Below are positions 1 through 64,000 of a stretch of 64,000 nt of DNA, one piece after another; position 1 is the stretch's first letter; each line of letters opens with the position of its first letter. The position numbers and the translations under genes were made by a program. The notes under the pieces are model-generated. The model searched no databases. It was not told where the DNA came from and saw only the letters and a list, made by a program, of their open reading frames with translations. Source of the DNA: Dehalococcoidia bacterium (GTDB taxonomy: Bacteria; Chloroflexota; Dehalococcoidia; Lucifugimonadales; UBA3495); contig DAOUHF010000146.1 of the NCBI GenBank assembly GCA_034428795.1, forward strand, positions 7,197-71,196, in the 5' to 3' direction.

Positions 1-2
1 TC

Positions 3-140
3 GAAGAGCGCATAGACGGAATCCTTGCCAGGAAACAGGACCTCTTCGACCGGCTTGTTGACGACGTTTCGCTTGACCTGTCGGCCCGTTTGAACCGCAA
101 AGAACTGTTCGGCCTCTTTGGACTGCAGCGATATGCCTGA
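3..140 (+). CDS. 3' end of an SNF2-family helicase gene (partial, continues left of the window)
   Basis: Frame 3 is open from the window edge to TGA at 138-140. It reads EERIDGILARKQDLFDRLVDDVSLDLSARLNRKELFGLFGL, which resembles the conserved IEERID..K..L ... EL..LF C-terminal tail of bacterial SNF2/RapA-like helicases. Recognised by eye only. Confidence 0.45.
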   Translation, partial: EERIDGILARKQDLFDRLVDDVSLDLSARLNRKELFGLFGLQRYA

Positions 141-181
141 CCATTCACGACTGCCAGCCTCCCGGGGGGGTTGACCCAAAA

Positions 182-262
182 ATGACCAGCAGTACTCCCG
201 AACAGCGGGCTAGGGCCGACATCGACCGGTTGCTGGAACAGGCGGGACCGGTGGTGCAAGAT
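182..262 (+). pseudogene. N-terminal relic of a type I/III restriction-enzyme R-subunit-like gene
   Basis: The first 27 codons of ORF 182..496 read MTSSTPEQRARADIDRLLEQAGPVVQD, matching the usual HsdR/Res start (E..R..ID..L..aGW.V). After that the frame becomes nonsense-like and overlaps the 3' end of the GIY-YIG gene on the other strand. Confidence 0.4.
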
Positions 263-415
263 GTTGCTGTCCTAAACGTCTACTTCTGCTGCGTTCAGAT
301 TCACCCGAGACAGTTACGCCGGCAGGCAGGGGGTCTGCCAGCTGCCTTAACCGCCGGTTTGTCCCTCCCATTGTTTGAATCTTATGGTGGCATTGGATGG
401 AGTCGCGGGGCCATG

Positions 416-1054
416 TCAGTTGAATTCCAGCTCTTCAACCAAGTCTTGGAACCGTCTGATCCAGCGGCGCACCTCACGCTGGTTTTTGTCGCATAACATC
501 TTCAGTTTCTGTTCCAAGGCTGTTGCTTCCCCTCGGGTTGAGATGGTGCTGAACCATACAAGCTTCGGGTTTTTGCCGGTAGTCCCCTGGACAGTCCCGT
601 CTCGGTGTTCCATAAGTCTTTCCCGGATCTCGCGAGTCTGGCCGGCGTAGAATTCCCCGTCGTCCAGCTTGAGAATATAGACGTAGAATTCCGTTGCATT
701 TTTGTCCCCAGCTTCCCAGTCGGGAGAATATTCTGGGTTGTATCTCCGGTAGGGCTTTTTGGCACCGTTGGTTGGTCGGCAGTTAGGACATGTCGGGTAT
801 CCGGATCCTTTTCCTTGCTTGCACTTGGGACATTCGTTTATTTCTCCTTTCTGTGCTGCTTGGAAATGGTCAGGGCCCCAGACGTAATGGGATGGTATGG
901 TCTTGGTACAGTCGTAGTATTTGCATCTCTTGGCGCTCTGGGATGTAGCCATGCTGACCCCACGGAAGGTTGATTTCTCGCGGTGGTCGTGTTTCCACTT
1001 GAAGTACAGGAAGGCTCCTGCGATTCCCACGGCAAAGATAAGTAATATTTCCAT
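416..1054 (-). CDS. Membrane-anchored, Cys-rich GIY-YIG nuclease-domain protein
   Basis: GIY-YIG/URI motif FYVYILKLDDGEFYAGQTREIRERLMEHRDG ... KLVWFSTISTRGEATALEQKLK in the C-terminal half. N-terminal hydrophobic helix ILLIFAVGIAGAFLYF. CxxC-type pairs CPKC...CPNC. The ATG at 1054 is preceded by GGAG, whereas the track start at 1066 is a TTG. The locus is low in GC (28 G+C in the 60-nt line at 661, hand count). Confidence 0.7.
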   Translation of the reverse strand: MEILLIFAVGIAGAFLYFKWKHDHREKSTFRGVSMATSQSAKRCKYYDCTKTIPSHYVWGPDHFQAAQKGEINECPKCKQGKGSGYPTCPNCRPTNGAKKPYRRYNPEYSPDWEAGDKNATEFYVYILKLDDGEFYAGQTREIRERLMEHRDGTVQGTTGKNPKLVWFSTISTRGEATALEQKLKMLCDKNQREVRRWIRRFQDLVEELEFN

Positions 1055-1229
1055 GTTTTGCTCCAATGCCTACCCCGGCGAGAAGCAGTAATGATGAGTG
1101 CTTCACCATAAGCATAGCCAATTCGGGCGCCACCAAGGACATCGTTCTTGGTGGCGGAGCCTGACACCAAGCCAGAGTTTTCTAGGTTGACCTCCCCCCG
1201 ATTCTACCATAGACACGTTTCGTCCTTAG

Positions 1230-1634
1230 GTGGACATGTTGACCAACAGGGGACCTGTGATGCCCAAGTTGACCAATGTAAGAATCGATCTTAAGGTCCC
1301 CGGAGTCGGCGGAATCTCAGGGACGTGGGAACCGGACGAATCGGAGATAATGGCAGCCTGGGAACTGTACGTGGAGATGGTGACAATCAACCTGGGGAAC
1401 GACCGCCTTGTCTCGGTCAACGACCTTATCCGTACCATCGAGGGTGCCGTCGGACGTGTCGCCTTGGTTCAACATGAGGAGCGACACCGGGCCGATCCCT
1501 CGTTGATGTGGGCTGACATAGGACGCGCCCGCAGGCTTTTGGGATGGCACCCGGAAGCGCCCATCGAGGAAGGAATCCGTCGCACCGTGACCTCGCACCT
1601 GGACAACCGGGAGTGGGCCAAGGACCTCGTATGA
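1230..1634 (+). pseudogene. Chimeric ORF: unknown N-terminal fragment fused to the C-terminal ~70 aa of an NAD-dependent epimerase/dehydratase
   Basis: The C-terminal part VSVNDLIRTIEGAVGR...RADPSLMWADIGRARRLLGWHPEAPIEEGIRRTV matches the extreme C-terminus of SDR-type sugar epimerases (AD..kA...LGW.P...leeGl..t). The Rossmann N-terminus is absent. The first ~55 aa (GISGTWEPDESEIMAAWELYVEM) are unrelated. Confidence 0.45.
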
Positions 1635-1664
1635 GGGTCCGCAGGACAGAATTCGAAGGTTGCG

Positions 1665-4600
1665 CTACAACAGCTTGGAGTAACGCGGCTTGGCCAAAAT
1701 GCGGGCGATGACGGAGTCCCTCTCACGCCTGCTGTCTTCGTCCTTGGGTGCGGCGGGTTCATACAGGTAGAGCGGCTCGGCTATGTGCCGCGGGCTAGAG
1801 GCCATCTCTATGATGGGCGCCATGAACGCCCAGTCGGCGGCAAGGTCGATCCATTCTCCGCCCCACTTCAGGTCTTCGACGTTGATGGCGTCAAATAGCC
1901 GCTTCCTGAAGGTCCGAAGGTGCTGCCACACGTTGCTGTCCCACCAGCGGGGACGGTCGAAGTTCGGAAGATAGAAAATCTCCTTGTCGAGCCTGAGCAT
2001 GGACCCCACAGTCACGTCGGCGCCGTCTTCGTACTCCGCTCCGACCCGCTGCAGCACACGCTCCCCGATCAGGGCGTCGTCCGGGTCCAGGGTGATGATC
2101 ACCGACTCCGGGTCGGCGCAGTAGTTGGCGATGGCGTTCCAGGTGTTGTACAGCCCGCCGCGCCGCTGCTCGTTCCTTACAAGGGTGACTCGGTCTCCGT
2201 AGTCCGCCAGCAGCACGCGGGCATAACTGCCGAACCCGTTGGTTGAGGCATCATCGACCACCACCGCGCCCCGGTCCGGCATACTCTGGGCAACAAGGGA
2301 CTCGACGCAGCGCTTGAACCTGCCGGGCTCCACGTTGCGGCCACAAATCACGAAGACGAAGGGTTCACGCCGCTTGGGACCCGCCCAGTCCGATGGGGAT
2401 CCGGTGAGCTCCACGTTGCCCAGTTGCGCGGCGGGCCTATGGCCCCGTTCCACGGAGGCGGTGATGTCCAGCCATTCCCCGTGGTCCGCTTTCCGGTCAT
2501 TGGGCACGTGGATGAAGGCCGTCCTGGGGTCGCCGCCCCGATAGGAGTGGTAATCCGAAGCAGCGATGAAGCGGTCGAAGGCCCGGTGCCATGCCAGGGC
2601 GAACCTTCCTTGTTCAACCTCGTTGGGCACAGGCAGCACCGTCTCGAGCCTCTCGCGGTCGAACAGGCAGCCGCGCACCTCGACGCGCCAATCCTCCCCG
2701 TTGGGCCTCTCGTGAGAGTAGAGAATCGGCTCGGAAGAGCAGATACTCATGGGCACGAACAGTGCCTTCGGGTCGGTGCGTAGGACCTCCACCATCTCGC
2801 CGAGATAATCGTGGTAGTGGTCATGACGGGCTATCAGCAGGTCGCTGTCCACCTGCAGGACATAATCACCGGAGCAGGAATCGAATCCGAAGAGGGTGGC
2901 GAACAGTTGCTGCCCGTTGGCCGAGTGGGTTTCCCCCGTCTCCGCTCCGAACCATTTCCTGTAGGTGGCCCGAATTATTGCCGGATCCTGAGGTGCATAG
3001 ACCACCCGGTCCACCACGCCGCCTGCGAGCAGGCGCTCCATTGCCGCTCGATGGGCATCCGGGTCGGGGTAGTCGTACTGGCGGGCGAAGGGTCCATCGA
3101 ACGAGTCGACCACCACAACCTTTTCCATGAACGACACCGGAGTTTCCAGTTGGTCAACCTGGTGCCGCACCAGTCGCTCGATTGTGCGCCATTCCATGAC
3201 GCACGTCTTGACCAGGAAGGAGACCCGCGGCCCGTTTGCTGGTGCGGGTGTGAGCCGAAAGACCAAGTGGTCGGATGAGGGTAGAAGCGCCTTGGTGTCC
3301 GTGCCGTCGAGTTCGGATGCGCCATCGACAAAGAAACCGGCGTTGATGAAGGCACGCCGGTAGGTGGAGTAACTCCGGTGCACCTCGCTCCGCGTGTTGC
3401 CATTGGCGACCACGGTCTTGTCGTATACGAAGGTGTCCTCGTACCCCCATCCGTCATGCAGATATTTTCCCGACAACTCTGTCGACGCAGCGGACAGGTG
3501 GAACGGATTGCAGACCGCCACGAAGACAGTTCCCGATTCGGCAACCAGCCCGCGCAGGTCTTTCAGCCCCTCCTCGAACTCCGAATTGTCGGCGATCGTG
3601 CACAGCACTCTGCCGCAGACCACGGTGTCGAACCTGGCGTTCTCTGCCAAGAGCTTTTCGAGCAAGTCCCTTCCACCGTAGCCGGCACGGCTTCCGTGCT
3701 CCAGGCACCGGGAGACGCAGGCGTTATCAGGGTCGTACCCGACTACAACAATTCCCCGGCCGGCTAGTTCCTCGGTCAGGCGCCCGTTGCCGCATCCATA
3801 GTCCAGCACGGAACCGGGTCTCTCGGCGGCGATCAGGTCCGCCAATGGCCGGTAGTAGAGCTCGTCGAGTCCTCTGAGATCCAAGGCCCTGCGGAATTGG
3901 TCTAGTCCTGCCAGTTCCGGCAGAGAGGCGTCGGTCAGCGACCTGGTCATGAGTAGCTTGAGGTCCGAGCGAAACGGAAACCGGTACGTGAGGTACGTCC
4001 GTCGGCACATGCGCTCGAACTCGGCGTCATTCAACGGGACGATATCCGAGCCGTAGTCGATGAGCTTCACCCCGGAGGATGTGACCAGCAGATTGTCCGG
4101 ATGGATGTTGCGGCAGGCTACTCCGGCCTGCCTGGCCTCCCGGAGCAGGGTCAGCAAATCATCCAGGTGTCCGCCCTCGTATTTCACCCCTTCATCGTAG
4201 GGATAGACCACAACCACGTGCTCGCCCCGCTCACGGACTTCCAACAAATCCGGCAGAGCCTTGTAGCCGGAGACTCTGCCCACCAGGGATTCCAGGAACG
4301 CGACTCGTTCCGTCCGGTCCCGCGCCTTCCAGTAGTGGAAATGCTTGTAAACCAGTAATCCGTCGGTGAATACGACTCCCTCTTCCCCAACACCGAGACC
4401 GGTCAGGGGACCGGTTGCGAATTCGGCTCGAACATAGTCTTCCGCCGCCTGCTGCAGTTCCTTCAAAGGCAGGGGTGTACTGGCTCGGTGCCGGTCAACA
4501 ATCGCACGCAGTTGACGCAGAAAATTCTCGATGACCGTGGCATCAACATCACTTACACGCAGCTTGAATTCGTCCAACCGGTCATCAGTGTAGATGTACT

Positions 4601-6917
4601 CCAACTCACCCACGAAACTACGGAGGCCTTCCAGTGAATGCGCATATTCCCCGTTCTCCAGCCACCAGGGCCCTCGGTCTCCATCCGACAGGACACGACA
4701 CAACGGCTGCAACGCAGAGATCAATCCCCTGACCCTGATGCAGCTCATTTCGAAAGCGGAAACCCGTTCGGCCAGGTACTTTCGGTGGAGACCGGCGGCC
4801 ATCTTGATTTCCCCGTCAGTGAATTCCAATAGACGACTTCCGCGGGGGAGTACAGCTCCGCCTTGACCCTGTTCAGCCTTATGTTCCAGCAGATCCCTCA
4901 GGGTTGAGTAGAAGGCGTACCCCAGCAGGTCCTGCTCCATGGTGGAGAAATGGCCTTGCACCGATCCGTCGTTGGGCGCAGCGCTCCTGACCTGCCGGAC
5001 GGGGAGCGGGGCCTGAAGAACGTCGCGCCCTCCGGCGTAACGGTTGAGCAGGCTCCATACCATGTCGCTGCGTCGGATGTCCGCGCCGTCTACGGCCGGA
5101 ACGGCGTTGGGAAACTCCCGCAGGGCCTGGAGGTCGAACACCAGGGTGGCAGGCCCCCTGTTGATCGATGACGAAAGACCACCGCCGCCGACGCTACGTT
5201 CGCCGCGCGCCAGTGGTCGGAATACTTGGATTCCGCTCACAATCCCGGGGAGGCGCGCCACCAACTCCCTGAAAACCGCCCCTGCCGTCTGGTTCTGTCC
5301 CGTAGCCTCGTACCAGAAGGGCAGTTCCAGTTGGCTCGTCCCGCTGCTGGATAGGTCATAGTAATAGTCCGGGTTCTCCAGCCGGGCCAGCCGGTTCTCA
5401 TTCCGGAGGTCGGGAAACGGCCAATCGGGAGACATGGAAGCAAGGCGGTGCAAGTTGTGATACAGGTCGACCAGTTGGGTCCTGATACAGCTCAGGGCTG
5501 GCAGGGGCGGATCTCCCGTCACCTCGCACAGGGCTATGCTGGCCCCGCTGTCCTTCAGCCTCTTGATTTCGGACACGTAATCGAAATTCTGGGAGTGCAG
5601 TGAATCGCTGGGGCCATATGCCAGGCTTTCCAGCACCACGTCGTCGTCGAGAATCCACACCACCGCCCCCGGCAGGGGCTTGGCCTCCATGAACAGGTAG
5701 TGCTGGAGCATGGTGCGGCTCAGTGCAATGCTCTTTCGCCTGGACAGTTGCTCCCTGGTGACGGCAAAGACCCCAGCCTCGGCATCGTCGGCCTGCTGTT
5801 CCAGGGTTTTCACAATAACGTCAAGACCCTGGTCTGTAGCCCTGTCCACCGTGTCCCGAAGGTCTTGCCTGGAAGCCTGGTCTTGGCCGCCGTTTTCCAG
5901 CAGGACGACCCTCAGCGTAACTCCCTCGCCTCCACCGATCTTCTCAGCAAGAGAGTTCAGGAGGCGGTCCACGAGGCCGGTGTCGGGAGACGTTATGGAT
6001 CCCGCCACCAAGGTCAAAGGGTTCTCAGAGACGTGGGTTTCTGATGCGAGCATGCCTGCGACGGGCGCCACGATCTCCCCAGTTGGATCGCAGTCGAACA
6101 GTCTCCGGCTCCTCTCGATGAACGCCGCCTGCTGTTCATCGGACATCCGGCCCCGATATTTGCGAAAGAAATACTTCAGCCCGGCGCGCTTCGCGTCACC
6201 ACCGGGAGTGGACAACCTGGGACGGTCGTTGTCGGCAAAATGATGGACAAGATGCTCGTTCATTAAGCCGTACTTGACTGTGCCCAAGTCGGCCAGCCGG
6301 ATGCAGATGTCCCTGTCGGTGGTGCTGTTCATTGCCTCATCGAAGCCGCCCGCCTCCAGCAGTCTGCGGAGCCTGGCGAATAGGTTGGAGCCTTGGATGT
6401 GAGGGTTGCGAACCAGCGGGGCCCCGGCGTCCAGGCTGGCTGGTGGGTCCAGCAACTCGGCTTCGGCGCCTTTGGAGTGGTGGAAGGCCAGGCCGGAGGC
6501 CACTATGTCCAGGCCCCTTTCCAAAACCGCCTCTTCGCAATGTTCCAAGTATGTCCCGGCCCACGAATCATCGTCGTCCAGGATGGCGACGTACGCCAGC
6601 GGGTCAATCCCGTGCAGGCGGAAAAGAGCAGTGTTCCAAGCTCCGGAGGCACCCGGCGTACGCCGGTTCTCCAAGTAAAGCGTCCGGGTGCCGGGGATCG
6701 TAAGGCCCGCCACGACTTCAGCGTTGGCGTGCCTGGTGTCGGCGTCCGAGTCGTCGACTACGACCAGATGGTCCGGGAGTCGAGTTTGCCTTGCGATGGA
6801 CGCAAGGGCCCTTTCAGCAAGGAGTCCCGGCCTGTTGTGGGTGGCAACTACGGCGGCAATGGAGGGCACAATAAACGTCCGAGATTTCAGGGTAGTCGAC
6901 CTGAAGGATGATCTCAC
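1665..6917 (-). CDS. Giant (1750 aa) multidomain protein: GT2 + GT-A-like + Hanks-kinase-like + class I SAM methyltransferase + GT-A-like + GT2
   Basis: Uninterrupted 5253-nt ORF.
- N-terminal GT2: AAVVATHNRPGLL...LVVVDDSDAD...ILDDDDSW (DDDD near 6570-6590).
- Second DxD module: WILDDDVV (about 5640-5663).
- Kinase-like module: G-loop GVGEEGVV (4371-4400), VYK (4341-4352), CRNIHPDNLLV (4092-4118), IDYG (4043-4066).
- Methyltransferase motif I: VLDYGCGNG (3783-3812).
- Third DxD module: VLQVDSDLLI (2831-2861).
- C-terminal GT2: VVVDDASTNG (2237-2266) and ITLDPDDA (about 2075-2100). Confidence 0.85.
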   Translation of the reverse strand: MRSSFRSTTLKSRTFIVPSIAAVVATHNRPGLLAERALASIARQTRLPDHLVVVDDSDADTRHANAEVVAGLTIPGTRTLYLENRRTPGASGAWNTALFRLHGIDPLAYVAILDDDDSWAGTYLEHCEEAVLERGLDIVASGLAFHHSKGAEAELLDPPASLDAGAPLVRNPHIQGSNLFARLRRLLEAGGFDEAMNSTTDRDICIRLADLGTVKYGLMNEHLVHHFADNDRPRLSTPGGDAKRAGLKYFFRKYRGRMSDEQQAAFIERSRRLFDCDPTGEIVAPVAGMLASETHVSENPLTLVAGSITSPDTGLVDRLLNSLAEKIGGGEGVTLRVVLLENGGQDQASRQDLRDTVDRATDQGLDVIVKTLEQQADDAEAGVFAVTREQLSRRKSIALSRTMLQHYLFMEAKPLPGAVVWILDDDVVLESLAYGPSDSLHSQNFDYVSEIKRLKDSGASIALCEVTGDPPLPALSCIRTQLVDLYHNLHRLASMSPDWPFPDLRNENRLARLENPDYYYDLSSSGTSQLELPFWYEATGQNQTAGAVFRELVARLPGIVSGIQVFRPLARGERSVGGGGLSSSINRGPATLVFDLQALREFPNAVPAVDGADIRRSDMVWSLLNRYAGGRDVLQAPLPVRQVRSAAPNDGSVQGHFSTMEQDLLGYAFYSTLRDLLEHKAEQGQGGAVLPRGSRLLEFTDGEIKMAAGLHRKYLAERVSAFEMSCIRVRGLISALQPLCRVLSDGDRGPWWLENGEYAHSLEGLRSFVGELEYIYTDDRLDEFKLRVSDVDATVIENFLRQLRAIVDRHRASTPLPLKELQQAAEDYVRAEFATGPLTGLGVGEEGVVFTDGLLVYKHFHYWKARDRTERVAFLESLVGRVSGYKALPDLLEVRERGEHVVVVYPYDEGVKYEGGHLDDLLTLLREARQAGVACRNIHPDNLLVTSSGVKLIDYGSDIVPLNDAEFERMCRRTYLTYRFPFRSDLKLLMTRSLTDASLPELAGLDQFRRALDLRGLDELYYRPLADLIAAERPGSVLDYGCGNGRLTEELAGRGIVVVGYDPDNACVSRCLEHGSRAGYGGRDLLEKLLAENARFDTVVCGRVLCTIADNSEFEEGLKDLRGLVAESGTVFVAVCNPFHLSAASTELSGKYLHDGWGYEDTFVYDKTVVANGNTRSEVHRSYSTYRRAFINAGFFVDGASELDGTDTKALLPSSDHLVFRLTPAPANGPRVSFLVKTCVMEWRTIERLVRHQVDQLETPVSFMEKVVVVDSFDGPFARQYDYPDPDAHRAAMERLLAGGVVDRVVYAPQDPAIIRATYRKWFGAETGETHSANGQQLFATLFGFDSCSGDYVLQVDSDLLIARHDHYHDYLGEMVEVLRTDPKALFVPMSICSSEPILYSHERPNGEDWRVEVRGCLFDRERLETVLPVPNEVEQGRFALAWHRAFDRFIAASDYHSYRGGDPRTAFIHVPNDRKADHGEWLDITASVERGHRPAAQLGNVELTGSPSDWAGPKRREPFVFVICGRNVEPGRFKRCVESLVAQSMPDRGAVVVDDASTNGFGSYARVLLADYGDRVTLVRNEQRRGGLYNTWNAIANYCADPESVIITLDPDDALIGERVLQRVGAEYEDGADVTVGSMLRLDKEIFYLPNFDRPRWWDSNVWQHLRTFRKRLFDAINVEDLKWGGEWIDLAADWAFMAPIIEMASSPRHIAEPLYLYEPAAPKDEDSRRERDSVIARILAKPRYSKLL

Positions 6918-7300
6918 CAGGGTAGGATGGTTTCAGGGTAACTGCTCCGCAGTAGAACAGCGAACCGGCAACGAAATTGCACTCTCGCCGGATACAGTCT
7001 TCAGAATCTGGAATTTCACAGGGGAAATTCCTGGATCCACCTACGAGGAACGATTGCACAGGGCAGGAAAGCGGGCGAGGTGGCGGCCGGATTCCTGCGG
7101 AGAATATGACAGCGCCATGATATGCTACCAAAAGTCCATTGCCCCATATATCCACAGCACGTTGAGGCAGTGAAGGTAATCAGCGGTAATCAGCGCGGCC
7201 GTCGGCGATGGGACACTCCATCTAGATTAGCCAACATTTGGGTCCACTCATCCGGCCGCACCTGGGCAACCACTTGGCAACTGTCCGAGCAGGAGAGGCA

Positions 7301-7549
7301 ATGTCCATTGAAGAGGAGCTGCTGAAGCGCATCTCCGTTCGTTCGGAGATATTCGGAGGAAAACCCATCATCCGTGATATGCGCATTGCGGTGGAACACG
7401 TTCTGGGAATGCTGGCCTCGGGAGACACCTCCGAAACGATTCTCAGCGAATATGAGTTCCTTGAGGTTGAGGACATCCAGGCATGTCTGCTGTACGCTCA
7501 TCGTTCGCTGGCAGGGGAGCAGGTCCATGAGCGTATGACAGTACGGTAA
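7301..7549 (+). CDS. DUF433 domain protein (antitoxin-like partner of DUF5615)
   Basis: RISVRSEIFGGKPIIRDMRIAVEHVLGMLASGDTSETILSEYEFLEVEDIQACLLYA is the DUF433 signature (GG.P.i.gtRi.v..vl..l..G.s.eeI...yp.l..edi.aal.ya). The ATG at 7301 follows AGGAGAGG. Confidence 0.75.
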   Translation: MSIEEELLKRISVRSEIFGGKPIIRDMRIAVEHVLGMLASGDTSETILSEYEFLEVEDIQACLLYAHRSLAGEQVHERMTVR

Positions 7550-7593
7550 CCGGGAAGAAGTTCCTGCTGGATGTATGCGCGTCATCACGTCGA

Positions 7594-7914
7594 ATGCGCG
7601 CCACGCTCGCCCGCTTGGGACATGACGTATTGTCCGCGGCTGAGTTGGATCCAAAGGCCAGCGATGAAGCCCTGCTCTCAATGGCGCTGTCGGAACAGTG
7701 GGTACTCATTACTGAAGACAAGGACTTCGGCGAGTTGGTGTTTGTACACCGACTGCCGCATCCGTGCATCATCAGGTTTGTCGAAATGAGAGTCGTGGAA
7801 CAGGTTGACGCTATGGAGGAGCTCATTAAGGGTTACGAGGACTCAATGACGGACGGCACCCTCATCGTGGTCACCCGAAGACGGATAAGAATACGCCACG
7901 GGCACCCCGAATAG
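7594..7914 (+). CDS. DUF5615 (Mut7-C/PIN-like) protein, toxin-like partner of DUF433. The N-terminus is apparently truncated.
   Basis: LARLGHDVLSAAELDPKASDEALLSMALSEQWVLITEDKDFGELVF..LPHP matches the DUF5615 family. In-frame homology (KKFLLDVCASS) continues upstream of the first ATG to 7555, but that stretch has no ATG/GTG/TTG. Confidence 0.7.
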   Translation: MRATLARLGHDVLSAAELDPKASDEALLSMALSEQWVLITEDKDFGELVFVHRLPHPCIIRFVEMRVVEQVDAMEELIKGYEDSMTDGTLIVVTRRRIRIRHGHPE

Positions 7915-8057
7915 CGAGATTTCCCACCAGAGGCGGATCTCATCCTGACCGGTATCTCGTATCTGGATGAGCTTAAATGAAACCGCTGGCCAAAGGTGTT
8001 CCGCGACCTCATTACGGACTCAAAAGTCAACTCAGAAATGCCTCTATATCAGGGCAT

Positions 8058-8081
8058 AATTGAAGCTAAATAGCTTCAATT
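8058..8081. promoter_or_regulatory. 24-bp palindrome (11-bp perfect arms, 2-nt centre) immediately upstream of the gyrB -10 box
   Basis: AATTGAAGCTA-AA-TAGCTTCAATT read directly. It sits in a locally AT-rich stretch of an otherwise GC-rich genome. Confidence 0.45.
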
Positions 8082-8082
8082 C

Positions 8083-8091
8083 TGATATAAT
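8083..8091 (+). promoter_or_regulatory. Extended -10 promoter element (TGaTATAAT) for gyrB
   Basis: TGATATAAT at 8083-8091, about 90 nt upstream of the gyrB ATG. No good -35 is present, because the palindrome occupies that position. Confidence 0.4.
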
Positions 8092-8177
8092 CTTTATATC
8101 CAGTACAAAGAATCACACAGTCCCCTTTGTGCCCTTCTTCGGGCCCTTGGCACAGCCGTAACCCATTGGTGATTTGA

Positions 8178-10115
<1,938 letters not shown>

Positions 10116-10208
10116 GTCCCCCTAACCTATAATGCCCCGTATTGCCTTCGACCAGCGGTTGTAACACCAAGCCGCAGTCAGACCAAAAGCAGACCAGAGG
10201 TAGCCCGC

Positions 10209-10475
10209 TTGCCAGCCAGAAAATCGTTCCGCCAATCGGTAAAACGCAACCAACGGAACCGTAGCGCCCGTACGGAGACAAGGACCATAATCGCCAGGGC
10301 GGTGCGGTCGATGGATTCCGGGGACCTCTCGGAGGCCGAAGTGGCGGTGGATCGCGCCGTGAGCACCATGGACCGCGCGGTACAGAAAGGGATCATGCAC
10401 AAGAACAACGTGGCCCGGCGCAAGTCCCGCCTCACTACCCGCTTCAACGACATGGTTCGTGGCGAAGGCGCCTAG
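10209..10475 (+). CDS. rpsT: 30S ribosomal protein S20
   Basis: PARKSFRQSVKRNQRNRSARTETRT...KGIMHKNNVARRKSRL is the S20 pattern. TTG start. Confidence 0.9.
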   Translation: MPARKSFRQSVKRNQRNRSARTETRTIIARAVRSMDSGDLSEAEVAVDRAVSTMDRAVQKGIMHKNNVARRKSRLTTRFNDMVRGEGA

Positions 10476-10515
10476 CGTCGCCGCGGCCCCAAAGATCGAC
10501 CGGTTCCCGGCGTTT

Positions 10516-10547
10516 CCCGCTTCAGTCACGGAGCGGGGCTTTTTTTG
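10516..10547 (+). terminator. Rho-independent terminator after rpsT
   Basis: Stem CCCGCT (10516-10521) / AGCGGG (10532-10537) followed by GCTTTTTTT. Confidence 0.6.
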
Positions 10548-10585
10548 GTTCCGAACCGCAGCACAGCGCGGGTGACACCTCAGCG

Positions 10586-10614
10586 TTGACAGATCCAATG
10601 GGCTTTGTTAACTT
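10586..10614 (+). promoter_or_regulatory. Candidate lexA promoter
   Basis: TTGACA at 10586-10591, a 17-nt spacer, then TAACTT at 10609-10614 (weak -10). Confidence 0.3.
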
Positions 10615-10620
10615 CCTGCT

Positions 10621-10636
10621 AGAACATCCGTGTTAT
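10621..10636. promoter_or_regulatory. Candidate LexA operator (imperfect SOS-box-like palindrome)
   Basis: AGAACATCCGTGTTAT contains the perfect AACA-N4-TGTT palindrome and a GAAC half-site. It matches the Gram-positive GAAC-N4-GTTC consensus only partially. It lies just downstream of the putative -10 and upstream of the lexA start. Confidence 0.25.
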
Positions 10637-10647
10637 GTAAGGTGAAT

Positions 10648-11301
10648 ATGGTTACCAGGAAGCGAATGCCACAGCGCCGGCAACAGATTCTTGAGTTCAT
10701 ACAGGGGTTTATCTCCGATAACGGGATCCCGCCAACGGTCCGGGACATCCAGAAGGCCTGCGACATCAGTTCGACATCGGTGGTGGACTATAACCTGCAC
10801 AAGCTGCGGGAGGCCGGATACCTCAACCGCCGGCCGGATGTCGCCCGGGGTATCGAGCTTTTGGACAACGAAGGCCAACCCGTGTCCAATGCTCCCCGGG
10901 TACAGATCGTCGGGGCTATCGCCGCCGGTCAACCGCTGCCCGTTTTCAGCACCGAGGGGGTCCAGTCCAGCGAAGAGTTCGACGCTGTTGAAATTTCTCC
11001 GGACCTGCCCCGCCGTCACGGCAAGCTCTTCGGCCTGGCGGTGCGGGGGACTTCCATGATCGACGCGTTGATCGACGACGGAGACGTGGTGATCGTAAAA
11101 CCCGCCCATGAGGCCTCGAATGGCGACATGGTTGTCGCCTGGTTGAAGCAGGAAGAGGAAGCGACCCTGAAGAGGTTTTACCTGGAGGGGGACCTGGTGC
11201 GTCTCCAGCCAGCCAACAGCCAGATGACGGCCATCTACAGTCCGGCGGATAACGTGGAGGTCCGGGGCAAGGTCGTTTCGGTGATGCGAAAGTTTGGCTG
11301 A
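10648..11301 (+). CDS. lexA: LexA repressor
   Basis: Winged-helix N-terminus RRQQILEFIQGFISDNGIPPTVRDIQKAC. Cleavage-site region VGAIAAGQP. S24 peptidase core VRGTSMIDALIDDGDVVIVKP...MVVAWL...ATLKRF. The start is ambiguous (GTG 10630, ATG 10648 or ATG 10666). Confidence 0.9.
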   Translation: MVTRKRMPQRRQQILEFIQGFISDNGIPPTVRDIQKACDISSTSVVDYNLHKLREAGYLNRRPDVARGIELLDNEGQPVSNAPRVQIVGAIAAGQPLPVFSTEGVQSSEEFDAVEISPDLPRRHGKLFGLAVRGTSMIDALIDDGDVVIVKPAHEASNGDMVVAWLKQEEEATLKRFYLEGDLVRLQPANSQMTAIYSPADNVEVRGKVVSVMRKFG

Positions 11302-11337
11302 CCCGGCACCCCTGCCGCCATGTCCGGCACCCCTTCT

Positions 11338-11380
11338 GTCATTCCGGCCCCCCCCGTCATTCCGGCGAAAGCCGGAATCC
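11338..11380. repeat. Short GC hairpin repeat (GTCATTCCGGC duplicated; TCCGGC-GAAA-GCCGGA hairpin)
   Basis: GTCATTCCGGC occurs at 11338 and 11356. The second copy continues into the hairpin TCCGGCGAAAGCCGGA. A related unit lies inverted at 11540-11561. Confidence 0.5.
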
Positions 11381-11539
11381 ACGCCGCCTCCTCGGTGTCT
11401 GTATGTCCGCGAGTTGGCGTAAGAGTGTGCTGCACGGCGGGATACGTTTGATGGACTGGCGTGAATGGGCTTCGGCTGCCTCAGGAGTTGCCCGTAGGCT
11501 CGAGGTTAACCTGCTGTCCCCGAGGGTTGGGGTTCCGTA

Positions 11540-11561
11540 AATGCCGGCGTTGGCCGGAAAG
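11540..11561. repeat. Related hairpin unit in inverted orientation
   Basis: AATGCCGGCGTTGGCCGGAAAG. Its reverse complement, CTTTCCGGCCAACGCCGGCATT, has the same TCCGGC..GCCGG architecture as 11356-11380. Confidence 0.4.
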
Positions 11562-11629
11562 ACCGTTGCGATGCCCAAACTCCGGTATGACTCACGTTTC
11601 CAAAGGCCCAGGTGCTGGCGCCCCCGCGT

Positions 11630-12124
11630 TCAACGCCGGGCGTTGCTCAACGCGATGTAGGTCGCGACGGAAAAGGGAACCATGTAGCTAAGGGGAATTT
11701 TCCAAAAGAGCTCGTTCACCCAGTTGCCGCCGACGATGACGTTTCCTTGGTTGAGGGCGGTAATGATGGTGCCCACAACCACGGCGGTCAAAACCGAGCG
11801 GCGCAACATCGGCCAGTGCCTGCAGGCGCACCGGGCGCATTTCATCACCGAGCCGCCGGTGCGGTTGTCGAAGGCAAAAGCCCACCGGTGCCGGGCTCTG
11901 CGGCCGCAGCGCACACAGGTAGCCGCCTCTACTGCTGGTGTCGGTGTTGGCGCCGGTGTTTGTGACGGGGTGGCTGCCTGAATTGGGGCCAATCGTTCCT
12001 CGGGAGCTTGAACGCTCCTTGAAATGGAAACCGGGCCACACAAGACCTGATCGATAAAGTTCGGACGGGTGGATGGCCCGGCCTTCCGGGAACGGATTTT
12101 AAATGAACCAATAGTGCCTGTCAC
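11630..12124 (-). CDS. NrtS-like small membrane protein with a Cys-rich, Pro/Thr-rich N-terminal extension
   Basis: The C-terminal 65 aa RRSVLTAVVVGTIITALNQGNVIVGG...WKIPLSYMVPFSVATYIALSNAR resemble the NrtS nitrate/nitrite-transporter family. Upstream lies a CVRCGRR...CARCACRH cluster. The start is uncertain. Confidence 0.45.
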   Translation of the reverse strand: MTGTIGSFKIRSRKAGPSTRPNFIDQVLCGPVSISRSVQAPEERLAPIQAATPSQTPAPTPTPAVEAATCVRCGRRARHRWAFAFDNRTGGSVMKCARCACRHWPMLRRSVLTAVVVGTIITALNQGNVIVGGNWVNELFWKIPLSYMVPFSVATYIALSNARR

Positions 12125-12260
12125 TCCGAAATGTGGCCCTGAACTGGCACCCTGAACCGTTGGCCCTCGATTTCTTGTTGGCGGGCCCCCGGGATCTTAT
12201 AATTGAATGTGCAGTCCTTGGTCCGGTGGTATAGGGACCGACGTTTAATGGAGCCGACCA

Positions 12261-12944
12261 ATGTACGATTTCCACACCCACACGTTCCTGAGCGACGGTG
12301 TTCTCTCACCTATAGAGTTAATTCGGCGGGCGTTGATCCGGGGGTATAGGGCCATGGCCATTACCGATCATGTCGGATTGGGCAACGTCGAGTACGTACT
12401 GAAGACCCTGATCACAGACTGTGCTCAAGCCACCAAGAGGTGGGACATCCTCGTCCTTCCCGGCGTCGAGGTCACCCACGTGCCAAAGGAAGACATCGAC
12501 CTTGTGGCCCGCACCGCCAAGGAGATGGGGGCCAAGATGGTGGCAGTGCACGGGGAGACGGTGGTGGAGCCCGTGGAACCAGGCACCAACGAGGCTGCCA
12601 TACGGTCATCCTTCGTCGATATACTGGCCCATCCGGGCCTGATTTCCTTGGAAGAGGCGCGGTTGGCTGCGGAGAGAGGAGTGTACCTGGAGGTTTCGGC
12701 CCGCCGTAGCCACGCATACGCCAATGGGCACGTGGCCAAGATGGCGAAACAGGCCGGAGCATCCTTGGTGTTGGACTCCGACGCCCACGAACCCGAAGAC
12801 CTGCTGACTCCAGAGTTCAGGCTGAGAGTCGCAAAAGGCGCGGGCCTCGATGAAGATGAGGTCCACGCCATGCTGGAAACGAACCCGCGGAACTTGCTGG
12901 GGAAGTTGGGTTTCGGGCCGGATCACGCCCCCGCGGCAGGCTGA
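12261..12944 (+). CDS. PHP-domain phosphoesterase (histidinol-phosphatase-like)
   Basis: MYDFHTHTFLSDGVLSPIELI...AITDHV...VAVHGE...LDSDAHEP are PHP metal-binding His/Asp motifs. Confidence 0.75.
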   Translation: MYDFHTHTFLSDGVLSPIELIRRALIRGYRAMAITDHVGLGNVEYVLKTLITDCAQATKRWDILVLPGVEVTHVPKEDIDLVARTAKEMGAKMVAVHGETVVEPVEPGTNEAAIRSSFVDILAHPGLISLEEARLAAERGVYLEVSARRSHAYANGHVAKMAKQAGASLVLDSDAHEPEDLLTPEFRLRVAKGAGLDEDEVHAMLETNPRNLLGKLGFGPDHAPAAG

Positions 12945-12968
12945 CCGGCCTCTGCGTTCCGCCTTCTT

Positions 12969-13109
12969 CTAAGATTTACCGATCCGGAATACCTTGGTCC
13001 CGCATTGAGGACAGACTCCTTGCGTCGCCGGCCGGCCGTTCTTGAGTGTTACCTGCTCCGGGTTGGAAATCTCGCGTTTTCCCCTGCACTTGAAGCAATA
13101 CGCCTCCAT
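12969..13109 (-). CDS. Small zinc-ribbon protein, DUF5679-like (46 aa; absent from the ORF track because it is under 60 aa)
   Basis: Minus-strand ATG at 13109 preceded by GAGGTG. Translation: MEAYCFKCRGKREISNPEQVTLKNGRPATQGVCPQCGTKVFRIGKS, with two CxxC pairs and the KNGRPA..G.C..CGTKvfRIg pattern of DUF5679. TAG stop at 12971-12969. Confidence 0.7.
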   Translation of the reverse strand: MEAYCFKCRGKREISNPEQVTLKNGRPATQGVCPQCGTKVFRIGKS

Positions 13110-13245
13110 TGTGTGTGCACCTCGCCTTCCCTATTTGGTTGTAACGCCCGGTTTCCGGGAGACTGAAAACGGCCGCCGAGTGGGCTGCGTTCCGGCCTTC
13201 CATCTCGTTCGGGGAGAGGCCGGAACCACCGGACATAACGTGGAT
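13110..13245 (-). promoter_or_regulatory. About 130-nt structured 5' leader of the DUF5679-like gene (candidate cis-regulatory RNA)
   Basis: Perfect 10-bp stem GTTCCGGCCT/AGGCCGGAAC (plus coordinates 13189-13198 and 13217-13226) and a second hairpin CCCGG-AAA-CCGGG. I could not match it to a known riboswitch consensus. Confidence 0.35.
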
Positions 13246-13251
13246 TTCCCA

Positions 13252-13279
13252 ACTATAGCGGCCAGTCTCATAATGTCAA
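13252..13279 (-). promoter_or_regulatory. Candidate sigma70-type promoter for the small zinc-ribbon gene
   Basis: On the minus strand: TTGACA (13279-13274), a 16-nt spacer, then TATAGT (13257-13252). Confidence 0.4.
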
Positions 13280-13358
13280 GGACTATTAACGAGCGGTGAT
13301 ACCGGGAACCAGTGGGGCCTGGGGCGCCGGCCCCTTCGGGTACGACGCAGGACCGTCC

Positions 13359-14342
13359 CTAGCAGACTTCCACCGGGGCCAGCGGCGACGGGGAATCCAA
13401 TTGAAAGACCTTGACCGGCCGCCACGAGTTGGCCGGCCGCTCGTAGCGCACCAAAGCGAGGAACCGGCCCTCACTGTCGTAGGCCCGGAATTGCTCCAAA
13501 TATCCCGCGTCCAAGACCGGGCGGCCCAGGGTGACCGGCTGGCCGTGCTTCAAGAACTCTTCGGCGTGCCGCCCCACGGTAACGCTCTTGAGGCGCCGTA
13601 AGACCCAGTCGACAGGCATCAAATGCTCTTTCCACCCTTCCGTCTCGGCGTCCGCATCCGCCGCCAGTTGCTCCAGGGTAATTCCATCAGCCGCCTGGAA
13701 TCCGCCGCAACTCTGGCGTTCCAGGTCGGCAACGTGGCCGCCGCATCCCAATGAGTCCCCAAGGTCGTGGGCCAAAGAGCGCATGTAAACGCCGCGGCCG
13801 CATTCAACGTCAAGTGTCAGTGTCGGAAGTTCCAGGCTTACGATGCGGGCCGAGTATATCTCCACCGGTCGAGGCGCCCGCTCGACTTCGATGCCCTCCC
13901 GGGCCAGCTTGTAAAGCCGCTGTCCGCCCACCTTGACGGCGCTATACATGGGAGGAATCTGCTGGATTTCGCCGATGAACGGTTGTAACGCCGCGTCGAT
14001 GTCGTCGATGGTGACGTGGCCGGGGTCGCCGGTCTTCACCACTTCTCCTTCAGCGTCGTAGGTAGTGGTGGTGACACCGAGGGTGACGTCCATCATGTAC
14101 CGTTTGTTGCCGCCGACGACGTAGTCCATCAGACGGGTGGCCTGCCCGAAACACACCGGCAGCACGCCCCGGGCCAACGGGTCCATGGTGCCGCCGTGCC
14201 CCACCTTCTGACGCTGGCCTGTGATGCGCTTCACTTGGCGGAGGGCTTCCATGGAGGTGATGCCCGGGGGTTTGTAAAGGTTTACGAAACCGTTGTTGAC
14301 AGGACGTTGGGAGCGCCGTCCGTCGAGCTTGTTATTGGGCAT
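13359..14342 (-). CDS. truB: tRNA pseudouridine(55) synthase
   Basis: GFVNLYKPPGITSMEALRQVKRI...KVGHGGTMDPLARGVLPVCFGQATRL, with the catalytic Asp motif. Confidence 0.93.
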   Translation of the reverse strand: MPNNKLDGRRSQRPVNNGFVNLYKPPGITSMEALRQVKRITGQRQKVGHGGTMDPLARGVLPVCFGQATRLMDYVVGGNKRYMMDVTLGVTTTTYDAEGEVVKTGDPGHVTIDDIDAALQPFIGEIQQIPPMYSAVKVGGQRLYKLAREGIEVERAPRPVEIYSARIVSLELPTLTLDVECGRGVYMRSLAHDLGDSLGCGGHVADLERQSCGGFQAADGITLEQLAADADAETEGWKEHLMPVDWVLRRLKSVTVGRHAEEFLKHGQPVTLGRPVLDAGYLEQFRAYDSEGRFLALVRYERPANSWRPVKVFQLDSPSPLAPVEVC

Positions 14343-14343
14343 T

Positions 14344-14760
14344 TTATTGGTTGGCCGGCTGGTGCGGCGCCGGCCTTACTTCATCCGGCGCCGCTTGTAA
14401 TTGCAGTTCTTCGGTGTCGTCAGACGCCAGCGTGTCCATCAACCGCAGAATTTGTTCGCCCTCTTCGATGGACTCGTCCAAGGCGAAGGTCATAAAGGGA
14501 GTGTGCCGAAGGTTGACGCGGCTACGGAGTTCCCGCCGGAGGTAGGCGGCTGCCGATTGGCAACCGTCCAAGGCCAACCGCTTCGTCTCGCCGCCGCCCA
14601 TGACACTCACGTAAACCCGTGCGGTGCGCAAATCGTTGGAAGCGCTGACCCGGGTGATGCTGATCACACCGCTCAGTCTGGGGTCTTTGATCTGACGGGC
14701 CAGCAGGTGGCTGATTTCGGTGCGCAACAATTCGTTGACGCGGTCGATGCGTCTGGCCAT
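14344..14760 (-). CDS. rbfA: Ribosome-binding factor A
   Basis: RIDRVNELLRTEISHLLARQIKDPRL..ISITRVSASNDLRTARVYVS, and its position between infB and truB. Confidence 0.9.
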   Translation of the reverse strand: MARRIDRVNELLRTEISHLLARQIKDPRLSGVISITRVSASNDLRTARVYVSVMGGGETKRLALDGCQSAAAYLRRELRSRVNLRHTPFMTFALDESIEEGEQILRLMDTLASDDTEELQLQAAPDEVRPAPHQPANQ

Positions 14761-14839
14761 GTGGACTTCCCCTCATCGAATATCGGGGAGCGGACAAGGG
14801 TGCGGGCCCCCCAAGACGAATGCGGCCGGTTGAGGCCGG

Positions 14840-16681
14840 CTACCGTCGTCCTCGTTCCTGCCGGTAAATCTCCAACACGTCCCCTTGTTGAAAGGCGTTG
14901 AATCCTTGGAGCACGACGCCGCACTCGGTGCCAGTGGTCATTTCGTTTACTTCGTCCCGGAAATGACGCAGGCTGGTGACCGTAGTGTCGGCGACGGTCA
15001 CGCCGCCTCTGACGACACGGGCTGAGCCGTTGCGTACCACCCGGCCGTCCGACACGCGGCAACCGGCGATTTGCGCGCCACGCCGGCCTTCGAAGACCTC
15101 CCGGATTTCGGCCCGGCCCACCACCACTTCGGTGTAGACTGGCTCCAACATTCCGTGAAGGGCCAATTCGATATCGTCGATGAGATGGTAAATGATGCCG
15201 TAGTGGCGTATCTCCACGCCCATGCGGTCGGCCAAGCGTTCCGCGCTGGGCTCGGCGCCGGTGGCGAAGCAGATGACGATGGCCTCGGAGGCGCTGGCCA
15301 AGAGGACGTCGGATTCGGTGACGGCCCCGCTGCCGGTGTGCAGGACACGGACCTTGGCATCTTCGTCGACCAGTCGTTCCAACGCCTGTCTCACCGCTTC
15401 GACGCTGCCTTGAACGTCGGCTTTCAGCACCAGGTTCAATTCCTTGACGTTGTCGACGTCGACGCGGTTGACCACCTCTTCCAGGGTCAACGCCCTCGTC
15501 TGGCCCGGGGTGGTCCAGTGGGCGCGGTCCCGGCTGCCGGCAATAGACCGTGCTTCCCGGTCGTTGGCCGCTACGGTCAATTGGTCCCCGGCCTCGGGAA
15601 TCGCCCCGAATCCCAGCACCTCCACCGGACTGCCGGGAGTCGCCCGGTCCACCGGCCGGCCTTGGTCGTCCGTCATGGCGCGGACTCGTCCCGAGGTCGC
15701 GCCGGCGGCGATGAAGTCGCCGATCTTCAGCGTGCCGTCGGCGACCAGGATAGTGGCGCTGGGGCCGCGCTTCCGGTCAAGCTTGGCTTCGATAACCACT
15801 CCGGCGGCCGGTTTGTCCGGGTTGGCCTTTAGCTCCGAAATCTCGGCGACCAGCAGGATGTTTTCCAGCAGGTTGTCTATTCCGTTACCGGTGGTGGCCG
15901 AAACCTCGGCGGATACGACATCGCCGCCCCAGTCTTCCACCAGTAATTCCTGCTCGCTGAGCTGCCGTTTCACCCGCTCTGGGTCGGCTCCAGGCAGGTC
16001 CATTTTGTTGATGGCGACAACTATAGGCACCTTCGCGGCCTTGGCGTGGTTGATCGCCTCCACCGTCTGGGGCATGATGCCGTCGTCCGCCGCCACCACC
16101 AGAACTGCGATGTCGGTCACCTTGGCTCCCCGAGCCCGTATGCCGGTAAACGCGGCGTGACCGGGGGTGTCCAGGAAAGTAATGGACTGGCCCTGTACGT
16201 CAACCTGGTAGGCGCCGATGTGCTGGGTAATGCCCCCCAGTTCGCGGTCCGCAACCCGCGATTTCCGGATGTAGTCCAGCAAGGAGGTCTTGCCGTGGTC
16301 GACGTGACCCAGAACGGTGACCACCGGGGGCCGGGAACTCAGATCAGCGTCGTCGCTCTTGCCGCCGGCGGCTGCGGCCCGCCCCGCGGCGGCGGCGGGT
16401 TCTTGGGCCATCGTGGTCCGGACGCCGAAGGCCGTCGTGACCAGTGTGGCCACCTGGTAGTCGATCAGCTGGTTCATCGAGGCCATGATGCCATTGCGCA
16501 TGAGCTGCTTGATGACATCGATGGCCGATTGGTCCAAAACTTCCGCCAAGTATTGGACGGTCATGGTATCCGGCAATACCAGAGGGCGAGGCGGTCCGCC
16601 TCGTTTATCTCCGGCCGCCCGACGGGGCCTGGCGGGTCTAGCTCTTTCGTCAACTGGCGTTGACCGTGTTTCGGAAGTCAT
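14840..16681 (-). CDS. infB: Translation initiation factor IF-2
   Basis: G-domain [29 protein letters not shown], plus the conserved C-terminal domains. Synteny with nusA-ylxR. Confidence 0.95.
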
Positions 16682-16696
16682 GTTTCCGTCCGCTTA

Positions 16697-16993
16697 CTAG
16701 TCTTTGGCAATGGATTCCCGGACGATAGATTCCTGATAAAACGCCCGTATACCATCCCGGTCCTGGCTGGAAATCTCGGCCTTAAAGCTACGGGCCAACC
16801 CACCGCGATCTACGGCCCGGTTCCAACAATCGGCCGACTGGCAGAGGTAAGCGCCGCGCCCGGAGGCTTTGCCGGTGAGGTCTACTGCGACCTCCCCTTC
16901 CGGGGTCCGCACGACCCGCACCAAGCCCTGCTTGGGGACCTTTTTGGCGCAGGCGACGCAGCTTCGTTCGGGAACGTGCTGTTTTCTGGCCAC
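16697..16993 (-). CDS. ylxR: YlxR/DUF448 family RNA-binding protein
   Basis: ERSCVACAKKVPKQGLVRVVRTPEGEVAVDLTGKASGRGAYLC, located between nusA and infB. Confidence 0.85.
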   Translation of the reverse strand: MARKQHVPERSCVACAKKVPKQGLVRVVRTPEGEVAVDLTGKASGRGAYLCQSADCWNRAVDRGGLARSFKAEISSQDRDGIRAFYQESIVRESIAKD

Positions 16994-17023
16994 GAACCCC
17001 CTCCTACGCGGGGAGACTGGCCG

Positions 17024-18676
17024 CTACCGGCCCCCGCCGCCCCGGCGGGCTCCGCCGCCGCCCCGGCGTGAACGGCCGCCCCGGCGGGCGCCGCCTCCCC
17101 GGAACTCTTCCACGATGTCCTCGGCGAACCGGATCTTGCCGGCGTCGGGAGTCAGCACCGGCAACGCGCCCAACTCGATTGGGCTTTCGTCGATTCCGTC
17201 TTCAAAGAGGTCCTCGAGGTCCTCGAGATCATCGACGTCCTCTGCGGCTTCCGGTTCCCCAATTTCCACGTCGTCCAGGGTGAAGGAACCCAAGTCTTCC
17301 ACGCTCAGCCCCGGCTCGGCTTCGACGGCGGCCCCAGCCAGGACCTCTTCTCCGCGCATCAACTCTTCGAGGATGCTGTCTTCGTCAACCGGGGAAATGG
17401 CCGGTTCTGCGAAGACCGGTGCATCCGGCGCCGGAGCCGATTCTACGACGGCGGTCGCCCCGGCTTCTTCCGGCGCCGCGGCCACGGTTTCGGCGGTCAG
17501 TTCAGCAGCAACCACGGTGTCGGCCGTCGACCCGTCCGCCACTGCCACTGCGGTTTCGGCTGCACTTGCCAAGGCTGCCTCGGCCGCTTTAACCGCCTCG
17601 GCGGCCGCCGCGCTGACTCGGGCTTCCCTGATTCCTTCCCATTCGGTCATGCCCTTGATGTCCAACCGCCAACCGGTCAGCCGGGCCGCCAACCGGGTGT
17701 TTTGTCCCTCTTTGCCAATAGCCAGGGACAACTGCCGGTCGGGGACGATTACGACGGCGGTCTGCTCCGCTCCCAGCAACTCCACGTGGACCGGCTCGGA
17801 AGGACTCAGGGCCTTCGAGATGAAGGTCCGCGGGTCAGCGTCCCAAGAGACGATGTCGATCTTTTCGCCCTGTAGCTCATTCACGATGCTTTGAATGCGG
17901 TTCCCGCGAATACCGATGCACGAGCCCACCGGGTCGATGCCGGGTTGGGTGGCGGTTACGGCAACCTTGCTACGGAAGCCGGCCTCCCGGGCGATGGCTT
18001 TGATCTCTACCACGCCGTTGTAGACCTCGGGCACCTCGATCTCGAACAGCCTCCGCAGCATGTTCCGGTTGCTGCGGGAGACCAGAATCTCCGGCCCCTT
18101 GGGGGTGCTGCGCACACTGAGAACGTAGACTTTGGAGCGCATGCCCTTGCGGTAGCGCTCGTTCGTGACCTGTTCTTCGTAGGGTAGGATCGCTTGGGCT
18201 CGCCCCAGGTCCATGGTTATGGTGCGCCCCGGTTCGGCCTGTTCGATCATCCCCGATACGATGTCGCCTTCGTGTTGTTGGAACTCTTGGAACAGCAGTT
18301 CCCGCTCGGCCTCCCGGAGGCGTTGCAACACCACCTGCTTGGCGGTCTGGGCCGCGATGCGGCTGGCATTATGGGGGAGCGGCTCGGCGGCGGCGATTTC
18401 ATCGCCGATGGCGGCGCTCTTCTTTATCAGTTTGGCGTCCGTGAGGGTGATTTCCCGGTCGGGGTCTTCCACCGCTTCGACCACCATTTTGAGGGCGTAA
18501 ACACTGACATCGCCGGTGTTGGGGTTGAGGGTCACCGAGATGTTCTGACCGGAGGCCGGGTTGTCCTTCTTGAAGGCGGAGGCCAACGCGACTTCAATGG
18601 CGCCCAGCACCTGTTCTCTGGGCAAGTGCCTCTCCGCCGCCAGTTGTGTCAACGCTATCAGAAAATCACTTTTCAT
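17024..18676 (-). CDS. nusA: Transcription termination/antitermination factor NusA with a long acidic/Ala-rich tail ending in an RGG box
   Basis: MKSDFLIALTQLAAERHLPREQVLGAIEVALASAFKK, then S1 and two KH regions (IDPVGSCIGIRGNRIQ, LAIGKEGQNTRLAARLTGWRLDI). The ATG at 18676 follows GGGAGGGGG, whereas the track start at 18826 is upstream of the RBS. The tail ends RGGGARRGGRSRRGGGGARRGGGGR. Confidence 0.93.
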   Translation of the reverse strand: MKSDFLIALTQLAAERHLPREQVLGAIEVALASAFKKDNPASGQNISVTLNPNTGDVSVYALKMVVEAVEDPDREITLTDAKLIKKSAAIGDEIAAAEPLPHNASRIAAQTAKQVVLQRLREAERELLFQEFQQHEGDIVSGMIEQAEPGRTITMDLGRAQAILPYEEQVTNERYRKGMRSKVYVLSVRSTPKGPEILVSRSNRNMLRRLFEIEVPEVYNGVVEIKAIAREAGFRSKVAVTATQPGIDPVGSCIGIRGNRIQSIVNELQGEKIDIVSWDADPRTFISKALSPSEPVHVELLGAEQTAVVIVPDRQLSLAIGKEGQNTRLAARLTGWRLDIKGMTEWEGIREARVSAAAAEAVKAAEAALASAAETAVAVADGSTADTVVAAELTAETVAAAPEEAGATAVVESAPAPDAPVFAEPAISPVDEDSILEELMRGEEVLAGAAVEAEPGLSVEDLGSFTLDDVEIGEPEAAEDVDDLEDLEDLFEDGIDESPIELGALPVLTPDAGKIRFAEDIVEEFRGGGARRGGRSRRGGGGARRGGGGR

Positions 18677-18889
18677 CGCTGAGCCCCCTCCCAAAACCTG
18701 TTGGAAACGGATGTCTCCGTCAACAAGAGAACGGGTTGCACCCGCTCTCAAAAAGAAAGGACCGTTCGGCGAAAGTATAGCACCGCCCGATGGCGCTTTC
18801 AACCTGGAAAGCCGGGCGGCCGGCAAATTGCGGCCCTGGGTGAGAGGGGGCTCCGGGAGGGGGTACCGGACCCGGTTGGAGCTAGGCCG

Positions 18890-19840
18890 TCACCACCAGA
18901 TCTTGCCTTGGGACTCTTCCCGGAGCTGGTCGTAGTCTTTGGTCCAAAGGCTGGTGCTCAGGTATTTCCATCCGCCGTCGGCCAGCAGGCATACGATGGT
19001 CCCCGACTCCATCCGCTCGGCCTGCCGTATGGCGCCATAGACCACCGAGCCCGACGATACGCCGGCGAAAATTCCCTCTTCGTTCAGCAGCCGCTTGGCC
19101 GTGTGGAAGGCCTCGAAGCTGCCCACCAACATCCGGGAGTCCAGCAGGTTGATATCCAGGATTGGTGGTATGAAGCCCTCTTCCAGGCTGCGCAGGCCCG
19201 AGATGAAGTCTTCCGGCTCCGGAGCGACCGCCACGATCTTGACCTCGGGGTTGTGTTCCTTCAGCCGCCGGGCAACCCCCATGAGCGTGCCGCCGGTACC
19301 CAGCCCCGCCACGAACATGTCGACTTCCGGAAGGGCGCCGATTATTTCCGGCCCGGTGGTCTCGTAGTGGGCCCCCGGGTTGCCGCTGTTGCCGTACTGG
19401 TACATCATGACGTAGTCGTGAGGATTTTTCTCCACCAAGTCTTGGGCCACCTCGATGGAACCGTTGGTGCCACGGGAACCGTCGGAGGAGATAATTTCGG
19501 CGCCGTAAGCCTCCAGCAGTTGTACCCGCTCGACGCTGACGTTTTCCGGCATCACCACCGCTACTTTGTACCCTTTGAGCCGTCCGATCATGGCCAGGGA
19601 GATGCCGGTGTTGCCGCTGGTGGGTTCCAGGATGGTGCGGGCGGCGCCAAGCTCGCCGTCGGCTTCGGCCTGCTCGATCATCTTGAGGCCGATACGGTCC
19701 TTAACGCTGCCGGTGGGGTTCTGGCCCTCCAGCTTGGCGAAGATGCGGACGCCCTCCTTCGGGCTCATGTTCTGCAACTCCACAACCGGCGTGTTGCCGA
19801 TGATGGCCAGGATTCCTTTGTAAGTCAGCTTCGTAGCCAT
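18890..19840 (-). CDS. Cysteine synthase family PLP enzyme (CysM/CysK-like)
   Basis: IGNTPVVEL...KLEGQNPTGSVKDRIGLKMI (PLP lysine motif), SGNTGISLA and GTGGT. Confidence 0.85.
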   Translation of the reverse strand: MATKLTYKGILAIIGNTPVVELQNMSPKEGVRIFAKLEGQNPTGSVKDRIGLKMIEQAEADGELGAARTILEPTSGNTGISLAMIGRLKGYKVAVVMPENVSVERVQLLEAYGAEIISSDGSRGTNGSIEVAQDLVEKNPHDYVMMYQYGNSGNPGAHYETTGPEIIGALPEVDMFVAGLGTGGTLMGVARRLKEHNPEVKIVAVAPEPEDFISGLRSLEEGFIPPILDINLLDSRMLVGSFEAFHTAKRLLNEEGIFAGVSSGSVVYGAIRQAERMESGTIVCLLADGGWKYLSTSLWTKDYDQLREESQGKIWW

Positions 19841-19918
19841 ACGTCCTGAAAGTCCGCTGCCCGCCTGCCTGAATGTGGGCAGTGGAGCCGGTTATCGGTT
19901 GATGCCGGCCGCCGCCGG

Positions 19919-20767
19919 TTAGTCCAGGGCGGCGGCGGCAGGTTCGTGTTGTGGCTCGGCTACCCCGCAGAACACCTCGTAGTCGATCAACTCGGTGACG
20001 GTGGGACTGTCTCCGCACAGCGGGCATTTCGGATTCCGCTTCAGCCGCACTTCCCGGAAGCTCATGCTGAGGGCGTCGATGAGCAGCAACCGCGAACTGA
20101 GTGAGTCGCCGATGCCCAGGAAATACTTGAGGGCTTCGGTGGCCTGGATGCTGCCGACGAGTCCGGTTAGAGCGCCCAGGACCCCAGCCTCGGCGCAGTT
20201 GGGGACCATCCCCGGAGGCGGAGGTGAAGGGAACAAGCAACGGTAGCAGCCTTCGCCGGGCAGGAATACGGTGGCCTGTCCGTCGAAGATCAGGATACTG
20301 CCGTCCACCAACGGCTTGTTCAACAGATAGCAGGCGTCGTTCACCAGGTAACGAGTGGCGAAATTGTCGGCGCCGTTGATGACCAGATCGTATTGGCTGA
20401 TGATATCCATGGCGTTGTCGGACTCGAGCCGGGTCTCGTGGAGCACCACGTTTACGTCGGGATTGTAGGACTTGATGTTGTCCAACGCCGACTGCACCTT
20501 GGGCCGGCCTACGTCCGAGGTGTGGTGCAACACCTGCCGTTGCAGGTTGGACAGTTCCACGACGTCGAAATCGACTATCCCGACGGTGCCAACCCCGGCC
20601 AAGGACAGGTAGATCGCCGAAGGAGAGCCCAAGCCGCCAGCGCCGATGATCAACGCCTTGGCTTGCATCAGTGCCCGTTGGCCCTTGCTGCCAACGTCGT
20701 TCATTATGATGTGGCGGCTGTACCGCTTCACTTGGTCCGGCGTGAGCGCTATGGGTTGCGTGGCCAT
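19919..20767 (-). CDS. MoeB/ThiF-family sulfur-carrier adenylyltransferase
   Basis: RYSRHIIMNDVGSKGQRAL..AKALIIGAGGLGSPSAIYLSLAGVG..GIVDFDVVELSNLQRQ, plus the zinc CxxC pairs CYRC...CPLC. No rhodanese domain. Confidence 0.85.
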   Translation of the reverse strand: MATQPIALTPDQVKRYSRHIIMNDVGSKGQRALMQAKALIIGAGGLGSPSAIYLSLAGVGTVGIVDFDVVELSNLQRQVLHHTSDVGRPKVQSALDNIKSYNPDVNVVLHETRLESDNAMDIISQYDLVINGADNFATRYLVNDACYLLNKPLVDGSILIFDGQATVFLPGEGCYRCLFPSPPPPGMVPNCAEAGVLGALTGLVGSIQATEALKYFLGIGDSLSSRLLLIDALSMSFREVRLKRNPKCPLCGDSPTVTELIDYEVFCGVAEPQHEPAAAALD

Positions 20768-20792
20768 CTCTTCGGTCCCTCCGCACTTTAAT

Positions 20793-20849
20793 CAAACAAA
20801 AAGCCTGCGTTTACCCCCAGGGCAACCCCATTCGGGTGGACGCAGGCTT
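20793..20849 (-). terminator. Intrinsic-terminator-like hairpin inside the moeB leader (candidate attenuator)
   Basis: On the minus strand: AAGCCTGCGT (20849-20840) ... ACGCAGGCTT (20810-20801) followed by TTTTGTTTG. It ends only about 30 nt before the moeB ATG (20767). Confidence 0.5.
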
Positions 20850-21079
20850 GGAAACCGTGGTTCCGGCCTACCCCCTATGTGGGGGGACAGGTACAGGAGT
20901 AAATTGGCGTTTTGATGGCTGGAATCTTCAACTTTCGGAGTCTATATCCGGCCCAATCCGTTGTCAACCGCACTAACGCGCAACGGCGTGGGAACCGTTC
21001 AGACCAACCTACGGCAGTCGCCAATCCCCGGCAGTTGCCAATCTGGCAATCGATCGAAGGGGGCGTCCTGTCGTCGTCG

Positions 21080-21517
21080 CTACGCGGTCTGTGCCGCCAG
21101 GCTCAACTGGCGCTCGGCCAGGTCGGCTACGCTGATGTTGGTGAGGAGGTCTCGGATGGAGTCTTCCACCAACTGCCACACTTCCTGCTGGGCGCAGGAG
21201 TCTGAAAAGACACAATCATCGGGGTTGGCCAAGCAGTCCAAGGGCGAGTTACCGGAATCCAGCCTTGTCATGACCATGCTCAGATTGATCTCTTTCGGGT
21301 CGATAGCCAAGGCATGGCCGCCTTGGGGGCCCCGCCGGCTGCTGATGAACCCGAGCTTGTTGAGGGACGCCATCAGTTGGTCCAGGTAGGCTTCGGGTAT
21401 CCCCTGCCTCGTGGCGATTTGCCCGGTCTGAACGTAACCATCCCCGTAGTTCAGGGCCAGCTCAACCAGAGCGCGTACCCCGTAATCTACTTTCATGGGG
21501 ATTTTCATCAGACGCAC
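21080..21517 (-). CDS. Rrf2-family transcriptional regulator (CymR/IscR-like)
   Basis: KVDYGVRALVELALNYGDGYVQTGQIATRQGIPEAYLDQLMASLNKLGFISSRRGPQGGHAL. Three-Cys region CLANPDDCVFSDSC. The start is ambiguous among M1, M4 and M8. Confidence 0.85.
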   Translation of the reverse strand: MRLMKIPMKVDYGVRALVELALNYGDGYVQTGQIATRQGIPEAYLDQLMASLNKLGFISSRRGPQGGHALAIDPKEINLSMVMTRLDSGNSPLDCLANPDDCVFSDSCAQQEVWQLVEDSIRDLLTNISVADLAERQLSLAAQTA

Positions 21518-21641
21518 CTCCGGTGCCTAACGGACGTGGAGATTATACATCAGTGCTGTTTCGTTTCCAAGATTGTGTATTTGGGAGGGCAACAATCCCC
21601 GCGGCCGCCAGTCTATAATAGCCGGTGGCAGGCGAAGCCGG

Positions 21642-21690
21642 GGTCGAAGCCGGGGTTAATGCCGCTCCGGCTCCGACCCCGGCTTCGACC
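21642..21690. repeat. Perfect 15-bp inverted repeat with a 19-nt spacer in the divergent intergenic region
   Basis: GGTCGAAGCCGGGGT (21642-21656) and ACCCCGGCTTCGACC (21676-21690) are exact reverse complements. GAAGCCGGGG is also directly duplicated just upstream. Confidence 0.7.
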
Positions 21691-21770
21691 AAATAGGTAC
21701 GCAAGAATCAAGTCGAAGTTGCCAAAGGTTGTCAGACGGGAGGGTCCGATACGCGCGAGGGTCCGATACG

Positions 21771-22115
21771 ATGGTTAAAGGGGTAGCGGTGGGCTTCGGA
21801 GTGATTATATTGCTCGCCCTGATACCCGTCGTACACTTCGTCGGAATCCCCTTAGGCCCATTCGTCGCTGGCTATTATGGCGTCTCCTCGCTGGACTATT
21901 ACGGGGGCTCGGCGGGCCGGAAAGCGGCGGTGTTCGGCGCATGGTTCGGGACTTGGATGCTGGTGGTGTTCGCCATCGCTGCGGCCATTGTCACAGCGGC
22001 CGCGGACTTCGACCGTCTCGTCATCCTGTGGGTGGGAGTGGCGGTCTGCACGCTCTACTACGGGAGCATGTCCGCCCTCGGGGCCTGGTATGCAGAGCTT
22101 CGTGCGGCCTCCTGA
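21771..22115 (+). CDS. Small hypothetical membrane protein (about 3 TM helices)
   Basis: Hydrophobic segments VAVGFGVIILLALIPVV, AVFGAWFGTWMLVVFAIAAAIV and LVILWVGVAVCTLYYG. The ATG at 21771 is preceded by a 14-bp direct repeat. Confidence 0.5.
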   Translation: MVKGVAVGFGVIILLALIPVVHFVGIPLGPFVAGYYGVSSLDYYGGSAGRKAAVFGAWFGTWMLVVFAIAAAIVTAAADFDRLVILWVGVAVCTLYYGSMSALGAWYAELRAAS

Positions 22116-22153
22116 ACCGTCGCGGCAGGGCCGGCTGGCCGTGTTGTTTGCGA

Positions 22154-23098
22154 ATGGGCATGGATAAAACCAGGGCCACCGCTGGTCCCGCCGCCGTGGC
22201 CATCTGGATAAGGGCGCTGTTCAAGACCCTCCGGCCCCTGCAGTGGACCAAGAACGGCCTCGTGTTCCTGCCCTTCGTCTTCGCCGTCAATGTCGCTTGG
22301 TCGGCGGACTCCCTCAGCCTCGTGCCCGATCTCTTGGTGCGGTTGGTGATACTGTTTGTGGCGTTTTGCGCCATGTCCAGCGGCGTCTATCTGCTGAACG
22401 ACCTGATGGACCGGGAGGCCGACCGGAAACACGCGGTGAAACGGCGCCGGCCCCTCGCCTCCGGTCAGGTGAGCGTACCGGCTGCGGTAGCCCTGATGAT
22501 CGTCCTGGAAGCTGCCGGCCTGGCCGTAGTCACGCTGCTGGACCCGCTGCTGGGGCTGGTCGGCCTGGTATATCTGGCAATCAACGTGGGCTACTCCCTG
22601 GGGGCCAAGCGGGTGGTGCTGCTTGACGTCTTTGCCGTCGCCAGCGGCTATGTCATCCGGGCCGCTGCGGGGGCGCTGGCCATCGACGTGGCGCCATCGC
22701 CGTGGCTATACGTAACCACCGGCGCCGGCGCCCTGCTGATCGTCTTGGGGCGGCGGTACGCCGAGGTCCGGCTGGCTGGCGAGAACGCCGCGGAACAGCG
22801 GCCGGTGCTGCGGGCCTACTCCGGGGCCTTCATCAATCAGTTACTGACTGTCTCGGCAACGGCGGCCTGGCTCAGCTATACTTTATACACAATAGAGGCG
22901 GAAAATCTTCCTGACAACGGCGCCATGCTCTTTACCTTGCCCTTCGTGGTGTTCGGGCTGTTCCGGTACCTCTTTCTCTTGAACCACAGTCAGAGGGCCG
23001 AGGCGCCAGAGCAGTTGATCATCCGGGACCTGCCCCTAACGCTGTCTATCATCGGTTGGATTGCGGTCTCCGCCGCCGTTTTGCTGATCAACAGCTGA
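22154..23098 (+). CDS. UbiA-family prenyltransferase, decaprenyl-phosphate phosphoribosyltransferase-like
   Basis: LRPLQWTKNGLVFLPFVFA and NDLMDREADRKHAVKRRRPLASGQVS (the NDxxDxxxD motif and the typical DPPR-synthase context). Multiple TM segments. Start at ATG 22154 or 22160. Confidence 0.7.
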   Translation: MGMDKTRATAGPAAVAIWIRALFKTLRPLQWTKNGLVFLPFVFAVNVAWSADSLSLVPDLLVRLVILFVAFCAMSSGVYLLNDLMDREADRKHAVKRRRPLASGQVSVPAAVALMIVLEAAGLAVVTLLDPLLGLVGLVYLAINVGYSLGAKRVVLLDVFAVASGYVIRAAAGALAIDVAPSPWLYVTTGAGALLIVLGRRYAEVRLAGENAAEQRPVLRAYSGAFINQLLTVSATAAWLSYTLYTIEAENLPDNGAMLFTLPFVVFGLFRYLFLLNHSQRAEAPEQLIIRDLPLTLSIIGWIAVSAAVLLINS

Positions 23099-23132
23099 GA
23101 CGTAACGGACCGGCGGAGAGGAGTTTCAATAT

Positions 23133-24278
23133 ATGCGGAGCCCCGAAGAAAACCCTGCCATGACCGTCCCGGCGGGGACGGCCCCCGCCGTTTCCCGCAC
23201 CGGCCCGCCGGTGGTGGCGGTGGTTGCTACCCGGCCGGAGACGGTGTTGGAGGACATGGGCCGGGCCATGGAGTTGGCGGGGATTACCGAACACCTCTCC
23301 CCGGAGGCGACTACGCTCCTCAAGGTCAACATCTCCTGGCAACACTGGTACCCCGGCTGCTCGACTACCCCTTGGCAGATCGAAGGGGTAGCCGGCGGGC
23401 TGCGGTCCCGGGGTTTCAAAGACCTGGTGGCCGCCCACAACGGCACCGTGGTGGTCGACTCCTACGAAGGAGAGGCCAACAACAGGCACAAGGCCGCCCA
23501 AGACCGCATGGACCTTCCCTCGGTACACTTGGACAGCCTTCCCAACCGCTGGGTGGACTACAAGCCCAAAGCCGAAATGATGGTCTTGGACGAAATCTTC
23601 CCTGAGGGAATCCAGGTCCCCGAGTCGTTCGCCGGCACGAACATCGTGCACCTGCCGACGATGAAGACCCACGTTTTCACCACTATGACCGGCGCGATGA
23701 AGAATGCCTTCGGCGGTCTCCTCCACCGCAAGCGTCACTGGACTCATTCGGTGATTCACGAAACCCTGGTAGACCTGCTGGCCATACAGCAAGAGATTCA
23801 CGCTGGAATATTCGCCGTGATGGACGGCACCTTCGCCGGCGATGGTCCGGGTCCCCGGGCGATGCGCTGGCACATCAAAGACCGGATTCTGGCCAGCGCC
23901 GACCAAGTCGCTATTGACGCCGTGGCGGCGAAGATGATGGGGTTCGACCCCATGGACCTGAAGTTCATCCGGCTGGCCCACGAGCGGGGACTGGGCTGCG
24001 GCGACGTTAGTAAGATCGAGGTGGCGGGGGAGGATATCAGCGAAGTAAACTGGAAATTCTCCGGCGTCGAGAACACCTTTGCCAGCCGCGGGCAGAAGCT
24101 GATCTACTGGGGGCCGTTAAAGCCCATGGAAAAAATGCTGCTCCGGAGCCCCCTTGTCGGGTGGGCTTTCCTCGCCTCCAACCTTTACCACAACGGGTAC
24201 TGGCTCAAGACCAAAGGCAAACGCCGCATTGAAGCCGCCCTGAAAACCGAATGGGGACGGCTTTTCCAGTCGTATTAG
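23133..24278 (+). CDS. DUF362 domain protein
   Basis: LKVNISW...PGCSTTPWQIEGV, TNIVHLPTMKTHVFTTMTGAMKNAFGGL and FAVMDGTFAGDGPGP match the DUF362 pattern as I recall it. Confidence 0.7.
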   Translation: MRSPEENPAMTVPAGTAPAVSRTGPPVVAVVATRPETVLEDMGRAMELAGITEHLSPEATTLLKVNISWQHWYPGCSTTPWQIEGVAGGLRSRGFKDLVAAHNGTVVVDSYEGEANNRHKAAQDRMDLPSVHLDSLPNRWVDYKPKAEMMVLDEIFPEGIQVPESFAGTNIVHLPTMKTHVFTTMTGAMKNAFGGLLHRKRHWTHSVIHETLVDLLAIQQEIHAGIFAVMDGTFAGDGPGPRAMRWHIKDRILASADQVAIDAVAAKMMGFDPMDLKFIRLAHERGLGCGDVSKIEVAGEDISEVNWKFSGVENTFASRGQKLIYWGPLKPMEKMLLRSPLVGWAFLASNLYHNGYWLKTKGKRRIEAALKTEWGRLFQSY

Positions 24279-24298
24279 AAGCCAACGGCAGGTACGAA

Positions 24299-25582
24299 AT
24301 GCCAATTTCCGGCTTGAGAATCACCAACGCCGGCCCGTTTGACGACATCACGTTCGAGTTCGACAAGCAGGTGAATGTCTTTGTTGGCCCGAACAATTCA
24401 GGCAAGTCGACGACGCTGCTGGTACTCGCGGAAATTGCGGTCTTTCCCGTCTGGTTCCCTGAGAAACTCCTCAAGGGCGCCGAGAGCCAATGGCACGTAA
24501 CTCTCATGGACAGCCAGCAGAAATGGCAATCCGAGGGTGTGATTCCCATTGACCTAAGCTCGAATCAAGGCGCGATGGATCTGCTAAGAAAAGTCGGCTT
24601 TACGACCTTCATTCCTGCACTTCGGAGAAGTACTGACTACCGGTCCAAAGGCCCGGCGATTCTTGCCGAACAGCAGGAATTGCATTTCGGAGACCCAGAA
24701 CTGCGAAAACGACAGAACCTTATCGCAACAGACGCTGAACTCGTGAGCGACGAGTCGGTTATTCGTAAGATGATCGATCTGGACTACACGGCCTACCGCC
24801 TGAATCAGCCGCACGTACGCCAGGTCATTGACAAGGTCGCCGGTGTAGCGTCCGAGATCACGGAAGGGTTCCCCATCGAGTTCCTGGGAATCGGCCAAGA
24901 CGAGCGAGGACTCTTCCCGGAATTTCGCACCCCGGACGGTGACCTTCCTTTCAACGTGCTAAGCCAAGGAACTCAATCGATCATCCAATGGCTATCCCAC
25001 TTCCTATTCGGCTACGCTCAATACTATGATTATCCGCAAGGCCTGGTGGAAAAACCTGCCATCCTCATAATCGATGAAATCGACGCCCACCTGCACCCGT
25101 CCTGGCAGAGGCGGATCATCCCCGCCCTGACCGGCAATTTCCCCAACCTGCAAATCTTCTGCTCGACACACTCGCCGTTGATGCTGGCGGGACTGGCCGA
25201 GGGCCAGGTGCAGTTGCTCAGCCGAGACTTGGGCGGGAACGTGACGGTTTCTCGGAACGAGACAGACATGATAGGGTGGTCAGCCGAAGAGATATTGAGT
25301 CACGTTCAAGGTGTTCGGAATCCCACGGATCTGGCAGCGTCGATAGACTTAGACCGGTTGGGGGAGTTGATTTCGAAGACGACCCTAACGGATGAGGAAA
25401 CTGCGGAATTGGAGGAACTCCGGCATCGAGTAGGACAGGCAGTGTCGGCCGGCCCAGCCGCGGCCCAGGTTGAATTCCTCTTCAAACAGGTCAAACAAAT
25501 CTACTCAAGGCCGAAATCCGATTCGGAGCTTCCGGCAAGAACACGGCCGAGGGTAAGGAGAAGGGACAGCGAGCCTTCGTGA
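24299..25582 (+). CDS. ABC/SMC-type AAA ATPase (AAA_15/21-like), PtuA-like
   Basis: Walker A VGPNNSGKST, signature-like LSQGTQS, Walker B ILIIDEIDAHLHP and H-loop CSTHSP. The locus is low in GC. The ATG at 24299 lies just after the DUF362 stop. Confidence 0.75.
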   Translation: MPISGLRITNAGPFDDITFEFDKQVNVFVGPNNSGKSTTLLVLAEIAVFPVWFPEKLLKGAESQWHVTLMDSQQKWQSEGVIPIDLSSNQGAMDLLRKVGFTTFIPALRRSTDYRSKGPAILAEQQELHFGDPELRKRQNLIATDAELVSDESVIRKMIDLDYTAYRLNQPHVRQVIDKVAGVASEITEGFPIEFLGIGQDERGLFPEFRTPDGDLPFNVLSQGTQSIIQWLSHFLFGYAQYYDYPQGLVEKPAILIIDEIDAHLHPSWQRRIIPALTGNFPNLQIFCSTHSPLMLAGLAEGQVQLLSRDLGGNVTVSRNETDMIGWSAEEILSHVQGVRNPTDLAASIDLDRLGELISKTTLTDEETAELEELRHRVGQAVSAGPAAAQVEFLFKQVKQIYSRPKSDSELPARTRPRVRRRDSEPS

Positions 25583-25585
25583 TCG

Positions 25586-26221
25586 ATGCACTGGGTTAAT
25601 CGAGGCGTTGAACCGGCTCGTGTAGCAGCCATACGCTTGCAGTTCACCCAGAGGTGGATAGACCATTTTCAGGGAACCAGGGTCAGGCCAACGGACGCCC
25701 GGTGGCGGGGATTTCACGATGAATTGAGCGAGGTATTTTCTGGGATTTGCGCTTATTGCGAAGAGGAAACCAGAGGAGAAATAGATCACTTCAGGCCGGT
25801 TAGCAGGTTTCCAAGACTGGTATATGAGTGGTCGAATTGGGTTTTTGCTTGTAATCGTATGAAATCAAACCAATGGCCGCCGGACGGATACGTCAATCCG
25901 TGCGCGGAGGACGAACCCGACCGGCCGGAACGCTACTTTGCTCTTGATACGGCATCCGGAATGTTAATCCCAAGGACGGGTATTCCGGTTGACCACCGGC
26001 AGAGAGCTCTCCGAATGATAAATGATCTTGATCTCAATGCCAGATATCACCTCACGAGACGCACACGCTGGCTGAGATCAATTGGCGTCCTATTCGAAAA
26101 CCAAGCTGAAAACTCTGAGGCTGGCTCGCAATTTCTGGATGACGCGGTAGACCGGGGCTCCGCTTTATCCAGCATTGCCCGCACGTTCCTGGAAGAACGT
26201 GGTTTCACAATCGACGACTGA
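25586..26221 (+). CDS. HNH-like nuclease-domain protein (TIGR02646/PtuB-like)
   Basis: CAYCEEETRGEIDHFRPVSRFPRLVYEWSNWVFACNRMKSNQWP follows the C.YCE....h.eHf.P......W.N....C pattern. It starts 3 nt after the ATPase stop. Confidence 0.6.
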   Translation: MHWVNRGVEPARVAAIRLQFTQRWIDHFQGTRVRPTDARWRGFHDELSEVFSGICAYCEEETRGEIDHFRPVSRFPRLVYEWSNWVFACNRMKSNQWPPDGYVNPCAEDEPDRPERYFALDTASGMLIPRTGIPVDHRQRALRMINDLDLNARYHLTRRTRWLRSIGVLFENQAENSEAGSQFLDDAVDRGSALSSIARTFLEERGFTIDD

Positions 26222-26285
26222 ACGGAGACCGGCCCCCGACAGTCCATACCGGTTTACTTGCAGATAAAAAAGACAGGCGATTTAG

Positions 26286-27371
26286 ATGGACATTGCAATC
26301 ATCGGGCTGCCGCAGAGCGGCAAGACTACCTTGTTCAACGCGCTGACTGCGGGGCACTCGGCTACCACCGGCGGCGGGGCCGGGCCTTTGAACGTTGGCG
26401 TCGTGAAAGTGATAGACCCCAGGCTGGCCACTCTTGGGCAGATGTACATGCCCAAGAAGATAGTCCATGCCGAAATCAAGTTTTGGGACTTGCCACTGGC
26501 CGGCGGGGACTCCATTAACCAGTTGTTGAGCGGCCGGCAGCGAAATCTGCTTCAAGCGGCCGACGCGATATTGCTCGTCGTCCGCGCCTTCGACGATCCG
26601 GCCTCGCCCCATCCGATGGGCAGCGTGGACCCGGCCCGCGACCTCGCCGCGATGCTGGGAGAGCTGACGCTGGCCGACCTGGAATCCTTGGAGAGGGCCG
26701 AAGAGCGGTTGGCCAGCAACTTTAATAAATCGAAACCCGACGAGCGCCCCGCTCTCGTGGCCCAGCTCGAGGCCGTGCGCAAGGTGAAGGCAGCCATGGA
26801 GGCTGGCGTTCCCTTACGTCGGCAGGCGCTGACCCCTTCGGAATCGGCGGCGCTCTCGGATTTCCAGCTTCTGACCGGCAAACCGGTCATTGTGGCATTC
26901 AACACCGGGGAGTCGGACGCCGCTCCGACTCTGGACTGCCTGGGCCTCGAGATGGAATCGATCGCCGGCCTCGGCGAAGTAGACCTGTCCGCCAAACTGG
27001 AGGAAGATCTGGCGCTCATGCCGGAGGCCGAGGCCGACGAGTTCCGGACGGCCTTGGGACTGGGTGAACCGGCCATCGAGAGCGTGAAGCGGGTCTGTTA
27101 CGGCACGGTCGGACTGGTCTCTTTCCTCACCGTCGGCGAGGACGAGGTCAGGGCTTGGCCGGTCCCGGACGGGATACCGGCCCAAGACGCGGCCGGAACG
27201 ATTCATACGGACTTTTCCCGTGGGTTCATCCGCGCCGAGGTCATCCGCTACGACGACCTGGTGCGTTGCGGCAGTATCGCCCAAGGCCGCAAAGAGGGCG
27301 TGCTGCGCTCTGAAGGTAAGACCTACGCGGTGAAGGACGGCGACGTCATCAACTTTCTGATTAACGTTTGA
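26286..27371 (+). CDS. ychF: Ribosome-binding ATPase YchF
   Basis: MDIAIIGLPQSGKTTLFNALT (P-loop) and the C-terminal TGS-like domain HTDFSRGFIRAEVIRYDDL...KDGDVINF. Confidence 0.92.
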   Translation: MDIAIIGLPQSGKTTLFNALTAGHSATTGGGAGPLNVGVVKVIDPRLATLGQMYMPKKIVHAEIKFWDLPLAGGDSINQLLSGRQRNLLQAADAILLVVRAFDDPASPHPMGSVDPARDLAAMLGELTLADLESLERAEERLASNFNKSKPDERPALVAQLEAVRKVKAAMEAGVPLRRQALTPSESAALSDFQLLTGKPVIVAFNTGESDAAPTLDCLGLEMESIAGLGEVDLSAKLEEDLALMPEAEADEFRTALGLGEPAIESVKRVCYGTVGLVSFLTVGEDEVRAWPVPDGIPAQDAAGTIHTDFSRGFIRAEVIRYDDLVRCGSIAQGRKEGVLRSEGKTYAVKDGDVINFLINV

Positions 27372-27402
27372 CCATGTAAATTGCGGGAAATTGCCCCCGG
27401 AG

Positions 27403-27765
27403 CTAGCCTTGGTTGATGACTCTCGCGAAGCTTAGCTCGTGGCCGTCGGGGTCGGTGACGTGAAAGTAGCGCTCTCCCCATGGGGCGTCAGCGGGCTGAG
27501 TAGTGGGAGTGAGGCCTAGCGCGGTGAGGCGGCGGTAGTGACCGTCGACGTCGTCTACGTGAAATATCAGGCGGCCCCACCAAGACTGGCCGTCCGGTCC
27601 TCCCAGAATCAGGTTCAGGAAACCTTCCCCAACCCGAAAACTGGTAAAAGACGCTTCCCGCCCGCCGTAGAGGAACTCCAGCCCGACTTGGTCCTGGTAG
27701 AATTCCACGGAACGGGCCATGTCCCGCACCGCCAGGGTAACCGCGCTAATCGTTTCGACGGGCAT
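27403..27765 (-). CDS. VOC/glyoxalase-family protein
   Basis: ISAVTLAVRDMARSVEFYQDQVGLEF ... GERYFHVTDPDGHELSF. The ATG at 27765 is preceded by GGAG. Confidence 0.8.
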   Translation of the reverse strand: MPVETISAVTLAVRDMARSVEFYQDQVGLEFLYGGREASFTSFRVGEGFLNLILGGPDGQSWWGRLIFHVDDVDGHYRRLTALGLTPTTQPADAPWGERYFHVTDPDGHELSFARVINQG

Positions 27766-27834
27766 TATAATGCTCCATGCTGTTGGATCCCAGTCCGGCC
27801 CTGTCGGCAATCGGACGGACTCGCGCAGCGGGCG

Positions 27835-28551
27835 TTACCGCCTCCGCCGGCGTCCGGGTATTCCCGGGTAGGTCCGTTCGGTAAGCACCCACTCCAAGCG
27901 CTCCTTGAGGGCGGTCACTTCTCCAGGTTCCAGTAATTCCACCAACTCCAGGAGGCTGCCGGTGACCTCGCCCGGCGGCCCCAGAAGCTGTGCACGTGTT
28001 TCCGTCAAACTGTCCAACAAGTCGCCGGGTATGGCCTCTCCGCCGAAGTCCCAAATGACCGTGCGGATTTTGATGTCCGAGTGAAACGTCAGGCCGTGGT
28101 CGATGCTCCACAGCTTGTCGCTTTCGTCGGCAATCAGGTGGTTGGCCTTGCGGTCGGTGCTGTTCGCCACCAGGTCGAAGCAGCAAACCACCTTGAGCTG
28201 AGGAGCGAAATCCGGGCTCAGATTGTAGTAGTTCTGCTTGGGGTCGTGCTCGATGAACTGCTGTACCGACCCGACGCCGTGGGGCCCGTCGCGGATGATG
28301 GTAAATGGGACCAGGTCCCAACCCAGATGGTTGCTGAGGAGATACGCGGCGTATTCCCGCTTGTAGAGCGAGCCCCGGGGAAAGTCCCACAACGGCGCTT
28401 CGCCGTCCCGCGGCTTGTAGATGGCCAGTTCCGACTGCCCGTCCAGCTCCACCATACACAGAAAGGTATAGTTGGAGCCCATGCGGGTCAGTTGGTAGGA
28501 GGTAATCTCGCCGCGGCGGATTACGTCTTGAATCTTGGTGTCGGCTGCCAA
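27835..28551 (-). CDS. SCO1664-family (PI3/4-kinase-like) protein
   Basis: GSNYTFLCMV...AIYKPRDGEAPLWDFPRGSLYKREYAAYLLS...NSTDRKANHLI...IDHGLTF. It is the usual neighbour of DUF3090. Confidence 0.7.
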   Translation of the reverse strand: MAADTKIQDVIRRGEITSYQLTRMGSNYTFLCMVELDGQSELAIYKPRDGEAPLWDFPRGSLYKREYAAYLLSNHLGWDLVPFTIIRDGPHGVGSVQQFIEHDPKQNYYNLSPDFAPQLKVVCCFDLVANSTDRKANHLIADESDKLWSIDHGLTFHSDIKIRTVIWDFGGEAIPGDLLDSLTETRAQLLGPPGEVTGSLLELVELLEPGEVTALKERLEWVLTERTYPGIPGRRRRR

Positions 28552-28577
28552 TGGTCCAAGAGCCTCACCCGCTTACC

Positions 28578-29108
28578 TTAACCGGCTTCCAGCACAGTGT
28601 GCCCGTTGGCCCTGGGGCAGGCGTGGCCGTCCGGATTGATGGGCTGCCCACACAGGAAACAGATGGGCCGGCCGGCGGCACAGATCTTCAGTGATTCGTC
28701 GAATAGGGCTTGGGCTTGGGGTAGAGTAATCCAAAAACTGACCGAATCCGGTTCTTCCGTTCCTTCTTCGGTCTCCCTTTCGTGGACCTCCAGATAGAAG
28801 GAGTTGGACTTGGCGTCGTGGCTGAGCATCATCTGCCCTGCCTTGAAGTCCAGGCTGGTTTCGCCGCTGGACCAGGATGCCTCTTTGGGGAAGCTTTCCC
28901 TGCCCTTGTCGTCGTCGGAGAGCCGCTCGACTAATTCTTTAAGGTAGACGCCCAGTTGCAGCAGTTGCTCTTTCTCCAACCAGACGGAGCAGAACCCCGG
29001 ACCGGCGTTCAAGTCCAACCTGAAGGTGCGCTGGCCGGGTTGACCAAGTGTGACCGGTTGAATGCTGGACAGGCCGCCCAGAGGGTACCGAACTTGTTTG
29101 GATTCCAT
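28578..29108 (-). CDS. DUF3090 domain protein
   Basis: GQPGQRTFRLDL...SVWLEKEQLLQLG and the C-terminal CAAGRPICFLCGQPINPDGHACPRANGH. ATG at 29108. Confidence 0.75.
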   Translation of the reverse strand: MESKQVRYPLGGLSSIQPVTLGQPGQRTFRLDLNAGPGFCSVWLEKEQLLQLGVYLKELVERLSDDDKGRESFPKEASWSSGETSLDFKAGQMMLSHDAKSNSFYLEVHERETEEGTEEPDSVSFWITLPQAQALFDESLKICAAGRPICFLCGQPINPDGHACPRANGHTVLEAG

Positions 29109-29224
29109 AGCCAATATGATAGTCACACCGATGCCCGTGTGGCAAGACTTTGATCGTATGCCTCGCGGCGCCGTTCGGCGGGCGCCGCAGACGGCCCCCA
29201 CGCTACAGACCGCCCTGGCGGGTA

Positions 29225-30751
29225 TCAGCCGACAATGCTGCGGGAGCGGTACTGGAGGGCTTCCGCCAAGTGCGCTACGGTGATGCCATCTGAAGAATCC
29301 AGGTCGGCGATGGTGCGTGATACTTTAAGGACCCGGTGGAACGCCCGCGCCGAAAGGTTGAGCCGCTGGGTGGCCGTTTGCAGAAGGGCCCTGGCCGAGT
29401 CGTCAAGCTGGCAGTGCTTCCATACCTCGGCGGGGCCCATCTCCGAGTTGCACAGAAATCCGGATTCCTGAAAGCGCTCGCGCTGCAACTCCCTGGCCTG
29501 CCCCACCCGCTGCCGGGGGCCGCTGGAGTCCTCCGAGGGAGTATCGTCTATCAATTTGTCGTATTCCACCGGGGGCACCTCTACGAATACATCCACCCGG
29601 TCCAAAAGCGGGCCGCTTATCCGTTTCTGGTAACGGTCGACGGCCGAAGGACTGCAGGTGCACTGCTTCCCCGGGTGGGAGTAGTACCCGCAAGGACAGG
29701 GATTCATGGCGGCGACCAGCATGAAGCTGGCCGGGTAGGTGACGGTCCCGCTCACCCGGCTGATGGTCACCACCTTGTCTTCCAACGGTTGCCGGAGCGA
29801 TTCCAGGGCGCTGTGGCTGAACTCGGGGAGCTCGTCCAGGAACAACACCCCTCGATGGCTCAGGGTGATCTCGCCGGGCCGCAAGGTGCGCCCCCCGCCG
29901 ACCAGCCCGGCGTTGGAAATGGTGTAGTGGGGAGACCGGAAGGGCCTCTTGAACACCAGCGGGTTCTCGGCCTGCAGCGCTCCTTTAACGCTGTAAATCT
30001 TGGTGACCTCCAATGCTTCCTGGGGCGCCATACGGGGCAGTATGGACGGCAGGCAACGGGCCAACAGGGTCTTGCCGCTGCCCGGCGGGCCGTTGAAAAG
30101 CAGGTTGTGGAAGCCCGCTGCCGCAACCTCCAAGGCGCGTTTGGCGTGCTCTTGCCCCCGCACGTGGGCCAAGTTCATCTGGTCTCGAACGTCGACGTCG
30201 CCGCACGCGGCCCAGCCGTCGCCGTTCATGGGTTGAATCTGTTCCTCCAACCTGAGGTGGCCGATCAGCCGGGCCAGGGAAGCCACCGGGTACACTTGGA
30301 GGTTCTCCACCAAAGAAGCCTCTTCGGCGTCCACCGCCGGAACGTACACTGAGTCGTATCCTTGATCCCGGGCCACCGACGCCATAGCCAGTATCCCGTT
30401 GGTGTGCCGCAGACTGCCGTCCAGCGACAACTCGCCCAAGAAAATCGCGCCGGGAGGCGCCGAATCAATCTGCCCGGAGCTCAGGAGCATCCCCACCGCG
30501 ATTGGCAGGTCGTAGGCTGGTCCCTCTTTCTTCAGATCGGCAGGCGCCAGGTTAACAGCGATGCGCTTCAAGGGAAATTCGCAGCCGCTGTTGCGCAGGG
30601 CGGCCCTGACCCGCTCCTTGGCTTCTTGGACCGCGGTATCGGGCAGCCCCACGATGTGGAAGGCAGGCAGGCCTGGGGAAATGTCGACTTCGACCTGTAC
30701 CACGAAGCCGTCCAGTCCTACGACGGCGCAGGTATGCGAATTGGCAAGCAC
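29225..30751 (-). CDS. comM: YifB/ComM-family Mg-chelatase-like AAA ATPase
   Basis: AVVGLDGFVVQVEVDISPGLPAFHIVGLPDTAVQEAKERV, GPPGSGKT, LFLDELPEF and the C-terminal ChlI-like domain. The GTG at 30751 is preceded by AAGGAG with an 8-nt spacing. Confidence 0.9.
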   Translation of the reverse strand: MLANSHTCAVVGLDGFVVQVEVDISPGLPAFHIVGLPDTAVQEAKERVRAALRNSGCEFPLKRIAVNLAPADLKKEGPAYDLPIAVGMLLSSGQIDSAPPGAIFLGELSLDGSLRHTNGILAMASVARDQGYDSVYVPAVDAEEASLVENLQVYPVASLARLIGHLRLEEQIQPMNGDGWAACGDVDVRDQMNLAHVRGQEHAKRALEVAAAGFHNLLFNGPPGSGKTLLARCLPSILPRMAPQEALEVTKIYSVKGALQAENPLVFKRPFRSPHYTISNAGLVGGGRTLRPGEITLSHRGVLFLDELPEFSHSALESLRQPLEDKVVTISRVSGTVTYPASFMLVAAMNPCPCGYYSHPGKQCTCSPSAVDRYQKRISGPLLDRVDVFVEVPPVEYDKLIDDTPSEDSSGPRQRVGQARELQRERFQESGFLCNSEMGPAEVWKHCQLDDSARALLQTATQRLNLSARAFHRVLKVSRTIADLDSSDGITVAHLAEALQYRSRSIVG

Positions 30752-30899
30752 GTTAGTCGCTCCTTGGCCTCGCGTTGGTTCCGGGGTTGGGTGACCGGGG
30801 ACCCGGCCAATATAGAACAATGGAAAAGCTCTCGCTACCAGCAACTGTCACCCCGATGTGTGACGGTGTGCCGCGTGTAGACCGGCCTTCCACATTATT

Positions 30900-30950
30900 G
30901 AGCGGCAACCGGGTTATCGAGCGGCAACCGGGTTATCGAGCCGCAACCGT
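30900..30950. repeat. 19-bp tandem repeat, 2.7 copies
   Basis: GAGCGGCAACCGGGTTATC occurs twice, followed by GAGCCGCAACCGT. It lies in the comM upstream region. Confidence 0.85.
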
Positions 30951-31104
30951 GGGGGACGCACGTCTCTCTTCCGGCCTTGGGGTCGACGGCGAAGGGCTGA
31001 GCGGTGATTGGGAGGAATTCCTGGCGGGGCGCCCGTCGGGCGGGGCCTGTTTTGCACCCCGGACGAAGCCAGGGCGACGCTGCGGGCCGGCCGGAACCGG
31101 AATC

Positions 31105-31917
31105 CTAGCGACCGGCTATCGTCATTTGCCGGAGGTCGTGGGCGAGGTCGATGCCCCCGGTATAAGACCGTGCCGCTTCCTCTCCAAGAGGTTGGGGGAC
31201 GGCGTGGTACGCGTCGGGGAAGTGGGTCAGCACGAGCCGCGACACCCTGGCATCGGCGGCGGCCTGGCCCGCCTCGCTGGCGGTGGAGTGGCCCCGGCTG
31301 TGAGCGAGTTCCGCGCCACCAACGCTGAAGGCCTCGTGTATCAGCAGGTCCGCGCCCTCCGCTGCTTTCACCAGTCCCGTGGAATACATGGTGTCCCCGG
31401 AAAACACTATGGAAATGCCGCCGGACTCGATGCGCCAACCCACCGCCCCCGCGATGTGGTCGACCGGGAATCGAAAGGCTGTCGTCCTTGGTCCCAGCTC
31501 GATTACGCGGCCTGGGCCGGTGGGACGCCAGTGCAAGACTTCGCGTCCTTGAGAGTTCCTGCCGAAATTGCCGGAAACGTCTGTTACGTTCAACTGCGAC
31601 TGCAAACAATACAACTTCACGCTTTCGAGCGTGTCGTCGCTGGCGTGAACTTTCAGCGGCGGTTTGTCGTCGCCGGATAACGCCCGCTCGAACTGGAGAA
31701 AGGCCAGTCCCGACATGTGGTCGCCGTGCGAGTGAGAAAGCAGCACGTTGTCGAATCCCAGCAGGTCTATATCGAGGAGCGCGGCGTTCCTCAACGCGGA
31801 GTTCCCGGAAGCGGCGTCAAGTAACACTCGCGTTCCATCGGGGCACTCCAAGGCAATCGCCGTATGGCTGCGAAGCCTGGAGCTGCCGGAACCGGTGCCT
31901 AGAAAGCTGATTTGCAT
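31105..31917 (-). CDS. MBL-fold metallo-hydrolase (RNase Z/BN-like)
   Basis: FLGTGSG..., LLSHSHGDHMSGL (HxHxDH) and a later His/Asp ligand region. Confidence 0.8.
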   Translation of the reverse strand: MQISFLGTGSGSSRLRSHTAIALECPDGTRVLLDAASGNSALRNAALLDIDLLGFDNVLLSHSHGDHMSGLAFLQFERALSGDDKPPLKVHASDDTLESVKLYCLQSQLNVTDVSGNFGRNSQGREVLHWRPTGPGRVIELGPRTTAFRFPVDHIAGAVGWRIESGGISIVFSGDTMYSTGLVKAAEGADLLIHEAFSVGGAELAHSRGHSTASEAGQAAADARVSRLVLTHFPDAYHAVPQPLGEEAARSYTGGIDLAHDLRQMTIAGR

Positions 31918-31930
31918 CGATCTCGTCGCT

Positions 31931-32335
31931 CTACCAGACGGTCTCGACCTGCGCCGATGCGGCGAGGGCGCCGTCCTTGGTCACCAAGGGGGCATCCAGG
32001 GCGACCGCCTCTGCCGCGACGAGGCGGTCGTGCATTTCAGGGATCTCCGGGAACAGGTCAAGTATTTCAAGCTGTGCCCGGCCCAAGTCGGACAGTTCCA
32101 CGCCGCTCACTCCGGTCAGTATGTCCAGCAGCGTGGCCGGCGCCACCGGTTGGCCGAGTTTTACCGATAGGTAATAGAATTCCGCAACCGTGATCGCGGG
32201 TACTACTATCGTGGCATTTTCCGTCTCGGCCAATCGGAAGACGGCGGACGCCGCCGCGGTGAGACGGTCGGGTGATCGGAGGTACCACCACAGCGCATGG
32301 GTGTCTACTACGAAACGGAGCGGCCTATTCAGCAC
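31931..32335 (-). CDS. vapC: PIN-domain toxin (VapC-like)
   Basis: FVVDTHALWWYL ... VPAITVAEF ... DRLVAAEAVALDAPLVTKD. Overlaps the upstream antitoxin gene by 11 nt. Confidence 0.8.
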   Translation of the reverse strand: MLNRPLRFVVDTHALWWYLRSPDRLTAAASAVFRLAETENATIVVPAITVAEFYYLSVKLGQPVAPATLLDILTGVSGVELSDLGRAQLEILDLFPEIPEMHDRLVAAEAVALDAPLVTKDGALAASAQVETVW

Positions 32336-32603
32336 CGCTGCTCTGCGCCTCGGCAGGCCCTGGGAGGCGCGGCTCCCAGAGAGATTTGGCTTCCACGAAG
32401 TCTTGGTAGCTGGCGTCAGGCAGGGAAGCCATGGAACCCCGGAGAGTCCGCAGTGAAGGCTTTTCTTCCTCGAATGGCTGTATTGGCGTCAGCTTGCCGC
32501 ATGGTTTGCCATGCCGGGTGATGGTTACTTCCTGTCCATATTCAAGGCTTCGAATTATTTCGCTGACCTTGGACTTAAATTCTCGAATACTGTATGTGAA
32601 CAT
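32325..32603 (-). CDS. Phd/YefM-type antitoxin
   Basis: MFTYSIREFKSKVSEIIRSLEYGQEVTITRHGKPCGKLTPI. Confidence 0.8.
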   Translation of the reverse strand: MFTYSIREFKSKVSEIIRSLEYGQEVTITRHGKPCGKLTPIQPFEEEKPSLRTLRGSMASLPDASYQDFVEAKSLWEPRLPGPAEAQSSGAE

Positions 32604-32670
32604 ATTACCCACGCAATGTGACCATAATAATCAGGATGGTGTGGTTACATTATAATAGAGGCGTTGACAC

Positions 32671-32770
32671 CCATAACGGTATTAGCTATCAAATGAGCGC
32701 CAGCGCCCCCATCCTAACCTTCCCCCCGATGGGGGAAGGGACTTGTTCAGATGTTTCCTAGGAATTGGGC
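32671..32770 (+). repeat. Leader-like repeat, copy A (65-nt core with hairpin plus a conserved TTGTTCAGATGTTTCCTAGG tail)
   Basis: Near-identical to the reverse complement of 46995-47078. Contains the hairpin CCTTCCCCC-CGAT-GGGGGAAGG and an ATG (32751) that opens only a 9-codon ORF. Confidence 0.85.
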
Positions 32771-32781
32771 AAGACTTTAAT

Positions 32782-33417
32782 TCATAATTTTAAGTTCTTG
32801 ATTCGTAATTCGAGAGAGTATTGACGCAGGGCTATGGTCAGGTCGCCGCGGGTGCGCTCCAGGATGCCGCGCATGGCGTCGGTGGTGCGGCGAAGCCCGC
32901 CGGTCACGGCTTCCGGGAAGTCCACGGTCACCAATACGCCGTAGATCTCGTCCATCAATTCCATCATTTCCTGGCAGCGTTCCACTTGGTCGCTGCGGAG
33001 CCGGTCGAGGATGTAGCGGCGCAACTCGCCGATGACCTCGGCCATGCCGTTCAGGTAGGACGACGGGTCGACGCCCAATTCTTCCATCCCGGGGAGCGGC
33101 CCGCCGGAAATGACGGCAAGGGTTACGTTGGCCTCGGTGAACTCCTTGCGAGCGTCGTTCATGAACCCAGCGTTATAGATGAGGGGATTGTCCTCCCGGA
33201 TGTGCTCGGCTTCCTTGAGCCGGGCGGCCCCTTTATGGACCAGGTCCCGTGCTTCTTCGAAGTCCGCCCGGTGCACCGCCCGGATGGCGTTGGCCGACAT
33301 CCGAACCACTTCCCTGGACACGGCCAGAGCTTGCTCACGGTCGCTGTTCCGGTCGTTGAGTTGGTCGATCGCCTGTTGGCCGATCTCCGAAAGGTCCGCG
33401 CTGTATTTGGTTGGCAT
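32782..33417 (-). CDS. Translin-family protein
   Basis: About 210 aa, all-helical. YLNGMAEVIGELRRYILD matches the translin/TRAX signature (yl.Gl.Dl.GEL.R) as I recall it. Confidence 0.55.
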   Translation of the reverse strand: MPTKYSADLSEIGQQAIDQLNDRNSDREQALAVSREVVRMSANAIRAVHRADFEEARDLVHKGAARLKEAEHIREDNPLIYNAGFMNDARKEFTEANVTLAVISGGPLPGMEELGVDPSSYLNGMAEVIGELRRYILDRLRSDQVERCQEMMELMDEIYGVLVTVDFPEAVTGGLRRTTDAMRGILERTRGDLTIALRQYSLELRIKNLKL

Positions 33418-34397
33418 TAAACTCTTCCCCCGGCGTTCTCGATAGCTTGTACCAGCCTGGCCGCCGCAGCTTCCGGCTCTCCGGCCAGCCCGACGGCTGC
33501 GGTGACGCAGATGGCGTCGGCGCCCGCTTCCACTACCGGTGTAACGTTGTCGGCCGTGATGCCCCCGATGGCGACCAAGGGCACGTGGGTCACTTCCCGG
33601 GCCGCGCGCAGCCGGTCCGGACCTTGAGGGGCGCGTCCACCGGGCTTGGTGCCCGTCTGGTAAATGGCCCCGAAGGCCACGTGGTCGGCGCCCATTTCTT
33701 GGGACTCGACCAGCAAGTCCAATTCCCGGTTGGACCGCCCCAGTACCTGGTGGGCCTGAAGCACCCGCCGTGCCTGGGCCACCGGAAGGTCGGTCTGGCC
33801 CACGTGCAATCCGGCGGAGCCCACGGCGGCCGCCAGATCGGCATGGTCGTTGATTATCAACTGGACGCCGTTGTTTTCACACAGGTCCTGGAGCGCCAAC
33901 GCCAACGGCAGCGTCTCGCCCTTGTCGTGGAGCTTGTCTCGCAGTTGGAGCATCCGGGCCCCTCCGTTGACCGCCGCCGTGGCAATATCCAGCGGCGCCC
34001 GGCCGGCGGTTACTTCAGGGTCGATGATGACGTACAACCCCCGGACCAAGGACGCCTTTTCGCGGCGGACGGCTGCGCCGAGTTGGGCCGACAGGTCGCT
34101 CAGACAATGGCGCAAGCGGGCTATGGTCTCCCATCCAACCGGGGTGGACGACTCGTTGGTTTCCAGATGAAGCAACAGGGCCAGCGTGGTTGCAACGAGG
34201 GCTACCGCCTGCTCGTTGTTTCGAGGCGGGGGGTCGGCGAGGTCGGCCAGTGCGGCGGGCGATGGCAGCGATGGCGCAATATCACGGAGGTCTTGCAGCG
34301 CGGGCACTGGTTCCGGCGCGGCCATCCCGGCGACTGCGGCCACGTAGTGAACGATGACGGAGTAATGGCTGTGCCCCGAGGGGGCCGGTGTGGTCAC
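33417..34397 (-). CDS. thiE: Thiamine-phosphate synthase with an unassigned N-terminal extension of about 115 aa
   Basis: LYVIIDPEV...GGARMLQLRDK...LIINDHADLAAAVGSAGLHVGQTDL...VAIGGIT. The GTG start overlaps the upstream stop (GTGA). Confidence 0.85.
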   Translation of the reverse strand: MTTPAPSGHSHYSVIVHYVAAVAGMAAPEPVPALQDLRDIAPSLPSPAALADLADPPPRNNEQAVALVATTLALLLHLETNESSTPVGWETIARLRHCLSDLSAQLGAAVRREKASLVRGLYVIIDPEVTAGRAPLDIATAAVNGGARMLQLRDKLHDKGETLPLALALQDLCENNGVQLIINDHADLAAAVGSAGLHVGQTDLPVAQARRVLQAHQVLGRSNRELDLLVESQEMGADHVAFGAIYQTGTKPGGRAPQGPDRLRAAREVTHVPLVAIGGITADNVTPVVEAGADAICVTAAVGLAGEPEAAAARLVQAIENAGGRV

Positions 34398-34735
34398 AGG
34401 TCCAGGCCCTTGGGGGTTTCGCCCTGCCGGGCCGCGTCAATGTTATCGCGCACCGACTGAGGCATATCCATGCCGTGCTTGGCGAAGGCATTCTCCACTC
34501 CCCGGCCAATGTTGCGCGGGTCCTGGTAGTACTCTGGAGAGCGGTGCTCGCTTCCGGAAGGGAAGGCTTCATGCACCGATGAGGTGGTCTTGCCCATGGC
34601 GAACGACGACATTCGCCGCTCCATGCAGGCGCTTTGGCAGTAGCCGCATACCGCGTTGACCTCGCCGCCAATGGACCTCACGAAGAAGGACGAGACCTTG
34701 CCGCAAGACTGGCAACGATATTCATATATTGGCAT
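34394..34735 (-). CDS. FmdB-family zinc-ribbon protein
   Basis: MPIYEYRCQSCGKVSSFFV...CGYCQS (CxxC_CxxC_SSSS type). Confidence 0.8.
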   Translation of the reverse strand: MPIYEYRCQSCGKVSSFFVRSIGGEVNAVCGYCQSACMERRMSSFAMGKTTSSVHEAFPSGSEHRSPEYYQDPRNIGRGVENAFAKHGMDMPQSVRDNIDAARQGETPKGLDL

Positions 34736-34756
34736 GTTCGCCCCCGAGTGACCGCC

Positions 34757-35074
34757 CTATGAGTCGGACGAGATTTCCTTGCGCATACGGTCGAAGTCGG
34801 CCGTGGTCTGTCCGCCCATCTCCTGTTGGATGCGTCCCATGTACTGGTCGATACTGGCCGCGCTATCCTCGTTCACGTCGCTCATCGTCTCCCGGTTGGG
34901 CGCCCAGTTGAGGCTGTCGCCCCACGACGCCCGGAACGAAAACCCGGACATCAGCCGTTGCATGTCGCCGCTGCCGCACTGGCTACATTCCGGCTGCTTG
35001 TCTGCCGACCAGCTATACACCAGGAAATTGCTCACCGATTGGCAGGCGGAGCAACGATATTCGTAGATGGGCAT
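34757..35074 (-). CDS. FmdB-family zinc-ribbon protein (tandem paralog)
   Basis: MPIYEYRCSACQSVSNFLV...CSQCGS. ATG at 35074. Confidence 0.8.
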   Translation of the reverse strand: MPIYEYRCSACQSVSNFLVYSWSADKQPECSQCGSGDMQRLMSGFSFRASWGDSLNWAPNRETMSDVNEDSAASIDQYMGRIQQEMGGQTTADFDRMRKEISSDS

Positions 35075-35182
35075 TCGCACCCTTCGCTGTCCGGATTTGA
35101 GCCGCACACCATTTTAGCATGGCCGTCACAATCCGTTTGCAGACGCCAATGACCGAAATCACCTTGCGAGGCAGGCCTGGGT

Positions 35183-35211
35183 TTGAGCAAGCCGCCGCCG
35201 CAATGTATAAT
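35183..35211 (+). promoter_or_regulatory. Candidate promoter of the Uma2 gene
   Basis: TTGAGC (35183-35188), a 17-nt spacer, then TATAAT (35206-35211) within TGTATAATGCGG. The same 12-mer occurs at polA. Confidence 0.45.
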
Positions 35212-35231
35212 GCGGGCTGATAGGAGTGTTT

Positions 35232-35828
35232 ATGGCGACGCTGAAACCGCGCACTGGAACACGGCTGTCCATCGAAGAGTTCCTGGAATTGCCTGATACG
35301 TTCGACAAGCGGAAGATGGAACTGGACGAGGGAGAGCTATACATAATGCCCAGACCGCGGACTGGTCACCAGTTTTTGCAACTTAAGATAGGCGGTTACT
35401 TCGACAGATACCTTGATGAATTCGATGATCCGCCAGCCGATTTGTTTCACGACGTTATCGTTGCCCTGTCGTTGGAAAGCCGCATCCTCTTGTCCCCAGA
35501 CCTTGTCATCGTCTTGCGAGGCAGCCCGGCCACAGTGAGCGACCGCATGGTCGAGGGCGCACCCGACATCGTGGTCGAAATACTCTCCACTGACCGTAGC
35601 CGTGACCTGGTCCGCAAGCGTCAACTCTACGCCGAAGCGGGTGTAAAGGAATATTGGATTTTTGACCCACGCTCTGACACCACTACGCTCCTGGAACTGC
35701 GGGGCGGCGAGTATGTGGAACGGGCCGTGCTGGATGCCAACGCTGCACTGACCACACCGCTGCTTCCCGGCCTTGTCATACCTCTGGCAGACGTATTCCA
35801 CCATCGCCGCCGCCCGGCGCGGGGTTAG
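35232..35828 (+). CDS. Uma2-family (DUF820) endonuclease
   Basis: LSIEEFLELP...MELDEGELYIMPRP...PDLVIV...PDIVVEILS...KRQLYAEAGVKEYWIFDP. The ATG is preceded by TAGGAG. Confidence 0.8.
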   Translation: MATLKPRTGTRLSIEEFLELPDTFDKRKMELDEGELYIMPRPRTGHQFLQLKIGGYFDRYLDEFDDPPADLFHDVIVALSLESRILLSPDLVIVLRGSPATVSDRMVEGAPDIVVEILSTDRSRDLVRKRQLYAEAGVKEYWIFDPRSDTTTLLELRGGEYVERAVLDANAALTTPLLPGLVIPLADVFHHRRRPARG

Positions 35829-35872
35829 GCCTGACCGTCGACCGGCCCCAGGTTGGCGCTTATAGCCTGTTT

Positions 35873-35950
35873 CCGCCAAGCCTGCGCTACCGGTTACCGC
35901 CAAGCCTGCGCCACCGGTTACCGCCAAGCCTGCGCCACCGGTTACCGCCA
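35873..35950. repeat. 24-bp tandem repeat, 3.25 copies
   Basis: CCGCCAAGCCTGCGC(T/C)ACCGGTTA three times, then CCGCCA. It ends directly at the TTGTATAATG of the polA promoter. Confidence 0.9.
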
Positions 35951-35953
35951 TTG

Positions 35954-35959
35954 TATAAT
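35954..35959 (+). promoter_or_regulatory. -10 box of polA (TATAAT)
   Basis: TATAAT lies 34 nt upstream of the ATG at 35993. The RBS GAGGTG is at 35982-35987. The TTG start in the ORF track (35951) lies inside this promoter element. Confidence 0.4.
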
Positions 35960-35992
35960 GCGGCTACCCAAGCCGACTGCCGAGGTGCCGCC

Positions 35993-38758
35993 ATGGCGGA
36001 AGCCCAAGGCCATACCCTGCCTCTATTCGCCCCCAAACGCGAGCCATTGCTCATGATCATGGACGGCCACGCCATGGTCCACCGGTCATTCCGGGCGATC
36101 TCTACCCAGCGCAGTTTGACTGTTGGCTCGACCGGCGAGGACATCACCGGCGTGTTCGGTTTCACCAACGTCTTCCTGCGGGCGCTGAACGACTGGAACC
36201 CCGCCTACTGCGCTATCGCATTCGACACGTCGGCGCCCACATTTCGCCACGAACGGTTCGAAGCCTACAAGGCCCAGAGACCGGCGTCGCCCCCGGAACT
36301 TAGAACGCAGTTCGGCCGCGTGAAGCAGCTCATGGAACTGTTTGGAGTGCCCGTTTTCGAGCTTGATGGATGGGAAGCCGACGACATCATCGGTACCCTG
36401 ACCCGCCAATCCGAGGAGGCTGGAATAGACTCGGTGGTGCTTACCGGCGACCGGGACACCTTCCAGCTAATCTCCCCGCGGGTGAGAGTCGACCTCGCCT
36501 CTAATATCCAGGAACGCAAGGTGTACGACGAGGCCGAGTTGGCCGAACGGTATTCCGGGCTCACGGCCGCCCAGCAACCCGATTTCAAGGCCCTGCTCGG
36601 CGATTCCTCGGACAACATTCCGGGAGTGCCTAAAGTCGGAGAGAAAACGGCCGCCAGGCTGCTCAACGATTATCAAAGCCTTGAAGGCATCTACGAACAC
36701 CTGGACGAAATCAAGCAGAAAGCGGTGAAGGCGGCGCTGGAAGAAAACCGGGACAGGGCTTTCGAGAACCGGACGCTGATGACCATTGACCGGCACTCGC
36801 CGTTGGACTTGGACCTGGAGCGTTGCCGCTTCTGGCAATATGACCGCCGGGCGGTGGTCGATTGGATGACCGAACTGGAATTCTTCAGCATCATTCCCCG
36901 GGTGCCCGGTCCCGATGTCGTCGGGGAGGCGCCGGACGTGCCCGACCGGGAAATGGACCTGGACGTCGACTACACGATAGTCCAGTCCCAGGCCGCATTG
37001 GACTCCATGATTGCGGCCATCGAGGAGACCGGCAGCTTTTCCTTCGATACCGAGACTACCAGCTTGGACGCCGTGAGAGCAGACCTGGTAGGGTTGAGCT
37101 TCGCCACCGCCCCCGGCCGGGCATGGTACGTTCCGGTCGGACACCGGAGCGGGGTCCAACTGCCCTTGGAGACGGTGCTGGCGGCGGTACGCCCCCTGTT
37201 TGAGTCGGCGGATATCGCCAAATGCGCCCATAACGCAAACTACGATCTAACCGTACTGGCGGGCCATGGCGTCAAGCCAAGGAACCTGGACTTCGACACC
37301 ATGATCGCCGCTCACCTGACCGGCCGTAACGCCCTGGGTCTGAAGAACCTGGCGCTGGACGTTCTCGGCCAAGAGATGACGCCCATCAGCGGCCTCATCG
37401 GTAAAGGCCGCCAGCAAGTGACCTTCGACCAGGTGGACATCGAGCCGGCGGGAAATTACGCGGCCGCCGATGCCGACATGACGGTCCGGCTCCGTGATGC
37501 GTTCGAGCCGGCGTTGGCCCGGGAGGGGCTGGAACCGCTGTTGGCCGACTTGGAAATGCCGCTGGTGCCGGTGCTGGTCACCATGCAACGCCACGGGATC
37601 ATGATGGACGCCGGCGTGCTCCACGAAATGTCCCAGGACCTGACCCAACAGATGTACCAGGTCGAGGAAGGTCTGTACCAGTCCATCGGCCACACGGTGC
37701 AAATCAACTCGCCGCAGCAACTCAGCGACCTGCTATTCAAGGAACTGGGCCTGCCCAAAACCAAGCGCACCAAGACCGGCCACTACTCGACCGACGCCAA
37801 CTCCCTGGAGGCGCTGAAAGACCATCACCCGGTGGTCAACCAGATACTGGAATACCGGCAGGTTTCCAAGCTCAAGTCCACCTATGTCGACGCCCTGCCA
37901 GACATGATCAACCCGTACACCGGCCGGGTGCATACCAGCTACAACCAGACCGGCTCGGCCACGGGCCGCATCTCCAGCAACGACCCGAATTTGCAGAACA
38001 TACCCATCCGTACCGAGTTGGGACGCCAGGTGCGCCGCGCCTTCGTAGCGGAGAACGCCCCGGACTGGCAGTTGCTATCGGCCGACTACTCCCAGATTGA
38101 ACTCCGGGTGCTGGCCCACATGTCCCAGGACGAAGGACTTCTCGAAGCCTTCCGCCGCGGTGAGGACATCCACTCCGCCACTGCTTCGCTAATGTTCGAG
38201 GTGCCCATCAACGGCGTCGATTCGGAGATGCGCCGCATCGCCAAAGTGCTCAACTTCGGCGTCATCTATGGCCTGTCGCCCCACGGCATTTCCCAGCAGA
38301 CCGGGTTTTCCAGGGAACAGGGGGCGCATTTCATCGACGCCTATTTCACCAAGTACCCTGGAATCAGCGGCTTTCTGGAGGACGTGAAAGCCACGGCACG
38401 GGCGAAGCAGTACGTGGAGACGCTGCTGGGCCGCCGCCGATACCTCGCCGACATCAACAGCGCCAACTTCAACGTGCGGGGCGGGGCCGAGCGGATGGCC
38501 ATCAACATGCCGATTCAAGGCACCGCCGCCGACATCATGAAGATTGCGATGATCCGGGTGCAGGACCGGCTGGACAGGGAAGAAATGCGGACCAAGATGC
38601 TCCTCCAAGTGCATGACGAGTTGGTGTTCGAGGTGCCCAACGACGAATTGGAGGCACTCAAGGACCTGGTCTTCGACGAGATGCCCGCCGCCATGGACCT
38701 GGACGTCACCCTCAAGGTAGATGCCAAGTGGGGCTACAACTGGGGAGACATGGAGTAG
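35993..38758 (+). CDS. polA: DNA polymerase I
   Basis: 5' nuclease domain (LLMIMDGHAMVHRSF, LTGDRDTFQL), 3'-5' exonuclease-like domain (FSFDTETTSL) and polymerase motifs (DYSQIELRVLAH, KVLNFGVIYG, QVHDELVFE). Confidence 0.95.
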   Translation: MAEAQGHTLPLFAPKREPLLMIMDGHAMVHRSFRAISTQRSLTVGSTGEDITGVFGFTNVFLRALNDWNPAYCAIAFDTSAPTFRHERFEAYKAQRPASPPELRTQFGRVKQLMELFGVPVFELDGWEADDIIGTLTRQSEEAGIDSVVLTGDRDTFQLISPRVRVDLASNIQERKVYDEAELAERYSGLTAAQQPDFKALLGDSSDNIPGVPKVGEKTAARLLNDYQSLEGIYEHLDEIKQKAVKAALEENRDRAFENRTLMTIDRHSPLDLDLERCRFWQYDRRAVVDWMTELEFFSIIPRVPGPDVVGEAPDVPDREMDLDVDYTIVQSQAALDSMIAAIEETGSFSFDTETTSLDAVRADLVGLSFATAPGRAWYVPVGHRSGVQLPLETVLAAVRPLFESADIAKCAHNANYDLTVLAGHGVKPRNLDFDTMIAAHLTGRNALGLKNLALDVLGQEMTPISGLIGKGRQQVTFDQVDIEPAGNYAAADADMTVRLRDAFEPALAREGLEPLLADLEMPLVPVLVTMQRHGIMMDAGVLHEMSQDLTQQMYQVEEGLYQSIGHTVQINSPQQLSDLLFKELGLPKTKRTKTGHYSTDANSLEALKDHHPVVNQILEYRQVSKLKSTYVDALPDMINPYTGRVHTSYNQTGSATGRISSNDPNLQNIPIRTELGRQVRRAFVAENAPDWQLLSADYSQIELRVLAHMSQDEGLLEAFRRGEDIHSATASLMFEVPINGVDSEMRRIAKVLNFGVIYGLSPHGISQQTGFSREQGAHFIDAYFTKYPGISGFLEDVKATARAKQYVETLLGRRRYLADINSANFNVRGGAERMAINMPIQGTAADIMKIAMIRVQDRLDREEMRTKMLLQVHDELVFEVPNDELEALKDLVFDEMPAAMDLDVTLKVDAKWGYNWGDME

Positions 38759-38796
38759 GCGGGAAGTGCGGGCCGGAACAATGAGGAGGAATACCG

Positions 38797-39159
38797 GTGG
38801 GTGCAACAGAAGTGCAGGCCAAAGTTTTCGGAGAGAACGAGACCCGGGAATATAGGTTCATGGTCGACACCGGCTCCACCTATTTGGCCCTTCCCTTGGA
38901 AGAGATAGAGGCGCTGGGAATCCGTCGCCGCCGGATGCGGGTAAAGCTTTTGAGCGCAACTGGACTCGTCGACGTAGATACATACGTCGTCGACGGCGAG
39001 TTGATGGGAGAGAATTTCAGTGCGATACTCGTGCCTGCGGCGACCCCTCTTCTGGGCTATGAACTCCTTCAAAACCTCAGGTACAAGGTCAATCCGGTTA
39101 CCTACGAATTAGAGAAAGTGTCGGACGACGTCATCAACCATCCGCCATACCAGTTGTAA
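38797..39159 (+). CDS. Retropepsin-like (clan AA) aspartic protease domain protein
   Basis: FMVDTGSTYLALP carries the D-T-G active-site motif. Size about 120 aa. The GTG is preceded by GAGGAGGA. Confidence 0.6.
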   Translation: MGATEVQAKVFGENETREYRFMVDTGSTYLALPLEEIEALGIRRRRMRVKLLSATGLVDVDTYVVDGELMGENFSAILVPAATPLLGYELLQNLRYKVNPVTYELEKVSDDVINHPPYQL

Positions 39160-39176
39160 AAACGCGAGGAGCAGCA

Positions 39177-39347
39177 GTGGAAGCGGCCATCGCGGCCATC
39201 GCGGCCGTCACTGAAGCGCGGGCCATTATCATCGGAGCGACTGATACCCGGTCGTTCACTTTCGTGGTCGATATTGGGCCCACCTGTTTGGGGTTGCCAT
39301 TGGAGGAAATCGAGGCGTTAGGGCTTAGGCGCCCTCCTTACGTTTAG
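39177..39347 (+). pseudogene. Truncated, degenerate tandem paralog of the aspartic protease (56 codons; not in the ORF track)
   Basis: Reads VEAAIAAIAAVTEARAIIIGATDTRSFTFVVDIGPTCLGLPLEEIEALGLRRPPYV*. It parallels residues 7-45 of the upstream gene (LALPLEEIEALGIRR). DTG is changed to DIG and a stop follows after about one third of the domain. Confidence 0.5.
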
Positions 39348-39361
39348 GTGAAGTTGACGCT

Positions 39362-40240
39362 ATGGAACTAATCCGCAGTTTGATTTTCGTGCCGGGGAAC
39401 CGGCCTAACATGCTGGAGCGGGCCCGCTCCTTCGACGCCGACATTATAATGGTTGACTTGGAGGACTCAGTGCCGCCCGGGGAAAAGGCCGACGCCCGCG
39501 ACTTGGCCGTTAAGTGGGTGCCCATCTTGCGTCGGGAGGGCCAGCGGGTGATGGTCCGGGTCAATTCCCTGGACACCGGCCTGACCAGAGAGGAGTTGGA
39601 GGCCATCGTTTCCTCCGACATTTACGGCGTTAGTCTGGGGAAGGTCGAGTCGGTCTGGCACGTTAAAGAAACCGCCCGTATCCTGTCGGGTCTTGAGGCC
39701 GCGGCCGGGATTCCCGCGGAGAGCGTCAAGATCATTCCTTGGATCGAGAACGCGAAGGCGGTCTGGGGAGCCAGGGAAATCGGCCAGGCGTCAGCCCGCG
39801 TGGTCGGCATCGCTTTCGGCGCCGAGGATTTCACCAACGACATGGGTATCGAGCGCACCGATACCGGCGAAGAGGTCTACGTGCCCCGGGCGATGGTCCC
39901 GGTAGCGGCCCGCGCCGCCGACGTCGCCTCCTTGGACTCCCCCTTCGTCCGGTTCCAGGACCCCGACGCATTGGGGACCGACGCCGCCCGGGCCCGCCGG
40001 ATGGGCTACACCGGCAAGTTCGCCATCCACCCAGCTCAACTTGGCGTAATCAACAAAACGTTCAGCCCGTCAGAAGAAGAGGTCGCCTACGCCCGGCGGG
40101 TGATGGAAGCCTGGGACCAGGCCGAAGCCGGGGGGCGAGGTTCTCTTGCCTTGGACGGCCGTATGGTCGACGTCCCGGTGGTAAAGCGGGCTCAAAACCT
40201 GCTGGCCTTGGCCGGCGCCATTGAAGCTCGGGGCCGGTAG
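39362..40240 (+). CDS. HpcH/HpaI aldolase / citrate-lyase beta-like CoA-ester lyase
   Basis: RSLIFVPGNRPNMLERA..FDADIIMVDLEDSV and FGAEDF. Confidence 0.85.
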   Translation: MELIRSLIFVPGNRPNMLERARSFDADIIMVDLEDSVPPGEKADARDLAVKWVPILRREGQRVMVRVNSLDTGLTREELEAIVSSDIYGVSLGKVESVWHVKETARILSGLEAAAGIPAESVKIIPWIENAKAVWGAREIGQASARVVGIAFGAEDFTNDMGIERTDTGEEVYVPRAMVPVAARAADVASLDSPFVRFQDPDALGTDAARARRMGYTGKFAIHPAQLGVINKTFSPSEEEVAYARRVMEAWDQAEAGGRGSLALDGRMVDVPVVKRAQNLLALAGAIEARGR

Positions 40241-40268
40241 CAAAGCGGGCCCGGGCCCTTGAGATGGT

Positions 40269-40655
40269 ATGGACAAACCGATCTTGCCACCTGATCGCAT
40301 CGTCCTGGAGGGAATGCAGTTCTACGGCTTTCACGGGGTGAACCCTGAAGAGCAAGCCTTGGGACAGTCCTACCTGGTCGATCTGGCAGTCGAGTTGGAC
40401 CTGACCCCGGCAGGCCGGTCAGACCGGCTGGATGATACCGTCAGCTACACTCACCTGTACCGGGCCGTGCAGTCGGTGATGGAGGGCGAATCGCGGAACT
40501 TGCTGGAGACCGCTGCCCAGGCCATAGCCGACCAGGTCTTGGCCCAGTTCCCCGTGGACGCGGTGTCGGTGTCGGTCAAGAAACCGAGGCCTCCGGTTCG
40601 CGGCTCGGTAATCGAACACGCAATGGTGGAAATCTATCGCCGGCGGGAAAGCTGA
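40269..40655 (+). CDS. folB: Dihydroneopterin aldolase
   Basis: DRIVLEGMQFYGFHGVNPEEQALGQSYLVDLAVELD...DTVSYTHLY...V.VKKP. Confidence 0.85.
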   Translation: MDKPILPPDRIVLEGMQFYGFHGVNPEEQALGQSYLVDLAVELDLTPAGRSDRLDDTVSYTHLYRAVQSVMEGESRNLLETAAQAIADQVLAQFPVDAVSVSVKKPRPPVRGSVIEHAMVEIYRRRES

Positions 40656-40664
40656 CCGGCAGGA

Positions 40665-41261
40665 ATGACTATGAGAGTCCACGAATACCACGAAGGCAAC
40701 CGCGAGTTGCAGGACCGGTTTCAGACCCGCAAGCTGGCCGACCGCTTGAGTGAGCGGGTAACCGAGAGCATTGGCGCTGAGGCCCGGGAGGTAATCGAAG
40801 CCGCCCGCATGTTCTTCCTGGCCACCTGCGACGACCGTGGGCTGCCCACTTGCTCCTACAAGGGCGGCGACCCTGGATTCGTCTGGGTTGTCGACGACCG
40901 TACCCTGGCCTTCCCCAACTACGACGGAAACGGTAAGTACCAGTCTATGGGCAACCTGCTGCGGAACCCCAACGTGGGCCTGCTGTTCGTGGATTTCGAG
41001 GGCCAGCAGCGGCTGCGGATTCAAGGGGTGGCTCGCCTCCAGGAAAACGACGCCCTGCTGACCGAATACACCGAGGCTCAGTTCGTGGTGGTGGTGGAAG
41101 TCACCGAGGTATACAAAAACTGCCCCCGCTACGTCCATCGCTACCAGTTCGTCGAGCCCTCCGAATACGTCCCGCACGAGGGAGTTAAAACCCCCCAACC
41201 CGCTTGGAAGGCATCCGAAGAGCTCAAGGACGTGCTGCCCGGACAACCTGGCCGCCGCTGA
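40665..41261 (+). CDS. Pyridoxamine 5'-phosphate oxidase-family (FMN-binding split-barrel) protein
   Basis: FFLATCDDRGLPTCSYKGGDPGFV...FPNYDGNGKYQSMGNLLRNPNVGLLFVDF. Confidence 0.75.
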   Translation: MTMRVHEYHEGNRELQDRFQTRKLADRLSERVTESIGAEAREVIEAARMFFLATCDDRGLPTCSYKGGDPGFVWVVDDRTLAFPNYDGNGKYQSMGNLLRNPNVGLLFVDFEGQQRLRIQGVARLQENDALLTEYTEAQFVVVVEVTEVYKNCPRYVHRYQFVEPSEYVPHEGVKTPQPAWKASEELKDVLPGQPGRR

Positions 41262-41339
41262 CCGTTCGGAGTCCTTGTTTGGGCGTGAGGCCCTGTGTTA
41301 ACCTGACCGGGCGATTCCGAAGAGATAAGAGAAGCTAAT

Positions 41340-41549
41340 ATGCGTTGTGAAATTTGCTTAAAGTCCGGGATGAGCGGCAACAACGTCAGCCACTCTAACC
41401 GCCACACCAAGACCCGTTTCAAGGCCAACGTCCACAAGCAGACCCTGGAACGAAACGGAGAGCAGGTCCGGGTCAAAATCTGCAGCCGCTGCCTCCGCTC
41501 CCTCCACAAGTCACCCAAAGTCCGCAAAGCTTTCGCGGCGTTGAAGTAA
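41340..41549 (+). CDS. rpmB: 50S ribosomal protein L28
   Basis: CEICLKSGMSGNNVSHSNRHTKTRFKANVHK...VKICSRCLRS. Confidence 0.9.
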   Translation: MRCEICLKSGMSGNNVSHSNRHTKTRFKANVHKQTLERNGEQVRVKICSRCLRSLHKSPKVRKAFAALK

Positions 41550-41564
41550 TATTTCCCTCTGCTC

Positions 41565-42248
41565 CTAGGCGAGCCCCGCGAGGCATCCCCTCATTCCCCG
41601 CATCGCTTCCGGCACGGTCTCGCGGCCGTTGAAGATGGCGCTTCCGGCGACCAGTATCGTCGCGCCGGCTTGCACCGATTCCTGCGCTGTCCAATCGGCT
41701 TTGACCCCTCCGTCAACCTCCACCCGTGCGCCGTAGCTGCCGGCATCGATCATATGCCGCAAGCGGCGGATTTTCCCGACCGTCTCCGGTATGAAGGACT
41801 GCCCGGCGAAGCCGGGGTTGACTGACATCACCATCACTATGTCCAGCAACGGCAGGACCTCTTCCACCGCCGCCACAGGGGTGCCGGGGTTGATGGCAAC
41901 GCCGATTTGGCTACCCTCGTCCTTGACCCTCGTAACCGTTCGGTGCAGGTGACGACAGGCCTCGGCGTGCACCAGAATCTGGTCGGACTCCGCCTTCATG
42001 AATGTTGGCAGCAGCTCGTCGGGCCGCTCGATCATCAGGTGGATGTTCAGGGGCAGGTGGGTGTGCTGCCGGATGGCGTCCACCACCACTTCGCCGAAGG
42101 ATATGTTGGGCACGAACCGGCCGTCCATCACGTCCACGTGAATCAAATCGGCCCCGGCATCCGTCGCCTCACGCACCTGCTCTCCCAGCCTGCCGAAGTC
42201 GGCCGACAGCACCGACGGGGCCAGCAATACCCGGCGTTCAGGGTCCAT
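41565..42248 (-). CDS. rpe: Ribulose-phosphate 3-epimerase
   Basis: LAPSVLSADFGRLGEQV...GADLIHVDVMDGRFVPNISFG...MSVNPGFAGQ. Confidence 0.92.
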   Translation of the reverse strand: MDPERRVLLAPSVLSADFGRLGEQVREATDAGADLIHVDVMDGRFVPNISFGEVVVDAIRQHTHLPLNIHLMIERPDELLPTFMKAESDQILVHAEACRHLHRTVTRVKDEGSQIGVAINPGTPVAAVEEVLPLLDIVMVMSVNPGFAGQSFIPETVGKIRRLRHMIDAGSYGARVEVDGGVKADWTAQESVQAGATILVAGSAIFNGRETVPEAMRGMRGCLAGLA

Positions 42249-43599
42249 TGGCGTCCTCCTCCAGCAACTGTTCGGCTTGGGTCAATGCCTCGGCGACCCG
42301 GTTGGGCGCGGTCCCTCCCGGGTTGTCCCGGGCCGCGGCGGACGCCTCGGCGGTGATCCGGTAGACGTCGGCCCCGAAATGAGGGGAAAAACGCAGGTAG
42401 TCCTCGTACGGCAGTTGCTCCAATCCCAGCCCCTCGGCCTCGCAGTGACGGCATAGCTCCCTGACGATACCGTGAGCTTCCCGGAAGGGTACGCCCTTGG
42501 CCGCCAGGTGGTCGGCTAAATCGGTTGCCAACATCTGGCTGTCTCCCGCAAGGCCCTTCACCCGTTCCACGTCCAGTTCCAAGCCAGGCAGCATCTGCTG
42601 GTAAACATTGAGGGTTGCCAACAGGGTGTCGGCGGCATCGAAGAACCCTTCCTTGTCTTCCTGCAGGTCGCGGTTATAGGTGAGAGGCAGCCCCTTGAGG
42701 GTTGTCAGCAGTCCCATGAGCCCGCCGTAGACCCGGCCGGTCTTGCCCCTTGCCATCTCGGCGTAGTCGGGGTTGCGCTTCTGAGGCATGATGCTGCTGC
42801 CGGTGGTGAACTCCTCCGCCAGCCTGATGAAGCCGAACTCACGGCTGGACCACAGCACCATCTCTTCGGAAAGCCGGGAGAAGTGCATCATACAGATGGA
42901 CGCCGCCGCTAGGAACTCGACCAGAAAGTCCCGGTCGGACACCGCGTCCATGCTGTTGGAGCTAATCCGGCTGAACCCCAGCTCCCGGGCCAGAAATTCC
43001 CGGTCGGTGGGGTAGGGCACCCCGGCCAGTGCGCCGCTGCCCAAGGGAAGTACGTCGGTCCGCCGGTAGGAGTCGCGGAACCGGCCGGTGTCTCGCTGGA
43101 ACATCTCGAAGTACGCCAGCATATGGTGGGCGAAGAGTAGCGGTTGGGCTCTCTGCAGGTGAGTGTACCCTGGTATGAGGACCGCCTGATAGCGCCGGGC
43201 CAACTCGACCAACGCACGCTGTACGCCCCGGAGCCTTTGGAGTGTGGCCTCGATCACCTCCTTGACGTAAAGCCGCATGTCGAGGGCGATCTGGTCGTTG
43301 CGGGAGCGCCCGGTGTGGAGCCGCCCCGCAGCCGGGCCGATCAACTGGCGCAGCCGGGCCTCGATGTTCATGTGCAAGTCTTCCAGAATCGGGTCCCAGG
43401 GAAAAGAACCTTCCTCTATCTCTTCCTGGACGCGCCCCAACCCCCGGACGATTTCCTCGGCGTCCTTGGACGGGATAATTCCTTGTTTCGCCAGCATCCG
43501 GGCGTGGACAATGGACCCGGCAATGTCGTGGCGGAACAGCCGCCGGTCATAATGGATGGAGACGGTGTAGTCGGTGTAGTCAGCCATATCGGCTACCAA
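42238..43599 (-). CDS. argH: Argininosuccinate lyase (N-terminus atypical)
   Basis: DIAGSIVHARMLAKQGII, TGRSRNDQ, GYTHLQRAQP and GSSIMPQKRNPD. The TTG start is at 43599 or the ATG at 43587. The usual LWGGRF N-terminus is not in frame. Confidence 0.9.
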   Translation of the reverse strand: MVADMADYTDYTVSIHYDRRLFRHDIAGSIVHARMLAKQGIIPSKDAEEIVRGLGRVQEEIEEGSFPWDPILEDLHMNIEARLRQLIGPAAGRLHTGRSRNDQIALDMRLYVKEVIEATLQRLRGVQRALVELARRYQAVLIPGYTHLQRAQPLLFAHHMLAYFEMFQRDTGRFRDSYRRTDVLPLGSGALAGVPYPTDREFLARELGFSRISSNSMDAVSDRDFLVEFLAAASICMMHFSRLSEEMVLWSSREFGFIRLAEEFTTGSSIMPQKRNPDYAEMARGKTGRVYGGLMGLLTTLKGLPLTYNRDLQEDKEGFFDAADTLLATLNVYQQMLPGLELDVERVKGLAGDSQMLATDLADHLAAKGVPFREAHGIVRELCRHCEAEGLGLEQLPYEDYLRFSPHFGADVYRITAEASAAARDNPGGTAPNRVAEALTQAEQLLEEDANGP

Positions 43600-43887
43600 C
43601 TATAACCCCCAAGACACCGCGGCCTCAAGGAAAGCCCAAACTCACCTATGCTCGCCGCGATCGGACCACCAAAACGCGAGTTGCATCCCCAACGCGTGTG
43701 CTGGGATACTGGTGACCCCGATGCCGAGACGGTGACCGCTCTCTGTCGTTGGGTGAACAGGGTTACGAGGACGCCGGGGTGTACTGGAACGGTCGAACAC
43801 TCAATTCGCCCACTCTGGAAGGTCTTGCCCTGAACGTGGATGAAGTATTCTGGTCCCGGCTCGTCAGTTAAGGATAAGGTAGCCTCA

Positions 43888-44253
43888 ATGGTCGGCCTAA
43901 ACAAAGAAAAATGTACCGCGTGCCGCCGCGACTCCCCCAGCGTTACCGCGGCGGATATCGCACAGCTTCAACCGCAGGTCCCGGAATGGGACCTGCTCAC
44001 CGAGGACGGCGTGCCCCGGCTTGACCGAACATTCAAGTTCCGGAACTTCCGGCAGGCATTGGAATTCACCAACCGTGTCGGCGCATTGGCCGAGGACGAG
44101 GGCCACCACCCGCTGCTGGTCACCGAGTGGGGGCGGGTGCGGGTCGCTTGGTGGACTCACAAGATTCGCAACCTGCACCGCAACGACTTCGTCATGGCCG
44201 CCAAGTCGGACAAGCTTTACGACGAGATGACGGGAGGGCTCCCATCACCATGA
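43888..44253 (+). CDS. 4a-hydroxytetrahydrobiopterin (pterin-4a-carbinolamine) dehydratase
   Basis: W.L....L.R.F.F.NF..A..F.N.V...AE...HHP.L...W..V is matched by PEWDLLTEDGVPRLDRTFKFRNFRQALEFTNRVGALAEDEGHHPLLVTEWGRVRV. Confidence 0.85.
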   Translation: MVGLNKEKCTACRRDSPSVTAADIAQLQPQVPEWDLLTEDGVPRLDRTFKFRNFRQALEFTNRVGALAEDEGHHPLLVTEWGRVRVAWWTHKIRNLHRNDFVMAAKSDKLYDEMTGGLPSP

Positions 44254-45271
44254 AGGTCACCTACCGGCTGGCGTCAAAAGACCTGGCGTCGATTCCCGCC
44301 GAGGCGGCTTGGGCCGAGGCCATGGGCTACGACGGCATCTCCAAGAACGAGACCAGCCATGACTCGTTCCTGGCCTTGACTCTGGCCGCCACTTCTACGA
44401 ACAGGGCGACGTTACAGACGTCGGTGGCCATCGCCTTTCCCCGCTCGCCGATGATCACGGCCTATACCGCCCGCGATCTGCAGGACCTGTCTGGGGGACG
44501 GTTCCGGCTGGGGCTCGGCACCCAGGTGAAAGGGCACATCGAACGGCGGTTCTCCACCAGCTGGGAATCCCCGGGGCCGCGGCTCCGGGAGTACGTGCAG
44601 GCCGTGCGCCACATCTGGCGGGCCTGGGAGACCGGCGAACGGCTGGACTATCAGGGCAAGCACTACCGTCATACCCTGATGACCCCCTTCTTCAGTCCTG
44701 GTCCCAGCGATTACCCGGCCCCCGAGGTGTTCACCGCCGCGGTTAACGCCTACAACTGCCAGGTGGCCGGCGAGGTGGCCGACGGCCTGATGCTGCATAC
44801 TCTCATCTCTCCGCAATACGTGCGGGAGGTCGTCCGGCCCGGATTGGTTAGGGAGCGGAGCGGGCCGGCAGGGACGCCAACGATTTGAAAGTCACCGGCG
44901 GCGGATTCATCATCACCGGGCCAAACCGGTCCAGCATCCGGGCGGCCCAAGCCGACGTGAGGCAACGCATCGCCTTCTATTCATCCACCCGGACCTACTT
45001 TCCGGTGCTGGCGGCCCACGGGTTCGAGGAGATCGGTCAGCATCTGCATGAGATGTCGTTGCAGGGCCGGTGGGCCGAGATGGGAGAGCAGGTCAGCGAC
45101 GAGATGCTCGACGCTTTTTCCGTGTCCGGCGAGTATGACGAGATAGCCGACGAGTTCGCCGCCCGCTACGGCGGGCTGCTGGACGAGGTGAGCTTCATCT
45201 TGTACACCGATTCCACGCCGGAAGAAGCCCAACTGCGCAAAATCGTCCGGCGCTTCCAGGAACTCGGGTAA
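44250..45271 (+). pseudogene. LLM-class (F420-type) oxidoreductase interrupted by a -1 frameshift near 44850-44855
   Basis: The two ORFs 44250..44888 and 44852..45271 together form one luciferase-like protein. Reading across AGGGA with one extra G gives ...RPGLVRGAERAGRDANDLKVTGGGFIITG..., the expected continuation. Confidence 0.75.
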
Positions 45272-45484
45272 ACGGTAGCAGCCATGCCCTCGCTCACCGG
45301 GAGCACTTCGGTGCAGCGTTCCCATGCCAGGTGATGAGAACGTGTTCCGCGTGGGCGGCGGAGCGTCCCGGTCCTCACCTGTAGCGCACCGCCGACGGCG
45401 AAACCCGCGGAGCGCCAGCGTTGGATCTGGTCCCAGCGGGAGATGCTGCCGAATCACGCCGACGTGGAGTTGGCCGAAGACCAT

Positions 45485-46273
45485 TCAGGTGTGAAGGAAC
45501 TGCCAGTCCTTGCTGCCCATGTTGAACTTGAGTCGCCGGAAGGCTTCGGCGTAATCCAGTCCGGTCTCTTCCTTGTGGCGGCCGTGCATCTGAGCGATTC
45601 TCGACAGCCGTTCGGCGGTGGTTACCGGCGACATCTGGCTGGCGTGGGCCTCCAATGACCTCGTCTTCACGTCCAGGTAGCCTCCAACTTCCACGAACAC
45701 GTCGGGGGACTCGCTGCCCCACATATAGGCCTGCTCCACCATATGCGGCTCAAGCCCCTCCTCCGTGATTTGCTCGGGGAAGTGCAGGTAGCTCCAGGCG
45801 TAGGTGAACGCGGCGTCCAGCGCCACCTGCCCGCTCATCCGGTGGTCCCGGTGAGTGTGGCTGCGGCTGCGGTAAGGGTCGATGCAAAGAATGAGGTCGG
45901 GTTTGTGGCGGCGTATCTCTCGCACCACTTGGCTGCGGAATAGCCGGCTGTCCTCAAGCCCGCCGTCGGGGTGCCGCAGGAACACCACCTCCTTGGCGCC
46001 GACGACGTGCGACGCCGCCATCTGCTCTTCCTCGCGGGTGGCCGCCAAACGCTCCGGCGTCATTTCCCTGTCGCCGGTGCCTTTGTTGCCGTTGGTACAC
46101 ATCACCACAATGACTTCCGTGCCCGCCTCCTCGACCCACTTGGCCAGGGTTGCGCCGCAACCGCCCTCGCAGTCGTCGGGATGGGGGGTGACTGCCATGG
46201 CCACCCGAGGAGTGGTGGTGATGATCTCGTACGAAGAGTTGGTCACGTTTCCGGTTTGGAGGTCTCGGAGCAT
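45485..46273 (-). CDS. PIG-L/LmbE-family N-acetylglucosaminyl deacetylase
   Basis: AVTPHPDDCEGGCGATLAKW...VVVMCTNGNKG and HRDHR. Confidence 0.85.
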   Translation of the reverse strand: MLRDLQTGNVTNSSYEIITTTPRVAMAVTPHPDDCEGGCGATLAKWVEEAGTEVIVVMCTNGNKGTGDREMTPERLAATREEEQMAASHVVGAKEVVFLRHPDGGLEDSRLFRSQVVREIRRHKPDLILCIDPYRSRSHTHRDHRMSGQVALDAAFTYAWSYLHFPEQITEEGLEPHMVEQAYMWGSESPDVFVEVGGYLDVKTRSLEAHASQMSPVTTAERLSRIAQMHGRHKEETGLDYAEAFRRLKFNMGSKDWQFLHT

Positions 46274-46325
46274 TGTTAATTCCTAGGGCCGAAGTCGGTC
46301 AGATGCTTCCTGTATTGCGCGCTGC

Positions 46326-47006
46326 CTACCCGTTCACGGCCACCGATCGGCCCAGGTCGGTTACAGCGTAGCGGCCGGACCGGCCGGGAATGCGCTCCAG
46401 CCAGCCGAATTTGGCCCGGGCGGCATTGCGCAGCGTCTGGGTGAAATTGTTGGGTTTGCGCCATCCCGCCAAGTCGAATAACCGGCCGAGGTCTTCGGCG
46501 CTCACCCCATCAGTCCCGAAGTAGCGTATCGCCCCTTCTGCCGCAACTACCACCCGGCGCATGTCGCCCATGGGATTTGCGTCCCGGCAGAATTCGTAGA
46601 ATTCCAGCCGGAACGCGTCCGAAATGCTTTCGAGTTGCAGCGCAGGCGCCGCGCTGCCCCTGTTGCCGTTTTCAGGAGCAACTCGTGAGGCCGCCGGTCC
46701 AGCCGCTTGAGGCGCGGCCGCCTGGTGGGCCGCCGTAGCCGGTGGAGCTTCATCCACCGCCACGACCGCGCCGCCGGCGGGAATGGCGGCCGGCGGACTG
46801 GTGGTTACACTCGTATCCTCTTCCGCCGTTCCGTTGGGCCGGGGAGCACTGTCGTATGATGACTGCATCAGGTCTCGGCGCAGGTCCCGCAAGGCGATTT
46901 CCACTACTTCATGCAGGACCGCTGCATCCTCCGACTCCACGGTAATCTTCGTGTTGTTGGGGAGCGTTATGGAGACCCTTACCATGCCAAACGTCCTAGG
47001 GAACAT
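46326..47006 (-). CDS. Hypothetical protein (small N-domain, Pro/Ala-rich linker, C-terminal helical domain)
   Basis: Long ORF with coding-like composition. No motif recognised. The start is either ATG 47006 (inside the repeat) or ATG 46985. Confidence 0.5.
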   Translation of the reverse strand: MFPRTFGMVRVSITLPNNTKITVESEDAAVLHEVVEIALRDLRRDLMQSSYDSAPRPNGTAEEDTSVTTSPPAAIPAGGAVVAVDEAPPATAAHQAAAPQAAGPAASRVAPENGNRGSAAPALQLESISDAFRLEFYEFCRDANPMGDMRRVVVAAEGAIRYFGTDGVSAEDLGRLFDLAGWRKPNNFTQTLRNAARAKFGWLERIPGRSGRYAVTDLGRSVAVNG

Positions 47007-47078
47007 TTGAACAAGTCCCTTCCCCCCGATGGGGGAAGGTTAGGATGGGGGTGCCGGCGCTCATTTGATAGCTAATAC
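46995..47078 (-). repeat. Leader-like repeat, copy B (inverted relative to copy A); forms the 5' leader and start of the 46326..47006 gene
   Basis: Its reverse complement, GTATTAGCTATCAAATGAGCGCCGGCACCCCCATCCTAACCTTCCCCCATCGGGGGGAAGGGACTTGTTCAAATGTTCCCTAGG, matches 32679-32764 except for a few substitutions and a flipped 4-nt hairpin loop. Confidence 0.85.
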
Positions 47079-47120
47079 AGTTTAAGCTCTCCTCCGAGAT
47101 TTCGGCTTTCGCCTCAATGA

Positions 47121-47146
47121 CCATAACTTGTTCAGAGGTTCCCTGG
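47121..47146 (+). repeat. Core-less homolog of the copy A flanks
   Basis: CCATAAC+TTGTTCAGAGGTTCCCTGG equals the 7 nt left of the copy A core joined directly to the sequence right of it (CCATAAC[65 nt]TTGTTCAGATGTTTCCTAGG). Confidence 0.45.
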
Positions 47147-47305
47147 ACCGGGAGTTTTGGAAACCGGTATTCCCGGCAGCGATGTGCGCCACTGCGCATA
47201 TTCAACGTATATATGCCAAGACCCGGCTTTAGTCAAGCGTGGGCGACGCTTGGGAGGTATATGTGCAACGCCCCGGCGGCGGTAAGAACGAAACCGCCAG
47301 AACGG

Positions 47306-49174
47306 TCAGACGGTCTGTTTGACGCGTATGGCGAGGGAGCGGGTCATTCCCGGGACCGCGGCGATCTCATCCACCGGGGCTTCCTTGATACCCTTGAGCG
47401 AACCGAAACGGCGCATGAGCATCCGTTTTCGCTTCGGTCCTATGCCGGTGACCATGTCGATTGGCGAGGTCAGGCTACTCTTGCTCCGGAGATTCCGGTG
47501 GTAGGTGATGGCGAAACGGTGTGCCTCGTCCCTGATCCGTTGCACCAGGTAGAGGGCCTGGGAGTCGCGGGGCAAGACGATGGGCTCCGGGGTGTGGGGA
47601 ACAAATAGCCATTCGTTCTCTTTGGCCAGCGACGACAACGGGATATCGTCCAACCCCAACTCCAGGAAGACCTCCAGGGCCGCCGAGAGCTGTCCCTTTC
47701 CCCCGTCGATAAGGACGAGGTCGGGAATGACCCCCCAGCTATCGTGCTTGACGTCCTCTTGGCCGCTGGCTTCGTGGCCGGCCGCCGCCCGGGCCGCAGC
47801 CAACCGCTTGAAGCGCCGGCGCAGCACCTCCCGTATGCTCTCGTAATCGTCCACACCATCGACGGTCTTCACTTTGAAGCGGCGGTAGTGGGCCGGTTTC
47901 GGCTTTCCGTCCTCGAAGACCACCATGCTGCCCACCGAGTTGCTGCCTTGGATGTGGGAGATGTCATAGCATTCCATACGGCGCAGCGGTAGTGGAAGAC
48001 TCAGTTCCTCCTCCAGTTCGGTCATCGCTTTCTGGATGATGTCTGGGTTGTCCAGCCACTTGATCCGGTGCTGGGCCAAGCCTTGCCGGGCGTTGTCGGC
48101 CACGGTCTCGATCAGTTGCTTGTGGACGCCCCGCTGGGGACACACCACCCGGACGGCTCCACCCCGCAAATCGCGCAGCCATCGGGTCACCAACTCCTCG
48201 TCTTCCAAGGGGTGTTGGGTTACGATTCGGGGCGGTATGACCGATGCCGATTGGTAAAACTGCTTGACGAATTGACTGGCGATCAACCCCGGCGCGTCGT
48301 CTTGGGTGCCTTCCATGAAGAAGTGGTCTCGGCCTATCAGCTTGCCCCGGCGGATGAAGAACACCTCTACCCAGGTCTCGTTAGTCCCTTGGGCTAGAGC
48401 GATCATATCCATGTCGCTGACCGGGTTGGAATCGACCTTGATCCGCTGCTCTTCCGCCACCTTTTCAACCGCTTTGATGCGGTCCCGCAGCACCGCCGCC
48501 CGCTCGAACTCCAAACGCTCGGCGGCAGCCTCCATGTTGTCGTTCAGGTCCTTAGTGACGGCGTCGGTGTCCCCTTCCATGAACATGACCACTTGGTCGA
48601 TGACCCGGCCGTATTCCTCCTTGGAGGTGTACCCGGTGCATGGGGCGACACACCGGTTGATGTAATATTCCAGGCATGGGCGGGGATCGGTCCCGGTGAT
48701 GGTCTTGGTGCAAGACCTGTAGGGAAACAGCCGTTTGACCAGGTCCATGGACTTTCGGACGGTGTTAGCGGTGGCAAAGGGTCCAAAGTAGCGTGCCCCG
48801 TCCTTGGCTACCCGGCGGGTGATGTAGACCCTGGGGAACTCTTCGGTGAGGTCGACTTTGAGGTAGGGGTAGGTCTTGTCGTCTTTGAGCCGGGCGTTGT
48901 AACGGGGACGGTAGCGCTTGATCAGGGTGTTTTCCAGGATCAACGCCTCTGCCTCCGAGTCGGTCACGATGTACTCGAAGTCATGCAGGTGCCCCATCAT
49001 GCGTCGTATTTTGGAGGGTTGATGAGATGGCGACCCGAAGTAGGTGCGCAAACGGTTTCTGAGGCTGCTGGCCTTGCCCACGTAGAGGACCGTCCCCCGG
49101 ACATCCTTCATCAGGTAAACACCGGGGCGTTCCGGGGTGGCCTGCAATCGTTGCTCTACCAGTGGTAGTGGCAT
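47306..49174 (-). CDS. uvrC: Excinuclease ABC subunit C
   Basis: N-terminal GIY-YIG PGVYLMKDVRGTVLYVGKASSLRNRL, a UVR domain, and the C-terminal RNase H-like domain plus (HhH)2 VPGMTRSLAIRV. Confidence 0.95.
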   Translation of the reverse strand: MPLPLVEQRLQATPERPGVYLMKDVRGTVLYVGKASSLRNRLRTYFGSPSHQPSKIRRMMGHLHDFEYIVTDSEAEALILENTLIKRYRPRYNARLKDDKTYPYLKVDLTEEFPRVYITRRVAKDGARYFGPFATANTVRKSMDLVKRLFPYRSCTKTITGTDPRPCLEYYINRCVAPCTGYTSKEEYGRVIDQVVMFMEGDTDAVTKDLNDNMEAAAERLEFERAAVLRDRIKAVEKVAEEQRIKVDSNPVSDMDMIALAQGTNETWVEVFFIRRGKLIGRDHFFMEGTQDDAPGLIASQFVKQFYQSASVIPPRIVTQHPLEDEELVTRWLRDLRGGAVRVVCPQRGVHKQLIETVADNARQGLAQHRIKWLDNPDIIQKAMTELEEELSLPLPLRRMECYDISHIQGSNSVGSMVVFEDGKPKPAHYRRFKVKTVDGVDDYESIREVLRRRFKRLAAARAAAGHEASGQEDVKHDSWGVIPDLVLIDGGKGQLSAALEVFLELGLDDIPLSSLAKENEWLFVPHTPEPIVLPRDSQALYLVQRIRDEAHRFAITYHRNLRSKSSLTSPIDMVTGIGPKRKRMLMRRFGSLKGIKEAPVDEIAAVPGMTRSLAIRVKQTV

Positions 49175-49181
49175 TGCGCTG

Positions 49182-49562
49182 TTAGAGGAGTATGCCCAGT
49201 ACTACTAAGACCGCTATCACGGAAACGGACAGTACGCCGATGCGCCTCAGTTCGGCCCCGACGTAGTTGTAGGCCGCCGGGCGCTCACCGCGGATGCGGC
49301 CCGCGCCCAGGGGCGACGCGTTGGGCCGTACCGCCCGAGGGGCGGCCGCTGTTCTGGGGGCGGCCACGGCTTCACGGACCGGTCCTGATCGCGGCGTGAC
49401 GGCACCGTCGCCGTTGGCGGCAACAGTGGCCGCTCCGGCATCGGATTGGGCCTCGGCGTCGGCCAGGGCAGTGGGTATGCCGCTGGGGCCGCGCTGGGTC
49501 TTCTTTCTTCTGCGGTTTAGCTGGGCTTGCCGGGCCGCCGCCCGGTGGGCTTTACCCGCCAT
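49182..49562 (-). CDS. Hypothetical basic protein with a C-terminal membrane anchor
   Basis: Arg/Ala-rich N-terminal part and the single terminal helix IGVLSVSVIAVLVVLGILL. AGGAGG RBS. It lies immediately upstream of uvrC on the same strand. Confidence 0.45.
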   Translation of the reverse strand: MAGKAHRAAARQAQLNRRRKKTQRGPSGIPTALADAEAQSDAGAATVAANGDGAVTPRSGPVREAVAAPRTAAAPRAVRPNASPLGAGRIRGERPAAYNYVGAELRRIGVLSVSVIAVLVVLGILL

Positions 49563-49814
49563 GGGGGTGTACCTCCTGAGAGGGCTGCCGGTTTCGCTGC
49601 CGGTCCCAAGGACGGACCAATTGGTACACGGCCGGGCAATGCGCGTTCACCAACTGTGGATTACGTAACGTGTTTTTACTATATCAGTTATGGAACGAAA
49701 AGGGCAGTCCGCCACGGCACGGCCGCTGGGCGATCACCGGAGCCGCGCCATTGCGGCGGCGCCCTTCTCGACGAATATTGACGGGTAGCAAGCGCCATTG
49801 GATTACGAGAATGA

Positions 49815-50729
49815 TCAGGCCCTTGGATGACTTTTCTCGTATTCCTGCTGCATGTAACCGTCGGTCAGATGGGTATAGACCTGTGTAGTGGAGATGCTGG
49901 AGTGCCCCAGCAATTCCTGAACGTGCCGGAGGGAAGCCCCGTTCTGCAGCAGGTGGGTGGCGAAGCTGTGGCGCAGGGTGTGGGGCGTGATGCTCTGCTT
50001 GATGTTGGCCTTTTGGGCGTAGGTCTTGAGGATGGTCCAAACCCATTGCCGGGTCAGCCGCTCGCCCCTGTGGTTCACGAACAGGGCCGGCTCCGACTTC
50101 CGCTGCCCCAGCATTGTCATCCGGGGGCCTTTGGAGTACCGCTTCAGCTCTGCCAGCGCCTTGGGGTACAGGTGGACGATTCGTTCCTTGGAGCCTTTGC
50201 CCAAACAGCGGATATATGACTCTTCGGTGTTTACGTCTTGCATGTTGAGGGATACCAACTCCCCGACCCGCAACCCGGTGGCGTACAGTAGTTCCATAAT
50301 CACCGCGTCCCGTTGTCCTTCGGTGCTTCCCGATTTGTACGCGACGTCCAGCAGGCCGGTTACCTCGGTCTCGCTCAGGAACTTGGGGAGGGTCCGCCCC
50401 ACTCGGGGAGAGCCCAGGGACTCGGTGGGGTCTTCTGTGATTGCGCCGGTCTCCGACAGAAATCCGAAGAAGGACTTTATGGAAGCGACCTTCCGGGCAG
50501 TCGTGGCGTCGCGGTAACCCTTGCGCACCCGAAGGTCCTCGATGTATCGGTTCAGGGTCTCGATGTCCACTTGGGACCAAGTGAACTTGAAGTTGGAGTG
50601 ACCGTTCCGGTTGTCCTGTAAAAAGTCCCAGAATTGCTGGAGGTCGTTGCGGTAGGCATCGGAGGTGTTTCGGGAGAAGCCTTTTTCCACGATGAGGTGT
50701 TGGAGAAAAGACGATATAGTTGGATCCAT
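49815..50729 (-). CDS. Tyrosine recombinase, XerC/XerD family
   Basis: FLQHLIVEKGFSRNTSDAYRNDLQQF, LYATGLRVGELVSL, HTLRHSFATHLL and LLGHSSISTTQVYTH (R-H-R-Y catalytic set). Confidence 0.85.
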   Translation of the reverse strand: MDPTISSFLQHLIVEKGFSRNTSDAYRNDLQQFWDFLQDNRNGHSNFKFTWSQVDIETLNRYIEDLRVRKGYRDATTARKVASIKSFFGFLSETGAITEDPTESLGSPRVGRTLPKFLSETEVTGLLDVAYKSGSTEGQRDAVIMELLYATGLRVGELVSLNMQDVNTEESYIRCLGKGSKERIVHLYPKALAELKRYSKGPRMTMLGQRKSEPALFVNHRGERLTRQWVWTILKTYAQKANIKQSITPHTLRHSFATHLLQNGASLRHVQELLGHSSISTTQVYTHLTDGYMQQEYEKSHPRA

Positions 50730-50945
50730 ATTCCCGTATCCTTTCGCCGAAGCGTGAAAAAGATGAGTAAGCATTCAGGGCGCCTACCCAGTAATCGACC
50801 TGATTCTAGCACGCTGCGGCGGAAGGCCAACGCGGGAACGTTGACGGGAATACACAAGTTATTTGCGGTGTGGACTAAACGCCCGCTCCATGGCGGGAGA
50901 GACCGCTGAAGAGGCAATGTACGGGGAAGGGGAGTGTGGCGGGGC

Positions 50946-52121
50946 TTAGCCGGAAGCCAGCAACACGGTGCCGGTGGAGGAAAGAGAACCGCCGGTGCCG
51001 TTGACTATGGCCGTCGCGGCGTGCCGGCTCCGGTCGGCCTTGCTGGGCGCCTGGCGGTCTCCGCACTCCCCACGCAATTGCCGGACCGCTTCCACAAGAA
51101 GGAAGATTCCATACATCCCGGGGTGGGTGTATGAAAGGCCGCCTCCGCTGGTGTTCAGCGGGAAATCGCCGCCTGGGGCCGTGCGCTGACCGGCTACGAA
51201 GTCGGCCGCTTCACCCGGGCCGCAGAACCCCAGGGACTCCAGGGTCACCATCACCGTGTAGGTGAAGGAATCGTAGATCATGGCCAGGTCGAGGTCGCCG
51301 TGCCCGATCCCGGCGCGGGCCATCGCCTTGGGACCGGACTCCCTGGCGACTGTGGAGGTGAGGTCCGGCATCTGACTGACGATGTTGTGGTCGTGGGCCT
51401 CGCCGCCTCCCAGCACCCATACCGGTTGCTTGCGGCAGGCCCGGGCGCGCTCGGCGGTTGTCACCACGACGGCGGCCCCTGAATCGGTCACGAGGCAGCA
51501 GTCCAGCAGATGGAAGGGCCATGAGACCCACCGTGAATCATGGTAGTCGTCGAAACTCATCGGGGTGTCGTACATCATGGCCTTGGGGTTGAGATTGGCC
51601 CACTTGCGGGTGGCCACGGCGACTTCGGCCATGCCCTGACGGGTGCGGTCCTCCCCGTATTGGTGCATATAGCGGGTGCAGGCCAGGGAATAGTTGACTG
51701 GCGCGCCGATGATGCCGTAGGGGGCCTCGTATTGAGCCGCGGGCAGGTTGCCGTCGGTGGGCACCCTCACCCTGGTCGATCGTCCTGCCTGCCCGTGGGT
51801 GATCAGCGCCACTTCGCAGTAGCCGGCGCGAATAGCGGCCACCGCGTGGGCCACGTGAATGACGAACGAGGACCCGCCGACGGAGGTGCCGTCGGTAAAC
51901 CCGGGCTGTATCCCCAGGTATTCGGCGGTGGCAAGCGTGGAAAATCCCGCCGTGAAAATGCCGTCGACGTCGCCCTTGGACAGGCCGGCGTCCTCCAGGG
52001 CATTATGGGCCGCTTCGGCGTGGTGCTGCAGGGAAGACTTTCCGGGTACGTTCCCCATTACGTCGGACTCGGCCACGCCAACGATGGCAATGTCCCGTGA
52101 GGCGGAGCCGTTCGAAGTCAT
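50946..52121 (-). CDS. Thiolase-family protein (SCP-x / lipid-transfer-type)
   Basis: IAIVGVAESD...GDVDGIF and GGSSF, with the C-terminal NTSGGGLS..HP.G pattern. Confidence 0.8.
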   Translation of the reverse strand: MTSNGSASRDIAIVGVAESDVMGNVPGKSSLQHHAEAAHNALEDAGLSKGDVDGIFTAGFSTLATAEYLGIQPGFTDGTSVGGSSFVIHVAHAVAAIRAGYCEVALITHGQAGRSTRVRVPTDGNLPAAQYEAPYGIIGAPVNYSLACTRYMHQYGEDRTRQGMAEVAVATRKWANLNPKAMMYDTPMSFDDYHDSRWVSWPFHLLDCCLVTDSGAAVVVTTAERARACRKQPVWVLGGGEAHDHNIVSQMPDLTSTVARESGPKAMARAGIGHGDLDLAMIYDSFTYTVMVTLESLGFCGPGEAADFVAGQRTAPGGDFPLNTSGGGLSYTHPGMYGIFLLVEAVRQLRGECGDRQAPSKADRSRHAATAIVNGTGGSLSSTGTVLLASG

Positions 52122-52263
52122 TGATACCCTCCTGGTTCCAACGTCGTCAGACCGTTCCTCGGCGTCGAAGGACCCCGGCTGATGTTACAACACCCACCGC
52201 ACAGGCACAACCGGCTTGAGCGCGGGTCAAAGTCTCCAACCGTGTCGTCTCCAACCGTGCCAT

Positions 52264-52587
52264 TCAAGCAGTCCACCACCGCGTAATTCTGGACCGGGTC
52301 GAGAATCTCTCCAGAAGGGCGGTCACTCCGACGGAAGCGAAACCCTTCACCGCGTTCAGCCGGTCATACAGGTCTTCCCGCTTCCACGTGCGAGGTCCCA
52401 TGTTGCGGCTGTAAGCATGGAACGTGGACTTCAATTTTTGAATTTGTTCCTCCCGGCTGGCAACGTCGCCTTTGGCTACGGAGGTCAGATACCCTCTGAC
52501 CATAGCAGTTAGAGTTGTGTTTTTGTCGATGGCGATTTTGCGGACCTTTTTCACGATCTCGTCGTCTACACTAAGTGTAATGTTCAT
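52264..52587 (-). CDS. Ribbon-helix-helix antitoxin-like protein with no toxin partner
   Basis: MNITLSVDDEIVKKVRKIAIDKNTTLTAMVRGYL ... KREDLYDR is the usual full length of this antitoxin type. A further 31 aa follow before the stop. Confidence 0.55.
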   Translation of the reverse strand: MNITLSVDDEIVKKVRKIAIDKNTTLTAMVRGYLTSVAKGDVASREEQIQKLKSTFHAYSRNMGPRTWKREDLYDRLNAVKGFASVGVTALLERFSTRSRITRWWTA

Positions 52588-52747
52588 CTCTTCACCCCGC
52601 TGCATGTATTCAGGTTAAACGACAATAAGGTTCAATGCCGAGTCGGTCAGCCATGCCAATACTTCCGGTGCCGGCGTTGCGCCATGATAGAATGAAGCAA
52701 CGCCCAGTGCTTGGGCCTGCCGCCGGGTGCCCGGGTATCGAGGACAT

Positions 52748-53311
52748 ATGCCTAGCAACTTCTGGATGATCATCAATAACGAGGAGAATTTCAGGATCAC
52801 TCAAGACCTGGGGTTCACCGTAATGGGCCTGAAGTCTCAACAACGCCGCAAGGTGCAACGGATCGGCGATGGCGACCGTGTGCTGATGTACCTTTCCCAC
52901 CTGCGCCGCTTCGTGGCTACGGCAACGGCCACATCCTCCTACATCGAGTCCGAAGACGGCCCATGGGTCAAGGAAGGCAACACCGGTTTCTCTTTCCGTG
53001 TCAACATCAGACCGGAAATCGTGTTGGATGACGCGCAATTCATGGATGCCAACCTCCTGGCGCCGCGGTTGGAGTACGTGAAACGCTGGCCGCCCGAAAA
53101 CTGGTACATGGCCTTCCAGGGCAATCTGCACCTGTTGCCGAAAAACGATTTCCTCCTTATCGAGGAGGAAATGAAGAAACTGAGGTTCGGGAAAGACTAC
53201 AAACCCACAGCCCTCACTCCTTCCCGCACCCCGGCGCGCCGCCGCCGCCCGGCCAATCGCAGGGGCCGCGCTGGGCCTCCGGACGAGAATAGGCCCGCTC
53301 CCAGTGGTTAG
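52748..53311 (+). CDS. EVE/PUA-like domain protein with a basic C-terminal tail
   Basis: FWMIINNEENFRITQDLGFTVMGLKSQQRRKVQRIGDGDRVLMYLSHLRRFVATATATS fits the EVE/ASCH-type pattern (W......W...........GD.v..Y.s......). Tail: RTPARRRRPANRRGRAG. Recognition is moderate only. Confidence 0.45.
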   Translation: MPSNFWMIINNEENFRITQDLGFTVMGLKSQQRRKVQRIGDGDRVLMYLSHLRRFVATATATSSYIESEDGPWVKEGNTGFSFRVNIRPEIVLDDAQFMDANLLAPRLEYVKRWPPENWYMAFQGNLHLLPKNDFLLIEEEMKKLRFGKDYKPTALTPSRTPARRRRPANRRGRAGPPDENRPAPSG

Positions 53312-53330
53312 TCCCGCTCCCAGTGGTTAG
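53294..53330. repeat. Tandem duplication (period 19) spanning the stop codon of the EVE-like gene
   Basis: CCCGCTCCCAGTGGTTAG, then T, then CCCGCTCCCAGTGGTTAG. Confidence 0.85.
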
Positions 53331-53359
53331 ACCGGCGTGACCGGCGGGCGAAGGGCCTC

Positions 53360-54541
53360 CTAAGGCTGCCGGAATAGGCCGCCGGATTCATCCAAGGCCC
53401 CTTCGATTTCCTCCAATACCTGCTGGTCGTCCTCGCAATCCCGGGCGCGGGTGAGCGCCTCCACAGCCTCGGCTGTCGCGATTCGCCCCAACGCCCAAGC
53501 GGCGTGCCCGCGAACCAGGGGATGCCCGTAGAGCAGCGCACGACCCAGGGGCGGGACCCCTTCCACCGCCCTCAGGTTCCCCAGGGCGACGCAGGCGTTC
53601 CGTTGCATCCCGACATGCTTGGCCCGCATGATCGAGGTCCCTCGGAAGGAGTCCCGGAACTCCTCTTCATTCATTTCCAGCAAGCCCACCAAGTCCAGAA
53701 CACCCGCGGACGCAGGGAGACTCGGCGTCACTGCGGGGGCTTCCGGTATGGGGTCGGCCGCCGGGCGGGCTTTACGGTTGACGGGGCAAACGTCTTGGCA
53801 GATGTCGCAACCGAACACCCAGTCCTGCATCAACGGGCGTAGGTCGCGGGGAATCGGGCCCCGGTTCTCGATGGTCAAGTATGAGATGCAACGGGTGTTG
53901 TCGACCACGTAAGGAGCGACGATTGCCCCCGTGGGGCAGGCGTCGATACATAGGACGCAGGCGCCGCACGTTTTTTTTAACGGCGGGTCAGCGGTCAATT
54001 CCAAGTCTGTGATCACCTGGCCCAGGAACACCCACGACCCGTGGCTGGAGGTCAGCACGTTGGTGTTCTTGCCGAACCAGCCCAGTCCCGAACGGACGGC
54101 GGCCGCCCGGTCCAACATAGGCCCGTCATCCACGTACCAGCGCGCCGCCACGTCGCTGCCCAGTTGGCTGGCCGCCTCCCGGACGAAGTCCCGCATCCGC
54201 CGCTTCATGGACCGGTGATAGTCTTTGACCCGGGCGTAGCGGGCGACTCTGCCGCCGGCCGCCAAGGGGGCGTCGGCCGCTGGGCCCAAGTCGTTTCCGG
54301 GCGGCAGATAGCTCTGCCCCAAACAGATGATCGAACGGGCTCCAGGCAGCAACTCTTCGGGTTTGGAGCCGCGCTTGACCCGATCGGCTGTGTACCAAGG
54401 GAGGCCGTCCATGTGGCCGTCTTGGATACGCCGCAACGCGGCCTCCCGATCGGCGGCGAACTCCTCCGCCGACGTGACACGCACCAAGTCGAACCCGCAG
54501 GCGCCGGCTAGTTCCACTACGATTGCTTTACGGTCGGTCAT
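53360..54541 (-). CDS. queG: Epoxyqueuosine reductase
   Basis: CGACVLCIDACPTGAI, CISYLTIE and GCDICQDVCPVN (two 4Fe-4S motifs), plus a C-terminal HEAT-like region. Confidence 0.9.
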   Translation of the reverse strand: MTDRKAIVVELAGACGFDLVRVTSAEEFAADREAALRRIQDGHMDGLPWYTADRVKRGSKPEELLPGARSIICLGQSYLPPGNDLGPAADAPLAAGGRVARYARVKDYHRSMKRRMRDFVREAASQLGSDVAARWYVDDGPMLDRAAAVRSGLGWFGKNTNVLTSSHGSWVFLGQVITDLELTADPPLKKTCGACVLCIDACPTGAIVAPYVVDNTRCISYLTIENRGPIPRDLRPLMQDWVFGCDICQDVCPVNRKARPAADPIPEAPAVTPSLPASAGVLDLVGLLEMNEEEFRDSFRGTSIMRAKHVGMQRNACVALGNLRAVEGVPPLGRALLYGHPLVRGHAAWALGRIATAEAVEALTRARDCEDDQQVLEEIEGALDESGGLFRQP

Positions 54542-54649
54542 TTTTTACCGGTCCATTGCTGGACGGCGCGGCAACACGCATAATGATCATCGGGACCATA
54601 CAAACTCAATATTATCCAGGGAACGTTATTATCCAAGGAACGTTCGTCA

Positions 54650-55036
54650 ATGACAACGAATCGGGATACAGCAGTGGAAGACCACGTCAGTACGGCTCTT
54701 CGATTCTTGGAGCATTCCGACCGGGAGTTTGCCGCTGGAGACTCCTTGCAGGGCTCCGAGAAGATATGGGGCGCGGTCTCCCACGCGGTGATGGCGGTCG
54801 CCATGCAACGGGGCTGGGACTTCGGTAAGTATTCCGCTCGTAAAGTGGCCGTAGACCGGTTGGCGGCTGAATATGGTGAACCCAACCTGCGTGAAGAGTT
54901 CTTCGCCGCTCAGCAATTCCACGCCAACTTCTATCACGATTTCATGGAGGATGATGATTTTGACTGGGGCCGGCCGGTGGTTCACCGTTTCGTTCACCGC
55001 TTGGTGCGTTTGGTGGAGCCGACGAATCAAGCATAG
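54650..55036 (+). CDS. PaREP1-like (HEPN-fold-like) helical protein
   Basis: SEKIWGAVSHAVMAVAMQRGW...AQQFHANFYHDF resembles the archaeal PaREP1 family pattern (aseKlW.A......A.A..rG.....H...LH.nFY) as I recall it. Confidence 0.45.
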   Translation: MTTNRDTAVEDHVSTALRFLEHSDREFAAGDSLQGSEKIWGAVSHAVMAVAMQRGWDFGKYSARKVAVDRLAAEYGEPNLREEFFAAQQFHANFYHDFMEDDDFDWGRPVVHRFVHRLVRLVEPTNQA

Positions 55037-55064
55037 GACATGCCGTGGGTAATCTACAAGAATA

Positions 55065-55103
55065 ACGGCCCGGAGCGGCGCTAGCGCCGCTCCGGGCCGT
55101 TTG
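55065..55103. terminator. Bidirectional terminator-like perfect hairpin (17-bp arms)
   Basis: ACGGCCCGGAGCGGCGC-TA-GCGCCGCTCCGGGCCGT followed by TT. It lies between the convergent PaREP1-like gene and groEL. Confidence 0.6.
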
Positions 55104-55124
55104 GGCGTTCGGGGTGCTGCTTGC

Positions 55125-56750
55125 CTAGTCGTGCATGAAGTCTTGCATGTCGGCGGGCAACGGCTTTTCCTCGGGGATTTCGGTGATCAGCGCTTCGGTG
55201 GTCAGCATCATCCCGGCAATGCTGCCCGCGTTTTCCAACGCGGAGCGAGTCACCTTCACTGGGTCGATGATTCCGGCCTGGATGAGGTGGGTGAATTCGC
55301 CGCGATCGGCGTCGAACCCCCAGTCCCCCTCGCTGGAACGGATCGTCTCGGCGATAACCGGGCCATCGAAGCCGGAGTTCTCCACTATCAGGTACAGAGG
55401 TGAGGACAAGGCGTGTTGCACCAACTGCGCTCCGACGGCTTCTTCGCCTTCCAATGAATCGATCAGGGCGTCCAAGGAGCGGCCGGCCCGTATCAGGGCC
55501 ACTCCGCCGCCGGGTACGATGCCCTCTTCTATGGCGGCCCTGGTGGCTGACAGGGCGTCCTCCGTGCGGGACTTGCGCTCGTTGACCTCGGGCTCGGTGG
55601 CCCCGCCCACCTTCACTACCGCGACACCGCCCACCAGCGCGGCCATGCGTTCCTGGAGCTTCTCCCGGTCGTAATCGGACTTCGTTTCCTCTATCTGCAC
55701 CCGCAATTGCTCCAAACGGTCCTTGACCCCAGCCTCGGGGCCGTGGCCCTCGATGATGGTAGACTCGTCCTTGGTGGCCACCAAGCGGCGGGCGGTGCCC
55801 AGGTGGGAAATCTCTGCCGCGTCTAACTTGAGGCCGCGATCGGCGCTGACGACGGTGCCGCCGGTAACGATGGCCATGTCTTCCAGCAGGGCCTTACGGC
55901 GTTCGCCGAACCCAGGGGCCTTGATGGCCACGCAATCGATGGTGCCCCTCAGCTTGTTGACCACCAGGGTTGAGAGGGCCTCCCCGTCGACGTCTTCGGC
56001 AATGATCACCAACGACCGTTTGCTGGCCTGGAGCATTTTCTCCATGATGCCCACGATGTCGTTCGGTGAAGTTACCTTCTGGTCGGTGATTAGGAAGGAA
56101 GGGCTGTCGATGGCCACTTCCATTCGTTGGGTGTCGGTCACGAAGTGGGGTGAGAGATACCCTCTGTCGATGCGTACACCTTCGACGAACTCCAGTTCGT
56201 CGGTCAGGACTTTGGACTCCTCGATGGTGACCACGCCGTCGCGGCCCACCTTGTCCAAGGCATCGGCCAACTGCTGGGCGATGGCCTCCTCGTGGGCGGA
56301 AAGGGCGGCTACCCGGGCGATCTGCTCCCGGTTTTCCACCGGAACCGCCATGGCCTTCAACTCTTTCACCACGTTTGCCACTGCGGCATCGATGCCGGTG
56401 CGCAGGCTCATTCCGTTGGCTCCGGCGGCCACGTTCCTGAAACCTTCCCGGACGATTGCAGCGGTCAGGACCACTGAGGTGGTAGTGCCGTCGCCAACGG
56501 CGTCGTTGGTCTTCGAGGCGGCTTCCTTCACCAACTGGGCGCCCAGGTTCTCGTAGGGGTCCGCCAGCTCCACCTCTTTGGCGATCGTTACGCCGTCGCT
56601 GCAGACCACCGGGTTCCCAAACATGCGGCTCAACATAACGTTGCGGCCGCTGGGTCCGAGGGTGAGTCCAACCACACGGCGAAGTTGGCCTACGCCGCGC
56701 AACAGGCTTACCCGAGCGGATTCGTCGAAACTTAGCTGCTTGTCGGCCAT
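55125..56750 (-). CDS. groEL: Chaperonin GroEL (no adjacent groES)
   Basis: AVGDGTTTSVVLTAAI, GGVAVVKVGGATE and VPGGGVAL. Full-length 541 aa. Confidence 0.96.
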   Translation of the reverse strand: MADKQLSFDESARVSLLRGVGQLRRVVGLTLGPSGRNVMLSRMFGNPVVCSDGVTIAKEVELADPYENLGAQLVKEAASKTNDAVGDGTTTSVVLTAAIVREGFRNVAAGANGMSLRTGIDAAVANVVKELKAMAVPVENREQIARVAALSAHEEAIAQQLADALDKVGRDGVVTIEESKVLTDELEFVEGVRIDRGYLSPHFVTDTQRMEVAIDSPSFLITDQKVTSPNDIVGIMEKMLQASKRSLVIIAEDVDGEALSTLVVNKLRGTIDCVAIKAPGFGERRKALLEDMAIVTGGTVVSADRGLKLDAAEISHLGTARRLVATKDESTIIEGHGPEAGVKDRLEQLRVQIEETKSDYDREKLQERMAALVGGVAVVKVGGATEPEVNERKSRTEDALSATRAAIEEGIVPGGGVALIRAGRSLDALIDSLEGEEAVGAQLVQHALSSPLYLIVENSGFDGPVIAETIRSSEGDWGFDADRGEFTHLIQAGIIDPVKVTRSALENAGSIAGMMLTTEALITEIPEEKPLPADMQDFMHD

Positions 56751-56896
56751 TGTTGGCTCCTTACGATGTGTTCGTCTATGCCATCGTGAAACCCGGTCCT
56801 GTCCCGTGGGTTTTCACACTTTACGGCAGGTTAAAATATGCGGCAGTCTCGCCGGATTGTCAACCGGAGGGTGGTGACTGCTAATCCGGGGGCCGT

Positions 56897-57418
56897 TTAA
56901 CTTCGGGACAAGTATGCGCCGGGTATCTCCAGGCGTCTGACGCCCTCCTTTCCCTCGGTCCTCTCCGCAAGCCCGCCTACGGTGTCCGCCAGCAACGGGT
57001 GTTTGAACGCCGGGGCTAACTCCGCCAACGGGACCAGGACGAATGCCCTGAGGTGGAGCCTGGGGTGGGGTATCTGCAGGTCCGGCTCCTCCACGGTCAA
57101 GTCGCCGTAAAGAAGAATGTCCACGTCCGCCACCCTCGGACCGTAGCGCGGTCCCGGTTTCCGGCCAATGGCTGCTTCGACCTCCTTGGCCTTTTGCAGC
57201 AAGCCCAGGGGGGGCAACGACGTGGTTACCTCTACGGCGCAGTTGAGGAACTTGGGCTGGCGGGCCAGTCCCCAGGGTTCGGTCTCGTAGATGCGGGATG
57301 CCCTGCTGACGCTGACGCCTTCTTGGGGCCGGTCCAGCAGTTCCAAGGTGTCCGCCAGGTTTCTGAGGCGGTCTCCCAGGTTCGACCCCAGACCCAGGTA
57401 GGCTGTTACGCTGTTCAC
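56897..57418 (-). CDS. folK: 2-amino-4-hydroxy-6-hydroxymethyldihydropteridine diphosphokinase
   Basis: AYLGLGSNLGD, SRIYETEPWG..QP.FLN, RPGPRYGPRVADVDILLY and IPHPRLHLRAFVL. Confidence 0.88.
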   Translation of the reverse strand: MNSVTAYLGLGSNLGDRLRNLADTLELLDRPQEGVSVSRASRIYETEPWGLARQPKFLNCAVEVTTSLPPLGLLQKAKEVEAAIGRKPGPRYGPRVADVDILLYGDLTVEEPDLQIPHPRLHLRAFVLVPLAELAPAFKHPLLADTVGGLAERTEGKEGVRRLEIPGAYLSRS

Positions 57419-58272
57419 CCCGTGCCTTTCCAGTTTGCGGGGCGCCAGCCGCGGACAACGGCGTCGCTCACCCGGCAGACCCGCGCCATTTCTTTCACGT
57501 CGTGGACCCGTACGATGTCCGCCCCGCCAGCGATGGCCAAGGCCACGGTGGCGGCGGTGGCTTCCATCCGCTGCTCCGGCGGCAGGTCCAGCAGCAGCCC
57601 GAGCGTCGACTTTCGGGAGGTGCCCACCAGCAGGGGATATCCCAGTGCTTTCAACCGGTCCAGCTTTTTCAGGACCTGGAGGTTCTGATCGGCAGTCTTC
57701 CCGAAACCGATGCCGGGGTCAACGACCAGATTCGACTCCGCGACGCCGGACTCGAGGGCATGGTTGACGCTGTCCCGCAAGGCTTGCACCACTTCCGGCA
57801 CCAGATCGGCATAGCGGGTCCCATTCTGGTTGTGCATCAACACCAGTCCCGCTCCGGCCTCGGCAGCGACTCTTGCCAAGTCCGGATCGGCTCGCAACCC
57901 CCAAACGTCGTTGACGATTCGAGCCCCGGATTCAAGGGCGGCGCGGGCCACCGGGGCCTTGTAAGTATCCACGCTGATGGGAATGTGGACGGCGGCGGCC
58001 ACCGCCGCCAACGCGGGCAGCAGCCGGTCCAATTCCTCGTCGGCCGAGACTGGCTGGTGTCCGGGACGGGTCGACTCCGCCCCCAGGTCCAGAATATCGG
58101 CGCCGTCCTCCTCGAACCGGAGGGCCAGATCGACTACAGCCGGAACGTCGTCCGCCAGGCCATCACCGGAGAAGGAGTCCGGCGTTACGTTTATGATTCC
58201 CATCACGTAGGTCCGCCGGCCCCAGGTCAGCCGCTCGCGGTTGGCCACGTATAGGGCGTCAAAGACGTTCAT
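57415..58272 (-). CDS. folP: Dihydropteroate synthase
   Basis: VMGIINVTPDSFSGDG, GADILDLGAESTRPG, IVNDV and RVHDV. Confidence 0.92.
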   Translation of the reverse strand: MNVFDALYVANRERLTWGRRTYVMGIINVTPDSFSGDGLADDVPAVVDLALRFEEDGADILDLGAESTRPGHQPVSADEELDRLLPALAAVAAAVHIPISVDTYKAPVARAALESGARIVNDVWGLRADPDLARVAAEAGAGLVLMHNQNGTRYADLVPEVVQALRDSVNHALESGVAESNLVVDPGIGFGKTADQNLQVLKKLDRLKALGYPLLVGTSRKSTLGLLLDLPPEQRMEATAATVALAIAGGADIVRVHDVKEMARVCRVSDAVVRGWRPANWKGTG

Positions 58273-58303
58273 AGCGCTTATATTCTAGCAGGCACGGTAT
58301 TCA

Positions 58304-58332
58304 TTGAACGGCAAAAAGAGGTCTGCTAGGAT
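58304..58332 (+). promoter_or_regulatory. Candidate promoter of the carboxyltransferase gene
   Basis: TTGAAC (58304-58309), a 17-nt spacer, then TAGGAT (58327-58332). Confidence 0.4.
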
Positions 58333-58357
58333 GGGCTCACGAAAAGCACGAGTTGAA

Positions 58358-58389
58358 ACGCATCTCCGATTTCCAGGCCGGAGATGCGT
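58358..58389 (+). promoter_or_regulatory. Perfect 11-bp stem hairpin in the 5' leader
   Basis: ACGCATCTCCG (58358-58368), a 10-nt loop, then CGGAGATGCGT (58379-58389). No U-run follows. Confidence 0.4.
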
Positions 58390-58442
58390 CCTCGACGAGT
58401 CCTTAGGACCAGGGCGAGGAATACGGACCCGTTCCGGTTTCC

Positions 58443-60020
58443 TTGGGGGTGTTGGTGACTGCGGAAAAGAAAAAGATCGACGAACAAATCGAAGTCCTTG
58501 AGTCCCTGCGCCAATCGGCCCATCAGGGCGGCGGGCAGGACCGGATAGACCAACAACACAGCCGGGGCAAGCTCACCGCCCGGGAGCGGCTGGCCCTTTT
58601 GATGGACGAAGGCACCTTCCAGGAGTTGGACCCTTTCGTCACCCACCGGATTACCGATTTCGGGCTGGCCGACCGGAAGGTCCTGGGCGACGCGGTAGTC
58701 ACCGGTTACGGCAAGGTGGAGGGACGGCAGGTATTTGCCTTCGCTCAAGACTTCACTGTGATGGGCGGCTCCCTGTCTGAGGCGGTCAGCCAGAAGATTT
58801 GCAAGGTGATGGACCTGTCGGCCAAGGTAGGCTGCCCGGTGATTGGACTAAACGACTCCGGCGGCGCACGCATTCAGGAAGGCGCCCTCAGCTTGGCCGC
58901 CTACGGCGACATATTCCTGCGGAACACCCTGTATTCGGGAGTCGTCCCCCAGATATCCGTTATCGTGGGACCCTCGGCCGGCGGTGCGGTATACTCACCA
59001 GCGATCACCGACTTCATTTTCATGGTCAAGGGGACTGGCCAGATGTACATCACCGGTCCCGACGTAATTAAAGCGGTGACCGGCGAGGAGGTGACCCACG
59101 AGGAGTTGGGCGGCGCGGAGCCTCACGCCACCCGCAGCGGCGTCGCCCACTTTGTCTGCGAGACTGAAGAGGAGTGCATCACCGACGTTCGCCACCTCCT
59201 CAGCTTTCTACCCAGCAACAACGTGGACGACCCGCCTCTGGAATCAAGCGGTGACATTCCCGACCGGCGGATCCCCGACCTGCGGTATATCGTGCCGGGA
59301 GACTCCAACCTGCCCTATGACATTCGGGACGTTATCTACCAAGTGGTGGACCAAGAGGAATTCATGGAGGTTCATCAGACTTTCGCCCCCAACGTGGTCG
59401 TGGGCTTCGCCAGGCTTGATGGCAAGCCGGTGGGAGTGATCGGCAACCAGCCGGCATACTTGGCCGGCGTGCTGGATATCGACGCCTCGGCCAAGGCCGC
59501 CCGGTTCGTCCGCTTCTGCGACTGTTTCAACATTCCGTTGGTTACCTTCGTAGACGTACCAGGTTTCATGCCGGGTGTGGACCAAGAGTACGGCGGCATA
59601 ATCCGCCACGGTTCCAAGCTAATCTTTGCGTTCGCCGAAGCCACCGTGCCCAAGATTGCAGTGATCACGCGGAAGGCCTACGGCGGGGCCTATATCGTGA
59701 TGAGCTCCAAGCACCTGCGCTCCGATATCAACCTGGCCTGGCCCTCGGCCGAGATCGCGGTGATGGGCGCCGATGGCGCGGTCAACATCATCTACCGCGA
59801 TGAGATCCGGAGGTCGGAAAATCCGGAACAGACCAGGCGGGAACTCATTGCCGACTACAAAGAGAAGTTCACCACGCCCTACATCGCAGCCAGCCGCGGC
59901 TACCTGGATGACGTCATAGACCCCGCCGATACCAGGGTGGAACTTATCAAGGCCCTGGATATGCTGCAGAACAAACGCGACACCCTGCCGTTCAAGAAAC
60001 ACGGCAACATCCCGCTGTAA
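58443..60020 (+). CDS. Acyl-CoA carboxylase carboxyltransferase (beta) subunit, propionyl/methylmalonyl-CoA type
   Basis: [47 protein letters not shown] and [21 protein letters not shown]. Confidence 0.9.
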
Positions 60021-60093
60021 TGGCGGGGCCTGTGGGAGCGTTTCATGAACCGCTCCCATGAACCGCTCCTACAATGATCAGAGGAGTAATTGA

Positions 60094-61098
60094 ATGAACT
60101 TCGGCGTGTTCTACCAGATGCCTTGCGCCCCTCATCAGAAAACGGCCGACCGCTATCGGGAGACCATAGACCAGGTACGGCTGGCCGACCAATTGGGCTT
60201 CGACTCCGCCTGGTTGGCCGAGCTGCACTTCAACCCGCGGTTCTCGGTAATGTCCGCGCCGTTGATGGTCGCATCCGCCATCGCCGAGACCACCTCCAAC
60301 ATCAAAATCGGCACCGCCGTACACCTCATGCCCCTTCATAACCCGGTCCGCTTGGCCGAAGAGGCTGCGACGTTGGATGTCCTCTCCGGCGGCAGGTCAA
60401 TATTCGGAATCGGCCGCGGCGCCATCCCCACCCATTTCCAGGGATACGGCGTCGACCAAGAGGAGGCCCGGGGCCGTTTCTTGGAAGGATTGGAGATGGT
60501 GTTGGGAATGTGGGCCAGCGATGAGTATTCCTACCGGGGAAAGTACTATCAAGCGGACGGAATCACCATCGCCCCCCGGCCGCTGCAGGAACCCCACCCG
60601 CCGGTGTACATTGCTTCCAACAGCCCGGATACCTTCGAAATCGTCGGCCAGTTGGGACACAACATTCTGGTGGCGCCCACTATTGTTACGGCCCAGGGGG
60701 CCATCGACGGGCTGGCTTCGTACCGGAGTGAGCTTGCCAAGAGCGGCCACGACGCCTCCAAACTCAACGTCAACGTGACCGCTCACGTGAATGTCGCCAG
60801 GTCCGAACAGGAGGCCCGGCAGGGTTTCGAGCGGACCATCAACAACTATCTGGGCTCCCTGCGCAGCGGTTCGGGACGCGGCTCGTCCCGGGCCCAGACC
60901 CTGGACTACGAAACAGTGGTGGACGAATTCGCCGCTGTCGGCACGCCGGAGCAGGTCGCGGAAAAGCTGCACAAGTTCCGGTCTATGTACGACCCCGACG
61001 GGTTCATCTGCTGGTTCAACACCGGCGGCATGCTGACCCAAGAAGAAGTAGTCGAGTCTATGGAATTGTTTGCCAGCGAGGTAATGCCCGAATTTTAG
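60094..61098 (+). CDS. LLM-class flavin-dependent oxidoreductase
   Basis: GFDSAWLAELHF, LDVLSGGRSIFGIGRG. Luciferase-like TIM-barrel pattern. Confidence 0.8.
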   Translation: MNFGVFYQMPCAPHQKTADRYRETIDQVRLADQLGFDSAWLAELHFNPRFSVMSAPLMVASAIAETTSNIKIGTAVHLMPLHNPVRLAEEAATLDVLSGGRSIFGIGRGAIPTHFQGYGVDQEEARGRFLEGLEMVLGMWASDEYSYRGKYYQADGITIAPRPLQEPHPPVYIASNSPDTFEIVGQLGHNILVAPTIVTAQGAIDGLASYRSELAKSGHDASKLNVNVTAHVNVARSEQEARQGFERTINNYLGSLRSGSGRGSSRAQTLDYETVVDEFAAVGTPEQVAEKLHKFRSMYDPDGFICWFNTGGMLTQEEVVESMELFASEVMPEF

Positions 61099-61106
61099 GG
61101 GGAGGG

Positions 61107-62495
61107 GTGGCCGTGGCCTCATTAGATGGCGCTCAGGCCGCGAGGCCGGGGGAGTCGCTCTTCGAACACCAACGGCGGGTGCAGGCCGAGCGGGACGCCC
61201 CTTTGGCGGAACGAATGCGGCCCCGGAAGTTCGAAGAGTTCGTGGGCCAAGAGCAGACGGTCGGGCGCGACCGGGTGCTGCTCCGGTCGATCGCCGCCGG
61301 AAGGCTACCGTCGTTCATCCTCTGGGGGCCGCCCGGCACCGGAAAGACAACCTTGGCCCGGCTCGTCTCGACGGTCACCGAGGCCGCTTTCGAGCCGGTG
61401 AGCGCCGTCACCTCCGGCGTGGCCGACCTGAGGCGCATCGTGGCCGAAGCCCGGGAACGCCAGGGAATGCACCAGCAGTCGACCATCCTGTTCGTCGACG
61501 AGATCCACCGGTTCAACAAGGCCCAGCAGGACGTCATCCTGCCCCATGTCGAGAACGGGACCATCACCTTCATCGGCGCCACTACCGAGAACCCCTCCTT
61601 CGAAGTCATCGCGCCCCTGCTCTCCCGCAGCCGGGTATTCGCGCTGCAGAGCCTCACGCCCGTGGAGGTGGAGACGATCGTCCACCGTGCCGTCAGTGAC
61701 CGCGGGCGCGGGCTGGGCGAGATGAATGTCATCATCGACCAGGATGCGCTGGAGCACTTGGTCAACATCTCCAACGGCGACGCCAGGGTTGCCTTGAACG
61801 CCCTGGAGACCGCCGCCTATGCCACTGCGCCGGAAGCGGACGGCGGCGGCCGCAGCATCGATCTCGACACCATTGCCGACGCTCTCCAGCGCCGCTCTCC
61901 CATTTACGACAAAGCTGGCGAAGGGCATTACGACACCATCTCCGCCTTCATCAAATCAGTTCGCGGCTCGTCGCCCGACGGAGCCCTGTACTGGTTGGCC
62001 CGGATGATCGAGTCTGGGGAGGACCCTCTGTTCATTGTCCGTCGGCTGGTAGTGCTGGCCGCCGAGGACATCGGGCTGGCCGAACCCCAGGCCCTGCCGG
62101 TCGCGATGGCCGCCCAACAGGCTGTGCATTTCCTGGGAATGCCGGAAGGCCGCATTCCGTTGGCCGAGGCCACGGTCTATCTGGCTGCCTGCCCCAAGAG
62201 CAACTCGGCCTACATGGCCTTGGAGAAGGCCCTGGACGACGTTAGGAAGATGCCCAACGACCCGGTGCCGCTCCACCTGCGTAACGCCGTCACCGGGCTG
62301 ATGCGGCAGATGGGGTACGGCAAAGACTACAGGTACTCTCACGACTACGAAGGCCACTTCGTTGACCAAGACTTCCTGCCCCCCACTCTCAAAAACCGCC
62401 GCTACTACCACCCCGGCCAAGAAGGCGCTGAAAAGCAGATCGCCGACCGGTTGGAGGGCTGGTGGGGGTCCGGCGGCGCCGGCGCCGTCGAATAG
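61107..62495 (+). CDS. rarA: Replication-associated recombination protein A
   Basis: RPRKFEEFVGQEQ, LWGPPGTGKTTLA, LFVDEIHRFNKAQQD, ISNGDAR and YDTISAFIKSVRGSSPDGALYWLARM. Confidence 0.92.
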   Translation: MAVASLDGAQAARPGESLFEHQRRVQAERDAPLAERMRPRKFEEFVGQEQTVGRDRVLLRSIAAGRLPSFILWGPPGTGKTTLARLVSTVTEAAFEPVSAVTSGVADLRRIVAEARERQGMHQQSTILFVDEIHRFNKAQQDVILPHVENGTITFIGATTENPSFEVIAPLLSRSRVFALQSLTPVEVETIVHRAVSDRGRGLGEMNVIIDQDALEHLVNISNGDARVALNALETAAYATAPEADGGGRSIDLDTIADALQRRSPIYDKAGEGHYDTISAFIKSVRGSSPDGALYWLARMIESGEDPLFIVRRLVVLAAEDIGLAEPQALPVAMAAQQAVHFLGMPEGRIPLAEATVYLAACPKSNSAYMALEKALDDVRKMPNDPVPLHLRNAVTGLMRQMGYGKDYRYSHDYEGHFVDQDFLPPTLKNRRYYHPGQEGAEKQIADRLEGWWGSGGAGAVE

Positions 62496-62527
62496 TATCG
62501 CGTTTCGGCTCAGGTATAATGGGTTGC

Positions 62528-62887
62528 ATGGCTAAGACAACTACGACAAAAACTCCGATTGTGTGGGAAACCAGGCAGTCCGAGGCCAACCGGCTCCTCG
62601 GGGACGAAGGACGGCCGTTGCTCGACGACCTGCTAGGCCATACGCAGGCGATTGCCGCCAAACGCCGGTGGCCGCTCCTAAGGATCAAAGTCGACCACTA
62701 CGAAGACCCGGAAGTTGACTGGGAGTACATGCTGATAACCCTGGACTTCGACTGCCCCAGGACGAAAGCGCATAAACTTTGGGTCAATTACCTGAAGACC
62801 GTCACCGAAATAGAAAACGCCCTGGGAGACACAGCGAAGGAGATTCTGATTAAGAAAGTCCACTATGACTTCGAGAGCGACGAGTAG
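62528..62887 (+). CDS. Hypothetical protein (119 aa), upstream partner of the HEPN-like gene
   Basis: The ORF has no recognised motif. Its ATG lies 7 nt after a TATAAT (62515-62520), so the transcript may be leaderless. Overlaps the next gene by 23 nt. Confidence 0.5.
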   Translation: MAKTTTTKTPIVWETRQSEANRLLGDEGRPLLDDLLGHTQAIAAKRRWPLLRIKVDHYEDPEVDWEYMLITLDFDCPRTKAHKLWVNYLKTVTEIENALGDTAKEILIKKVHYDFESDE

Positions 62888-63260
62888 CTTCGGCGCTATA
62901 GAACCGTCCTCCTACTTGACGTTGGCCATAGAGTTGGCGACGTTCCAAGGCGGCGCCGCCGATCGGACAGCGGTGGACAGAGCCTATTATGCAGCGTTCC
63001 TGACGGCCAGGGACCAATTGACCGATAAAGGTTACGGTCAATTTACCAGGGAACCAGGCGCTCACACTCAAGTCGCCAGCGTGTTGAATGGGGTCTCAAA
63101 GGACGCTGCGGAAAGATTGATACGACTCAGGCGGGCGCGAAACCGTCTAACTTATCAGTCCGGGCCCCAAACCTTCCCCCGTGGGCAGTCTTTGACGGCG
63201 TTGCTTGCCTCAGCCCGTTCCGTGATCGAGGCGGTCGAAGAATTGCCAGCAAGGGGCTAG
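62865..63260 (+). CDS. HEPN-domain-like protein
   Basis: AVDRAYYAAFLTARDQLTDKGYGQFTREPGAHTQVASVL...LIRLRRARNRLTYQ follows the HEPN helix pattern (ay.A.e.alkAlL...G......H..l...l......L..lR..a.Y). It contains an R-x4-H (REPGAH). Confidence 0.55.
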   Translation: MTSRATSSFGAIEPSSYLTLAIELATFQGGAADRTAVDRAYYAAFLTARDQLTDKGYGQFTREPGAHTQVASVLNGVSKDAAERLIRLRRARNRLTYQSGPQTFPRGQSLTALLASARSVIEAVEELPARG

Positions 63261-63538
63261 TAATCACCGTTAGCGTCCCGCTCCGCTGAGGTCCGCCACC
63301 GCCGCCCCCGTAGCCGCGACCAAGTGCCCGGGCGTGATGATTATTTCTTCGCCCCAGACTCCGGTAGGGGACGCCCTGGTCGTCAAGGAATTTGTGCGCG
63401 GGCAGGTCCAACAAGCTACCGAACATCCCAACTACCGAACATCCAAATCGTCGAGGCGACGCCGCCGAATACCCAGTTGCTGTCCGCCTGGATGGCGACG
63501 TTGACTTCGATATTGGCCGGGGTTACGCACGGCCGGGC

Positions 63539-63817
63539 CTAGAAAATGCTGCCATCAAACGCGTGGTCTCGAATAATAGCGTAGACCACATGGCCGATGG
63601 CGATGGCCAAGGCCAGAGCGGCAATATACAGCGTCCGTTTCTGGAGGCGTTCGGATTCGGCCAAACGGCGATTAACCGATTCAACGGTGTCCCTGTCCAG
63701 ATAATCGGCGGCACCGCGCAGATCCTTAGCTACTATTCCCCGCCCAGTCTTGGAGCTCGCTACTTTGCTTGCCACAAAGAGCCCAACCTGCCTCAAGAAC
63801 ACTGCTGGCAACCGCAT
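63539..63817 (-). CDS. Hypothetical small protein with one C-terminal TM helix
   Basis: 92-aa ORF. Hydrophobic segment LYIAALALAIAIGHVVYAII. GGAGG lies upstream of the ATG. No homology recognised. Confidence 0.35.
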   Translation of the reverse strand: MRLPAVFLRQVGLFVASKVASSKTGRGIVAKDLRGAADYLDRDTVESVNRRLAESERLQKRTLYIAALALAIAIGHVVYAIIRDHAFDGSIF

Positions 63818-63823
63818 GAAACC

Positions 63824-63856
63824 TCCGATCAGCCTCCGATCAGCCTCCGGTCAGCC
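63824..63856. repeat. 11-bp tandem repeat, 3 copies
   Basis: TCCGATCAGCC, TCCGATCAGCC, TCCGGTCAGCC. On the minus strand each unit reads GGCTGA(T/C)CGGA, so each carries a TGA, and the junction with the next unit forms a GGAGG. Confidence 0.85.
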
Positions 63857-64000
63857 TCCCAGGGCCTGGATGACGTCTGCCGACTGGACCACCTCGGCTT
63901 GGCGGGGGAATATTCTGCCGGTGAGGAAGTCGTGGACCTCCGGGTCCGAGTCAGAGCAGCAGTCCTCCACTACGAACAGGTTGAAGTCGAGGTCTGACGC
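63851..64000 (-). CDS. 3' end of an isochorismatase/cysteine-hydrolase-family gene (partial, continues right of the window)
   Basis: The minus strand is open from the window edge and reads ASDLDFNLFVVEDCCSDSDPEVHDFLTGRIFPRQAEVVQSADVIQALGG*. The V.EDCC.S......H pattern is typical of the C-terminus of this family. Confidence 0.5.
   Translation of the reverse strand, partial: ASDLDFNLFVVEDCCSDSDPEVHDFLTGRIFPRQAEVVQSADVIQALGG

Follow-up and report, generated by a model that had tools for sequence, protein, structure and literature searches.

Four GT-A-like modules, a methyltransferase and a putative pseudokinase domain on one polypeptide of a widespread, uncharacterised protein family

Introduction

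The window analysed here, a stretch of 64,000 nucleotides from a Dehalococcoidia bacterium, contains one reading frame of 5.25 kb that an earlier note, made from the sequence alone, had divided into glycosyltransferase-like modules, a degenerate kinase-like module and a methyltransferase. This raises the question of whether the frame is a single intact gene, what its modules are and what a protein composed in this way could make.

Results

Reading frame and gene integrity

We found the frame to run without interruption at 1665..6917 (minus strand; 1750 codons counted from GTG), with the most upstream GTG option at 6917 and the stop codon at 1665-1667. All of the motifs previously picked out from it (VATHNRPGLL, VVVDDSDAD, ILDDDDSW, WILDDDVV, GVGEEGVV, VYK, ACRNIHPDNLLV, IDYG, VLDYGCGNGRL, VVGYDPD, VLQVDSDLLI, VVVDDASTNG and ITLDPDDA) are present in the translation. 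A database protein (P0001) is 100% identical, has 1734 aa and starts with the GTG at 6869; orthologs of 1730-1736 aa start at the equivalent position. Since P0001 and the orthologs begin there, the GTG at 6869 is likely to be the real start, and the whole coding sequence would occupy 1665..6869 (minus strand; 1734 aa plus stop).

A frame of 5.2 kb cannot arise by chance. It could still be an artefact of assembly or annotation in which separate genes have been fused, or a decaying pseudogene. Naturally shorter forms of the protein do occur, and in other MAGs frameshifts or deletions affect 8-9 orthologs, with interruptions also seen, so the function is dispensable. However, the identical gene was found with identical neighbours on two independent assemblies (540 kb and 141 kb), full-length homologs form more than 120 clusters at 90% identity, and full-length orthologs are carried by many complete chromosomes from several phyla. 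Every catalytic motif is intact: the DxD motifs of all four glycosyltransferase (GT) modules, motif I of the methyltransferase and the motifs of the kinase-fold module are invariant in 48 full-length homologs of 58-88% identity. The base composition equals that of the genome (G+C of the frame 0.616, window mean 0.612). The duplicate assemblies, homolog clusters and complete chromosomes refute an artefact at the present locus (1665-6869), and we give this explanation almost no weight. The chimeric assembly that the earlier note wished to see excluded is thus contradicted by the ortholog search; the gene is intact and not chimeric.

Glycosyltransferase modules

The 1734-aa protein comprises three GT-A-type nucleotide-sugar transferase modules and a probable fourth (D2), one methyltransferase, one kinase-fold domain and a helical domain (HEL). 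From the N- to the C-terminus their order is D1 (GT2), D2, HEL, D3 (kinase-fold), D4 (methyltransferase), D5 and D6 (GT2).

D1 (residues 1-260; 6090..6869, minus strand) and D6 (residues 1499-1734; 1668..2375, minus strand; motifs VVVDDAS and LDPDD) are canonical GT2 modules with a GT-A fold, as had been proposed. Pfam PF00535 scored 108 bits over the whole protein (cutoff 23.3) and matched two stretches, one N-terminal and one C-terminal, the best in D6 being 1531-1670 in the 1750-aa numbering. NCBIfam GT2-type families matched 17-255 and 1521-1626, and hhalign related D1 to D6 at 97%. In D1, VVVDD (36-40) and DDDD (98-101) are invariant. Among the 48 homologs the acidic pair and DxD residues of D1 (D39, D40, D98-D101) and of D6 (D1539/D1540 and D1595/D1598) were invariant or nearly so.

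The second DxD module noticed earlier (WILDDDVV) corresponds to D2 (residues 283-645; 4935..6023, minus strand), in which W-x-x-D-D-D (405-410) is invariant. D2 gave no Pfam match in a single-sequence scan and no significant PDB sequence match in a profile search. Its relation to D1 was obtained only with diversified profiles, hhalign of the narrow families being null: over 215 columns the match reached 81.5% (E=1.1e-5), with beta1, beta2 and DxD in register and AILDDDD of D1 aligned to WILDDDV of D2. At E<0.01 the D2 HMM picked up 8 of the 134 sequences of D1, and a GT2 domain precedes D2 in every architecture. By profile-profile comparison D2 is probably a divergent GT-A module.

D5 (residues 1212-1498; 2376..3236, minus strand), the third DxD module of the earlier reading (VLQVDSDLLI), contains an invariant D1341-S-D1343. 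No specific family matched it, and sequence searches (Pfam scan, profile versus PDB) were marginal only; no relation to D1, D2 or D6 was seen at sequence level, whether with narrow-family hhalign, diversified profiles or HMMs. An AlphaFold model of D5 (mfa921d01ca29; pLDDT 75, pTM 0.82) was compared with the PDB by Foldseek. Of 89 matches that reached E<=1e-3, the best 50 were all GT-A glycosyltransferases or related nucleotidyltransferases, and the matches include BcsA (E=4.9e-6), K4CP, HAS, GpgS, LARGE1 and CHSY3. D5 accordingly has a GT-A fold. Identity with GpgS and the MGLP pathway had suggested itself from the DSD motif, the GpgS match (17% identity) and a histidine-phosphatase fusion in the family. 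It was rejected because GpgS is one among many equal GT-A matches and has no sequence-level match.

Methyltransferase module

D4 (residues 1005-1208; 3246..3857, minus strand) is a class I SAM-dependent methyltransferase; here Pfam, a PDB sequence search and Foldseek all agreed with the earlier call. Its motif I is VLDYGCGNG, and D1023-Y-G-x-G1027 is invariant. Methyltransf_23/25/11/31/12 were all above threshold (PF13489 45 bits, cutoff 27). In the PDB sequence search UbiG was matched at E=1.3e-7, and the WbdD methyltransferase was among the weak matches (E about 0.15). Foldseek matched 3e8s (E=1.4e-11) and its top matches were all methyltransferases (E about 1e-11), the structural neighbours including the small-molecule N-methyltransferases ToxA, CcbJ, TylM1 and NmbA as well as CypM.

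A kinase fold with Asn in place of the catalytic Asp

D3 (residues 816-1004; 3858..4424, minus strand) had been described as a degenerate kinase-like module, and profile searches bear this out. A profile of 34 sequences (A3) found CK2alpha' (E=2.7e-6) and TTK (E=3e-6) in the PDB, with matches extending from the Gly-loop to DxG. In the alignment to CK2alpha' (profile positions 8-126) the motifs were in register. Among the best 60 of 775 matches at E<=10 most were CK2/TTK kinases and a few were repeat proteins. A single-sequence Pfam scan of D3 yielded nothing of use, and Pfam Pkinase matched 7 of the 34 members, below threshold. The motifs are GxGxEG (826-831), K842, C-R-N921-I-H-P-D-N926 and D938-Y-G, and kinase-like motifs lie at window positions 4092-4115 and 4377-4394. 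The predicted secondary structure (AlphaFold) follows the kinase order, b1-b2-b3-aC-b4-b5-aE-loop-b7-b8-aF. When the model of HEL-D3-D4 was searched with Foldseek against PDB and BFVD, the best 50 matches listed were all methyltransferases; D3 has no direct structural-search support because the matches of D4 swamp these 50. From the profile-sequence matches and the order of secondary structure, D3 is a protein-kinase homolog.

The catalytic-loop equivalent, CRNIHPDN (residues 919-926; 4092..4115, minus strand), aligns to HRDvKPhN of CK2alpha', placing N921 at the position of the HRD Asp. Asn stands there in all of about 110 diverse relatives examined, of which 34 are cross-phylum sequences and about 80 are cluster representatives at 50% identity. 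G826, G828, G831, K842, N926 and D938, the nucleotide- and metal-binding positions, are invariant; a conserved alphaC Glu was looked for in D3 and not found. On this alignment D3 lacks the catalytic Asp of a competent kinase.

Substitution of the HRD Asp by Asn is known from pseudokinases such as HER3/ErbB3 ('HRN') and JAK JH2 ('HGN'). These keep the Gly-loop, beta3 Lys, catalytic-loop Asn and DFG Asp and bind ATP, and such domains are mainly regulators or scaffolds. D3 resembles them in having kept the residues of the nucleotide site with Asn at the position of the base. HER3 and JAK JH2 are, however, eukaryotic signalling domains, whereas D3 is a minimal domain of about 190 residues inside a bacterial and archaeal glycosyltransferase. 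Because the Gly-loop, Lys842, Asn926 and Asp938 are kept but Asn921 replaces the catalytic base, D3 is most likely a putative nucleotide-binding module of the pseudokinase type, which would act as scaffold, sensor or acceptor clamp. Of the two activities once suggested for it, nucleotide binding agrees with the residues kept, but canonical phosphorylation is doubtful because the Asn is invariant family-wide.

Alternatively, D3 might be an atypical phosphotransferase, with an acceptor that needs no base (phosphate or carboxylate). Fusion to a histidine phosphatase in some variants would fit a phosphorylated intermediate and hence an active D3. Kinase folds with non-canonical catalytic residues do perform non-kinase nucleotide chemistry, as in the AMPylase SelO and the glutamylase SidJ. 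This comparison is a lead only, drawn from the odd catalytic residues and not from a sequence or structure match.

The HEL domain and the family's architectures

Between D2 and D3 lies HEL (residues 646-815; 4425..4934, minus strand), a conserved domain of about 170 residues that was absent from the first reading of the sequence. It gave no Pfam match in a single-sequence scan. In the AlphaFold model of residues 646-1208 (HEL-D3-D4; m21db25ab3f85) it is all-helical, with seven helices, the longest of about 39 residues; the pTM of this model is 0.49 and its inter-domain geometry is unreliable. No hydrophobic stretch or membrane segment was found in the large protein (maximum Kyte-Doolittle 1.18 over 19 residues).

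HEL travels with D2, and D1-D2-HEL can also make up a whole protein by itself, of about 755-820 aa. Other architectures among relatives are D1-D4-only and D1-D3-D2-HEL. The D2-HEL part alone makes up 481 representative clusters at 50% identity, from many bacterial phyla and from archaea. The evolutionary core is D1-D2-HEL, to which D3, D4 and D5-D6 have been added; certain lineages additionally have a histidine phosphatase at the C-terminus. No stand-alone D5 or D6 genes were found beside D1-D4-only forms, the neighbour of 322-363 aa being a polysaccharide deacetylase. Cultured Photobacterium and Shewanella strains carry shorter relatives and are hosts open to study.

Genomic neighbourhood

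In the window the large gene is surrounded by gyrB, a TA pair and a defence island. The earlier note had remarked on decayed defence genes and on the lack of a polysaccharide operon. This is true here but only a local accident, because orthologs are flanked by genes for a UDP-glucose 6-dehydrogenase and a GalE-like epimerase. Using tblastn with the epimerase of an orthologous locus (L001), we found the remnant of a GalE-like NAD-dependent epimerase at 1383..1628 (plus strand). It retains the last 82 codons (residues 257-338 of 339, 70% identity), faces the large gene convergently as at orthologous loci, and has been truncated by the inserted defence/mobile island beside it.

An epimerase adjoins the family gene in 18 loci, a UDP-glucose 6-dehydrogenase in 7, and 4 loci have a polysaccharide deacetylase; one protein (P0245) is an epimerase-GT2-D2 fusion. 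The 25 most frequent Pfam families among 150 flanking proteins (~60 loci) include epimerase, SLOG, dehydrogenase and deacetylase, and contain no transporter, flippase or polyprenyl-phosphate transferase. Outside Chloroflexi the constant partner is a SLOG/LOG-like protein instead of a sugar-nucleotide enzyme. Its gene (SLOG cluster4, LOG-like, TIGR00725) was found in 22 loci, nearly every non-Chloroflexi locus, and 6 loci, spread over different phyla, show a 4-nt overlap between its start and the large gene's stop.

The shorter relatives (GT2, kinase-like, D2, HEL) keep other company. In Shewanella they are cargo of a Tn7-like element. The genes behind them, in Photobacterium as well as in Shewanella, are of the GTP cyclohydrolase II-NADAR, AsnB-like and NAT-like kinds, the whole residing on mobile elements. 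Fusions of RibA-like-GT2 (P0272) and AsnB-NAT-GT2-D2 (P0267) also exist. RibA-NADAR, AsnB and NAT homologs were looked for near the giant genes and none was found. PADLOC gave nothing beyond generic methyltransferase and kinase similarity, and a known defence system was rejected because the similarity is only generic. We found nothing relevant in the literature on the family, on SLOG cluster4/TIGR00725 or on the RibA-NADAR/AsnB/GT combination.

Discussion

Comparison with known systems

The earlier note knew of no characterised enzyme of this kind and proposed a new type of machine. This was too strong, as WbdD/WbdA, ORF6 and WbbB are known. What is new is the variant, in which the modules come in another order, coiled coil and transporter locus are missing, and the kinase fold has no catalytic Asp.

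ORF6 of K. pneumoniae O7 is composed of a methyltransferase, a kinase, a CBM, a coiled coil and two GT2 modules, and K. pneumoniae O12 WbbB also combines GT modules with a methyltransferase-kinase pair (PMC11231755). The ORF6 kinase is active and has a catalytic Asp (D441A is dead); its coiled coil is a ruler, and it is encoded in an ABC-transporter O-antigen locus (PMC11231755). Its modules are shuffled among relatives, some orthologs having no GT part (PMC11231755). The 1734-aa protein likewise joins a class I methyltransferase, a sequence-cryptic kinase fold and GT2 modules on one polypeptide, and both families shuffle modules among relatives. The likeness is one of module content, not of detectable sequence relationship: the 1734-aa protein has four GT-A-like modules against two GT modules in ORF6, an invariant Asn against an active Asp, the kinase-like module ahead of the methyltransferase and not behind it, and neither coiled-coil ruler nor ABC-transporter locus.

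E. coli O9a WbdD consists of methyltransferase, kinase and coiled coil, and its partner is the polymerase WbdA (PMC3482155). The chain end is first phosphorylated by WbdD and methylated afterwards, for which the catalytic-loop aspartates are required (PMC3482155). The protein is a membrane-associated trimer held by the coiled coil, with the GT modules on a separate GT4 protein (PMC3482155). The 1734-aa protein shares with WbdD a eukaryotic-type kinase fold joined to a SAM methyltransferase, but has none of its catalytic Asp, coiled coil, membrane association or separate GT protein. The rulers of WbdD, ORF6 and WbbB have no counterpart in the model of residues 646-1208, where helices reach about 39 residues at most. 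These three also belong to loci with a Wzm/Wzt-type ABC transporter and initiating/adaptor GT genes, whereas the 25 most frequent Pfam families of the ~60 loci include no transporter or polyprenyl-phosphate GT family.

Dual GT-A polymerases (E. coli K4CP, LARGE1, class II hyaluronan/heparosan synthases) are likewise soluble polypeptides with tandem GT-A modules. They use UDP-GlcA and a 4-epimerised sugar, and here too a dehydrogenase and an epimerase are encoded next door. They have no methyltransferase or kinase-like module, and the likeness of K4CP and LARGE1 to D5 is at the level of fold only (10-14% identity, TM 0.4-0.5). A GAG-like product is suggested by neighbours at only part of the loci.

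Proposed function

We consider, with a probability of about 0.6, that the product of the gene is an intact and soluble multi-enzyme of the cytoplasm, belonging to a widespread family that is uncharacterised. With its activities on a single polypeptide, it most likely assembles a glycan or glycoconjugate and methylates it. Its GT modules would add sugars from UDP-sugars, probably including UDP-glucuronic acid and a 4-epimerised hexose or HexNAc that the neighbouring UDP-glucose 6-dehydrogenase and GalE-like epimerase would provide, and D4 would methylate the glycan. Because the protein has no membrane segment and no export or lipid-carrier genes travel along, the cytoplasm is probably where the glycan is made and perhaps also used, or the glycan would be passed to machinery encoded elsewhere.

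The known systems invite another explanation, in which the GT modules polymerise a surface polysaccharide on a lipid carrier, as in WbdD or Klebsiella O7 ORF6, and D3 and D4 add a methyl-phosphate cap that sets chain length and licenses ABC export. That one polypeptide can hold methyltransferase, kinase and two GT2 modules is established by ORF6 (PMC11231755), and WbdD/WbdA show the same activities (PMC3482155). The ORF6 kinase likewise escaped sequence annotation, the WbdD methyltransferase appears among the weak matches of D4, and the histidine-phosphatase fusions suggest phosphate chemistry. We nevertheless think this explanation unlikely. The equivalent of D441 of ORF6 is Asn in all family members, and D4 is far closer to UbiG- and ToxA-like methyltransferases than to WbdD. 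The order of the two modules is reversed, the only helical element is the 170-residue domain, with no extended coiled coil, and no element for membrane association is present. ABC transporters are also absent from the 25 commonest neighbour families.

The SLOG partner and the RibA-NADAR/AsnB/NAT company of the shorter relatives hint instead at a nucleotide-derived or small-molecule acceptor, not a polysaccharide. The outcome would be a glycosylated, methylated secondary metabolite or a signalling or conflict molecule, with D3 and SLOG handling a nucleotide moiety. The recurrent 4-nt overlap with SLOG, the Tn7-like element, the P0272 and P0267 fusions and the structural proximity of D4 to ToxA, CcbJ, TylM1 and NmbA are in line with this, as is the best NCBIfam match of D1, the mycofactocin glycosyltransferase MftF, though far under its cutoff. 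The clade of the window gene, however, has UDP-sugar enzymes in place of SLOG, RibA-NADAR, AsnB and NAT neighbours, PADLOC found no defence system, and four GT modules exceed the usual decoration of small molecules; such an acceptor is improbable in our view. Similarly tentative is the idea that D3 is an enzyme repurposed as SelO and SidJ have been, phosphorylating or nucleotidylating an anionic group, for example the carboxylate of a uronic acid or the phosphate of a sugar phosphate. The protein and its SLOG, phosphatase or sugar-nucleotide partners would then form an assembly line in the cytoplasm, complete in itself, for a novel class of methylated glycoconjugates. If so, the producers would be marine and sponge-associated Chloroflexota, Planctomycetota, Myxococcota and some archaea, and D2 with HEL would define a new glycosyltransferase family.

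Significance

Length control of bacterial polysaccharides is currently explained by modular enzymes that first polymerise a glycan and afterwards cap it chemically. To our knowledge, every case studied belongs to an O-antigen locus of Gram-negative bacteria, with a coiled-coil ruler and an ABC transporter. In the present family GT-A, methyltransferase and kinase-fold modules are assembled very differently, in a soluble protein with no ruler and no transporter genes nearby. The kinase fold has lost its catalytic base in every member, and at least one domain (D2) has no family model. The identity of the product, if found, would define a new glycoconjugate pathway and possibly a new CAZy family, and would give a bacterial pseudokinase a role.

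Gene boundaries and reality of the long reading frame

The reading frame is uninterrupted across 1665..6917 (-) of the window, which gives 1750 codons counted from a GTG, and every motif quoted in the earlier note is present in its translation. A database search returned a protein of 1734 residues with 100% identity to the window protein (P0001), and orthologs have 1730-1736 residues, so the true start is most likely the GTG at 6869. The large gene thus occupies 1665..6869 (-), and residues are numbered from this codon. The G+C content of the ORF is 0.616 against a window mean of 0.612, and its GC3 is about that of gyrB. The gene is native to the Dehalococcoidia host genome.

The earlier note had raised the possibility that separate genes were joined during assembly. 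The same protein recurs without a single difference, and flanked by the same genes, in two assemblies made independently (ERZ28763704, 540 kb; ERZ25074053, 141 kb). A search of 5.8 billion proteins gave 780 matches at E<=1e-5, and the best 120 clusters among them were 58-100% identical and mostly ~1730 residues long. Scanning one genome per species yielded 67 loci, many of them on complete chromosomes. The single-ORF architecture is therefore real and conserved, and an assembly artefact or a pseudogene is excluded for this locus.

Eight to nine orthologs from other Dehalococcoidia MAGs were frameshifted, deleted or interrupted (frameshifted, internally deleted, interrupted or truncated copies at loci L050, L013, L027, L031, L048, L062, L025, L040 and L052), suggesting that the function is dispensable. 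The L050 ortholog (87% identity) is missing residues 1030-1307, and that at L062 carries a 4.2-kb interruption. Such copies stem either from frequent decay of the gene or from errors in assembly. One MAG has two copies on two contigs (L002 and L010), 93% identical and each with an epimerase neighbour; they may be paralogs, or the MAG may combine two strains.

Glycosyltransferase and methyltransferase modules

Domain borders were read from an alignment of 48 sequences, by conservation and by where indels fall. Canonical GT2 domains stand at both termini, D1 (residues 1-260) and D6 (residues 1499-1734) (Pfam PF00535, 108 bits), and hhalign relates the two at 97%. D4 (residues 1005-1208) is a class I SAM methyltransferase: it gave above-threshold matches to five Pfam methyltransferase families, its top PDB sequence match was UbiG (E=1.3e-7), and the 50 best Foldseek matches of the AlphaFold model that includes it were all methyltransferases (among them 3e8s, CypM, ToxA, CcbJ and TylM1).

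D5 (residues 1212-1498), which has an invariant D-S-D, gave only marginal matches in sequence searches. Its AlphaFold model (pLDDT 75, pTM 0.82) matched 89 PDB chains at E<=1e-3 in Foldseek, including BcsA, K4CP, XXYLT1, B3GalT5, hyaluronan synthase, GpgS, LARGE1, GtrB and sugar nucleotidyltransferases. The best 50 of the 89 were GT-A-type enzymes throughout, so the predicted structure points to a GT-A fold without a recognisable family. D2 (residues 283-645) had no match among Pfam models or PDB sequences. When profiles drawn from ~130 diverse relatives were compared, D2 aligned with D1 over 215 columns (hhalign probability 81.5%, E=1.1e-5), with the first two strands and the DxD in register (AILDDDD / WILDDDV). 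A D2 HMM also found 8 of 134 isolated D1 sequences at E<0.01, and D2 is probably a divergent GT-A domain. It is followed by a seven-helix domain, HEL (residues 646-815 in the AlphaFold model), whose predicted structure contains no extended coiled coil.

The DxD motifs of the four GT-A-type modules, of which D2 is a probable one, and the SAM motif of the methyltransferase are intact, and all modules, D3 included, are strongly conserved. The reading of the earlier note, with GT2 modules at both ends, two further DxD modules and a methyltransferase, thus held up, and our confidence in the anatomy of the protein is high.

The kinase-like module

A narrow-family profile of D3 (residues 816-1004) matched CK2 at E=0.13 only. 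With a profile of 34 sequences from many phyla, CK2alpha' was found at E=2.7e-6, spanning the Gly-loop to DxG, and TTK at E=3e-6. HMMER aligned "givcrNvHPdNl...liDyG" of D3 to "gimHRDvKPhNv...liDwG", and 7 of the 34 members gave a sub-threshold match to Pfam Pkinase. The D3 part of the AlphaFold model (pLDDT about 85-92) has the kinase order of strands and helices, with the Gly-loop between b1 and b2, K842 in b3 and D938 right after b8. Together, the profile matches, model order and motif placement argue that D3 is a true kinase-fold homolog.

G826, G828, G831, K842, N926 and D938 are invariant, and D925 is variable. The position of the HRD aspartate is Asn in all 34 sequences and in ~80 representatives of 50% identity clusters, including relatives with another domain order, which bears out the earlier proposal that the catalytic Asp is replaced. 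D3 thus keeps the nucleotide- and metal-binding residues and lacks the catalytic base. Such a residue pattern classically marks a pseudokinase, or a kinase fold turned to other chemistry.

Distribution and modularity of the family

Using D2+HEL as the phmmer query against 1.84 billion representatives, we obtained 481 matches at E<=1e-3, and family HMMs were mapped onto the best 150 of these. Besides the full seven-part form, shorter forms were found: D1-D2-HEL-D3-D4 (~1210-1290 aa), D1-D3-D2-HEL (~1000-1170 aa) and D1-D2-HEL alone (~755-820 aa). The modules therefore do occur apart, as the earlier note had suggested checking. The D1-D2-HEL-D3-D4 genes are complete in Myxococcota and others, with the next gene directly after. 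Family modules are also fused to other enzymes, to an NAD-dependent epimerase in P0245 and to both AsnB and an N-acetyltransferase in P0267. These shorter forms and fusions show a GT2-D2-HEL core with the remaining modules as add-ons. Some Planctomycetota and Actinomycetales variants of 1955-1990 aa carry an extra histidine-phosphatase domain in their C-terminal ~210 residues (PF00300, RHGE motif; L042-L045, L049, L051, L060), which hints at a phosphorylated intermediate.

The family and its SLOG partner (described below) also occur in archaea, in a Thermoplasmata MAG (L036) and a Methanomassiliicoccales chromosome (L066, CP070739), and short-form relatives are annotated in Poseidoniaceae (P0363). 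This archaeal occurrence suggests that the family has moved from one domain of life to another.

Genomic context

Two strongly contrasting neighbourhoods flank the window gene. Upstream of it lie a DUF433/DUF5615 pair, a putative toxin-antitoxin (7301-7549 and 7594-7914, +; G+C 0.53, below the window mean), and then gyrB, truB, infB and nusA. Downstream, all that a 131-codon ORF retains of a GalE-like epimerase gene is its final 82 codons (1383-1628, +). The adjoining DNA (1-1382) has a lower G+C of 0.55 and holds a GIY-YIG gene (416-1066, -) and the end of a SNF2 helicase gene. A defence/mobile island next to the truncated epimerase, reaching beyond window position 1 (L072:15816-25205), comprises GIY-YIG and SNF2 helicase genes, two genes for BrxC/BrxD-like ATPases, one for a serine recombinase (resolvase plus zinc ribbon) and an HTH-ParE toxin pair, and both independent assemblies show it arranged in the same way. 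Orthologous loci keep a full epimerase in the same convergent position (adjacent in 18 loci), so a mobile/defence island has probably truncated a conserved epimerase gene. What the earlier note called decayed defence-gene debris is thus an island abutting a partner gene, and the apparently lone setting is local.

UDP-glucose 6-dehydrogenase is encoded upstream in 7 loci, and a polysaccharide deacetylase is present in 4. In 22 loci, which make up nearly all of the non-Chloroflexi ones (L037, L039, L042, L047, L053, L065 and 16 more), the large gene is followed by a SLOG cluster4 gene (TIGR00725, LOG-like; PF18306). In 6 of the 22, spread over different phyla, the SLOG start and the large-gene stop codon share a 4-nt overlap; the window and the Dehalococcoidia and Poribacteria loci lack the SLOG gene. 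Among the 25 most frequent Pfam families of 150 flanking proteins (~60 loci) there was no ABC transporter, flippase or polyprenyl-phosphate glycosyltransferase, and the 1734-aa protein has no hydrophobic segment.

Annotations of shorter relatives in cultured Photobacterium, Shewanella and Pseudoalteromonas go no further than "glycosyltransferase family 2 protein". In the two genomes examined (Shewanella inventionis CP082926, L069:923-19131; Photobacterium sp. GSS17, L071:10001-16516), a GT2, kinase-like, D2, HEL protein of ~1115-1142 aa is followed by a GTP cyclohydrolase II-NADAR fusion gene and AsnB-like and NAT-like genes, none of which was found near the giant genes. The S. inventionis relative is cargo of a Tn7-like element (TnsA/B/C/D), with TagD/TagF-like genes nearby.

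Proposed function and alternatives

We propose, with moderate to low confidence, that the protein works as a soluble assembly line, which would add several sugars from UDP-sugars and methylate the product. Judging by the neighbours, the epimerase fusion and the deacetylase, UDP-GlcA and a 4-epimerised sugar are probably among the donors. D3 would most likely bind nucleotide without classical kinase action; atypical phosphotransfer to an anionic acceptor is possible, and the phosphatase fusions would fit it. Since export genes and membrane elements are lacking, the product may be cytoplasmic or passed to machinery encoded elsewhere. The main alternative is a pathway directed at a small molecule or nucleotide as acceptor, in keeping with the SLOG, RibA-NADAR, AsnB, NAT and Tn7 cargo associations; it fits poorly with the UDP-sugar neighbours seen in the clade that contains the window gene.

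The earlier note knew of no characterised enzyme of this kind, yet related methyltransferase-kinase-glycosyltransferase proteins are known. WbdD with WbdA forms a chain-terminating methyltransferase-kinase system in ABC-transporter-dependent O-antigen synthesis (PMC3482155). ORF6 of K. pneumoniae O7, the closest in logic, combines methyltransferase, cryptic kinase, CBM, coiled coil and two GT2 modules (PMC11231755). An O-antigen-like terminator is nevertheless less likely: the family has no coiled-coil ruler, no transporter locus (Pfam census of flanks, ~60 loci) and no catalytic Asp in D3, the module order is reversed in the large gene, and its D4 resembles UbiG- and ToxA-like methyltransferases more closely than it does WbdD. 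The family may thus act similarly to the WbdD/ORF6 class, yet does not appear to belong to it. Dual GT-A polymerases, among them K4CP and LARGE1, likewise have GT-A modules in tandem and a dehydrogenase and an epimerase as suppliers, a likeness at the fold level only.

Our literature search found no paper on the family, and database names are generic. The fold content of the protein is unsurprising. An apparent pseudokinase with an invariant Asn inside a glycosyltransferase, D2 and D5 modules without a family, the absence of any export context and the breadth of the family are unusual, and these four features make it a worthwhile target.

Follow-up and report, generated by a model that had tools for sequence, protein, structure and literature searches.

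The window, by which we mean the whole 64-kb stretch of DNA analysed here, comes from a marine-type Dehalococcoidia genome and contains two adjacent, co-oriented genes, ptuA and ptuB, lodged between a DUF362 gene and a gene for a YchF-type GTPase. The spacing is tight throughout: 20 nt separate the DUF362 stop from the ptuA start, 64 nt separate the ptuB stop from the ychF start, and only 3 nt (TCG) lie between the ptuA stop and the ptuB start, exactly as the original prediction had it. The features of the locus are the following.

23133..24278, forward strand: DUF362 gene, upstream flank and anchor of the hotspot (Pfam PF04015 on a 97%-identical orthologue)
24299..25582, forward strand: ptuA, open reading frame of 427 aa (ATG at 24299, TGA at 25580-25582)
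24386..24412, forward strand: PtuA Walker A motif, GPNNSGKST (translation)
24431..24703, forward strand: hypervariable, recombined PtuA segment, aa 45-135 (comparison with sister species L001)
24959..24979, forward strand: PtuA ABC signature motif, LSQGTQS (translation)
25061..25099, forward strand: PtuA Walker B and D-loop region, ILIIDEIDAHLHP (translation)
25163..25177, forward strand: PtuA H-loop, STHSP (translation)
25331..25579, forward strand: PtuA C-terminal helical extension, presumed PtuB-binding region (predicted helices; literature analogy)
25586..26221, forward strand: ptuB, open reading frame of 211 aa (ATG at 25586, TGA at 26219-26221)
25748..25864, forward strand: PtuB HNH core, C55-K93, CAYCEEETRGEIDHFRPVSRFPRLVYEWSNWVFACNRMK
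25847..25852, forward strand: junction of a 9-nt in-frame deletion in ptuB, GCT/TGT (DNA alignment with L001 and L002)
26033..26218, forward strand: PtuB C-terminal helical domain, presumed PtuA-binding region (profile alignment to 8ee7_C)
26286..27371, forward strand: ychF-type GTPase gene, downstream flank (Pfam YchF-GTPase_C on an orthologue)

The ATPase motif set and the HNH pattern from which a Septu-like pair had originally been predicted were all recovered by translation of the two genes. Alignment of 40 PtuA homologues revealed invariant residues in each ATPase motif: G30, P31, N32, N33, G35 and K36 in Walker A, S222-S227 in the signature, D259, I261, D262, L265, H266 and P267 in the Walker B/D-loop region, and T290, H291, S292 and P293 in the H-loop. 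The AF2 model of PtuA places three predicted helices at the C-terminus (345-359, 365-382 and 388-403; low to moderate pLDDT). When both proteins were searched with PADLOC, the top matches were dozens of PtuA and PtuB models, the best being PtuA1 (PDLC00304, 4.9e-42) for PtuA and PtuB1 (PDLC00348, 4.8e-22, with ~20 further PtuB models also matching) for PtuB. PtuA also exceeded the Pfam cut-offs for AAA_21 (85 bits) and AAA_15 (68.8 bits), its best match among PDB sequences was the PtuA entry 8ee4 (4.6e-19), and the top 50 Foldseek matches of its AF2 model were without exception PtuA chains (best 8eea_D, 4.7e-19), so that profile, PDB and fold matches agree on the proposed Septu-like PtuA.

The evidence for PtuB is of the same kind. 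Among PDB sequences it matched retron I-A PtuB (9l7p) at 4.5e-09, or 1.5e-14 using a profile of its homologues, and positions 119-209 of the family profile could be aligned to E. coli Septu PtuB (8ee7_C, residues 136-230, 3.8e-07). The C-terminal helical domain was modelled by AF2 with a pLDDT of 72-90; the 10 best fold matches of the whole model, itself of low confidence, were all PtuB chains, but weak (TM 0.31-0.42). Profile searches thus assign the second gene to PtuB, in keeping with the TIGR02646-type HNH protein originally proposed, even though its TIGR02646 score (47.6 bits) falls narrowly under the curated NCBIfam cut-off of 52.15 and its Pfam HNH score (19.3 bits, model positions 1-38) under the gathering score of 21.4. 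The intact PtuB of the sister species passes TIGR02646 at 57.2 bits, and the curated cut-offs for Pfam HNH and TIGR02646 overlook the PtuB of the window species. A truncated or pseudogenised sister-species PtuB, as the 120-aa product P0011 might imply, was considered and rejected: a 214-aa open reading frame is intact in L001, and the 120-aa product is a gene-call artefact. Taken together, these matches argue, with a probability that we put at about 0.85, that the pair is a stand-alone (type I) Septu anti-phage operon encoding a PtuA ABC-type ATPase and a PtuB HNH nuclease.

The original prediction had also pointed out that the second Cys pair is missing after W.NWVFAC and had suggested a divergent or degenerate variant. 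The absence is real: compared with its closest relative, ptuB has suffered a 9-nt in-frame deletion (TGTCATGGA) that costs the zinc knuckle the Cys-His-Gly of its second CxxC, the ancestral sequence at the site being GCT TGT CAT GGA TGT (A-C-H-G-C). The deletion is common to three strains of the species (the window, L084 and L088), and among 47 database PtuB homologues it occurs only in P0001, the window species' own protein; all other full-length homologues lack it and keep the second CxxC. The PtuBs at the hotspot with a readable motif all retain the 3-residue spacing, and in the second PtuB of L078 the first Cys of this CxxC is replaced by F. The four-Cys knuckle of the subfamily (CxxC...CxxC; a subfamily feature and no formal Septu criterion) is consequently incomplete in the window PtuB, with only C55, C58 and C89 left. 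The HNH core otherwise contains C55xxC58, the catalytic H68, N84, the single C89, N90 and K93, of which H68, N84, N90 and K93 reach 90% conservation or more across the family, so that the HNH active site (catalytic His, structural Asn and metal-binding Asn/His) is complete. In the alignment with Eco7 PtuB, H68 pairs with the catalytic H57.

Restoring CHG in silico raised the Pfam HNH score from 19.3 to 31.3 bits (model positions 1-47), which accounts for the sub-threshold score by the 9-nt deletion; the TIGR02646 score stayed under its cut-off. In the AF2 model the pLDDT drops below 50 over the HNH core (residues 51-89), but because the underlying alignment is shallow (26 sequences) this is weak evidence and uninformative on zinc geometry. 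As judged from these alignments, the atypical HNH region does not mark a divergent subfamily: the PtuB is otherwise canonical, and the 9-nt deletion is specific to the species. In Eco7 PtuB, whose zinc site consists of C43, C46, C78 and C90 and whose catalytic residue is H57, replacement of all four zinc cysteines abolishes defence (PMC12673091). The activity of the window PtuB is uncertain and may be weakened, since one of the four canonical zinc ligands is gone and three are left, though the catalytic residues all remain. When JGI metagenome contigs were scanned by exact pattern, neither the deleted nor the intact allele was matched. The deletion allele and the intact sister allele constitute a natural pair with which to test the need for the PtuB zinc knuckle.

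The pair also stands out by its base composition. The region has a GC content of 0.544 compared with a mean of 0.613 (sd 0.020) for segments of the same size (z = -3.4), only 0.24% of which are as low or lower, and GC3 is 0.66 for ptuA and 0.53 for ptuB versus 0.71-0.82 for nine neighbouring genes. These values bear out the compositional difference first noted from hand counts, which were themselves exact (29 G+C in 24541-24600 and 43 G+C in 22501-22560). GC3 was below that of the flanking genes in 29 of 29 occupied loci examined.

To place the locus in its lineage we compared 80 related Dehalococcoidia species genomes, in which DUF362 orthologues are 73-97% identical. The site is empty, with DUF362 followed directly by YchF, in 28 of the 80, while ~33 harbour a PtuA-PtuB pair at or just downstream of DUF362, often very divergent and in the same adjacent, co-oriented layout; UbiA-DUF362-PtuA-PtuB-YchF is also the gene order around three further PtuA homologues retrieved by protein search. 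The 28 empty sites make the pair accessory and not universal core. Where DUF362 is followed by another gene in some genomes, that gene is a housekeeping gene brought there by rearrangement (LarC/LarE-like, gyrB, ThiF and others) and no other defence system; an extra ORF in L010 had no PADLOC match. We found no tRNA in the window, no Rfam family in its 64 kb, only short, chance-level direct or inverted repeat pairs flanking the two genes, and no promoter-like or terminator-like sites bounding them (counts at or below shuffle expectation). A recent integrative element was accordingly rejected, there being no tRNA, Rfam family or repeat borders above chance. As the locus has no mobile-element signatures and relatives very often carry Septu there, the site, downstream of DUF362, is a Septu hotspot of long standing that extends across the SAR202-like Dehalococcoidia. 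Of the proposal that the module had been inserted between housekeeping genes, the accessory status therefore holds, whereas a recent insertion does not. A scan of IMG/VR viral contigs revealed no close PtuA relatives, and the sole match of a literature search for Septu in SAR202 or Chloroflexota was a false one, to "septum".

Chromosomal defence hotspots, in which conserved core-gene flanks surround variable defence cargo, are familiar from Pseudomonas, E. coli and Vibrio. The DUF362 site resembles them in its conserved flanks (UbiA-DUF362 and YchF), its presence/absence polymorphism, the divergent cargo of close hosts and the low GC3 of that cargo. Unlike other hotspots, it nearly always carries Septu, sometimes two in tandem, and no mix of systems, and it lacks an integrase, tRNA or repeat borders.

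The E. coli Septu structures reportedly stem from a study by Li et al. in 2024. Stand-alone E. coli Septu (PDB 8EE4, 8EE7, 8EEA and 8SUX; PMC12819146, PMC12640716) and Septu Ec-B88 (PMC13096335) have the same two-gene ptuA-ptuB operon without a reverse transcriptase. Like stand-alone Septu, the window pair has a PtuA in the size class of ~430-465 aa that bears the Walker A, signature, Walker B and H-loop motifs and is predicted to end in a helical extension, and a PtuB whose N-terminal HNH domain is followed by a helical domain at the C-terminus. The window PtuA is only ~16-18% identical to that of E. coli in fold alignments, and the window PtuB is one Cys short in the second CxxC; its HNH half yields no sequence alignment with E. 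coli Septu PtuB and is nearer to the TIGR02646/retron-type HNH. The host here is a member of the Dehalococcoidia (Chloroflexota) and not a proteobacterium or a Bacillus. With the type I-A retrons (Eco7/Ec78 and Eco4/Ec83; PDB 9L7P, 9KJX, 9NNB, 9VH1 and 9E8Z) the PtuB HNH core is alignable over CAYCE...(I/V)(E/D)HFRP...W.N...C..K, and Eco7 PtuB and the window PtuB each have a single Cys in the SCGDSRK and ACNRMK stretch, respectively. The position aligned with C90, the fourth zinc ligand of Eco7, is D100 in the window, and not a Cys.

In view of this likeness, the two genes might instead serve as effectors of a type I-A retron (Ec78/Eco7 or Ec83/Eco4), under the control of a reverse transcriptase and msDNA. 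Among NCBIfam names, those of the Ec78 retron equivalogs of PtuA and PtuB do come first, and PtuB finds its best PDB matches in retron I-A PtuB chains; yet the equivalog scores are far under their cut-offs (115.4 versus 500 bits for PtuA, NF041760, and 44.4 versus 150 bits for PtuB, NF041761), and the best PtuA match by both sequence and fold is the stand-alone E. coli PtuA. The window PtuA, at 427 aa, also lacks the ~120-aa retron-specific insertions, retron PtuA being ~550 aa long with a helical-flap insertion and an N-terminal extension (PMC12819146). Reverse transcriptase, ncRNA and msDNA are all absent from the locus, in which the close flanks, DUF362 and YchF, leave no room for a reverse transcriptase or an ncRNA, and the window is without an Rfam match. 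We consider the retron reading very improbable; lacking a reverse transcriptase, the pair is not a retron. Scarcely more credible is an assignment to a different ABC-ATPase defence system, be it PARIS AriA/AriB, Gabija or the OLD family, or to a restriction-associated AAA + HNH pair. PtuA does match AriA models in PADLOC (3e-23 and 6e-20), AriA (2.8e-05) and an OLD-family protein (0.003) in the PDB and, weakly, TIGR04435 (restriction-associated AAA) and MADS3, and PtuB matches mREase_IV at 4e-07. PtuA models outscore these rivals by ~20 orders of magnitude, however, and ptuB encodes an HNH protein whose C-terminal domain is of the PtuB type, and neither a TOPRIM AriB nor a GajB helicase nor a fused TOPRIM domain. 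Least probable of all, the ATPase could be a housekeeping ABC protein of DNA repair or transport (RecF, SMC, Rad50 or an ABC transporter) lying next to an unrelated nuclease: the weak matches of PtuA to RecF, RecN, Rad50, SMC and ABC transporter models span only ~40 residues of its N-terminal P-loop region at E-values of 6e-4 or worse, far under the cut-offs, and the empty sites in 28 of the 80 relatives, the atypical GC3 and a dN/dS of 0.34 for ptuA and ptuB alike, above the 0.09-0.21 of the flanking genes, all speak against it.

A rival of a different sort, which we regard as a real possibility though short of an even chance, accepts the Septu assignment and holds that the system is already non-functional in the window species, the deletion having destabilised the zinc knuckle and disabled the nuclease, with the operon drifting toward loss. 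It draws on the loss of a Cys from a CxxC kept by all other full-length homologues, on the gain in Pfam HNH score upon CHG restoration and on the low AF2 confidence of the HNH core. In strain L088, one of the three strains, a nonsense allele of ptuA (GAG->TAG at codon 366, position 25394) removes two of the three C-terminal helices, and because this deletion-bearing strain also has a premature PtuA stop the system may be decaying within the species. The within-species SNPs in ptuAB are 3 missense, 1 nonsense and 2 synonymous; PtuB is eroded at the same site in other species, to a product of 130 aa in L014 and an ORF of 116 aa in L010, and the many empty sites of relatives would represent losses that have already happened. 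Against this, neither ORF is truncated in the window or in L084, the remaining conserved and catalytic PtuB residues are all kept, and single-Cys motifs are known from intact systems, namely the active Eco7 PtuB (SCGDSRK) and the second PtuB of L078. Nor are the SNP counts clearly unlike those of the flanks (6 synonymous, 5 nonsynonymous), and with so few SNPs the comparison allows no verdict on relaxed selection within the species.

If the stand-alone Septu operon is functional, homology with the solved E. coli systems suggests that PtuA would form oligomers and keep hold of the HNH nuclease PtuB through an interface between the three-helix C-terminal extension of PtuA and the C-terminal helical domain of PtuB, two elements described as forming a nine-helix bundle (PMC12819146). 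Septu of E. coli is a 6:2 PtuA:PtuB complex in which ATP inhibits nicking and for which a tail-fibre trigger has been described (PMC12819146, PMC12640716); it nicks DNA in vitro and cleaves tRNA-Tyr in vivo (the latter from PMC13096335) and requires its Walker and HNH residues (PMC13096335), and dependence of phage resistance on ATPase/HNH residues has been shown for E. coli systems (PMC13096335, PMC12673091). By analogy, the nuclease would be restrained, with ATP as inhibitor, until a phage cue frees PtuB, which would then cut nucleic acid and halt phage replication, the substrate, trigger and stoichiometry being extrapolated from E. coli proteins ~15-25% identical. With no promoter-like or terminator-like site of its own and a ptuA start 20 nt past the DUF362 stop, ptuAB is probably read through from the UbiA-DUF362 genes, and the ptuB start 3 nt past the ptuA stop makes translational coupling of ptuB to ptuA probable.

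Within PtuA, one segment departs sharply from the rest. Relative to L001, residues 45-135 are 46% identical in amino acids and 56% in nucleotides with a dS of 2.48, whereas the remainder of ptuA is 95-98% identical at the amino acid level with a dS of 0.10-0.13; the same residues form the highest-entropy columns in the family. These comparisons show that, relative to L001, recombination has replaced this stretch of PtuA. A closer donor was not found among the 120 homologues listed, in which identity to the segment reaches a maximum of 55%. Septu alleles at the hotspot are kept, lost, swapped and, as in this segment, partly recombined. Residues 45-135 may be a specificity-determining surface, and the recombined segment is a testable candidate for the phage-recognising part of stand-alone Septu. 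Going further, one could speculate, although we think it unlikely, that the site downstream of DUF362 is a Septu-dedicated diversification locus at which whole ptuAB alleles and a ~270-nt cassette encoding PtuA 45-135 (a surface beta-hairpin/helix) pass from one lineage to another, retargeting phage sensing, and that the three-Cys "collapsed zinc knuckle" PtuB is still an active nuclease. Were this true, the 45-135 segment would be the Septu specificity determinant and the three-Cys PtuB an HNH variant reduced in nature to a minimal form, in convergence with retron PtuB and its single Cys.

The pair itself is a routine defence-system call, within reach of PADLOC-type tools. At a single site, the lineage displays occupied, empty, duplicated and eroded states as a natural series, and stand-alone Septu is a long-term, locus-bound component of the accessory genome in an abundant, hard-to-culture ocean and soil lineage, the SAR202-like Dehalococcoidia.

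The gene pair follows the DUF362 gene, whose stop lies 20 nt upstream, and ends 64 nt short of the YchF GTPase gene.

24299 (ATG) to 25582 (TGA, 25580-25582), plus strand: ptuA, ORF of 427 aa
25586 (ATG, 3 nt past the ptuA stop) to 26221, plus strand: ptuB, ORF of 211 aa

An alternative ptuA start at 24251 gives a longer ORF that would run into the gene before it; in a near-identical strain, the gene call in the database begins at the position corresponding to 24299 and also yields 427 aa, and solved PtuA aligns from residue 3 onward. Translation revealed the motifs GPNNSGKST, LSQGTQS, ILIIDEIDAHLHP and STHSP in PtuA and CAYCEEETRGEIDHFRPVSRFPRLVYEWSNWVFACNRMK in PtuB; the two ORFs, the ATPase motifs and the 3-nt spacing are as the original prediction described.

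That prediction of a Septu-like ATPase-HNH pair was borne out by PADLOC, by sequence matches to solved structures and by fold matches, all of which ranked PtuA or PtuB first. In the PADLOC run, the best matches of gene 1 were PtuA1 models (4.9e-42), with more than 20 further PtuA models next, and those of gene 2 were PtuB1 models (4.8e-22), with about 20 more after them. The Pfam models AAA_21 and AAA_15 exceeded threshold for gene 1, whereas HNH fell slightly short for gene 2 (19.3 vs 21.4 bits), as did NCBIfam TIGR02646 (47.6 bits vs a cut-off of 52.15). Stand-alone E. coli PtuA (8ee4) matches gene 1 by sequence (4.6e-19), retron I-A PtuB matches gene 2 (4.5e-09 by sequence, 1.5e-14 with the family profile), and the PtuB C-terminal domain aligns to E. 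coli Septu PtuB (8ee7_C, 3.8e-07). All 50 top fold matches of the PtuA AF2 model (pLDDT 72) were PtuA chains, led by the E. coli Septu complex (8eea_D, 4.7e-19); the PtuB model was poor (pLDDT 65.5, below 50 over the HNH core), and the 10 best fold matches of this low-confidence model were all PtuB chains. RecF, SMC, Rad50 and transporter models of NCBIfam match gene 1 at the P-loop only.

Related defence classes were weighed against this assignment. A retron I-A module was rejected: the NCBIfam equivalogs for retron Ec78 PtuA and PtuB scored far under their cut-offs, and since DUF362 and YchF are close neighbours and an Rfam search of the 64-kb window gave no match, the unit holds no reverse transcriptase or ncRNA. 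PARIS was set aside too, AriA and other ABC-ATPase defence models being some 20 orders of magnitude weaker than the PtuA models, and Gabija was likewise rejected as a class for the pair. Based on gene content, architecture, profile and fold similarity, the pair is a stand-alone, type I Septu; its sole departure is from its own subfamily, whose typical complete Cys4 knuckle it lacks.

This departure resides in PtuB. Alignment with sister-species DNA (GCT TGT CAT GGA TGT AAT vs GCT TGT AAT in the window) exposed a 9-nt in-frame deletion between two TGT codons that removes Cys-His-Gly, which explains the missing second Cys pair noted earlier after W.NWVFAC. The three strains of the species (the window, L084 and L088) all share this deletion, so it is not an assembly error. 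All other full-length PtuB homologues (43 of 47 database matches) keep W-S-N-W-V-F-A-C-x-x-C-N-x-x-K; of the other four, one is the deletion allele of this species, one a gene call cut short, one a fragment with a frameshift and one a sequence whose motif the scan did not read. With Cys-His-Gly put back in silico, the Pfam HNH match extends from model positions 1-38 of 47 to the whole model and its score rises from 19.3 to 31.3 bits, and the intact sister-species PtuB clears TIGR02646 with 57.2 bits. Window PtuB keeps its catalytic residues (H68, N84 and N90) together with those of all other conserved columns. The zinc ion of Retron-Eco7 PtuB has C43, C46, C78 and C90 as its ligands, and defence is lost in the quadruple Cys-to-Ala mutant and likewise in H57A (PMC12673091). 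In the profile alignment, Eco7 C78 falls on the Cys that opens the second pair and C90 on D100 of the window protein, so that window PtuB is left with three of the canonical zinc ligands, a fourth not being apparent. As Eco7 PtuB shows, the protein can be active with just one Cys in this stretch where another ligand compensates. The public call of the sister-species PtuB (P0011; locus L001, 9309-9953) is 120 aa long and begins at the internal Met of MKSN; as the whole 214-aa ORF is open there and its HNH motif is intact, the short call, which conceals the HNH domain, is an artefact of annotation.

PtuA also carries a divergent tract. Outside residues 45-135, window and sister-species PtuA share 95-98% amino acid identity and 95-96% nucleotide identity, whereas within them (window 24431-24703) identity drops to 46% and 56%, respectively, with a dS of 2.48 (0.10-0.13 outside) and a dN of 0.48 (0.02 outside). 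Such saturated synonymous divergence in a tract bounded by near-identical sequence means that residues 45-135 were replaced by recombination and did not diverge through point mutations. Among the 120 homologues listed, none is a close donor, the highest identity in this segment being 55%. The most variable columns of the family (61-100 and 121-140) coincide with this segment, where the AF2 model of the ATPase domain shows a beta-hairpin and a helix along with a disordered loop. We infer that diversifying pressure may act on this surface, which would either take part in sensing or be targeted by phage inhibitors.

As originally proposed, the composition of the pair is unlike that of its surroundings: hand counts of 29 and 43 G+C were exact on recount, GC of the pair region (0.544) is the lowest among 1,242 same-size windows across the 64 kb (mean 0.613, sd 0.020; z = -3.4), and GC3 is 0.66 for PtuA and 0.53 for PtuB vs 0.71-0.82 for neighbouring genes. 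The second-lowest GC region (0.55) is an ORF-poor stretch of ~1.2 kb at 6920-8180, between gyrB (8181-10115) and a 1750-aa ORF on the minus strand (1665-6917) resembling a multidomain glycosyltransferase/kinase/methyltransferase.

The host lineage, retrieved through the flanks, is SAR202-like Dehalococcoidia (Chloroflexota), represented by metagenome-assembled genomes. The same operon occurs in two more strains of the species (L084 and L088, 99.8-99.9% nucleotide identity) and at the same position in the sister species (L001, contig shared with L004), whose flanking proteins are 96-97% identical; in the next-closest genome (L005, DUF362 86% identical) YchF follows DUF362 after 102 nt with no pair between. 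The site downstream of DUF362 was surveyed in 80 species genomes.

Census of the site downstream of DUF362 in 80 species genomes
Empty site, DUF362-YchF spacer of 21-227 nt: 28/80
PtuA-PtuB pair at or just past DUF362: about 33/80
Rearranged beside housekeeping genes, or contig too short: 19/80

Among the 33 occupied genomes, 27 were found by BLAST, four are more divergent (three of them PADLOC-confirmed, L078 included), one has its pair interrupted by a contig end and one has an unrelated ORF between DUF362 and the pair; three more PtuA homologues, chosen among the protein search matches, all showed the order UbiA-DUF362-PtuA-PtuB-YchF. The site hosts PtuA from at least two deep clades that share ~30% identity, and PtuA identity ranges from 32% to 75% among hosts whose DUF362 is 92-95% identical; PtuA and DUF362 distances correlate (Mantel r = 0.51, p = 0.0005). 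GC3 of PtuA/PtuB (0.47-0.73) lies below that of DUF362/YchF (0.65-0.91) at 29 of 29 occupied loci. No tRNA, integrase-like neighbour or bounding repeat was detected at the window pair. We read the hotspot as an old, lineage-wide Septu site at which pairs have persisted by vertical descent, been lost repeatedly and had their alleles replaced; the pair, originally described as inserted between housekeeping genes, is inserted only in the sense of being accessory, an old hotspot occupant and not a recent insertion into the window genome. Across loci L004-L083 the pair lies about 20-100 nt past the DUF362 orthologue (locus coordinates about 9100-11400). One locus (L078, 9159-13533) holds two complete tandem Septu pairs 3' of DUF362 (435 + 265 aa and 457 + 244 aa), all four proteins being PADLOC-confirmed as PtuA or PtuB; in its second PtuB, F replaces the Cys that opens the second CxxC, and the spacing is kept. 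About 5 kb 3' of the sister-species pair (L001 14800-15612 and 15626-16298) are a metallo-beta-lactamase-fold gene with a Pfam Anti-Pycsar_Apyc1 match and a PIN/PhdYeFM toxin-antitoxin pair, followed by a DDE transposase fragment.

The Septu operon of this species may, alternatively, be eroding. In L088 (ENA ERZ25071132, 99.9% nucleotide identity to the window) a GAG to TAG change at PtuA codon 366 (window 25394; L088 5096-5098) cuts PtuA to 365 aa and removes two of three predicted C-terminal helices, which bind PtuB in solved complexes (PMC12819146), and ptuB is truncated at the hotspot of two other species: L014 (10466-10858) encodes a 130-aa product without the C-terminal domain, and L010 (11993-12634) has full-length tblastn similarity to PtuB, yet a longest ORF of 116 aa. 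Against erosion, neither ORF is disrupted in the window or in L084, and dN/dS between window and sister species is 0.34 for both genes, clearly below 1, though above the 0.09-0.21 of the flanks.

Strain variation is also seen elsewhere in the window. A 24-nt tandem repeat, GTTACCGCCAAGCCTGCGCCACCG, is present in 3.4 copies at 35869-35950 and in far more copies in L084, where it reaches the end of the fetched locus, so its copy number is strain-variable. Intergenic DNA flanking an Rrf2-family gene (21080-21517) varies at about 21013-21052 and 21737-21770: at the first point L084 is longer by about 185 nt and L088 by about 150 nt, at the second L084 is longer by about 600 nt, and the window segments at the junctions (34-40 nt) appear duplicated at these points.

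Stand-alone E. coli PtuAB is a 6:2 complex whose DNA nicking is lowered by ATP and which reportedly responds to phage tail-fibre proteins (PMC12819146, PMC12640716). By homology, window PtuA would scaffold and gate PtuB, the putative effector nuclease, through contact of its C-terminal extension with the PtuB C-terminal domain. No promoter-like or terminator-like site belonging to the pair was seen in the window; the pair is probably expressed by read-through from UbiA-DUF362, with ptuB probably translationally coupled to ptuA. The system is detectable with standard tools, and the leads it offers, a Septu-specific hotspot, a recombined PtuA segment and a natural zinc-knuckle deletion, are useful, not surprising.
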